Shown here: positions 1 to 37,843 of the stretch, piece after piece | Layout: each line of letters starts with the position of its first letter | Numbering within the stretch: the stretch's first letter is position 1 | From: Actinomycetota bacterium | Lineage (GTDB): Bacteria; Actinomycetota; CADDZG01; WHSQ01 | Length of the DNA: 37,843 nucleotides | NCBI GenBank assembly: GCA_016649855.1 | Contig: JAENWQ010000001.1 | Span: 1 to 37,843, forward strand | Direction: 5' to 3' | Program-made: the position numbers and the translations under genes | Notes under the pieces: generated by a model | Seen by the model: only the letters and a program-made list of their open reading frames with translations | The model's database searches: none | Told to the model about the DNA's origin: nothing

Positions 1-67
1 CCGTCGCGCGTCGGCTCCGCCTGGTAGCACCTCATCCCGCGCCGGCGCAGGTAAACTCACTGCCCCG

Positions 68-140
68 GCCGGGGTAGCTCAGACGGCAGAGCGATTCACT
101 CGTAATGAATAGGTCAGGGGTTCGATTCCCCTCCCCGGCT
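68..140 (+). tRNA. tRNA-Thr (anticodon CGT)
   Basis: Hand-folded cloverleaf of 73 nt. Acceptor stem gccgggg/ccccggc, D-stem gctc/gagc, anticodon stem attca/tgaat with loop ctCGTaa, T-arm agggg-ttcgatt-cccct, discriminator t. No encoded CCA. Confidence 0.9.
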
Positions 141-201
141 CTGCGAACACCTCTCCCCCCGTAGGCTTCAGTCGTGTACCAGGCCCGTCGATTCAACCCG
201 C

Positions 202-1890
202 ATGAGACCGTCGAGCGGACGCGCGCGCCAGGTGCCGGCGGGTGCCCTGCTCTTGGTGCTGGCCCTCTCCGGCGCGGCCTGCGACCTCATGTCTGAGGAT
301 GAGGCGGCTCCGGCCCCCGAGATCGAGATCACGGGCCCGTGTGACGCTCCTGAACGGTGGAGCGGTGTATCTCCGCTGGTCGAGGACCCCAAAGGGACGA
401 TCACGTCGATCTCGGCGATCTCGGATGGCGCCGCGCTGGCCGATTCCACGATGCTGTACGTGCGGGTGGGGATCACTCCCGGAACGACGGTGGAGCGTCT
501 CCTGATCGACACCGACGGCGACCGGCTCTCGGGCATGTGGACGCTCCAGTCTCACCTTTCCGGCTCGGGATGGAACTACCTCGACGATCCGAACGCCGGC
601 CTGGTGCGGCATTCCGGAGCGCCGACCGAGTGGAACTACGAGCCGGTTCCGGTCGAGGGCCTTGGGCTCGAGGTCTCGGATGACGCATACATCTTCTGTA
701 TCCCCCTCGAAGGATTAGGCAAGCGACCTCCGGAGAGCGTTGCGCTTGCCGCCGAGAACGCCCACGCGTCGCTCCCGGCCCGCTTCATCGCAGGAGCTCT
801 CTATCCGCCCGCGGACGCGTCACGAGGACCGGAGCCGATCCAGGCCCCCGGCAGGTTGGCGTTCAACTACTCGGCCGCCCCCTGGATCGTGCGCGATTGC
901 ACCGGTAGGGAAGCGACGGAGCGAGCGATCTCTTGCGCCGCGTCCGTGTACGAGAACTTCGATCAGATCGTCCTCGATACCGATTTCTCGACGCACTTCG
1001 CTGGTGGGATGAAACGTCTGGTGACCGAGATCCGGCGCCGGAAGTCGTCCATCGAGGTGTGGGGCTACGTCTCGATCGTCGGCTCTACGAAGCAGCCGGA
1101 CGGAACGAGAGCCACGGAGTTCTCGGTCGCCGAGATCCTCGAGACGGCCCGTCGTTTCCGGGAGGCCGGGATGACGGGGATATTCCTCGACGAGTACGAC
1201 ATCTGCGACCCGGCGTATGAAACTTGCCAGCTCGGTCCCGACGGCCGCGGCATCAAGGTCAGCAGGAAGAGGCAGATCGAGGTCGTCGAGGGCCTCCATG
1301 AGATGGGACTGGCCGTGTTCGCGAACGGGCACTCGGTCATGGATGCCCTCGGCGAGCTCGGCGGACTGCCGGCACCGCTCGGTCCAGGGGACGGTGACAG
1401 ATCTGCCGATCAGTACCTCCTCGAGAATCCGACCCTGGTCCACGGAGAGCTCGCCGGCGGAACGGATCTCGAAGGGGCGACCGCTCGGTTCGCGCAAGCC
1501 ATCGATCTGCATCAACGCACCGGTGTCAGGCTGGCGGTGCTGGACTCGTTGGTCGGCGCCATCTCCGATGACGCTCTGTCCGATCCCGTGGTCTCGCTCG
1601 CTTGGTGGAGGGCAGCGCAGGCGGGTGCCGCGGTGTACGCGCTCGGTAACGGCGGTCCCGAGCTCAACGGCGGGAACCTTCCGGTCCTCGGGGTTCCTCC
1701 CGCCGCAGCCGGCGGGTACGGAGACTCGTTCGACACCACTCCCGTGCGCGTGCTCGACGGGGGACGGATCATGGAGCGCTCGGTTCTCGACTGCACCGGC
1801 GCCCCGATCGGCGCTGTCCGCGTGGCGCTGACCGCCGGCGGTGGTACCGCGGGCTTCATCCCCTCGGGTGCTGCTTCGACCGGTTGCTGA
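202..1890 (+). CDS. Secreted lipoprotein, paralog A. N-terminal beta-sandwich-like domain plus a possible glycoside-hydrolase-like TIM-barrel domain (Spherulin-4/GH135-like?)
   Basis: 562-aa ORF with a lipobox (LLLVLALSGAAC). Motifs LLIDTDGD..SGMW, EVWGYVSIVGS, GIFLDEYDICDP and WWRAAQA are shared with the next ORF. The GIF(L/I)DEYD motif resembles the GIFFDE motif of Spherulin-4-like proteins (from memory). Function is uncertain. Confidence 0.75.
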   Translation: MRPSSGRARQVPAGALLLVLALSGAACDLMSEDEAAPAPEIEITGPCDAPERWSGVSPLVEDPKGTITSISAISDGAALADSTMLYVRVGITPGTTVERLLIDTDGDRLSGMWTLQSHLSGSGWNYLDDPNAGLVRHSGAPTEWNYEPVPVEGLGLEVSDDAYIFCIPLEGLGKRPPESVALAAENAHASLPARFIAGALYPPADASRGPEPIQAPGRLAFNYSAAPWIVRDCTGREATERAISCAASVYENFDQIVLDTDFSTHFAGGMKRLVTEIRRRKSSIEVWGYVSIVGSTKQPDGTRATEFSVAEILETARRFREAGMTGIFLDEYDICDPAYETCQLGPDGRGIKVSRKRQIEVVEGLHEMGLAVFANGHSVMDALGELGGLPAPLGPGDGDRSADQYLLENPTLVHGELAGGTDLEGATARFAQAIDLHQRTGVRLAVLDSLVGAISDDALSDPVVSLAWWRAAQAGAAVYALGNGGPELNGGNLPVLGVPPAAAGGYGDSFDTTPVRVLDGGRIMERSVLDCTGAPIGAVRVALTAGGGTAGFIPSGAASTGC

Positions 1891-1954
1891 GTCCCAAAAA
1901 GAGCGTTTGCCCCGATTCATCCCCCTAGGAAGCCGGATAACCCCGTGGAAGGAT

Positions 1955-3712
1955 ATGGAAGCGGTGGGGGCCGCTCGCGGGGCGCGAGCGGACGGGGCTA
2001 GGAAACGGGGCACCGCCGTAGTGACTGTTCGGACGCGCATCGACCGCGCCACGGTGTGGCGCAAACGGATCCCGGGCAATGCCCTCGTGGCCGCTGCTCT
2101 CATCGCGGTCGTCGCGATGCCGGTCTCCGGCGCGTCGACGAATCGAGCCGCCGGAGATGGTTGTGACCGGGATGTCTCGTGGAAGGATGTCCCGGCGTCC
2201 ATCGAGGGGGATTCCGGGATCACGTCGGTCAAGGTGACCTCCACCCCCGGAGATCTGCGACCCGGCGGGACGCTGTACGTGCGCGTCGATACCTCGGGTC
2301 CGAACGTCGATGTTTCTCGGTTGCTCATCGACACGGATGAAGACTGGACCACGGGGATGTGGACCGCCCAGTCCGATCTGTCGGCCGCGGGATGGGATGT
2401 GTTCATCGACCCTTGGGCCGGCTTCTACCGCCACGCGGGTAACCCTCGCGAGTGGAACTGGAACAGTCAGTCGGGCGGCGGCGTCGATGTCGGCCACCCG
2501 GAGTCCGGATATCGGTACTGCATCCCGGTAGATGCCCTGAAGCTCGATGGCTCGAAGCGGATACGCGTGACGGCTGAGAACGAAGAGGTCTCCCTCCCGC
2601 TCCGCTTCCTGCCGGGCGTGCCCTTCCCGCGCGTTGATGAGGGCACCGCCAAAGAGAAGGTCGAGGCACCCGGGAGGATGGCCTTCAACTATTCCGGTGC
2701 TCCGTGGCTGATCAGGCACTGCGCAACTAGACCGAAGCAGAAGCGGACGTGCGCCGCGAGGGTTTATTCGAAGTTCTCTCATCTGATCCTCGGTGCGCGC
2801 CTCGAGGAGGCGGATCGAGCCGGGCATGGTGAAACCCGGAAGCTCATCCGCAAGCTACGCGAACGCTCACCATCCACGGAAGTGTGGGGCTACATCTCGA
2901 TCGTCGGCTCGCCAAAGGACGCCAGCGGGGTGCATCCGGTCGTCTACTCGGTCGCCGACTACCTGGACCATGTGGCTGCGTGGAAAGACATGGGAGTGAC
3001 CGGGATCTTCATCGACGAGTACGACATCTGCGATCCCTCCTACGAACATTGTCAGCGTGGACCCGCGGGGGACGTGGCCATCACCCGGCAAAATCAGCAG
3101 GCGGTCGTCGAGGGCATCCACGGCCAGGGGCTTGCCGCGTTCGTGAACGGTAACTCGCCACTCGACGCCATGGCTTCCTACGAGGGCCAAGAGTCGCCAC
3201 TCGGTGATGGTGACGGGACGCGCCCCGCGGATATGTACCTCCTCGAGAACCCGACGGTCCTCGACGGTCGCTATCACACGGGCATCGATTTCGAAGCGAA
3301 CCTGTCGAAGTTCCTCAACGTCATCCGCCTGAAGCAGGAGACCGGGGTACGGATCGGGGTGCTGGACAGCATGCCCGCTTTCATCCCCGATACCGCCTCC
3401 ACCTGGGACGAGTACCGGCTCGGATGGTGGAGGGCCGCGCAGGCGAACGCCGACGGCTATGCGTTCTTCGGACCGCAGGGTCATTTGGGCAACGTCCCCG
3501 TACTGTCTCCGCCTCCCGATGCGATCACCGGCTACGTGGCGGAGTTCGAGGCGGACGGGGTCGAGGCGCTGAGCAACGGCTGGGAGACCCGCCGCTACGT
3601 CGCCGATTGCACGGGGAACAGGGTTGGTTCCGTGACGGTCCAGCGCATCTCCAAGGACGGCACTGCCGTGGGGGGCTTCTTTCAAACGGGAACCCCTGAT
3701 CCGTCCTGTTGA
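1955..3712 (+). CDS. Secreted protein, paralog B of the upstream lipoprotein, same two-domain architecture
   Basis: The ORF track opens at 1841, but that overlaps the upstream gene. ATG at 1955 follows ggaaggat (RBS-like). Hydrophobic signal segment ALVAAALIAVVAMPVSGAS. About 58% identity to paralog A over a hand-aligned 48-aa block (LLIDTDEDWTTGMWTAQSDL...). Confidence 0.75.
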   Translation: MEAVGAARGARADGARKRGTAVVTVRTRIDRATVWRKRIPGNALVAAALIAVVAMPVSGASTNRAAGDGCDRDVSWKDVPASIEGDSGITSVKVTSTPGDLRPGGTLYVRVDTSGPNVDVSRLLIDTDEDWTTGMWTAQSDLSAAGWDVFIDPWAGFYRHAGNPREWNWNSQSGGGVDVGHPESGYRYCIPVDALKLDGSKRIRVTAENEEVSLPLRFLPGVPFPRVDEGTAKEKVEAPGRMAFNYSGAPWLIRHCATRPKQKRTCAARVYSKFSHLILGARLEEADRAGHGETRKLIRKLRERSPSTEVWGYISIVGSPKDASGVHPVVYSVADYLDHVAAWKDMGVTGIFIDEYDICDPSYEHCQRGPAGDVAITRQNQQAVVEGIHGQGLAAFVNGNSPLDAMASYEGQESPLGDGDGTRPADMYLLENPTVLDGRYHTGIDFEANLSKFLNVIRLKQETGVRIGVLDSMPAFIPDTASTWDEYRLGWWRAAQANADGYAFFGPQGHLGNVPVLSPPPDAITGYVAEFEADGVEALSNGWETRRYVADCTGNRVGSVTVQRISKDGTAVGGFFQTGTPDPSC

Positions 3713-3782
3713 ACCGGGGCCGAGCACCTCGGCCTCGATCAGATGATTAACCGTTTCCGGGACTCCAGGGTTGTCCCGCCTA

Positions 3783-4046
3783 TCACCCGGGAGGGGCCTG
3801 CGGAGGCTTCACGTAATCACGAGCGGCCTGGCGGGCGGCGCCGGTGATCGCACCGATCAGCCCGATCCACATCGCCTTCTTGGCGATCGGGACCGGATCG
3901 TCGGCCTGCGGCGGTTCCTCCCTGGTGGCCAGCCGCCACCCTGTGGTCACGATGTAGGTCGCGAGCTTGACCGCCAAGATGCCCGCGAGGGCCGCCGCTA
4001 TCGTCATCACCAACGACGACTTCTGCTGGTCCTTCTCCTCGCTCAT
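3783..4046 (-). CDS. DUF4235-like small membrane protein
   Basis: 87-aa ORF with two hydrophobic helices flanking the W..A...EPP.. pattern typical of actinobacterial DUF4235 proteins (recognised from memory). Confidence 0.6.
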   Translation of the reverse strand: MSEEKDQQKSSLVMTIAAALAGILAVKLATYIVTTGWRLATREEPPQADDPVPIAKKAMWIGLIGAITGAARQAARDYVKPPQAPPG

Positions 4047-4066
4047 TACTTGGCCCCTCTCTCGCC

Positions 4067-5266
4067 CTACAAGTGTGCAGGTTCCCGTTCCACGCCCAGC
4101 ATCTCATCTAGTTCTTCCCCACCTTCGCTCGGTCCGATCGCGATGATGCGATCTCCCGCCAGCAACTTGAAGGTGGGCTTAGGCCGGTAGGTCCACCGCC
4201 TCCCACGCTGCACGGCGAGGACGAACATGCCGGTCTCGGTCTCGATCTGTAGGTCCTTGATCGACTTCTCGTCGGCGGGGGACGATTCTCTGACGATCCC
4301 TTCGTAGCCGACCTCATCGCTCTCGATGAGAGCGGCGGCGATCACCGGATGGAGGTCCTCGCCCGCTTCGACCAACCGGGTCATCTCACGGGCGGAATCG
4401 AAGATGGATTCAGAAGCGCTTGCCAGACGGAGGAGGCCCCGGAGGTCGTCGGGGTTGCGGGCTTCCTGCGCACTCCGGAGCACCCAAGACTCGAGCTCGT
4501 CGTGGACCGCATCGGAGCGCGCTTCGAGGCTCGTGACTTCGGCGGCGAGCGCGCGATCGTTGAACAGCAGGGCGGAGTAAGCGAGGCCCACGGCGACCTC
4601 GGCCGAGTTCTTCATCTCGACCAGCAGATCGACGGCGCGGTCGAGGTCGGAGAGAACGATCTCGGGACCCTCGGGCGGCTCGGGGAGAGGCGGTGCCCCC
4701 ATCAACTCACGGGCAAGGTCGACGCCGTCCTCGGGGCCCTTGATGAGGAGGACGTCGCCTTCCGAGATCACGAAGGCTCCTCCCGGATCCAGGTCCCAGT
4801 CACCGTCGCTCCGGGTGGCGATGACCCACATGCCGATCTCGACCGGCATCGCGAGATCTGCAAGGGACTGACCGAGCGCGGCCGCTCCCGCGCGCACCTT
4901 CACGCGGGACACGATCTCGTCGGCATGTTTGAGATCCATACGGAGGTCGTCGACGATCCCGAGCCCCGAGTACACGACGTGTGCGATGTCCTCGGCGGCA
5001 TCGGCGATCTTCTCGACCGCGGATGCGATCGACAGGACCCCGGCCATGTGCTCCGCGTCCTCGGGGCTTCGCGCCGCGAGGATCGTGAGCTTCCTCAGCG
5101 AATGGATGTAGTCGGACATGCGCTCTTCGAGGCGTCTGACCTCGCGTGCGAGGTCTTCGTCCCCGAAGAAGACCGAGGCGTACGCCAGGTCCACCATGAG
5201 CTCCGAGCTGTCCTTTATCTCCGCCAGGAGCCCCTTGACGGTATGTGGACCTTCTCCGCTACTCAC
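4067..5266 (-). CDS. Cytoplasmic regulatory protein with duplicated PhoU-like helical and TrkA-C (RCK_C) domains
   Basis: 399-aa ORF with an internal two-fold repeat: LxxxKDxSELMVDLAYxxxxF...RxLE, then a beta-rich TrkA-C-like segment (GD.L...G). Lies 25 nt downstream of the MgtE-type permease on the same strand. Confidence 0.65.
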   Translation of the reverse strand: MSSGEGPHTVKGLLAEIKDSSELMVDLAYASVFFGDEDLAREVRRLEERMSDYIHSLRKLTILAARSPEDAEHMAGVLSIASAVEKIADAAEDIAHVVYSGLGIVDDLRMDLKHADEIVSRVKVRAGAAALGQSLADLAMPVEIGMWVIATRSDGDWDLDPGGAFVISEGDVLLIKGPEDGVDLARELMGAPPLPEPPEGPEIVLSDLDRAVDLLVEMKNSAEVAVGLAYSALLFNDRALAAEVTSLEARSDAVHDELESWVLRSAQEARNPDDLRGLLRLASASESIFDSAREMTRLVEAGEDLHPVIAAALIESDEVGYEGIVRESSPADEKSIKDLQIETETGMFVLAVQRGRRWTYRPKPTFKLLAGDRIIAIGPSEGGEELDEMLGVEREPAHL

Positions 5267-5291
5267 TGCTTCCCCCTCTTTCAGCCATCGA

Positions 5292-6674
5292 TCAGGCTAC
5301 TCCGAAGATCACGAGCGCCACCACGAGGCAGATCACCCCGAGGAGGTCCATCCCGCTCGAAACCAGCGGGATGGTGTGGTTGTCGGGATCGAGTCCCAGA
5401 CGGTAGGTAGCGATCGCCGCGTAGTAGCCGATCGCACCTGCAACGACGGTCGCGAGCAACCCTCCGACCATCACGACGCCGACGAACCTGAATGCTCCGG
5501 GGTATTCGGCGCCGATCAACTGAGCGGCGATCAATGTCGTTACCGCCGTGATGCTGTAGACGAGGATGCCCAGGACGAAGACGATCGTTCCGTCCAGCAA
5601 CGCGGCCGCGTCGGGCTTCGTGGTCGGAGTGACGGCCCCCAGGTGGAGTTTGGAGCCGAGGCGCGCCGACAGGATCGATCCCAGCGCGCCGGTGTTCTCG
5701 AGGAACCCCGGGATGATCATCAGGAACGCGGGGAACGGTCCGAACACATCCTCGAACCTCGGCTCCACAACCGTGCCCGCAAGGATGTCGAGCACGATCG
5801 CAACACACAGGATCGGGAAACTCTCTTTGATCACGCGCCGGACGACGGGAAGGGAACTGCGCCATCCGAAGATGAGCGACGCGACCGCCGCAGCCACCGA
5901 GATCATCCCGATCGCAGGAGTCACAACATCGATGCCTGCGAGGTAGGAGGCGATCAGCAGACAGGGGAGTGTGACGACGTCTCCTACGGTGGTGATCAGG
6001 ACCGCTCCTACCGAATCGAGATCCCATCCCTTCCGGTAAGACACGATCGAGAGATAGATCGTGAACGCAAGCACGAAGGCAGAGGACAGCAGGCCCCCGA
6101 CGAGGGCCACGGAGATGAAGTCCCAGGTGGACACCGTGTCGATCCCAAGGAGACCGGCGATGGACCGGGCCAGGACCCCCATGGTCACGGACGTCGAGAC
6201 GGTCAGCAGGGTTGCCGAGTAGACGTTCTGGAACAGTGAACCCTGGCGGTCGCTCGACACCTCGAAAAGGCCGGTGTGGATCGATGTCCCGAGGCGAGCG
6301 GCGAGCGCCCCGAAGATGTTGCCCCGCATCCCGATGGACACCGGGATCAGGACGAATAGGCCTCTGACCTCTCCGAGGCGTCCCTCCATGAAGGCCAGGG
6401 TCAGCCCCGCAAGGAGCGAGGTGAGGGCCGAGATGACGACCGCGACGCCGGCCTGTTTAACGGTGGCCCGCTCGGAGCCCCAGTAGTCCACGACCTGGCG
6501 CGCCGGATCGGCGAACCTCCGGGCGGTCCCTCGCACCGCCCTAGCGGGGCCCAGCACGGCGCGTGCGGCTCGCCCGAGGAACCGCAGGGGCGTATCCAGG
6601 GAAGAACCACGGCGTCCATCTGGTTGTTTATTCACACGCCTATCTGACCGTTTATTTCCACTTGGGAACCCCAA
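5292..6674 (-). CDS. MgtE-domain (SLC41-like) divalent-cation transporter, two MgtE repeats
   Basis: 460-aa polytopic membrane ORF with repeated MgtE-type motifs (GNIFGALAARLGTSIHTGL and NTGALGSILSARLGSKLHLG). The start is uncertain. The first ~20 codons after the TTG at 6674 are AT-rich and atypical, so a downstream GTG start is plausible. Confidence 0.7.
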   Translation of the reverse strand: MGFPSGNKRSDRRVNKQPDGRRGSSLDTPLRFLGRAARAVLGPARAVRGTARRFADPARQVVDYWGSERATVKQAGVAVVISALTSLLAGLTLAFMEGRLGEVRGLFVLIPVSIGMRGNIFGALAARLGTSIHTGLFEVSSDRQGSLFQNVYSATLLTVSTSVTMGVLARSIAGLLGIDTVSTWDFISVALVGGLLSSAFVLAFTIYLSIVSYRKGWDLDSVGAVLITTVGDVVTLPCLLIASYLAGIDVVTPAIGMISVAAAVASLIFGWRSSLPVVRRVIKESFPILCVAIVLDILAGTVVEPRFEDVFGPFPAFLMIIPGFLENTGALGSILSARLGSKLHLGAVTPTTKPDAAALLDGTIVFVLGILVYSITAVTTLIAAQLIGAEYPGAFRFVGVVMVGGLLATVVAGAIGYYAAIATYRLGLDPDNHTIPLVSSGMDLLGVICLVVALVIFGVA

Positions 6675-6725
6675 ACCGCTTGGGGGCGTCTGTACGAATA
6701 GTTACCGACAGCGACACGGGCGGAA

Positions 6726-6753
6726 AAGAAGTTGAAGGAAAGAAGTTGAAGGA
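6726..6753 (+). repeat. Perfect 14-bp tandem direct repeat (aagaagttgaagga x2)
   Basis: Read directly: 6726-6739 and 6740-6753 are identical. Purine-rich, 11 nt upstream of the ATG at 6765. Confidence 0.95.
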
Positions 6754-6764
6754 GAGGAGTACCG

Positions 6765-6971
6765 ATGGGATCTGAGAAGCAGGCGATCCGGGGCCAGCGG
6801 CCGCTCGGTCTCCCTCGTGCGTCCCAGAAATACGCCGAGGGAAGGATCTGTGACCACCCGGGATGCGAGACGAGATTGTCCACCTATAACCGCAGAGACA
6901 GGTGCTGGGCCCACGCCGAGATGAAGGTTCCCCGGCTGCGAGGCCGCAAGCCCGCTGCCGGCTCTGCCTGA
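6765..6971 (+). CDS. Small basic protein with a putative zinc-ribbon motif (C-x4-C ... C-x2-H)
   Basis: 68-aa ORF with RBS ggagaggag upstream. Contains the motif ICDHPGCETRLSTYNRRDRCWAH. No family name recognised. Confidence 0.5.
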   Translation: MGSEKQAIRGQRPLGLPRASQKYAEGRICDHPGCETRLSTYNRRDRCWAHAEMKVPRLRGRKPAAGSA

Positions 6972-7033
6972 TCCGCGCGACGCGATATATCCTGTGGCTC
7001 GACCACAGGCTGCATCATCGAGGAAGGTTCTAT

Positions 7034-7318
7034 ATGCGCGCACGGCTCGCCATTCTCCCGGTTCTTCTGGTTGCCGTTGTTGCCCTGATGCCGGCGACCG
7101 CGATCGCGTCCACCGGGCACCGTATCTATCTGACCCAGGCCGACCCCGGCGGGGCCGACAAGGGCCAGAGCGAAGGTGGCACCTCCGAGGTCGAGGTTGG
7201 CCCGTTGTGGACCTTTCAGATGGCTCGCATATCGCTTGCCCTCTTGTTCCTCGCTTTGCTGGGAGCCGGCTGGTGGTACTACCGCCTCGTCGTTAGGCGC
7301 CAGCGGGGCGAGATCTAA
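7034..7318 (+). CDS. Small secreted, membrane-anchored protein (signal peptide plus C-terminal TM helix)
   Basis: ATG at 7034 preceded by gaggaagg. Sequence is MRARLAILPVLLVAVVALMPATAIAS ... ISLALLFLALLGAGWWYY-RLVVRRQRGEI. The longer ORF from 6902 overlaps the previous gene. Confidence 0.5.
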   Translation: MRARLAILPVLLVAVVALMPATAIASTGHRIYLTQADPGGADKGQSEGGTSEVEVGPLWTFQMARISLALLFLALLGAGWWYYRLVVRRQRGEI

Positions 7319-7338
7319 CGCTCTCTCGGGCGGCGTAG

Positions 7339-8406
7339 GTGGGGTCTCCGAAGCTGATCGAACCATTCATCGCTCGGCGCGTCGCGCGCCGGGTCGCGGG
7401 TGATCCACATCCGGGCTCCTATCTGATGGACCGCCTGGCCCGCGATCTCGAGGCCGCGGTCCCCCGAGCGGAGCATCTCGTTGCCGAGATCACGCGTATC
7501 TCTCCTCCACCCCCGGTCGACTGGAAGATCATCGATCGTGCCGAGTGGGCCGAGAGCAACATCCGGAGCATGCACTCGATGCTGGCTGAGGTAGCGGACA
7601 AGGTGAGCCACCGGCTCGACAAAGCACCGCTGCCGGTTCGTCTCGCCCAGCGCACGCTCCTGTCGGCCGAGGTGGGAGCTCTTCTCGGCTACGTCTCCCG
7701 GCGCGTCCTCGGCCAGTACGACCTCCTGTTGGGAGGAGGTGCGCCGGAGGGTGATTCCAAGGACGACGGCGTGCTCTATTTCGTCGGGCCCAACATGGTC
7801 GAGACCGAGCGACAACTCGGCTTCGTTCCCGAGGACTTCGCGCTCTGGGTCGCGGTCCACGAGATCACCCACCGTTTCCAGTTCGCAGGAGTGCCATGGC
7901 TCCGGGCGAGGTTCTTCTCGCTCATGCGCGACTACCTCGACACTGTGAATCTCGATGCTCGCAAGCTCACCGAGAGATTCAAGGAGGGCGCGGCCAGGCT
8001 CAGGGACCGGTCGATCCCTTCCGAGGAACGCAACCCCATATATCTGCTGTCGTCGCCGGAGCAACGCGAGATCATGAACCAGATCCAGGCGCTGATGTCG
8101 GTCGTCGAAGGACACGGAAACTTCGTGATGGACGCGGTCGGCGAGGACGTGATCCCGTCGTTCCGCCGGATGCGTCATGTCTTCGAGGGGCGCAGGAAAC
8201 AGACATCGCTGGCCCAACGAGCGGTGAATCACGTCCTGGGTCTCGAGATGAAGCTGCGTCAGTACGAGATCGGACGAACGTTCTGCGATCAGGTGGCAGC
8301 CCAAGGGGGACTGGATTCGGTGGCGCGTATCTTCGTCCGCGAGGAGGCGTTCCCGACCATGGCCGAGCTGCGTGCTCCGGGTGACTGGCTGAGGAGGGTC
8401 GCGTGA
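7339..8406 (+). CDS. Zinc-dependent metalloprotease, DUF2342 family
   Basis: 355-aa ORF with an HExxH site (VAVHEITHRFQF). Sits immediately upstream of tilS, as Rv3626c does in M. tuberculosis. GTG start; its stop overlaps the tilS start (GTGA). Confidence 0.8.
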   Translation: MGSPKLIEPFIARRVARRVAGDPHPGSYLMDRLARDLEAAVPRAEHLVAEITRISPPPPVDWKIIDRAEWAESNIRSMHSMLAEVADKVSHRLDKAPLPVRLAQRTLLSAEVGALLGYVSRRVLGQYDLLLGGGAPEGDSKDDGVLYFVGPNMVETERQLGFVPEDFALWVAVHEITHRFQFAGVPWLRARFFSLMRDYLDTVNLDARKLTERFKEGAARLRDRSIPSEERNPIYLLSSPEQREIMNQIQALMSVVEGHGNFVMDAVGEDVIPSFRRMRHVFEGRRKQTSLAQRAVNHVLGLEMKLRQYEIGRTFCDQVAAQGGLDSVARIFVREEAFPTMAELRAPGDWLRRVA

Positions 8407-9413
8407 CCGAGAAGCCCCTCGGGGGGCCCGGCTATCCGGTGGTCGAGGCAGCCCTGGGTGCGATCGAGCGCTACCGGATGCTCGAGAAGGGGGATGTCGT
8501 CGTGGTTGCGGTGTCCGGGGGCCCGGATTCGGTCTGCTTGCTCGATGTCCTGCAGCGCATCTCCTCTCGGTTGGAGCTGACGATCCACGTAGCGCACGTC
8601 GATCACGGTCTGTCGGACGATTCCGAAACGATCGCCGGTCGCGTCGCCACCCGAGCCGCAGAGGCGGGGTTCGACGTGCACGTGGTGCGGGCACCGGATC
8701 TCGCCGGCCCCAACCTGCACGCACGGGCGCGCGAGTTCAGGTACGGGTTCTTCGACATCGTGTGCGAGCAAACGGGCGCCCGCGGTGTCGTAACCGGTCA
8801 CACCCTCGACGATCGCGCGGAGACGATCCTGGCCCGGTTGATCCACGGAGCGGGCACGGCGGTGCTCGCGGGAGTGAAGCCGGTGGACGGGAACAGATTG
8901 CGCCCTCTGCTCGAAGTAAGGCGTTCCGAAACGCGCGCCTATTGCGAGGAGGTGGTGCTCGAGTTCAACGACGACCCGGGCAACGATGACCTGAGGTTCG
9001 AGCGCGCAGCCGTTCGCAAGTTGTTGATCGGTCCGATCCAGGAGCACTGGGGGGAAGGCGCGATCCGCGCGATCGCGATGAGCGCGGAACGCCTTGCGGA
9101 AGATGCGGGGGCGCTCGCGGGGATCGCAGACCGTCTGTATGCCGATCTTGTTTCCGAGGACGACCCGACTTTCGATCGTGCCGCGCTGGTGGCGCTCCCG
9201 AGAGCGGTACGGAGGCGTCTCCTCGAGGCCGCCGTCGGGCGGGTGCGTGACCGCTCGGCCGGGATCGACGAGGTCCTCGATGCCCTGGACGCCGACCCGA
9301 AGGCGGGGGCCAGGTACGCGCTTCCCGGGGGCCGCGAGATCGTGATCGAGAAGGATCGTGTGGTCGTCCTGAATCCGGCCTCCGCCGGCGATGGCGACGA
9401 GGACGAGGCCTAG
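8403..9413 (+). CDS. tilS: tRNA(Ile)-lysidine synthetase
   Basis: PP-loop motif VAVSGGPDSVCLL, 336 aa, located upstream of hpt and ftsH. Confidence 0.9.
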   Translation: MTEKPLGGPGYPVVEAALGAIERYRMLEKGDVVVVAVSGGPDSVCLLDVLQRISSRLELTIHVAHVDHGLSDDSETIAGRVATRAAEAGFDVHVVRAPDLAGPNLHARAREFRYGFFDIVCEQTGARGVVTGHTLDDRAETILARLIHGAGTAVLAGVKPVDGNRLRPLLEVRRSETRAYCEEVVLEFNDDPGNDDLRFERAAVRKLLIGPIQEHWGEGAIRAIAMSAERLAEDAGALAGIADRLYADLVSEDDPTFDRAALVALPRAVRRRLLEAAVGRVRDRSAGIDEVLDALDADPKAGARYALPGGREIVIEKDRVVVLNPASAGDGDEDEA

Positions 9414-9429
9414 TGCCTCGGCATAGGAT

Positions 9430-10002
9430 GTGCCGATGACCCAGGACCCCCACCCAGATATCGAGAAGGTCCTGATAAGCGCGGACGACATCGACGAGAT
9501 GATCGCCCGGCTCGCGAAGCAGATCACCGAGGACTACCGGGACAAGGATCTCTTGCTCGTCGGCGTTCTCAAGGGTGCCTTCGTGTTCATGGCGGACCTT
9601 GCGCGGGGGATCGACCTCCCGATCGAATTTGACTTCATGGCGGTGTCGTCCTATGGGTCGGCGACCAAGTCGTCCGGGGTCGTGAGGATCATGAAGGACC
9701 TCGACTACGAGATCACCGGGCGCCATGTCCTCTTGATCGAGGACATCATCGACTCCGGCCTGACGATCAACTATCTGCTTCGCTACCTCGAAGCGCGTCA
9801 GCCGGCGTCGCTCGAGATCTGCTCGTTGTTCTGGAAGAAGGGCGAGCAGGCGGTGCCGATGGAGGTGAAGTACCCCGGATTCGAGATCCCACCGGTCTTC
9901 ATCGTCGGCTACGGCCTCGACTATGCCGAGAAGTACCGCAACCTGCCGTACATCGGCGTGCTAAAACCGTCTGCCTACGGGGCCGAACCCCCGCCCGAGT
10001 AG
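9430..10002 (+). CDS. hpt: Hypoxanthine phosphoribosyltransferase
   Basis: 190 aa with PRPP-binding motif [13 protein letters not shown] and C-terminal [17 protein letters not shown]. Confidence 0.92.
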
Positions 10003-10064
10003 GCGCCGGAGGGCGCCCCACAGAGGGTTCCCTACAAACAGGGGACTGCTACCCTTGGGCCATC

Positions 10065-12005
10065 ATGAATCGAATCTTTAGATCCGCGATCTTCTATCTC
10101 ATCCTCATCATCGCCGTCGTCTGGGTGTTCCAGCTCTATCGCGGCGGCGCCGATCGCCCCCAGCAGCTCGAGTCCGTCAACCAGTGGCACGGGCTGATCG
10201 AGGACAGTCAGGTCGACACGGCCAAATTCCTTACGAAAGAAGAGAGCGTCCAGGGCGAGCTTGCCGACGGGACCTCGTACGAGCTGTTCCTACCGACCGG
10301 AACCGTGGCCGAGCACTCCGAGTTCGCTCGCGAAGCGGGCGTCGACGTCTCAGCCGACCCGCAGCAGGGTTCGGTGCTCTTGTCCGTCCTGTTCCAGTTC
10401 CTGCCGATCCTGATCATCGTCGGGTTCTTCTTCTTCCTGATGCAGCAGATGCAGGGTGGAGGCAACCGTGTGATGTCCTTCGGGAAATCGAAGGCGCGCC
10501 TCGTATCCAAGGATCAGCCCAAGATCACGTTCGCGGATGTCGCCGGGCTCGACGAGGCGATCGAAGAGCTCGAGGAGATCAAGGATTTCCTCGAGTCTCC
10601 GCAGAGGTTCCAGGCGATGGGCGCCAAGATCCCCAAGGGTGTCTTGTTGTTCGGTCCGCCGGGGACCGGCAAGACCCTCCTGGCCCGCGCCGTCGCGGGT
10701 GAGGCAGGAGTTCCCTATTTCTCGATCTCGGGTTCCGACTTCGTCGAGATGTTCGTGGGCGTCGGCGCGAGCCGGGTACGCGACCTTTTCGAGCAAGCGA
10801 AGGCGAGCTCACCGGCCATCATCTTCATGGACGAGATCGACGCGGTCGGTCGTCACCGAGGTGCGGGGATGGGCGGCGGCCACGACGAGCGCGAGCAGAC
10901 CCTGAACCAGTTGCTCGTCGAGATGGATGGCTTCGATGCGAAGTCCGGGGTCATCTTGATCGCCGCGACCAACCGACCCGACATCCTCGACCCCGCGCTC
11001 CTCCGGCCGGGTCGCTTCGACCGGCAGATCGTCGTGGATCGCCCCGATCTGATCGGACGAACGGGGATCCTGAAGGTCCACACGCGCGGCAAGCCGCTCG
11101 CCAAGGAGATCGACATCGAGGTCCTGGCGCGCCGGACCCCCGGGTTCACCGGCGCCGACCTGGCCAACGTCGTTAACGAAGCCGCGCTCCTCGCGGCTCG
11201 GTTCAACAAGACCGAGATCGCCATGGAAGAGCTCGAAGAAGCGATCGATCGCGTGCTCGCAGGTCCGCAGCGCAGGAGCCGTGTGATCTCCGATCACGAG
11301 AAGAAGGTCATCGCTTACCACGAATCCGGTCACGCACTCGTGAGCCACGCCCTTCCCAATGCGGATCCGGTGCATAAGGTTTCGATCGTGGCACGTGGAC
11401 GTGCGCTCGGTTACACGCTTACGCTTCCGACCGAAGATCGTTTCCTCGTCACTCGAAGCGAGCTGATCGATCAGCTCGCGATGCTGCTCGGGGGCCGGGT
11501 GGCGGAGGAACTCGTATTCGATGAGCCGACCACCGGTGCCTCGGACGACATCCAGCGGTGCACCCGTATCGCCAAACAGATGGTGACGCAGTATGGGATG
11601 TCCAACCTCGGGCCACTGGCGCTCGGCGAGAGCGACTCACAGCCGTTCCTTGGACGCGACTTCGGGCATATGAAGGACTACTCGGACGACGTTGCTGCGA
11701 AGATCGACGAAGAGATCCACCGTCTTGTCGAAGAGGCGCATGACGAAGCGCGCGAGATCCTCACCAAGTATCGGGACAAGCTCGATCTCATGAGCGAGCG
11801 ACTTCTCGAGAAGGAATCACTCGAGAAGGAAGAGGTCGCCGAGATCCTCGCCGAGGTCGCCAAGCAGTTCCCCGACAACCCGGTCGAGCGTGCCCGGATC
11901 CGCCGGGAACAGCGTCGCGAAGAGACCGGCGATGTCGTGGGCCCCTCGGGGAGCCCGAAGAAGTCGCGGCTGCCCCGCCTGAAGCCGGGCCTCGGCGAAG
12001 CCTGA
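10065..12005 (+). CDS. ftsH: ATP-dependent zinc metalloprotease FtsH
   Basis: 646 aa with N-terminal TM helices, Walker [12 protein letters not shown] region and zinc site HESGHAL. Confidence 0.97.
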
Positions 12006-12062
12006 CCCCGGCCCAGCACCGAGTGCACCGAACCGTCTCATCCACTCGATACGCTTGCCCCC

Positions 12063-13652
12063 ATGAGCGCGGAGTTTGAGGCTGGCCGGCAGATCGATCA
12101 GGGAGCGATCGAGAAGGCCGTGAGCGAGATCCTCGAGGCCATCGGTGAGGATCCACATCGGGATGGGCTGGTCGATACGCCGCGTCGTGTCGCCGCGATG
12201 TACGCCGAGATCTTCGCGGGCATCCACGAAGATCCGAAGGATCATCTCGATGTTGTTTTCGAGGCGAATCACGACGAGATGATCCTCGTGAAGGACATAC
12301 CTCTGTATTCGATGTGCGTCCCCTCCAAAGAGCGCCTAAATACTCCGTTCGGTGTCACAAGGGCATCCGACGTCAAGTTGGGGGACCGCCTGTTTGCTTT
12401 TGACGATGAGGGTCGGCTAGTACAAACGACGGTCACGTCCATCGGATGGAGAAGAGCCGCTGAGGTGGTCGAGCTGACGGCCGGTCCATTGAAACTGCGG
12501 GTAACTCCCGAGCATCCGATTCAGACCCCCGATGGTTGGAGATCCGCTGGCTCCCTCCAAGCCAGCGACAAGATCGCAGGCGTCGAGCCGAGGAAGCTAT
12601 GCCAGTCGCGGTGGCCCGTCATAGAGGGGTATGCGCTCGGCTATGCCCTGGGGACAATCGGGAGCGATGGAAGCGTTCAAGACGGACGGCGTGTTTCGGT
12701 TGTCGTCAATGACCTGGCCTTCGCGACCCGATTTGCTCGTTCGCTGAACGTCGCCTTCGGCATCGAACGTCCGGTCGAACCCATCATGGTCCCCAGTGGT
12801 TACCTTGGCCGCGACGTCCAGATGTATCGGGTTCGCTTCGTTTCCCGACGGGTAGCTTCGCTAGTACTTCATTGGTTTGGAGGATCGAAGGCGACGAAGG
12901 AGTTCCATTTCCCGTGGGTAGTTCTTCGCTCCAAGGAAATGATGGACGGTTTCCTGGACGGCTATGTCGACGGTGACGGGTGCGCCGTCAAGTCGCAGCC
13001 GGGAGCCCGGATGATCATCACCAGCAATGAACACTTCGCGGAGGAGCTCGCTGATGTGATCGGGATACCGGTGGGGACTGGTTCAAGGGAGGGAATGTTC
13101 AAGCTCTACCTTTCTAAGGAATGGCATCTACCCAAGTACGGGCGCAAGGGCTTCCGCTCGAAAGACGTTCCGCTCTTGCCGCCGGACGCCGAATGGTGGG
13201 AGCTTGATTCAATTGAACGAGTGCCTCAAGGGGGGACGAAGCCTTTCCGTGTTTATAGCTTTGAGTGTCGGCCTTATCCCAGCTTCCTGGTTGGCGGCGT
13301 CCACACGCATAATTGTGAACATCACACCATTCCGTTTTTTGGCAAAGCTCATGTTGCTTACATCCCGAATAAGAAGGGCCAGATAACCGGTCTCTCCAAG
13401 ATCGCTCGCATGATCGACGTTCTATCCAAGCGGCCACAGGTCCAGGAGAGATTGACCACTCAGATCGCGAGCGCGCTTGAAGAAGCGCTGGAGCCGCGAG
13501 GCGTGCTTGTTGTCATCGAAGCCGAGCACCTCTGCATGAGCATGCGAGGGATCAGGAAGCCCGGAACCTCGACCGTGACTTCCGCCGTCAGGGGAATCTT
13601 CCGGACCAACGACGCCACGCGGGCGGAGGCCATGGGCCTCATCTTTCATTAG
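12063..13652 (+). CDS. folE: GTP cyclohydrolase I precursor interrupted by an in-frame intein (exteins 12063..12314 and 13314..13652)
   Basis: 529 aa, against about 190-220 aa for typical FolE. The N-part ends ...[11 protein letters not shown] and the C-part starts [32 protein letters not shown]. Joined, they restore the conserved FolE core (196 aa). Confidence 0.9.
12315..13313 (+). mobile_element. Full-size class-1 intein with LAGLIDADG homing endonuclease, inserted in folE
   Basis: 333 aa. Cys1 (CVPSKERL...), block B TPEHP, two dodecapeptide motifs ([14 protein letters not shown] and [12 protein letters not shown]), block [23 protein letters not shown], followed by Cys+1. GC is about 48-55% in hand-counted 60-nt lines, against 65-77% in flanking genes. 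Confidence 0.88.
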
Positions 13653-13656
13653 TTCT

Positions 13657-13686
13657 GCGGATCGTCGAGACGATCCGCTTCTGTGT
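13657..13686 (+). terminator. Hairpin after folE (9-bp stem, 4-nt loop) with a weak T-rich tail
   Basis: gcggatcgt-cgag-acgatccgc followed by ttctgtgt, starting 5 nt after the folE stop codon. Confidence 0.4.
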
Positions 13687-13752
13687 CCCCGGCGGCCTGA
13701 TCTGGCATCGAGTCCCCGGCCGGGTGCCTGATCTGGCATTGCGTCTCCGGCC
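13686..13752 (+). repeat. Imperfect tandem repeat (~27-31 bp units, 2.3 copies) in the folE-folP spacer
   Basis: Units are tccccggcg-gcctgatctggcat-cgag, then tccccggccgggt-gcctgatctggcat-tgcg, then tctccggcc. The 14-mer gcctgatctggcat is exact at 13695-13708 and 13726-13739. Confidence 0.9.
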
Positions 13753-13764
13753 TAGACTCTGCTG

Positions 13765-14598
13765 ATGGAACTGTTGATGCGGGGCCACTCGCTGTCTCTG
13801 GATCGGTGTGTCGTGATGGGGGTGCTGAACGTCACCCCCGATTCCTTCTCCGACGGTGGGCTCTGGTTCGACCATCAGAGCGCGATCAAGCACGGGGTCG
13901 AGATGGTCGCTCAGGGGGCCGGGATCATCGATGTCGGCGGGGAATCCACGCGCCCCGGCTCCGAACCCGTGCCGGAGGACGAGGAACTACGCAGGGTGAT
14001 GCCGGTCATCGAGGCTCTCGTCGCCGAGATCGACGTCCCGCTCTCCATCGATACACGCAAGGCCTCGGTGGCGATGGCCGCCGTCGAAGCAGGTGCTCGT
14101 ATCGTCAACGACACCTCCGGCGAGACGGCCGATGAAGAGATGGGTTCGGTGGCCGTCGAGACGGGTGCCGCGATCGTCGTGATGCACTCCCGCGGCACGC
14201 CGGCGACGATGCGTTCGTTGACCGAGTACGGGGACGTCGTCGCTGATGTCGGCGCGTTCCTCGAGGGCCGGGCGCACGAGCTCGAGGCGATGGGTGTGGA
14301 CCACCGTTCGATCGTTCTCGATCCAGGTTATGGATTCGCCAAGACGCCGCTTCAGAACCTCACGATGCTCAGGAGGATCGACGAGCACCTCGAGCTCGGG
14401 TATCCGCTTCTCGCCGGCACCTCCAGGAAGTCGTTCATCGGTGCCACCTTGGACCTGCCCGAGGAGCAGCGCCTCGAAGGCACCGCGGCGACCGTCGCGT
14501 GGGCTGTGTCGAAGGGAGCACAGATGGTCCGGGTCCACGACGTGGAGGCGATGGTGCGGACGGTGAGGATGATCGAAGCGATCACGAATGCGCAATGA
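13765..14598 (+). CDS. folP: Dihydropteroate synthase
   Basis: Motifs GVLNVTPDSFSDGG, IIDVGGESTRPG and GTSRKSFIG. The start could also be the ATG at 13777. Confidence 0.93.
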   Translation: MELLMRGHSLSLDRCVVMGVLNVTPDSFSDGGLWFDHQSAIKHGVEMVAQGAGIIDVGGESTRPGSEPVPEDEELRRVMPVIEALVAEIDVPLSIDTRKASVAMAAVEAGARIVNDTSGETADEEMGSVAVETGAAIVVMHSRGTPATMRSLTEYGDVVADVGAFLEGRAHELEAMGVDHRSIVLDPGYGFAKTPLQNLTMLRRIDEHLELGYPLLAGTSRKSFIGATLDLPEEQRLEGTAATVAWAVSKGAQMVRVHDVEAMVRTVRMIEAITNAQ

Positions 14599-14608
14599 GG
14601 ACAAAGTC

Positions 14609-14965
14609 ATGAGTGATGCCATCAAGATCTCGGAGCTGATCGTCGACGCCCGCATCGGGGTGAGTGACGAGGAGCGCGCCGTCACGCGGCCGCTGAGGAT
14701 CGACATCTCGATGACCACCGACACGAGCGCGGCCGGCCAGAGCGATGATCTCGAGGAAACCGTCGGCTACGACGTGGTCGTGGTGGCGGTCGCTGACCTG
14801 GTCAGGGCCCGGGCGCGGAAGCTCCTCGAGCACCTGGCCGAGGAGATTGCGGCCCTGATACTCACATTCGATGGCGTCTCCTCCGTTACGGTAGAGGTGG
14901 AAAAGGGAAACCCTCCGATCGAAGAGAACATCCGAGCGGTTTCGGTACGCATCACCCGGCCGTAA
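14609..14965 (+). CDS. folB: Dihydroneopterin aldolase
   Basis: ATG at 14609 preceded by gagga. N-terminus MSDAIKISELIVDARIGVSDEER resembles the usual FolB start. Lies between folP and folK. The ORF track's 14588 start overlaps folP. Confidence 0.85.
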   Translation: MSDAIKISELIVDARIGVSDEERAVTRPLRIDISMTTDTSAAGQSDDLEETVGYDVVVVAVADLVRARARKLLEHLAEEIAALILTFDGVSSVTVEVEKGNPPIEENIRAVSVRITRP

Positions 14966-14984
14966 ACCGTCCGAGAGAGGCCCC

Positions 14985-15470
14985 ATGGTCACGTCTTACA
15001 TAGCGATCGGATCGAACGTAGGAGAACGAAGAACGTTCTGCCGGGAGGCGGTCGCGTTCCTCGGTGAGACTCCGGGCGTCGACGTCATCGCGACCTCGAG
15101 TCTGTATGAAACCTCCCCCGTGGGTGGCCCCCCTCAACGCTCGTTCGTGAACGCCGTGGTGAAGATCGAGACCTCTCTGTCTCCTCGGGCACTACTCGAT
15201 CTCTGCAAGAGGATCGAGGCTCGCCTCGGCCGGGAGCCCGGAGATCTCAGGTGGGGGCCGCGGGTCGCCGATCTCGACGTTCTCCTCTTCGACGACGTGA
15301 AGGTCAACGAACCCGATCTCGAGATCCCTCACCCGCGCATGACCACCAGGGCTTTCGTGCTCATCCCTCTGATCGAGATCGATCCCGAGGTCGCCGACCC
15401 GTGGGGGATGCCCTACAGAGATCTCGTCGACGAGGCCGAGGGTGACGTGCGTCTGATGGAGCCGTTCTAA
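14985..15470 (+). CDS. folK: 2-amino-4-hydroxy-6-hydroxymethyldihydropteridine diphosphokinase
   Basis: 161 aa with AIGSN.G, YETSPVG, WGPRVADLDVLLF and IPHPRM..RAFVL motifs. Confidence 0.92.
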   Translation: MVTSYIAIGSNVGERRTFCREAVAFLGETPGVDVIATSSLYETSPVGGPPQRSFVNAVVKIETSLSPRALLDLCKRIEARLGREPGDLRWGPRVADLDVLLFDDVKVNEPDLEIPHPRMTTRAFVLIPLIEIDPEVADPWGMPYRDLVDEAEGDVRLMEPF

Positions 15471-15475
15471 GAGTC

Positions 15476-18175
15476 ATGCGTAAGGCTCTGGCTGTGTCGG
15501 CAACAACTGCTCTCCTACTCGGTCTGCTTGCTGTGGTACCGGTCTCGGCCCGAAGCGATCGACCCAATGTCGTTCCGGGACGCTCCACTTCCACTCCTTC
15601 GTTCGTGACGGGGATCGAGACGGCTCCGCGCACGGGCTCGCCGGCAGATGTGGCGCGGTCATACCTCCGCGATAACGCCGGCCGTTACGGGATCAGCGAT
15701 ACCGACAACGATCTCGAGGTGCTCGCCGTAGCGAGGAAGGGTGCGCGGGCTATGGTGCGTTTCGGCCAGCGATACCAGGGCGTAGAGGTGTTCGGCGCTC
15801 AGTATCTCGTGCACATGGTCAAGGAGGATGGCGGTTACGCGGTCACCTCGACGAATGGTCACTACTTCACGAACATCAGTACGTCAACCACACCACGTTT
15901 CGATGCCGCAGCGGCCAAGCATCTGGCGACCGCTCGTGCGCGTCGCAACATCAAGGTGTCCAAAGTCGACTCGCATCCGCTAACGATCCTGCCCGACGGC
16001 ACCGGCGCTCTCGCGTATCACTTCACCGTGTGGGGCTCGACGCTGAGGGGGGGCCCGGTCAAGTACGAGATGTTCCTCGACGCCCGCACCGGCGGCATCG
16101 CGTTCATGTTCGACAACCTGCAGCACGACACCATCCAGGGCCAGGATTCACATGATGATCTGGTTCCGCTCGAGGTCACCACCACCACCGGGACATCGAC
16201 GTGGGAATTAAGGGACCAGTCACGCAGCATGTTCGAAACCGGTGGTGGGGAGATCACCACACACGATGTCAGGGGAGATCTCGATTACACCGGTACGGAC
16301 GCGAACATGGTCGTCGCCTCGGCCGACCCCTTCACCGACGATCGGTCCGCCTCCGAGGCTCACTGGGGCGCGGGAGTGACCTACGACTTCTACGAGTCGC
16401 TCGGGCGCAGCTCCATCAACGGGAACCCACTCGCGCCCCTCTCGATCAAGTCCTCGGTCCACTTCGAGGAGGTTCCGGGAGAGGGCTACTGCAACGCGTT
16501 CTGGGATGGAACCCAGATGGTTTACGGAGACTGCCTGCTGGCGGAGGGCGAGACCTATCCACTCACGGCGGATCTCGACATCGTCGGGCACGAGCTGACC
16601 CACGGAGTTACCCAGTACACCGCGAACCTCGTGTACGCGAACCAGTCCGGGGCGATGAACGAAGGCATTTCCGACTACTTCGGCAACGCGATCGATGCCA
16701 ATGCCAACAGTCTCGACCTGTCGGACCCCACTGCCGGTTACCTCGCCGAGGATCTGTGTCAAAGCGACACACCACCTCCTCCGATCGAGACGGCCAGCGG
16801 CTGGCGTTGTCCGGAGCGCGACCTGAACGACGGGCGGACGACCGACGACTTCATCTACTACCTGATCGACTTCGACAACGGCGGTGTGCACCTGAACTCC
16901 ACGATCTACGCCGGGGCGCTGTGGGACTTTCGTGAGGCGCTCGACGCGACCGACGAGCAGGGGGGTAGCGACCGGGCGGACGCATACGTCTACAAGGCGC
17001 TTGCCGATTTCATGACGCCCCTCGATGACTTCGTCGACGGACGCACCGCTCTGATCGAAGCGATCACCGAGCTCGGTCGCCCGACCATGGTCGATGACCT
17101 CGCTGCCGCGAACGCGGCGTTCGATGGGAAGGGCATCGTGGCCGGCTGGGACACCGAACCAGGCAACGACGCCACGATCCTCGTCGAGGACGTTCTACCG
17201 GTCGGGTTCCTCATCTCCCCACCTCAGGTGAGCGGCAAGAGGTTCATCATCGGGGACTACGGGGACAAGGAGCAGGCGTGTTGTGTTGCCGAGCAGATCT
17301 TCGTCGGCAACACCTCCGTCCCGGTCGACTACACGAAGGTGAGCTTCGACCAAGCCGACGCGCTGAACGACGAGACACCCGACCTTGGAGGGAGGCAGGC
17401 GGTCTGGGCTCACCTGCGCGCGGCTCCGTCCGGCGCTCTCGACTTCGACATCAACGGTCGCAAGATCGGGACCAACAAGAAGCAGCACCTGGCCGGTGGC
17501 AAGGGCTTCCAGTGGTTCCCGTCCATCTGGGGCAGATTGCTCGCCTGGGAGGACACCCGTGGAGACGGCGACATCTATGCCAGGAAGATCGGCGGCAAGG
17601 CGCGGAGGCTGACCGGCGCCGGCTTGCAGATGAACCCACAGGTGCAGGGGAACTGGATCGTCTGGCAGGACCTCAAGGGCGGTACCAACATCGGGATGTA
17701 CAACTGGAAAACGAAGAAGACCAAGACGATCAAAGCCTCCGAAATCAGTTACTTCGGTCCTCCGGGGACGGGACCCGGCTACGTGTACTGGTACGAGGAC
17801 GTTGACGGAAAAGATGGCTTCGGAGCGATCAGGCGGGCCCGCTTCGGCTCGTCCACGGTCGAGACCGTCGTGAAGGAGAACGATCCGAACTCTCCGTGGT
17901 GGTTCGCCAACACGGGTCAACTGATCCCGTCGGCCAACAAGAAGTACGTGACCTATTACGACGAGTGGGCGTTCCTCGGCGGCCCGGGCGGATCCATCGT
18001 CGATACCAGAGAGATCGGGCGCGACGTCTGGATCGTCAAGACCTCCGGAGGTTCGCCGCAGAAGATCAGTCAGAACATCGGCGATCAGGCTTACCCCGCG
18101 GCCCTGTCCGGAAGGGCTCGCAAGGCCATGTGGATCGATTCGTCGCAAGGCCGGTCTGACCTGATGAGGAACTGA
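15476..18175 (+). CDS. Secreted thermolysin-family (M4) zinc metalloprotease with a long C-terminal repeat extension (beta-propeller-like)
   Basis: Signal peptide, then propeptide-like N-region, then HExxH (VGHELTHGV) plus the downstream NEGISDYFG glutamate motif diagnostic of M4. About 330 C-terminal residues carry repeated W.D.(R/K)GG.DIY-like units. Confidence 0.85.
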   Translation: MRKALAVSATTALLLGLLAVVPVSARSDRPNVVPGRSTSTPSFVTGIETAPRTGSPADVARSYLRDNAGRYGISDTDNDLEVLAVARKGARAMVRFGQRYQGVEVFGAQYLVHMVKEDGGYAVTSTNGHYFTNISTSTTPRFDAAAAKHLATARARRNIKVSKVDSHPLTILPDGTGALAYHFTVWGSTLRGGPVKYEMFLDARTGGIAFMFDNLQHDTIQGQDSHDDLVPLEVTTTTGTSTWELRDQSRSMFETGGGEITTHDVRGDLDYTGTDANMVVASADPFTDDRSASEAHWGAGVTYDFYESLGRSSINGNPLAPLSIKSSVHFEEVPGEGYCNAFWDGTQMVYGDCLLAEGETYPLTADLDIVGHELTHGVTQYTANLVYANQSGAMNEGISDYFGNAIDANANSLDLSDPTAGYLAEDLCQSDTPPPPIETASGWRCPERDLNDGRTTDDFIYYLIDFDNGGVHLNSTIYAGALWDFREALDATDEQGGSDRADAYVYKALADFMTPLDDFVDGRTALIEAITELGRPTMVDDLAAANAAFDGKGIVAGWDTEPGNDATILVEDVLPVGFLISPPQVSGKRFIIGDYGDKEQACCVAEQIFVGNTSVPVDYTKVSFDQADALNDETPDLGGRQAVWAHLRAAPSGALDFDINGRKIGTNKKQHLAGGKGFQWFPSIWGRLLAWEDTRGDGDIYARKIGGKARRLTGAGLQMNPQVQGNWIVWQDLKGGTNIGMYNWKTKKTKTIKASEISYFGPPGTGPGYVYWYEDVDGKDGFGAIRRARFGSSTVETVVKENDPNSPWWFANTGQLIPSANKKYVTYYDEWAFLGGPGGSIVDTREIGRDVWIVKTSGGSPQKISQNIGDQAYPAALSGRARKAMWIDSSQGRSDLMRN

Positions 18176-18253
18176 ACCAGGCGAAACATGGTCCATGTTT
18201 CGTTCGCCTATGCTTCGCTCCCGACCGGTACCCCCCGTGGACTGGAGCGAGAC

Positions 18254-19123
18254 ATGTCGATCCCACCCTCGTCACCTTTCACCTTCACGCTGGCCGGCGC
18301 GGGTTGCGTCGGCACGGCGGTCGCCGTGCTTCTGGCGCGCGCCGGCCACATGCCCGTTGGAACCGCCTCCCGGAGCGCCGGGTCGGCCGAGCGAGCGGCC
18401 GGCCTGCTGGGGGCGGAGGCCTACTCGGTCGCCCGACTCCCCCCGGCCGATGTCGTGCTCGTCGGCGCCCCCGATGATGCGATCGCCGAGGTCGCAGGGC
18501 TGGTGCCCGCCGTACGGGGATCCGTCGTGTGGCACTTCGCGGGGGCACGGGGTCTTGGCCCCCTGGAGCCGGCGCTGTCCAGGGGCGCTCTCGGCGCCGC
18601 CCTGCATCCCGTCCAGGCGTGTCCTTCGATCGAGGCGGCCACCCTGCGTCTCCCCGGCAGCGCATGGGGGGTGACCTGTTCGGATGAGCTGCGGGAGTGG
18701 GCTCAGGTAGTGATCACCGGGGATCTCCGCGGGATCCCCGTCACCGTTGCCTCGAAGGATCGACCGGCGTGGCACGCGTCGTCGGTTATCACCGCCAACG
18801 GTATCTCCGCGCTCCTGTCTGCTGGGGAACGGGTCCTCGGTTCGATCGGAGTGGATGACCCCATCGCGGTTCTCGGGCCGATCGCAGCGGGCGTGATCGC
18901 CAACGCGCGCGAGGCGGGCGGAGCCACCGCGACCCTCACCGGCCCGGTGGTCAGGGGAGAGGTGGCCGTTATCGAACGGCACCTCGCCGCGCTCGAGGGG
19001 ACCGAAGGTCGTGCTCCATATGCGACGGCGACGCGGATGATCATCGCGGCCGCGGTCGCGTCGGGGCGGATCGACAACGAGACCGCCGCGAAGATGAGCG
19101 CGCTTCTGGGCGACGAACGATGA
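18254..19123 (+). CDS. Rossmann-fold plus DUF2520-like oxidoreductase-type protein
   Basis: ATG at 18254 preceded by ggag. Dinucleotide-binding motif LAGAGCVGTAVAVLLARAGH. Position upstream of panC matches M. tuberculosis Rv3603c. The stop overlaps the panC start (ATGA). Confidence 0.65.
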   Translation: MSIPPSSPFTFTLAGAGCVGTAVAVLLARAGHMPVGTASRSAGSAERAAGLLGAEAYSVARLPPADVVLVGAPDDAIAEVAGLVPAVRGSVVWHFAGARGLGPLEPALSRGALGAALHPVQACPSIEAATLRLPGSAWGVTCSDELREWAQVVITGDLRGIPVTVASKDRPAWHASSVITANGISALLSAGERVLGSIGVDDPIAVLGPIAAGVIANAREAGGATATLTGPVVRGEVAVIERHLAALEGTEGRAPYATATRMIIAAAVASGRIDNETAAKMSALLGDER

Positions 19124-19968
19124 AGATCGTCAGGACCGCCGGCGCCATCCGAGAGGAAGTACGAGCCGAGCGTGCGCGGGGTAGCTCGGTCGGTCTCGTG
19201 CCGACCATGGGTGGCCTCCACGAAGGCCATCTTTCGCTCGTCCGGAGGGCCCGGGAGGAGAACGACGTCGTGGTCGTGAGCATCTTCGTGAACCCCCTGC
19301 AGTTCGGCCCGGGCGAGGACCTCGACGCCTACCCGCGCGACGAGGAGAGGGACGTTCTGCTGCTCGACGGAGCGGGGGCCGGCATCGTGTTCGTGCCGCC
19401 GGTCGAGGAGGTTCATCCCGAGGACCGAGCGACGACGGTGACCGTCGGCGGCTTGAGTGAGGTCTTGGAGGGTGCGCACCGGCCCGGTCACTTCGACGGT
19501 GTCTGTACGGTCGTTGCCAAGCTCTTCAATCTCGTCGGTCCAGAGCGCGCGTACTTCGGTCAGAAGGACGCGCAGCAGGCAGCGGTCTTGAAGCGGATGA
19601 TCGAGGATCTCGGGTTCCCTCTCGATCTGGTTGTCTGTCCGATCGTTAGAGAGCCCGACGGGCTCGCGCTGAGCAGCCGCAACGCGTATCTCTCAGCTTC
19701 GGAGAGGGGGCAGGCGAAGGTCCTCTTCCGCGCTCTGCAAGCGGGGAGACCTCTCGCCGAGGCGGGGGACTACGTGGCGGCAGAGAAGGAGATGCTGCGG
19801 GTCCTCCGGACCGAGGAAGGCGTCGCGCCCGACTATGCCGCAGCCGTCGATGCGGATACCTTTGGGCCCCCGCTGCCGGGGGGCCGGGTCCTGCTCGCGG
19901 TCGCAGCGCGCGTCGGCCCCGCCAGATTGATCGACAACATCGATCCTGATATGGAGGAGACGAGCTGA
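19120..19968 (+). CDS. panC: Pantoate--beta-alanine ligase
   Basis: Motifs VPTMGGLHEGHLSLV and FGQKDAQQ; 282 aa. Confidence 0.93.
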   Translation: MKIVRTAGAIREEVRAERARGSSVGLVPTMGGLHEGHLSLVRRAREENDVVVVSIFVNPLQFGPGEDLDAYPRDEERDVLLLDGAGAGIVFVPPVEEVHPEDRATTVTVGGLSEVLEGAHRPGHFDGVCTVVAKLFNLVGPERAYFGQKDAQQAAVLKRMIEDLGFPLDLVVCPIVREPDGLALSSRNAYLSASERGQAKVLFRALQAGRPLAEAGDYVAAEKEMLRVLRTEEGVAPDYAAAVDADTFGPPLPGGRVLLAVAARVGPARLIDNIDPDMEETS

Positions 19969-20741
19969 TGCTGTTGACCGTCGATGTTGGCAACACCCAG
20001 ACCCTCATCGGGGTGTTTGAGAAGGACCGCCTCGAGCACGAGTGGCGAGCGTCGACGGACCCCAAGAGAACCGCTGATGAACTAGCGCTTCTGTTCGGTG
20101 AGTTCCTCCAACTGGCCGACCTTTCCTTCTCGCGGCAGATCACCGGCGTTGCCATCTCTTCGGTGGTGCCGAAGGCGACCCAGGAACTGCGAGAGATGAC
20201 CCTCCGCTACTTCGGGTTCCCTCCCGTGATCGTCGAGCCGGGGGTTAAGACGGGGATAGCCGTGCTTACCGACAATCCACGGGAGGTTGGTGCCGACCGG
20301 ATCGCGAACGCGGTCGCCGCTCATGAGATGTTCCCGTCGAGATCGGTGGTCATCGTTGATTTCGGTACCGCGATCACAGTCGATGCGGTGTCGGCGGACG
20401 GTCAGTACCTGGGCGGCGCGATCGCCCCGGGGGTGGAGACTGCTGCGTCCGCGCTGTTCTCATCGACGGCCCAGATCCGGCGGGTCCAGCTACTGGTTCC
20501 CGAATTCGCCATCGGAAAGACGACGGTCGGAGCGGTTCAATCAGGCATCATGTTCGGCACCGCCGCACTCGTAGACGGGCTCGTAGAGCGCGTGGCCAAT
20601 GAACTGGACGGCGATGTCGAGGTCATCGCAACGGGCGGGCTGGCACCGGTGATTATCGAACACTGCAAGACGATCCAGCGCTTCGAGCCGATGTTGACGC
20701 TCAACGGTTTGAGATTGATCTTCGAACGTAATATCGACTGA
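19968..20741 (+). CDS. coaX: Type III pantothenate kinase
   Basis: MLLTVDVGNTQT, GADR and DFGTA motifs. The start overlaps the panC stop (TGATG). Confidence 0.92.
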   Translation: MLLTVDVGNTQTLIGVFEKDRLEHEWRASTDPKRTADELALLFGEFLQLADLSFSRQITGVAISSVVPKATQELREMTLRYFGFPPVIVEPGVKTGIAVLTDNPREVGADRIANAVAAHEMFPSRSVVIVDFGTAITVDAVSADGQYLGGAIAPGVETAASALFSSTAQIRRVQLLVPEFAIGKTTVGAVQSGIMFGTAALVDGLVERVANELDGDVEVIATGGLAPVIIEHCKTIQRFEPMLTLNGLRLIFERNID

Positions 20742-20758
20742 CAAGCCGCAGGAGGAAA

Positions 20759-22207
20759 ATGACGGAGAGCTCCAGCTACCCCTACTCCTTCGACCGCACC
20801 GCGCTGGCGGTGGATATACAGACGCGCCATGGATCTCTCGAACCGGGTGGGGAGAGCGGCGACGTCGTCCACGTGGCCGGCCGGGTAAGGACGGTCAGGA
20901 CGCATGGGAAGGTGGCATTCGCCGACGTCGAGGACCCGTCCGGTCGCGTCCAGCTGTTCGCAACGATCGGGGTCCTGGGCGAGGACGGGATGGCCTCGTT
21001 CGCGGAACTGTCGGTGGGGGACATCGTCGGGGCCGAAGGCGAGGTCGTGATGACCCGTCGCGGTGAACTGTCCGTGAAGATAACGTCGACGGTGATCCTG
21101 GCCCCCTGCCGGCGCTCGATGCCGGACTCCTGGCACGGGGTATCCGATATCGAGGTTCGGTACCGGCAGCGTTACCTCGATCTGATCGTCAACCCCGAGA
21201 CCCGGGTGGCGATCGACGCGCGAGCGAAGGCGAACGCCGCGATCCGCTCGTTCCTCGAGGCCCGCGGTTTCATCGAGGTCGAGACACCCCTGCTGCAGCC
21301 GGTCGCTGGTGGCGCGGTGGCGAGGCCGTTCGTGACCCATCACAACGCTCTCGACATCGATCTCTACCTCCGTATCGCTCCCGAGCTCTACCTCAAGAGA
21401 TTGCTGGTCGGCGGGATCGAGAAGGTCTACGAGCTCAACCGCAGCTTCCGCAACGAGGGCGTCTCCACGCAGCACACTCCCGAGTTCACGATGCTCGAGG
21501 CGTACGAGGCATACGTCGATTACCACCACACGATGTCGTTGGTCGAGGAGCTCGTACGCGCGGTCGCGACGGAGGTCACCGGTGGAACCTCGATCGAGAC
21601 GTCCGAGGGCCCGATCGATCTCGCCGAGCCTTTCGCGCGCGTCACGATGTTCGAGGCCATCGCATCGAACGGTGGTCCTGACGTTAGCGATGCCTGGAGT
21701 AGCGGTGATCACGACGAGGTGCGGGCGGCCGCTACCGGTGCGGGCGTGAAGCTGGATCCGAAGTGGTCTCCGGGCAAGGTCCTCATGGAGCTATTCGAGG
21801 CGGTCGCCGAGAAGAAGCTGGTCCGGCCCACGTTCGTGTGTGGGATGCCGAAGGATGTCTCGCCGCTCGCCAAGGATCATCGCGCGATCGACGGGTTCAC
21901 CGAACACGCCGACCTCATCATCGGCGGGATGGAGATCGCCCCGATCTATTCCGAGCTGAACGATCCCGACGAGCAGCGCCGGCGGTTCGAGGCCCAGATG
22001 AAGGCAAGGGCCGCGGGGGATGACGAGGCGGCGATGGCGGATGAGGACTTCCTCGAAGCTCTCGCCTACGGGATGCCGCCGGCCGGGGGCTTCGGCCTGG
22101 GCGTCGATCGGCTGTTGCGCTTCCTCCTGGGCGTGGGCTCGCTGCGCGACGTGATCTTGTTCCCGATCCTGAAACCCGAGCAGAAGGACTCTCCCGTCTC
22201 CGACTAA
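20759..22207 (+). CDS. lysS: Lysine--tRNA ligase (class II)
   Basis: 482 aa with an OB-fold N-domain (GRVRTVRTHGKVAFADV), class II motifs (FRNEG, GGFGLGVDRL), and RYRQRYLDL. Confidence 0.95.
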   Translation: MTESSSYPYSFDRTALAVDIQTRHGSLEPGGESGDVVHVAGRVRTVRTHGKVAFADVEDPSGRVQLFATIGVLGEDGMASFAELSVGDIVGAEGEVVMTRRGELSVKITSTVILAPCRRSMPDSWHGVSDIEVRYRQRYLDLIVNPETRVAIDARAKANAAIRSFLEARGFIEVETPLLQPVAGGAVARPFVTHHNALDIDLYLRIAPELYLKRLLVGGIEKVYELNRSFRNEGVSTQHTPEFTMLEAYEAYVDYHHTMSLVEELVRAVATEVTGGTSIETSEGPIDLAEPFARVTMFEAIASNGGPDVSDAWSSGDHDEVRAAATGAGVKLDPKWSPGKVLMELFEAVAEKKLVRPTFVCGMPKDVSPLAKDHRAIDGFTEHADLIIGGMEIAPIYSELNDPDEQRRRFEAQMKARAAGDDEAAMADEDFLEALAYGMPPAGGFGLGVDRLLRFLLGVGSLRDVILFPILKPEQKDSPVSD

Positions 22208-22290
22208 GCGGGTATGGATGCGAGGATGCAGCCCGTGAGCGATTCAGAAATCACCCCCCTGAGCTGCACGCCCGCCGCGATCAGGAAAGC

Positions 22291-23721
22291 ATGAGCAGGC
22301 GGCACCTCGCAGCGGTCCTCGTCCTGTTGACCCTTCCCCTCGTGGCGTGCGAGGGAGAGGCGGTCGACGATCCCTTCCCGGTCAGGTCGCCGGTCGGACT
22401 ACCCACTTCATCCGACAGCCTGGTGATCGGTCTGGTGGGGACCCTCTCCGGTCCGGAATCGTGGCGTGGAGAGGATGCCTTCGAGGGCGCCGATCTCGCG
22501 GTGCACGAATTGAACCACGGCCGGCCCGATGGTGCGATGCCGATCGAGCTCATAGCGCTCGACGATGAGGGTGATATCGAAAAGGCGAAGGCGCGGATCG
22601 AGGAGATCGCCGGACTCGAGCGATCCATCGGCCTCATCTACGCCGGTCCTCCGGGGGCCCTCGCAGCGTCTGAGGACGTTCTCGCCGCGCGGGGCATCGC
22701 CGGGATCAGCATCTTTGGTGATCTCTATGGGCGCGAAGCTCTCACCAAGCACACGTTCCAAGCTGCTCCCTCGAAGGTGTGGGAGGCACGCCGGCTCGCC
22801 TCGTACCTGGGGCGCGACCGTGGGTACCGAAAGATCGGGATCATCGCCCCGAACGACGACGAGGGTAAGAGCGCGATCGAGTCCCTCCGAGCGTCCGCTC
22901 CGCCCCGCACCGTGGTGATCGGCGTTACGTACGTCGGGTCGGTGCTGCTCGAGGGGTCTCTGGATGAACTCCGCAACGCTCATGTCGAGGCCGTGGTAGT
23001 CGACGGCTCACCGGGGGCGTTCCGGTCTGCGATCGACGCGCTCACCGAGATGGGAGCCCTCTACGAAGGGACGGAGTCTGCCCGGATAGCCTCGGCGCGC
23101 CCGAGAGACCGGCGAGCGAGGGTCACCACGGGCTGGTGGCACCCTCAGCTGGCAGGTTTCGACGCCGCGATCAGCCCCCGGGTCGGGACCGGGGTTCCCC
23201 CGGGAACGGTCGCCTCGGATTCGTACGCGCGCGGGGTCCACTACCTCCCGGTGCCGAGCTTCAGATCGTTCCGTATCGCATTCGAGGAATGGTGGGACCA
23301 GCCACCTCTCGGTTGGGAGCAGCGTTCCTACGACGCCGTGCGGTTGATCGGGTGGGGGGCCGAGCGAGCCGAGCCGGGGGCCGATCTCAGCACCGAGATC
23401 GAAGCGACCCGTGACCAGAGGTTCGGTGGTCTCGACATAACCCTCGGTCCCGACGACCACACGATGATCGACCAGATGAGGGTGGGGCTGTGGGTCGTCC
23501 CGCGCTCCGCGGCGACCGTCAAGGAACGCGACCGCCTGCCGGAGAACCTCCCCTGGGTCCCCCTCGCAAGGGGGTTCTCTCTCAACGGAAAGGTCACCGA
23601 TGTGGCTCCCGAGGACTGGGATGACCTCTTCCGCAAGGCTCCTCCGGAGGGCGCTCCACCACCCAGGAACGGCCTCTGGCGATTCGGAGTGGCGACCCCC
23701 AGGTCCGATCCCTGGGTTTGA
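22291..23721 (+). CDS. Lipoprotein, periplasmic-binding-protein type 1 (LivK-like) solute-binding protein, orphan
   Basis: Lipobox LTLPLVAC. Has the LVIGLVGTLSGPESWRGEDAFEGADLAVHELN pattern typical of branched-chain amino-acid-type binding proteins. No adjacent permease or ATPase. Confidence 0.6.
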   Translation: MSRRHLAAVLVLLTLPLVACEGEAVDDPFPVRSPVGLPTSSDSLVIGLVGTLSGPESWRGEDAFEGADLAVHELNHGRPDGAMPIELIALDDEGDIEKAKARIEEIAGLERSIGLIYAGPPGALAASEDVLAARGIAGISIFGDLYGREALTKHTFQAAPSKVWEARRLASYLGRDRGYRKIGIIAPNDDEGKSAIESLRASAPPRTVVIGVTYVGSVLLEGSLDELRNAHVEAVVVDGSPGAFRSAIDALTEMGALYEGTESARIASARPRDRRARVTTGWWHPQLAGFDAAISPRVGTGVPPGTVASDSYARGVHYLPVPSFRSFRIAFEEWWDQPPLGWEQRSYDAVRLIGWGAERAEPGADLSTEIEATRDQRFGGLDITLGPDDHTMIDQMRVGLWVVPRSAATVKERDRLPENLPWVPLARGFSLNGKVTDVAPEDWDDLFRKAPPEGAPPPRNGLWRFGVATPRSDPWV

Positions 23722-23902
23722 GTCCTTCGGTCGAACGCGAAACTCCCTCTCCGCTTCACTTAGGCACGACCGTGGGCGTGCCGATGGAGCAATCGAGGGG
23801 CGAAAGATCCCACAAACCTGCCCCCGGCCCAGTTTGGTAGCGGATAGTTGGGTAGGGGAACGGATCGGACGTCTCGAACGTTCTAATAGCTGTAAGTGCG
23901 GA

Positions 23903-23931
23903 TGGGATTACAGGGTCCTTCTCCGTATAAT
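23903..23931 (+). promoter_or_regulatory. Candidate promoter for clpC (-10 TATAAT at 23926-23931, weak -35)
   Basis: A perfect TATAAT hexamer lies in an AT-rich island about 75 nt upstream of the GTG start. No convincing -35 was seen. Confidence 0.3.
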
Positions 23932-24003
23932 CAAGTAAGTAAGGGCAACCGCCGGGCACGACCCGTCCCCGGCGGAGACGAACGTAGAGGAGGCGTGGCC
24001 CAA

Positions 24004-26526
<2,523 letters not shown>

Positions 26527-26585
26527 GATCAACTGAGTTTCCACCGGGTGTCCGCCAAGAGGACATCTGGTGGAGCAAAAGATAG

Positions 26586-26622
26586 GCCCGACGCCGAGGT
26601 TCGCCTCCGTCGGGCTTTTCTT
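26586..26622 (+). terminator. Rho-independent terminator after clpC
   Basis: GC-rich hairpin gcccgacg..gagg-ttcg-cctc-cgtcgggc followed by ttttctt. Confidence 0.65.
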
Positions 26623-26649
26623 GTCTCACGTCCTCTCTAGGGTTGCCGG

Positions 26650-27993
26650 ATGGCAAAGGAACGCGTCACCCACAACTGCACGTCCTGTGGATTCTCCAGC
26701 CCCAAGTGGTTCGGGCGGTGTCCCGATTGCGGCGCGTGGAGTACCGCCGCCCAGCAGGGAGGCGATGGTCCCACTTCCGGGGTGACCGTTCTCGGTTCCG
26801 GTGGGGCGGCCCTCCACCGGTTCTCGACCGGTATCGACGAGGTCGACCGCGTGCTTGGTGGTGGGTTCGTGGCCGGTACCTGCGCCCTCCTTGCGGGGGA
26901 GCCCGGGATCGGGAAATCGACGATCGTCCTGCAGTTGCTCCAGGGGATGTTGAGCTCGGGCCGCAAGACCCTCCTCGTTACCGGCGAGGAGTCGCTCGAT
27001 CAGGTGGCGCTGCGCGGTTCGCGTCTTGGCATCGACGCCGAGCGGTTCCGGGCGCTGTCGACCACGTCGCTCGAGACCGTGCTCTCCGCCTCCAAGGCCG
27101 AAGCGCCCCAAGTGCTGGTCATCGATTCGATCCAGACACTCGAGACATCCGCAGCCGAACAGGGGGCCGGCTCGGTCGTGCAGGTACGCGACTGCGCCGC
27201 TCACCTCACCCGTCACGCGAAGGAATCCGGAACGATCGTGGTGCTGGTCGGCCACGTCACGAAGGAAGGAACCGTCGCGGGGCCTAAGACGCTCGAGCAC
27301 GTCGTCGATGTCGTGCTGACCCTCGAGGGCGAGCGCACCGGTACGGTTCGCTTGCTCCGTGCCGCCAAGAACAGGTTCGGTTCCTGCGAAGAGACGGGCG
27401 TCTTCGTGATGTCGGAGAGTGGCCTCGAGCCGGTGGCCGATCCTTCGGCGATGCTGCTGGCCGACCGGCGCCCGGGCGTCCCCGGATCGGTGGTGTTTCC
27501 GGGGCTCGAAGGAACGAGGCCCCTGATGGTTGAGATCCAGGCGCTCGTCGCCAAGAGCGATCTGGCGCAGCCGCGCCGTGTGCCGATCGGTCTGGACCCT
27601 CGGCGCCTCAGCCTCCTCCTCGGAGTGCTCTCCCTCCACGCGGGCGTCGATCTCCACGGGCTCGACGTTTTCGCCGCCGCGGCCGGGGGCCTGGCGATCA
27701 AGGAGCCGGCTTCGGATCTGGCCGTTGCGCTCGCCCTTCTGTCGGCCGCGCGCCGCCGACCGGTTCCCGCCGAGATGGTCGTGATGGGCGAGGTCGGTCT
27801 CGGCGGCGAGGTGCGGCGCGTCCCGGGGATCGAACGGCGTCTGTCAGAAGCCGCGCGCCTCGGCTTCACAACGGCCCTCATCCCCAACGGGATCACCAAG
27901 ATCCCGAAGGCGATGAGCTGCATCGTGGTACCCGACGTTCTCGCCGCGTCTCGCGAGCTGGGAGCGACGCTCCAGGCCGTGGACGCGGGTTAG
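26650..27993 (+). CDS. radA: DNA repair protein RadA
   Basis: N-terminal zinc finger CTSCGFSSPKWFGRCPDCGAW, Walker A GEPGIGKST, KNRFG motif, Lon-like C-domain. Confidence 0.95.
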   Translation: MAKERVTHNCTSCGFSSPKWFGRCPDCGAWSTAAQQGGDGPTSGVTVLGSGGAALHRFSTGIDEVDRVLGGGFVAGTCALLAGEPGIGKSTIVLQLLQGMLSSGRKTLLVTGEESLDQVALRGSRLGIDAERFRALSTTSLETVLSASKAEAPQVLVIDSIQTLETSAAEQGAGSVVQVRDCAAHLTRHAKESGTIVVLVGHVTKEGTVAGPKTLEHVVDVVLTLEGERTGTVRLLRAAKNRFGSCEETGVFVMSESGLEPVADPSAMLLADRRPGVPGSVVFPGLEGTRPLMVEIQALVAKSDLAQPRRVPIGLDPRRLSLLLGVLSLHAGVDLHGLDVFAAAAGGLAIKEPASDLAVALALLSAARRRPVPAEMVVMGEVGLGGEVRRVPGIERRLSEAARLGFTTALIPNGITKIPKAMSCIVVPDVLAASRELGATLQAVDAG

Positions 27994-28203
27994 CGAGCCA
28001 TGGCGTGCCGTCCGGCCGCCGGGCCTCGCCCGGCTGCCAGAGATTCCCTCGTGGTAAACTCAAGCATCCGCTCGGGCCGTGATCGACGAGGGATCTGAGA
28101 ATTGACGGGCGAAAGCGATGTCAGTTTGAAGATCCCGAGGCTCGAAGTTCTCGGGTTCAGAGGCGCAGCAGTCGGCACGCGCCGGGTGTAGGGAGGTTAC
28201 TTC

Positions 28204-28686
28204 GTGGGATTCAAAGTAGGGGACAAGGTCGTTTACCCGCATCACGGTGCTGCCATTATCGAGCGTCTCGAGGACAAAGAGATGTTCGGCGAGAAGCGGG
28301 AGTACTTCATCCTCCAGCTTGCCTACGGAGAGCTAACCCTTATGGTCCCGGTCGACTCGACCGAGGAGGTCGGCCTCCGAGACGTGACGCCGGCCAAGGA
28401 GATGCCGAAGGTCTTCAAGGTCCTGCAGAAGAACGAGCCCACCCAGAACACCACGAACTGGTCTCGTCGTTTCAAGGCCAACGTCGAGAAGCTCCGTTCC
28501 GGCGACATCTACAAGGTCGCCGAGGTCGTTCGCAGCCTTCACCAGCGCGACAAGGAGAAGGGTCTCTCGGCCGGCGAGAAGCGGATGCTCACGAAGGCTC
28601 GTCAGATCCTGGTCTCCGAGCTCACGTTCTCGAAGAACTGTAACGAGGAAGCCGCCGAGCAGATGCTGGACGAGGTCCTGGGATAA
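28204..28686 (+). CDS. carD: CarD-family RNA polymerase-binding transcription regulator
   Basis: GTG start. [18 protein letters not shown] Tudor-like N-domain, W residue in NWSRRFK, 160 aa. Confidence 0.93.
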
Positions 28687-29372
28687 CTCCTTCCCCGCGG
28701 CCTGCAGCGATCCTCGTAGCGGGAGGCCGCGGCGAGCGCGCTCGATCCGGCGCCGATGACATCCCGAAGCAATTCCGGCCCCTCGGGGGGCGCCCGTTGA
28801 TCTCGTGGTCGTATGACGTCCTGCGCGCCGCAGGATGCGATCCGGTGGTGGTAGTGGCCCCGGATGAATTCCACGATCTGGTCCGTTCCGCGCTTGGTGC
28901 TCGCACCACTCTCGCGTCCGCCGGTGACGACCGGCAAGGTTCCGTTCGCAACGGCCTGGAGGAGGTGGATTCCGAGATCGTCGTGATCCACGACGCGGTC
29001 AGGCCGTTTGTGACCGCGGCGATGGTGACCGCCACCCTCCAAGCACTCGACGATCACGACGGAGCGATCATCGCCGCCCCCGTCGACGAAACCATCAAGC
29101 GGGTCGAGGGATCTGCCGTCGTGGGAACCGTCGACCGGACGGGGTTATGGCGCGCTCAGACCCCCCAGTCCTTCCGCACGGCCGTTCTCAAGAAGGCCCA
29201 CCGCGAAGCGGTCGGGGACGATCGAGTTGTCACCGACGACGCCGCGCTGCTCGAGTTCTACGGAGGCTCCGTTGTCGTGGTGCCGGGCGACAACCGCAAT
29301 CTGAAGATCACCTATCCGGAAGACTTCGCTCTCGCCGAAGCCCATGTGGCCTCGGGGACGGAGTCTCGATGA
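28683..29372 (+). CDS. ispD: 2-C-methyl-D-erythritol 4-phosphate cytidylyltransferase (start codon unresolved)
   Basis: The reading frame is open from 28644. The conserved N-terminus [13 protein letters not shown]...[16 protein letters not shown] lies at 28704-28800, upstream of the first canonical start (TTG 28797). The only near-cognate in-frame codons are ATA 28683 and ATC 28710. The stop overlaps the ispF ATG. Confidence 0.8.
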
Positions 29373-29842
29373 GGATCGGTCAGGGTTTCGATGTACACGC
29401 ATTCGCCCCGGAGGGTCGTTCGCTGGTCATCGGCGGCGTGAAGATCCCTCACGACCGCGGGTTATCGGGGCACTCGGATGCCGATGTGCTCAGCCATGCG
29501 GTTGCCGACGCGCTGCTCGGGGCGGCGCGCCTCGGGGATCTGGGCTCCAATTTCCCGGGAGACGATCGCTGGAAGGATTCTTCGAGCTTGTCGATCCTCG
29601 AGGAGACGGCCCGGATGATTGGCGCCGCCGGCTACGTCATAGCGAACGTCGACGCGAGCGTCATCGCAGAGACTCCTCGGATGGCTCCCTATCGCGACGA
29701 GATGGCCTCCAACATCGCGGTCGCGCTGGGTATCGACGAGCACCTCGTCTCGGTGAAGGCGACGACCACGGATGGCCTCGGAGCCATCGGCAGGGGCGAG
29801 GGTATCGCCGCCATGGCCGTGGTCGCTCTGGAGAGGCGCTAG
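29369..29842 (+). CDS. ispF: 2-C-methyl-D-erythritol 2,4-cyclodiphosphate synthase
   Basis: Motifs [12 protein letters not shown] and GHSDADVL.HA..DA; 157 aa; ATGA overlap with ispD. Confidence 0.95.
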   Translation: MRIGQGFDVHAFAPEGRSLVIGGVKIPHDRGLSGHSDADVLSHAVADALLGAARLGDLGSNFPGDDRWKDSSSLSILEETARMIGAAGYVIANVDASVIAETPRMAPYRDEMASNIAVALGIDEHLVSVKATTTDGLGAIGRGEGIAAMAVVALERR

Positions 29843-29855
29843 TTAGAGTGGGCGT

Positions 29856-31310
29856 ATGAGCATCAAGATTTTCGATTCCAAGGTTCGCAAAGTCGTCCCC
29901 TTTGACACGCGCGAGGAGGGCAAGGTCGCCATGTACTGCTGCGGGCCGACGGTCTACAACTACATCCATATCGGGAACGCCCGCACGATGCTCTGGTTCG
30001 AGTTCATCCGGCGATACTTCGAGTATCGCGGTTACGACGTCACATACGTCATGAACTACACGGACGTCGACGACAAGATCATCGAGCGGTCCAAGATCGA
30101 GAAGATCACCCCGGATGGCATCGCCCTGAAGTACACGAAGGCGTTCGAGGATGACCTCGCCGCGATGGGGGCTGAGACCCCCGACATCGTCAGCAAGGCG
30201 ACGGATCACATCGGGGGCATGATCGAAGCCATCGAGGGGCTCGTGGAGAAAGGCCTGGCTTACGAATCCGAGGGCAACGTCTGGTACTCGGTCGAGAAGT
30301 TCGACGGGTACGGAAAGCTTTCGGGCCGGACCCTCGACGACATGCGCGCGGGGGAGAGGGTCGAACCCATGCCCGGTAAGCACCATCCCCTCGATTTCTC
30401 CCTGTGGAAGGCCGCCAAGGAGGGGGAGCCGTCGTGGGACTCTCCCTGGGGACCCGGCCGGCCTGGGTGGCACATCGAGTGCTCGGTGATGTCGACCAAG
30501 TACTTGGGGATGGGCTTCGATGTCCATGGGGGCGGTACCGATCTGATCTTTCCGCACCACGAGAACGAGATCGCCCAGGCAGAAGGCCTCGAGGATTCAG
30601 AGTTCGTTAGGCACTGGATGCACGCGGGGATGGTCCAGATGGGCGCGGAGAAGATGTCCAAGTCTCTCGGGAACATCGTTCTCGCGCACGACGCGGTGGC
30701 GCAGATCGGCGGCGAGGTCCTGCGTTACTGGGCGCTGTCCGGGTCCTACCGATCTCAGGTTGTGTTCTCCGACTCGGCGCTGGACGACGCTCGCGCCTCG
30801 TACGAGCGGTGGTCGACTTTTCTCAGTTCAGCCAGACATTCCCTCGGGGACGACATGCCTGAAGCGCCCGTCCACCCGCGGCGCAAGGTCGGCGGCGAGG
30901 GCCTTGAGGGTCCCGGCTCCGAGTTCACCCAGCGATTCATCTCCTCGATGGATGACGACTTCAATTCCGCCGGCGCATTCGCGGCGGTCCACGAGCTGGT
31001 CACCGAAGGCAACAAAGCGCTCGAGGCGACCCACGGGGGCGACGTCGAGGCCCGGGCGCGTCTGATCGCACTGACGTCTTCCTTCGTCGAGCTGATTGCC
31101 GCTCTGGGGTTCGGTTTCGCCCCTTCCGAGGGTGGATCGGATGTGCTCGTGGGTGGCTTGGTGGAGTTCCTGCTCGAGATGCGCGAGCAGGCGCGTGCGG
31201 AGAAGGCATTCGAGCGTGCCGACGCGATCAGGGACAAGCTCTCCGAGCTCGGGGTCATCACCGAAGACACACCCTCCGGAACACGTTGGCGTCTCGGTGC
31301 CGCGGACTAA
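29856..31310 (+). CDS. cysS: Cysteine--tRNA ligase
   Basis: CGPTVYNYIHIGNAR (HIGH region), KMSKSLGN, WHIECS zinc site; 484 aa. Confidence 0.96.
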   Translation: MSIKIFDSKVRKVVPFDTREEGKVAMYCCGPTVYNYIHIGNARTMLWFEFIRRYFEYRGYDVTYVMNYTDVDDKIIERSKIEKITPDGIALKYTKAFEDDLAAMGAETPDIVSKATDHIGGMIEAIEGLVEKGLAYESEGNVWYSVEKFDGYGKLSGRTLDDMRAGERVEPMPGKHHPLDFSLWKAAKEGEPSWDSPWGPGRPGWHIECSVMSTKYLGMGFDVHGGGTDLIFPHHENEIAQAEGLEDSEFVRHWMHAGMVQMGAEKMSKSLGNIVLAHDAVAQIGGEVLRYWALSGSYRSQVVFSDSALDDARASYERWSTFLSSARHSLGDDMPEAPVHPRRKVGGEGLEGPGSEFTQRFISSMDDDFNSAGAFAAVHELVTEGNKALEATHGGDVEARARLIALTSSFVELIAALGFGFAPSEGGSDVLVGGLVEFLLEMREQARAEKAFERADAIRDKLSELGVITEDTPSGTRWRLGAAD

Positions 31311-32058
31311 AGGACCCGACGACGACGAGGGTTCGTTCCTGGCCGGACGGCGTCCGGTCCTCGAGCTGCTCCGCGCTGGGAAGCCGGCCGAGAAGATCCT
31401 CGTGGCGAGCGAACTTGATCCCTCCTCGCTGATCGGCGAGATCAGGAAGCTGGCGAACGCGGCTTCGGTACCGCTCAAGAACGTGCCCAAGGTAGAGATC
31501 GACAGGATCGCCGGCGGGATGAACCACCAGGGGGTCGTGGCGGTCACCGGCCGGTATCGGTACGTGCCCCTCAAGCGCCTGCTGGAAAAGGAGTCACCCA
31601 GGCTCCTCTTCGTGGACAAGGTCACCGATCCACACAACCTCGGGTCGCTTCTGCGCTCGGCCGATGGGGCCGGCTTCTCGGGCGTGGTGATTCCCTCCCA
31701 TCGATCGGCGGCGGTATCCGGCACGGTCCGGCGCGTCTCGGCGGGTGCCGCCGAGGTCGTTTCCGTGGCTCGCGTGACCAATCTCGGGCAGGCGATCGAT
31801 CAGGCGAAGGCCGCCGGTGTCTGGGTGCTAGGTCTCGACGAGAAGGCGGCCGAGGACATCTGGTCCACCGATCTCGCCGAGCCGCCGGTGGGGCTGGTGT
31901 TGGGCGCTGAGGACAAAGGCATCTCGAGGGGCGTGAGAGACCGGTGCGATCAGCTCGTGAAGATCCCGACGTCGGGCCGCCTCGGATCCTTGAACGTTGC
32001 GGTCGCGGGAGCCATCGCGATGTTCGAGGTAGCAAGACGGGCGAACATACAGTCGTGA
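31297..32058 (+). CDS. rlmB: TrmH/SpoU-family 23S rRNA (guanosine-2'-O)-methyltransferase RlmB
   Basis: GTG at 31297 is the likely start; the ORF-track start 31096 lies deep inside cysS. Motifs GRRPVLELL, HQGV, DPHNLGSLLRSA, LVLGAEDKGIS and IP..G...SLNVAVA. Confidence 0.85.
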   Translation: MPRTKGPDDDEGSFLAGRRPVLELLRAGKPAEKILVASELDPSSLIGEIRKLANAASVPLKNVPKVEIDRIAGGMNHQGVVAVTGRYRYVPLKRLLEKESPRLLFVDKVTDPHNLGSLLRSADGAGFSGVVIPSHRSAAVSGTVRRVSAGAAEVVSVARVTNLGQAIDQAKAAGVWVLGLDEKAAEDIWSTDLAEPPVGLVLGAEDKGISRGVRDRCDQLVKIPTSGRLGSLNVAVAGAIAMFEVARRANIQS

Positions 32059-32060
32059 AC

Positions 32061-32514
32061 ATGTTCGGTTTGGGCGCACCCCTGATCGACGTTCCGGACG
32101 AGGATCTCGTCGAACTGGCTCGTACGGGAGAGGCGATTCAGAAGGACGTCGATCGCCCGATCCGCAACCAGACAGAAGCACGCCCCGCTCAACTCCTACG
32201 TTTCTCTCAACAGATCGCTGGCTGATGACGAGGTCGAAAGCGCGCCGTTCGAAGAAACCATCGTCGGAAGCGAGATCAGCGACCCCGCCGAATTGGTCGT
32301 CTCCGCGGAGGCCCTCGAGCGGATCAGGTCGTCGATGGGCGAGGTGCTCTCCTCTCTCGAAATCGATGTTCTGCGTCTGTACATGGACGGGAAGACCTAC
32401 CTGGAGATAGCCGACATCCTCGGTCGACACGTGAAGTCGATCGACAACGCGCTTCAACGGATCAAGAAGAAGCTGGAAGAGCATCTCGATCGAAGCGCCC
32501 CCGGGTTCGGCTAG
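32061..32514 (+). pseudogene. Relic of a SigH (Spo0H)-type sigma-70-family factor. Region 3/4 is intact, region 2 is missing, and the frame is broken.
   Basis: ATG 32061 opens frame 0 (MFGLGAPLIDVPDEDLVELARTGE...), which stops at 32225. The frame open from 32086 to 32514 encodes ATRQKHAPLNSYVSL...MGEVLSSLEIDVLRLYMDGKTYLEIADILGRHVKSIDNALQRIKKKLEEHL. This is about 70% identical over 51 aa to the B. subtilis SigH C-terminus as I remember it. The first canonical start in that frame is TTG 32293 (73 aa, region 4 only). Confidence 0.55.
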
Positions 32515-32537
32515 TTGCGGGATACCCTTTGCAGGAT

Positions 32538-32610
32538 GCTGGAGTAGCTCAGTTGGTAGAGCAGCCGATTTGTAATCGGCAGGTCGCAGGTTCGACTCCT
32601 GTCTCCAGCT
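32538..32610 (+). tRNA. tRNA-Thr (anticodon TGT)
   Basis: Hand-folded, 73 nt. Acceptor stem gctggag/ctccagc, D-arm gctc-agttggta-gagc, anticodon stem gccga/tcggc with loop ttTGTaa, T-arm gcagg-ttcgact-cctgt. Confidence 0.9.
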
Positions 32611-32644
32611 CGACCGGATGGGCAAGTGACTAACGGAGTCGAAC

Positions 32645-33937
32645 TTGGGCGACGAGAAGAAGATCCCGGAAGGGCAAACACCCCCGGATGCATCCCACGA
32701 TTCTCCCTGGGAGACGGCCCTGGCGCAGCTCGATGAGGCTGCCGAGCTCATGGGACTTGCCCCCGGCGTGCATGAGATCCTGCGAGTCCCCAAGCGGTCG
32801 CTCATCGTGTCCGTCCCTTTCCGGATGGACGACGGTTCCACCCGGGTCTACCAAGGCACCCGCGTCCATCACAACGTCACCCGCGGCCCGGCTAAGGGCG
32901 GCATCCGGTACCACCCGGATATGGGGTTCGATGAGACGAAGGCCCTGGCGATGTGGATGACGTGGAAGTGTGCGGTCGTCGATATCCCGTTCGGTGGTGC
33001 CAAGGGTGGGGTCGCGGTGGATCCGAGAGAACACACGCGAGCCGAACTCGAGAGGATGACCCGTCGTTATGCGTCCGAGATCCTCCCGTTCATCGGTCCG
33101 GAGCGCGACATCCCGGCACCCGACATGAACACCGATGAAGAGATCATGGCTTGGATCATGGACACGTACTCCCAGAACCAGGGTTACTCGGTTCCCGGCG
33201 TCGTGACCGGAAAGCCGGTTTCGATCGGCGGCTCGAAAGGACGCGGTGGGGCGACCTCCCGAGGCGTTATGTACACCATCTTCTCTACCCTGAAGCGGTT
33301 GGGCCTCGGTATCGAAGAGGTCAGCGTCGCCATCCAGGGCCACGGGAAGGTGGGTGGATTCCTGGGTCAACTCCTCCACGATGCGGGGTGCCGGGTCGTC
33401 GCCATTTCGGATGTCGGGGGAGGCCTATACAAAGAGCGCGGGCTGGACCCCGAAGCGATCAACCGGCACAAGCGGGAGGCGGGGTCGGTGGTCGGATACC
33501 CGGGTGCCGACCCGATCACGAACGAGGAACTCCTTCAGGTCGACTGTGACGTTCTGATACCCGCGGCGATAGAGAGCGTCATCACGGTGAAGAATGCCGA
33601 CCGAATCCGGGCCCGGGTCGTCTGCGAGGCGGCCAACGGCCCGATCACGTTCGAGGCCGACCGGATACTTGTCGACCGGGGGATCTTCGTCGTTCCGGAC
33701 ATCCTCGCCAACTCCGGAGGGGTCACGGTTTCCTACTTCGAGTGGGTCCAGGACATCCAGGCCTACTTCTGGACGGAGGAGGAGGTCAACGATCGTCTCA
33801 GGCTGATCATGGAACGGAGCTTCGATGCGGTTTACGACCTTGCCGAGGCAAAGGGCCTGACCATGCGCCAGGCTGCTCACTGGATCGGGGTCGGCCGTGT
33901 GGCCGAGGCCCATCTCACCCGCGGCCTGTTCCCCTAA
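32645..33937 (+). CDS. gdhA: Glutamate dehydrogenase (Glu/Leu/Phe/Val dehydrogenase family)
   Basis: Motifs KGGIRYHP and IPFGGAKGG, and a Rossmann GxGxxG (IQGHGKVGG); 430 aa; TTG start per the ORF track. Confidence 0.9.
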   Translation: MGDEKKIPEGQTPPDASHDSPWETALAQLDEAAELMGLAPGVHEILRVPKRSLIVSVPFRMDDGSTRVYQGTRVHHNVTRGPAKGGIRYHPDMGFDETKALAMWMTWKCAVVDIPFGGAKGGVAVDPREHTRAELERMTRRYASEILPFIGPERDIPAPDMNTDEEIMAWIMDTYSQNQGYSVPGVVTGKPVSIGGSKGRGGATSRGVMYTIFSTLKRLGLGIEEVSVAIQGHGKVGGFLGQLLHDAGCRVVAISDVGGGLYKERGLDPEAINRHKREAGSVVGYPGADPITNEELLQVDCDVLIPAAIESVITVKNADRIRARVVCEAANGPITFEADRILVDRGIFVVPDILANSGGVTVSYFEWVQDIQAYFWTEEEVNDRLRLIMERSFDAVYDLAEAKGLTMRQAAHWIGVGRVAEAHLTRGLFP

Positions 33938-33977
33938 ATCCGCCGCGCGCGGTCGGACTCCCGCTACCCTGAGCTTC

Positions 33978-34271
33978 ATGATTGAGAGCACGGGTGACAA
34001 CGCGCAGCTGAGCGAGCAGGATATCGACATCCTCGACTTCGAACGGTCGTGGTGGAAGCACGCCGGGGTCAAGGAACAGGCGATCAAAGAGCGCTTCGAC
34101 ATGTCGGCGACGCGCTACTACCAGCTTCTCAACGATCTGATCGAACATCCCTCCGCCCTCGCCTACGATCCGATCCTCATCAAGCGCCTCAAGAGGCTCC
34201 GGACCTATCGGAAGCGTCAACGCGTCGCTCGCTTGCTGGGCACGGAGTTCGTCCCGAACAGCAAGCGTTAG
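33978..34271 (+). CDS. DUF3263-like protein
   Basis: ATG at 33978. ILDFERSWWKHAGVKEQAIKERFDMSATRYYQLLNDLIEHPSALAYDPILIKRLKRLR matches the DUF3263 pattern. Followed by a LytR_C gene, as in M. tuberculosis Rv0430/Rv0431. Confidence 0.8.
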   Translation: MIESTGDNAQLSEQDIDILDFERSWWKHAGVKEQAIKERFDMSATRYYQLLNDLIEHPSALAYDPILIKRLKRLRTYRKRQRVARLLGTEFVPNSKR

Positions 34272-34320
34272 CTTCCGCCCCGGGGCGGGCGGGAGAACAA
34301 ATGGCGGGTGGGAGAACTTA

Positions 34321-34845
34321 ATGGGGCGACATTCCTCTCCCGAACGATGGCCGTTCCTCAGGTCCCTCCTCGCGTGGGTCTTCCCGTGGGTGATCGTTGC
34401 CTCGGTGGTGGCCGGCGCGGTGTGGGTCGCGGTCAACGCGGTCGGCGGGAACGACGTTGAGCTGGAGGTCACCACGGCCTCTCCATCCCCGACGGTTGAA
34501 GGTCTGCCCGAACCGGTGTTCACCCCGAGCCCAACACCGGTTCCGGTAGGTGACGGTCCGGTCGTCTACGAGGGAGTAACGGCACAGGTGCTGAACGCTA
34601 CGGGCGGCGTCGACGGAGCCGCGCAGAGGATGGCAGACCGCCTCGCGCGGCTCGGCTTCGACATCGTCGCGATCGACACCGCCTTGGGAGAGATAGAGAT
34701 CACGACCGTGTACTGGACCTCGCCTGAGGGCCGACCGGTGGCGGAAGCCCTGGCGGCAGACAACGGCTGGATCGCGGCCGAGAAGTCCGACAACCTCTCG
34801 GCGAGCGTCCAGATCCACGTGCTCGTGGGCAAGGACGAGCCGTAG
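34321..34845 (+). CDS. LytR_C (cell-envelope-related) domain membrane protein
   Basis: N-terminal TM helix, Pro/Thr-rich linker, then VLNATGGVDGAAQRMADRLARLGFDIVAIDTA...TTVYW...VLVGKD, typical of the LytR C-terminal domain. Confidence 0.8.
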   Translation: MGRHSSPERWPFLRSLLAWVFPWVIVASVVAGAVWVAVNAVGGNDVELEVTTASPSPTVEGLPEPVFTPSPTPVPVGDGPVVYEGVTAQVLNATGGVDGAAQRMADRLARLGFDIVAIDTALGEIEITTVYWTSPEGRPVAEALAADNGWIAAEKSDNLSASVQIHVLVGKDEP

Positions 34846-34868
34846 CCCGTCCCCGCCCACGACACTGG

Positions 34869-37403
34869 TTACTCGACCGTGATCGCCCGCAGTACGTCGA
34901 TCTTCGATGCGCGGCGTGCCGGGAAGACCGAAGCCCCGACCCCCGCGATCCCAGCAATGAACACGTATGTGATGAGCGTCCCGAGCGGCAGCCTGAACTC
35001 GCTGATCCCTTCATCCTTGAGTGCAGCCACGAGCGCCCAGCCGAAGAACATCCCGATCACCAACCCGAGGACGGCCCCAAGCATCGCAACGATCACGGCC
35101 TCCCAACGGATCATCCTTCGCACCTGGCCGCGCGACATCCCGATCGCCCGCAGCAGCCCGATCTCCCTGGTGCGCTCGAAGATCGACAGGGCGAGGGTGT
35201 TCACGATCCCGATGAACGCGATGATCAGCGCGAGGCCCAGAAGGGCAGACACGAGGCCGAGGAGTTGATCGACCGAGGCGGCTGCGCTGTCGAGGAACTC
35301 TTCCCGGTCATCGAGCTCGACGCTCGGGAAGCCTGCGAGAGCCTCCTCGATACCGCTTCTAGCGTCGGATGGCGAGAACGGATCCGAGGTCTGGATCAAC
35401 AAAAGGTTCAGTTTCGGATCCGTGAAGCCGGCCTCAAAGTCGGGCAGCGACAGCACGTAGCCTCCGGCCAGAGGGTTCCTCTCGTAGATGCCTTTGATCT
35501 CGACCTCACGCGGCGGCGCCGCTTGGAATCGCATCTCGATGGTGTCGCCGACGGACCAGTCGTGCTCCTCGGCCTCATCCTCGGCGACCAGGAGTCCCCC
35601 GTCTTCTGCCGCCTCTGTACTTCCCGAGACCATATCGAAGTTCAATGTTTGGGCTCCGGCTGCGATGTCGACGCCGCTGACGCCGACGGTTTGTCCTTCG
35701 ATCAGCGACGATCCCGAGCGGAACCCTGCGGCGACCTCGACCTCGGGAAGGTTCTTCACCGTGGCTTCTACCTCGGGGTCGAAGCCGTCGAAGGACTTTC
35801 CCTGCACTATGAGGTCGAAGTTCGTGGATCCCTCGATGAGGTCGATCTGCGAGGCCTTCAGCGAGGATGCAAAGATCGTGATGAACCCCACCAACGCAAC
35901 GCCGATCATCAACGCGGCCGCGGTCGAGGACGTCCGTTTCGGATTGCGGGTGGAGTTGTCCCGCGCCAACCGGCCGGGGACGTTCAGGAACCTCGCGAAG
36001 GGCGCACCGAGGAAACGTGCCATCGGCCCGGCCAGGACGGGAGCGATGGCCGCCACTCCCACGAAGGTCAGGAACGCGCCCAGGCCCACCTGCTGCAGGG
36101 CCGAGTCGCCCCCGATGAACAGCCCGAGGAGCAGCACGACGATACCGAGTACCAGAGCGACCACCCCCGCGATCAGGCGCTGTCTTCCGGCCTTGACCGA
36201 GACTGTGAATCCTTCCCGCATCGCGTCGACGGGCGAGACTTTCGTCGCCCTTCTCGCGGGGGAGATGGATGAACCAACGGTCACAAGCGTGCCCACGATC
36301 ATCGGGATGATCACCGCCTTGGGGCCGATGACAAGGGAGCCGGTAGGAAGATCGATCCCGAAGGCCTTCAGCAGGTTCTGCAAGCCGATCGCCACGAGTA
36401 TCCCGACCCCGACCCCGATGGCAGACGCCACGAGCCCCGTGAGCGTGGCTTCGATGAGGATCGAACCCAAGACTTGCCTCCGGCTGGCGCCGATCGCGCG
36501 CAACAGAGCGAGTTCCCGGGTTCTCTGGGCGACGATGATCGAGAACGTGTTCGCGATGATGAAGGAACCAACGAACAGCGCGATGGCGGCGAACACGAGC
36601 AGGGCGATGCTGAAGAACGAGAGCCCTTCTGCGATCTGATCCGTGGTTTCGGAGGTGATCTCCTCTCCGGTCGAGACGTCGTAATCCGTGCCTATCGCAG
36701 CCACGATCCGGTCCGCGAGCTCGTCTTGATTGACCCCCCCCTCGCCTACGACGTCGATCGAGTCGAACTCGCCGACCCTGTCGAATAGCTTCTGGGCGGT
36801 TTCTTGTTCGAACACCGCGAGCGTGGCCCCGGCGAGATTGTCGAGATCTCCGAAGCCGACGATGCCGCTGATGGTGAATCTCTGCGCGGGACCCTTGATG
36901 AGGATCTCGACCTGATCTCCCACGTGGAAGTCGTGCTCTTCGGCGGTGTGTGCGTCCATGACGACATCGGTCGGCGAGGTGGGTTCCACTCCATCCCTGA
37001 GCGTCAGCGGATTCGAGGCTTCATCGGAAACACTCCATGAGAACCCGAGCGTCGGCGGTCCCTGGGGGATGATCGCCTCCCCGTCCTTGTCGACGAACGT
37101 CGCGCTTCCCTCGACGGACCCGAGCGCTTCCGCGACACCATCGACCGCCGCAACCTCCTCCAGCAGGGACTCGGGGAGGGGAGGGCGTTCATCTGACTCG
37201 AAGTCTTCGAACGCCTGCACACCCCGGATCGTGACGTCGACGCCGGAGTACGCCTGTGTGAAGAGGTTGTTGAAGGTTGCATTGAGGGTGTCTGAGAGGA
37301 CATAGGTACCGGCCACGAAAGAAACGCCCAGCACGATGGCGAGAGCGGTCATAGCGAGGCGCAACTTGTGCGTCATCAAGCTCTTGAGTGTTGCTTTGAG
37401 CAT
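34869..37403 (-). CDS. ABC transporter permease with two FtsX/MacB-type domains
   Basis: 844 aa with N-terminal MacB_PCD-like periplasmic domains and two 4-TM FtsX modules (RTRELALLRAIGASRRQV and RTREIGLLRAIGMSRGQV). Confidence 0.9.
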   Translation of the reverse strand: MLKATLKSLMTHKLRLAMTALAIVLGVSFVAGTYVLSDTLNATFNNLFTQAYSGVDVTIRGVQAFEDFESDERPPLPESLLEEVAAVDGVAEALGSVEGSATFVDKDGEAIIPQGPPTLGFSWSVSDEASNPLTLRDGVEPTSPTDVVMDAHTAEEHDFHVGDQVEILIKGPAQRFTISGIVGFGDLDNLAGATLAVFEQETAQKLFDRVGEFDSIDVVGEGGVNQDELADRIVAAIGTDYDVSTGEEITSETTDQIAEGLSFFSIALLVFAAIALFVGSFIIANTFSIIVAQRTRELALLRAIGASRRQVLGSILIEATLTGLVASAIGVGVGILVAIGLQNLLKAFGIDLPTGSLVIGPKAVIIPMIVGTLVTVGSSISPARRATKVSPVDAMREGFTVSVKAGRQRLIAGVVALVLGIVVLLLGLFIGGDSALQQVGLGAFLTFVGVAAIAPVLAGPMARFLGAPFARFLNVPGRLARDNSTRNPKRTSSTAAALMIGVALVGFITIFASSLKASQIDLIEGSTNFDLIVQGKSFDGFDPEVEATVKNLPEVEVAAGFRSGSSLIEGQTVGVSGVDIAAGAQTLNFDMVSGSTEAAEDGGLLVAEDEAEEHDWSVGDTIEMRFQAAPPREVEIKGIYERNPLAGGYVLSLPDFEAGFTDPKLNLLLIQTSDPFSPSDARSGIEEALAGFPSVELDDREEFLDSAAASVDQLLGLVSALLGLALIIAFIGIVNTLALSIFERTREIGLLRAIGMSRGQVRRMIRWEAVIVAMLGAVLGLVIGMFFGWALVAALKDEGISEFRLPLGTLITYVFIAGIAGVGASVFPARRASKIDVLRAITVE

Positions 37404-37407
37404 CCGA

Positions 37408-37843
37408 CTACACCTCCAGATGCTTCATGCGCTCGAGCACCAGATCGGCGGTCGGGTCCTCCATCTGATCGACGATCTGTCCATCGGCGAGGAAGACGAC
37501 CCGCTGTGCGTAGCCGGCAGCCTTCGGATCATGGGTGACCATCACGATGGTCTGCCCCATCTCCTGCACGGACTTCTGGAGGAAGGTCAGCAATTCCATC
37601 GACGACTTACTGTCGAGGTTCCCAGTGGGTTCGTCGGCGAAGACGATGGCGGGGCGTGACATCAGTGCTCGAGCGGCGGCAACGCGTTGCTGCTGTCCAC
37701 CCGAGAGTTCGGATGGTCGATGCGAGAGGCGCGACTCAAGGCCGATCGACTCGACGACTTTGTTGAACCATGCTGGGTCTGGTTTGCGGCCTGCGATCGA
37801 GAGCGGTAAGACGATGTTGTCCTCGGCGCTCATCGACGGAAGA
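37408..37843 (-). CDS. ABC transporter ATP-binding protein (MacB/LolD-like), N-terminus beyond the window edge
   Basis: Signature LSGGQQQRVAAARAL, Walker B IVFADEPTGNLD and H-loop VTHD. The frame stays open to the window end, so the gene is partial. Confidence 0.9.
   Translation of the reverse strand, partial: LPSMSAEDNIVLPLSIAGRKPDPAWFNKVVESIGLESRLSHRPSELSGGQQQRVAAARALMSRPAIVFADEPTGNLDSKSSMELLTFLQKSVQEMGQTIVMVTHDPKAAGYAQRVVFLADGQIVDQMEDPTADLVLERMKHLEV

Follow-up and report, generated by a model that had tools for sequence, protein, structure and literature searches.

A predicted class-1 intein with a LAGLIDADG homing endonuclease at the zinc-ligand cysteine of GTP cyclohydrolase I

We put at roughly 90% the probability that positions 12315..13313 of the 37.8-kb stretch of DNA analysed here (the window) encode a genuine, splicing-competent class-1 intein with a functional LAGLIDADG homing endonuclease, and that this is a selfish element which is polymorphic within its host species and has moved between phyla. 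The insert interrupts folE, the gene for GTP cyclohydrolase I, and by alignment its insertion point is exactly the cysteine that later holds the catalytic zinc of FolE. A complete, endonuclease-bearing intein had been predicted at these positions; the original prediction proved correct to the base, as judged by splicing and endonuclease motifs, a match to PF14528, AlphaFold (AF2) and Foldseek comparisons, and natural alleles that lack the insert.

Results

The folE precursor and its joined exteins

The folE precursor ORF (12063..13652; all features described here are on the + strand) encodes 529 aa (58.7 kDa), made up of an N-extein, the intein and a C-extein. The N-extein (12063..12314) comprises FolE residues 1-84, ends in ...VKDIPLYSM and matches intein-less alleles without a gap. 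The intein (12315..13313, 999 nt) covers precursor residues 85-417, giving 333 aa and 37.0 kDa, and appears to consist of a Hint splicing domain with a LAGLIDADG endonuclease domain set into it. The C-extein (13314..13652 including the stop codon) starts with precursor Cys418 and provides residues 85-196 of the mature enzyme. Upstream lies ftsH (10065..12005), part of a conserved tilS-hpt-ftsH-folE-folP-folB-folK cluster; downstream, folP (13765..14598), folB (14588..14965) and folK (14985..15470) together occupy 13765..15470, and the synteny of an intein-less relative (L082) is the same. Since the remainder of the folate operon is found 3' of folE, we regard the window's folE as the housekeeping copy. 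A tblastn search with spliced FolE found no second folE in the 37.8-kb window, as had been claimed; searching it for Rfam families and tRNAs yielded two tRNA-Thr genes and nothing else.

Models of FolE recognise the precursor, with TIGR00063 scoring 238 bits (cutoff 181.6), NF006826 274 bits (cutoff 162), and the Pfam model PF01227 matching in two separate stretches (E 6.9e-74). Removing the 999 nt in silico joins the exteins into a FolE of 196 aa and 21.7 kDa, which matches PF01227 in a single stretch (profile 1-178 of 179, E 5.5e-79), aligns with the solved FolE structures in the PDB with no gap at the junction (E 1.2e-77), and is up to 99% identical to natural FolE alleles of 196 aa. The predicted colinearity of the joined product with FolE thus holds for the profile, the PDB sequences and the natural alleles alike; its predicted length of 196 aa is correct, and the motifs quoted for the insert and the extein joints are all present. 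The exteins are strongly constrained, with a dN of 0.10 relative to P0002, at which dS is saturated.

Cys418, His421 and the Cys of EHLCM in the window align with Cys111, His114 and Cys182 of E. coli K-12 FolE when Met1 is counted, equivalent to Cys110, His113 and Cys181 in mature numbering. These three residues are the zinc ligands of the E. coli enzyme; Auerbach et al. reportedly described the zinc-binding residues of FolE in 2000. The claim that the +1 residue corresponds to zinc ligand Cys110 stands, and the Cys+1 codon (TGT, 13314..13316) would specify both the splice-junction nucleophile and a metal ligand. Mature FolE of the window has two Cys in total. Within the window lineage this codon is TGT in both intein-bearing alleles (2/2) and TGC in all intein-less ones (5/5).

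Splicing motifs and the Hint fold

Judged by its motifs, the insert is a class-1 intein with Cys1, TPEH, a terminal His-Asn and Cys+1. Conservation was counted over 116 full-length homologues of the intein. Block A (12315..12353) begins with Cys1 (precursor Cys85), which is present in all 116; block B (12486..12527, ...VTPEHP...) contains intein Thr64, found in 113/116, and His67, found in 116/116. Blocks F and G (13242..13313) end in ...VHTHN before Cys418, with the terminal Asn invariant (116/116) and the penultimate residue being His in 92 homologues and Lys in 22, and Cys+1 is likewise kept in every one of the 116. The strings TPEHP, GSDGS and DGDGC were all found in the sequence.

Block F departs from the usual pattern. 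In alignments with a BIL domain and with RecA-type block F, the window intein lacks the Asp at F:4, having Ser399 instead (Ser in 113/116), and has Pro at the position of the usual block-F His; its conserved block-F Cys, intein Cys318, is at F:7. The F:4 Asp and the block-F His are common among inteins without being universal, so their absence is compatible with class-1 membership, although catalytic details may differ from those of textbook class-1 inteins. Neither class 2 nor class 3 fits an insert that has an invariant Cys1 and whose block-F Cys occupies F:7 instead of F:4, and we rejected both. We also rejected a BIL domain, given that the insert is in frame within a conserved enzyme, has an Asn-Cys C-terminal junction, and is precisely absent from natural empty alleles.

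It had been expected that HMMs would recognise both functions of the insert. This stood for the endonuclease, with PF14528 (LAGLIDADG_3) matching the precursor above threshold (Pfam; E 8.4e-7, 29.6 bits against a cutoff of 22.5), and failed for the splicing domain, with the Pfam models Hint, Intein_splicing, PT-HINT and Vint all remaining below threshold on the folE precursor. The Hint assignment therefore draws on sequence matches in the PDB (a BIL domain and the Mtu RecA intein), on the conserved blocks and on the predicted fold. The AlphaFold (AF2) model of the intein has a pLDDT of 92.4 and a pTM of 0.80. Its best Foldseek matches are the endonuclease-bearing inteins TliVMA, PhoVMA, PI-PfuI and PI-SceI, and its Hint part superposes on the Mtu RecA mini-intein with an rmsd of 1.6-1.9 Å.

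The endonuclease domain

The LAGLIDADG homing-endonuclease domain occupies approximately 12615..13187 (precursor residues ~185-375). The acidic residue of motif 1 (12627..12674), Asp202 (intein Asp118), is D or E in 114 of the 116 homologues, and that of motif 2 (12948..12983), Asp305 (intein Asp221), is kept in 114 of the 116. Foldseek matches this domain to I-DmoI, I-Tsp061I and the endonuclease domains of PI-SceI and PI-PfuI, and the secondary structure of the model agrees with the alpha-beta-beta-alpha-beta-beta-alpha LAGLIDADG core. Motifs and model together identify the endonuclease as the two-motif, monomeric LAGLIDADG (DOD) type. For the Hint and endonuclease parts alike, dN/dS is estimated at ~0.1-0.26, a rough figure given that no available pair is free of dS saturation; dN is no greater in the endonuclease domain than in the Hint domain.

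Empty alleles and the homing site

Four contigs (L085-L088) of the same species as the window carry intein-less FolE alleles of 196 aa. When 12315..13313 is taken out of the window, the remainder aligns with all four without a gap anywhere, at 99.2-99.7% nucleotide identity, and these natural alleles thus fix the boundaries of the intein independently. The presence/absence polymorphism is exactly 999 bp, set in flanks that are 99.2-99.7% identical. Flank relatedness and intein presence do not coincide: the intein-less L087 differs from the window by 5 mismatches in 1801 nt, closer than the intein-bearing L089, whose flanks diverge from the window's by 2.0% while the intein interior diverges by 0.6%. 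Such a polymorphism could also mean precise loss, rather than ongoing gain.

At the junction the empty-site DNA of the four contigs reads …ACATACCTCTGTATTCGATG/TGCGAACATCACACCATTCC…, the slash marking the insertion point. The left half of the predicted homing site lies at 12303..12314, the empty allele reading CTGTATTCGATG/TGCGAACATCAC around the putative endonuclease target, and the right half (13314..13325) consists of four C-extein codons bearing the A/T-ending signature of intein-bearing alleles. This signature is seen well beyond the window: C-extein codons +1 to +4 have GC3 values of 0.42, 0.47, 0.36 and 0.50 in 64 intein-bearing genes, against 0.85, 0.81, 0.75 and 0.75 in 67 intein-less controls. 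For Cys+1 in particular, the use of TGT or TGC differs between intein-bearing and intein-less genes with a Fisher p of 2.7e-7, a value that ignores shared ancestry.

The composition of the intein also differs from that of its surroundings, with a GC3 of 0.66 against 0.77-0.89 in neighbouring genes of the window, and of 0.75 against 0.89-0.90 in the distal exteins across 64 hosts. Inteins are more similar to one another than are the FolE exteins around them in 360 of 2016 host pairs, and by more than 10 points in 72 of the 2016, mostly across phyla. Within actinobacterial families, including Pseudonocardiaceae, the intein tree largely tracks taxonomy, so much of the inheritance is vertical. Taking together the foreign composition, the cross-phylum similarity, the codon signature at the junction and the existence of mini-inteins at the same site, we think that the intein is probably still mobile.

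Spread of the family

With the insert alone as query, at least 240 homologous protein clusters were retrieved, and the best 120 of the 240 all lie within FolE, a result far beyond what a chance match could give. Scanning species-representative genomes with a 17-sequence intein alignment (A1) as query placed an intein at the FolE site in ~68 of them, from about ten phyla; the same genomes scanned with one intein sequence as query gave no match. Intein-bearing FolE is also found in cultured Amycolatopsis and Saccharopolyspora. Several family members have a truncated or deleted endonuclease domain, and two mini-inteins at the same FolE site, P0164 (366 aa) and P0216 (377 aa), have lost the endonuclease and keep Cys1, the block-B His, HN and Cys+1, the block-B Thr being kept in P0164.

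The family is thus abundant in public data; it is not rare, simply unannotated. Its entries are named 'GTP cyclohydrolase I' or 'hypothetical protein' and none is named intein-containing, while the deposited annotation of the window's contig apparently calls only a C-terminal fragment of 185 aa (P0139). No description of a FolE intein was found in the literature searched, and FolE is not listed in the main text or top-15 table of Novikova et al. 2016. The literature searched therefore agrees with the earlier statement that no FolE intein has been characterised, and with the suggestion of a possible new insertion site, in a family that is itself abundant and unannotated. The FolE intein is of an ordinary kind, at an insertion site that we did not find described in that literature.

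Discussion

Proposed splicing and homing

From the motifs we infer the following course of events. The 58.7-kDa precursor would be translated, Cys1 would undergo an N-S acyl shift, and the resulting thioester would be attacked by Cys+1 (Cys418). Cyclisation of Asn333, aided by the penultimate His, and an S-N shift would then produce a normal peptide bond (...YSM-CEHH...), releasing 21.7-kDa FolE and a free intein of 37 kDa. Until ligation Cys+1 would not be free to bind zinc, so the precursor is expected to have no catalytic activity. The freed intein would then cut intein-less folE alleles near CTGTATTCGATG/TGCGAACATCAC, and repair off the occupied allele would bring in the 999 bp along with a few bases of 3' flank.

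Alternative readings

The least credible alternative, to which we attach hardly any weight, is that the insertion does not splice, that folE is a pseudogene, and that another GTP cyclohydrolase such as FolE2 compensates. The contig annotation, apparently limited to the 185-aa fragment P0139, would fit this, and with 37.8 kb of genome visible a FolE2 could lie elsewhere. However, the reading frame is unbroken across 529 codons, the exteins are strongly constrained (dN 0.10 against P0002, with dS saturated), the gene sits in a housekeeping operon position, and all 116 homologues, drawn from about ten phyla, share the splicing residues Cys1, block-B His, terminal Asn and Cys+1, which the same-site mini-inteins retain as well. 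A quite improbable but more serious contender is an intein that splices and has a dead endonuclease, being passed on by vertical descent only. The agreement of the intein tree with taxonomy in Pseudonocardiaceae and other actinobacterial families speaks for such immobility, as do the truncated or deleted endonuclease domains of several family members. Yet the window copy retains both LAGLIDADG motifs with their acidic residues, the endonuclease dN does not exceed that of Hint, and the junction-proximal codon signature is present; furthermore, within one species the presence of the intein is incongruent with the relatedness of the flanks, and divergence is 0.6% in the intein against 2.0% in the flanks.

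The remaining alternative concerns what the intein does for its host. Zn2+ or oxidation could clamp Cys+1 in the precursor, trapping it and so gating the formation of active FolE; the intein would then be more than a parasite, and the host would gain by tuning the synthesis of folate, pterins and queuosine precursors. Cys1 and Cys+1 are both thiols, the block-B His is invariant, and Cys+1 aligns with zinc ligand Cys110. There are also precedents for such control. In vitro, zinc is a reversible inhibitor of other inteins that depend on Cys, according to the review PMC10663303, which cites Mills & Paulus 2001; the mycobacterial DnaB intein is reversibly inhibited by zinc in its native host as well (PMC7360933); and the P. 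abyssi MoaA intein is a documented case of disulfide trapping (PMC10663303). Nevertheless, we see no sequence feature specific to regulation, and since inteins generally sit at catalytic residues, position alone is no evidence for a sensor. The same species also has alleles, >99% identical, that lack the intein, which must therefore be dispensable, and its foreign composition, cross-phylum spread and decaying endonucleases are those expected of a purely selfish element. We therefore regard a regulatory role as unlikely, and favour the selfish, splicing-competent and probably mobile intein. Were regulation to be real, a metabolic enzyme would have a natural metal or redox switch that acts after translation and controls entry to folate, pterin and queuosine-precursor synthesis.

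Within the literature searched, FolE, interrupted at its zinc-ligand cysteine, appears to be a widespread and previously undescribed intein host protein and insertion site, and one that falls outside the usual host set of replication, repair and nucleotide metabolism. Every stage of the homing cycle is represented at this one site: alleles that are empty, complete inteins with endonuclease, decaying endonucleases, mini-inteins and an escaped Streptomyces derivative. Conditional regulation by inteins is still debated in the field, and natural pairs of intein-bearing and intein-less strains that are >99% identical offer a clean system in which to ask about zinc or redox regulation in a metalloenzyme. 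Protein engineering may also find uses for the natural mini-inteins, which are compact and have Cys/Cys junctions.

Comparison with known systems

The Mtu RecA intein (PI-MtuI) resembles the FolE intein in being class-1, with Cys1 and Cys+1, a terminal His-Asn, a LAGLIDADG endonuclease and an actinobacterial host. It is among the nearest PDB sequence matches of the Hint part, after the BIL domain (E ~2e-3; rmsd 1.6-1.9 Å over ~100 residues), and the literature describes inhibition of its splicing by zinc in vitro. Its host, by contrast, is a recombinase and not a folate enzyme, the RecA Cys+1 is no metal ligand, and the FolE intein differs in having Ser at F:4 and no block-F His. The best whole-molecule matches, TliVMA, PhoVMA, PI-SceI and PI-PfuI (Foldseek E 4.5e-20 to 1e-12), share the design of a two-motif LAGLIDADG endonuclease set within a Hint domain, but with sequence identity of 12-16% and in ATPase or RNR-type genes of archaeal or yeast hosts; PI-SceI and PI-PfuI, moreover, have extra DNA-recognition regions and are ~100 residues longer.

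As regards possible control of splicing, the Pyrococcus abyssi MoaA intein is similarly hosted by a cofactor-biosynthesis enzyme with Cys- and metal-dependent chemistry (PMC10663303), although MoaA is archaeal and a different enzyme, and its trap joins an N-extein Cys with Cys1, whereas the FolE N-extein has no equivalent Cys. DnaB intein 1 of Mycobacterium smegmatis supplies an actinobacterial precedent for reversible inhibition of splicing by zinc in the native host (PMC7360933), in a replicative helicase that, unlike FolE, is not a zinc enzyme.

Many Streptomyces carry a free-standing, splicing-dead derivative of the FolE intein directly 3' of an intact folE, the gene lying ~70-90 nt after folE in 12/12 loci. 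These genes are reminiscent of the yeast WHO/HO genes, which are likewise free-standing, non-splicing, intein-derived LAGLIDADG genes adjoining a housekeeping metabolic gene; according to PMC7282806, on Coughlan et al. 2020, WHO elements adjoin FBA1, thought to be their target. The Streptomyces genes differ in being bacterial and without a zinc-finger domain, and no duplicated folE fragment of the kind seen with yeast WHO was detected 3' of the free-standing gene (E > 0.7). We raise the possibility, tentatively and with more doubt than conviction, that the Streptomyces gene is an active or domesticated WHO-like element, a bacterial counterpart of yeast WHO/HO.

Intein-bearing and intein-less alleles of folE

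The folE precursor ORF (12063..13652, + strand) encodes 529 aa (58.7 kDa predicted), in which an N-extein (12063..12314, + strand; residues 1-84, ending ...VKDIPLYSM) and a C-extein opening with CEHH (13314..13652, + strand) flank an insert of 333 aa (12315..13313, + strand; 37.0 kDa predicted) that starts with Cys and ends ...VHTHN. Translation placed the insert in the ORF exactly as originally predicted. The Pfam GTP_cyclohydroI model matches the precursor in two separated stretches (E 6.9e-74), and the precursor also scores above the cut-offs of the NCBIfam FolE models. Deletion of nt 12315..13313 in silico gives a spliced product of 196 aa (21.7 kDa predicted), which the same Pfam model covers as a single stretch (positions 1-178 of 179, E 5.5e-79) and which aligns to solved FolE structures with no gap across the junction (E 1.2e-77). 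The colinear enzyme of the original prediction is thus borne out, and the predicted masses agree with its estimates of ∼22 kDa for FolE and ∼37 kDa for the intein. As it had also supposed, no second folE is detectable within the 37.8-kb window by tblastn with spliced FolE.

Natural 196-aa FolE proteins match the spliced query at 99% (P0291), 96% (P0292) and, for another, 95% identity, and P0291 is present on 17 contigs. When 12315..13313 is removed from the window, four intein-less contigs of the same species that encode P0291 (L085-L088) align to the remainder ungapped, with 99.2-99.7% nucleotide identity across 1.8-2.8 kb. Within this one species, then, the 999-bp insert is a discrete unit that some alleles have and others lack, and since intein-less alleles coexist with occupied ones it is dispensable. 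At the empty site ...TATTCGATG is followed directly by TGCGAACATCAC..., while at the occupied site ...TATTCGATG is followed by TGCGTC...CATAAT and then by TGTGAACATCAC.... A more distant intein-less relative, L082 (GCA_046715095.1; 95% nucleotide identity to the window), has an uninterrupted 196-aa folE and shares with the window the gene order zincin-tilS-hpt-ftsH-folE-folP-folB-folK-M4 peptidase.

Since the window folE sits within the conserved cluster tilS-hpt-ftsH-folE-folP-folB-folK, it is the housekeeping copy. The intein-bearing gene does not always lie in the same operon layout, given that folE is co-directional with folP-folB-folK in the window but divergent from them on L090, the contig carrying the closest non-identical intein (P0002, 77% identity). 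The protein cluster to which the window precursor belongs includes P0139, a 185-aa member from a 37,843-nt NCBI contig; it begins at Met345, within the intein, and extends to the end of FolE (13095..13652). The deposited annotation of the contig therefore seems to call only this fragment, leaving the 529-aa precursor uncalled and the intein hidden. Elsewhere the window carries two tRNA-Thr genes (68..141 and 32538..32611, anticodons CGT and TGT), beyond which neither Rfam nor ARAGORN matched any RNA in the window.

Identity of the insert

The expectation that intein and LAGLIDADG HMMs would match the insert held for the endonuclease, with Pfam LAGLIDADG_3 above its gathering threshold (E 8.4e-7), but not for the generic Pfam Hint models, whose scores were weak. 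A PDB sequence search with the N-terminal 100 residues of the intein matched the Mtu RecA intein (2e-3) and, more strongly, a bacterial intein-like domain (5e-5). From 17 family members an AlphaFold2 model was built (mean pLDDT 92.4, pTM 0.80), whose best structural matches were the endonuclease-bearing inteins TliVMA, PhoVMA, PI-PfuI, PI-TkoII and PI-SceI; next came I-DmoI and I-Tsp061I, both LAGLIDADG enzymes, and the Mtu RecA mini-intein (1.6-1.9 Å).

Among 116 full-length homologues, Cys1, the block-B His, the terminal Asn and Cys+1 (the first C-extein residue) are each found in 116/116. The block-B Thr is kept in 113, the acidic residue of LAGLIDADG motif 1 is D/E in 114 and that of motif 2 is Asp in 114; the penultimate residue is His in 92 and Lys in 22. 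Block F is atypical (13257..13268, intein Ser315 to Cys318), in that F:4 is Ser, not Asp, and the usual His position is Pro. Three residues past F:4, Cys318 is conserved in 115/116 homologues, where it may serve in core packing or in redox or metal chemistry. Estimates of dN/dS are ∼0.1-0.26 in both the Hint and endonuclease parts, values that are rough given that dS is saturated. Judged by its motifs, the FolE intein appears to be ordinary in mechanism and architecture; by sequence its nearest intein is that of Mtu RecA, and by predicted fold it is nearest to VMA-type inteins and PI-PfuI.

Insertion point and proposed mechanism

Aligned with E. coli K-12 FolE (taken from NC_000913.3), Cys418, His421 and the Cys of EHLCM in the window protein correspond to Cys111, His114 and Cys182 with Met1 counted, or Cys110, His113 and Cys181 in mature numbering. 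These three E. coli residues are the established ligands of the catalytic zinc. The proposal that Cys+1 is also the zinc-ligand cysteine thus fits the pairing of Cys418 with Cys110.

The motifs point to class-1 splicing, in which Cys1 would undergo an N-S acyl shift, the acyl group would pass to Cys+1, Asn333 would then cyclise, and an S-N shift would come last. Splicing would yield native FolE, in which ...YSM-CEHH... is restored, and would release a 37-kDa LAGLIDADG endonuclease that would target empty folE alleles around the junction of CTGTATTCGATG and TGCGAACATCAC. The unspliced precursor should be inactive, as the insertion interrupts the core of the fold and Cys+1 serves as a zinc ligand. 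The earlier suggestion that splicing may be conditional on zinc or redox state has precedent in other inteins, namely inhibition of the mycobacterial DnaB intein by zinc in its native host (PMC7360933) and disulfide trapping in the P. abyssi MoaA intein (PMC10663303).

Family size and host range

Searching with the insert returned 240 clusters (90% identity) at E <= 1e-3. The best 120 of these are all 430-573-aa proteins with FolE exteins, a few of them truncated, and in every CEHH-containing member the intein lies directly before this motif, ending ...[HK]N. Representatives of 50%-identity clusters gave 361 matches at E <= 1e-3 and 29 at E <= 1e-30. In GTDB contigs with one genome per species, 160 genomes encode a relative, and 68 of the best 80 carry it in folE at the same site. 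Hosts in the Actinomycetota include MAGs and cultured Amycolatopsis, Saccharopolyspora (including S. spinosa NRRL 18395), Prauserella, Actinomadura and Nonomuraea; the others are Rokubacteria/Methylomirabilota, Nitrospira, Gemmatimonadota, Acidobacteriota, Planctomycetota, Elusimicrobia, a deltaproteobacterium, Armatimonadota and an Alcaligenaceae MAG.

No source that names the homologues calls them 'intein'; the names used are 'GTP cyclohydrolase I' and 'hypothetical protein'. In keeping with the original remark that no characterised FolE intein was known, our literature searches found no description of one in FolE or GTP cyclohydrolase I, and FolE is absent from the main text and top-15 table of the survey of Novikova et al. 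(PMC4760082); earlier cataloguing, for example in the supplementary tables of that survey, is possible. The novelty lies in the host protein and insertion site, not in mechanism or architecture. The family is well populated and currently polymorphic, its host is a zinc metalloenzyme, and near-isogenic strains with and without the intein occur naturally.

Probable mobility and decay

Several independent lines of evidence agree in suggesting that the FolE intein is mobile. One is the presence/absence polymorphism within the species, described above. Intein presence is also incongruent with the flanks, in which L087, a contig that lacks the intein, has mismatches to the window at 5 of 1801 positions, and a second intein-bearing allele, L089, diverges from the window by 2.0%, against 0.6% inside the intein. 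GC3 in the window is 0.66 for the intein, 0.71-0.73 for the folE exteins and 0.77-0.89 for neighbouring genes, and its mean over 64 hosts is 0.75 for the intein, compared with 0.89-0.90 for the distal exteins (Wilcoxon p ∼4e-12). Intein similarity exceeds that of the highly conserved exteins in 360 of 2016 host pairs, by more than 10 points in 72, mostly between phyla; between Gemmatimonadales and Alcaligenaceae the figures are 65% and 46%. Vertical descent is also important, since within actinobacterial families the intein tree tracks taxonomy.

The junction itself carries a codon signature. In 64 intein-bearing genes compared with 67 intein-less controls of equal overall GC3, A/T-ending codons are enriched at C-extein positions +1 to +4 (C-E-H-H; window 13314..13325 and the same codons in L001-L072), with GC3 of 0.42 versus 0.85, 0.47 versus 0.81, 0.36 versus 0.75 and 0.50 versus 0.75, respectively; the N-extein side of the junction shows no such effect. 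At +1 the TGT:TGC ratio is 37:27 in intein-bearing genes and 10:57 in controls (nominal Fisher p = 2.7e-7), and in the window's species TGT occurs in 2/2 intein-bearing and TGC in 5/5 empty alleles. There are two explanations that fit this signature. One is that homing co-converts a short stretch of the donor flank, while the other is that the endonuclease prefers that target variant. The window folE exteins as a whole fall below every neighbouring gene in 7339..19123 in GC3, perhaps reflecting co-conversion tracts of greater length or horizontal replacement of folE.

At the FolE site, P0164 (a 366-aa protein) and P0216 (377 aa) hold natural mini-inteins of some 170-180 aa, and endonuclease domains are partly deleted in P0154, P0195 and P0147; all five keep Cys1, the block-B His, the terminal His-Asn and Cys+1. 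P0152 and P0158, metagenomic FolE relatives like the other five, are further examples among these mini-inteins and partly deleted or scrambled forms, and retain those residues too. These mini-inteins and eroded domains are decay stages of the homing cycle. In P0158, FolE is moreover extended by about 140 aa at its N terminus.

A free-standing derivative in Streptomyces

Twelve Streptomyces loci among the genome matches (L065, L066, L069, L070, L073-L080) encode a free-standing homologue of ∼330 aa rather than an intein. In all 12 the ORF (about 5983-6001..6950-6978) lies on the same strand as an intact, intein-less folE (about 5210-5920) and ∼70-90 nt downstream of it, in the order ftsH-folE-ORF. 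It starts M-x-Y-G..., with Leu, Thr or Ser replacing Cys1; block B has changed from TPDHP to (S/G)PDLL in most, Leu takes the place of the block-F Cys (intein Cys318), and where an intein would end in HN the ORF has RE or RA and then a stop. The two LAGLIDADG motifs, with their Asp residues, are preserved. The predicted structure (pLDDT 82) still has the complete intein fold, with VMA inteins and PI-SceI as top Foldseek matches, and the intein tree places the ORF on a long stem inside the actinobacterial FolE-intein radiation. From these substitutions it appears to be a splicing-dead derivative of the FolE intein. It is spread over at least 120 protein clusters across Streptomyces, named 'hypothetical protein' or 'DOD-type homing endonuclease domain-containing'.

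These could be either active homing genes or domesticated ones. An A/T-ending TGTGAACATCAT stands at the former insertion site in 7 of the 12 adjacent folE genes. We looked for a duplicated folE fragment downstream of the Streptomyces ORF and found none. The yeast WHO genes have both such a duplicated target-gene fragment and a zinc finger, and the Streptomyces genes lack both. Nevertheless, the closest known analogue is this yeast WHO/HO family, intein-derived free-standing endonuclease genes beside their target gene FBA1 (PMC7282806), for the Streptomyces genes are likewise free-standing, intein-derived and located beside a metabolic gene.
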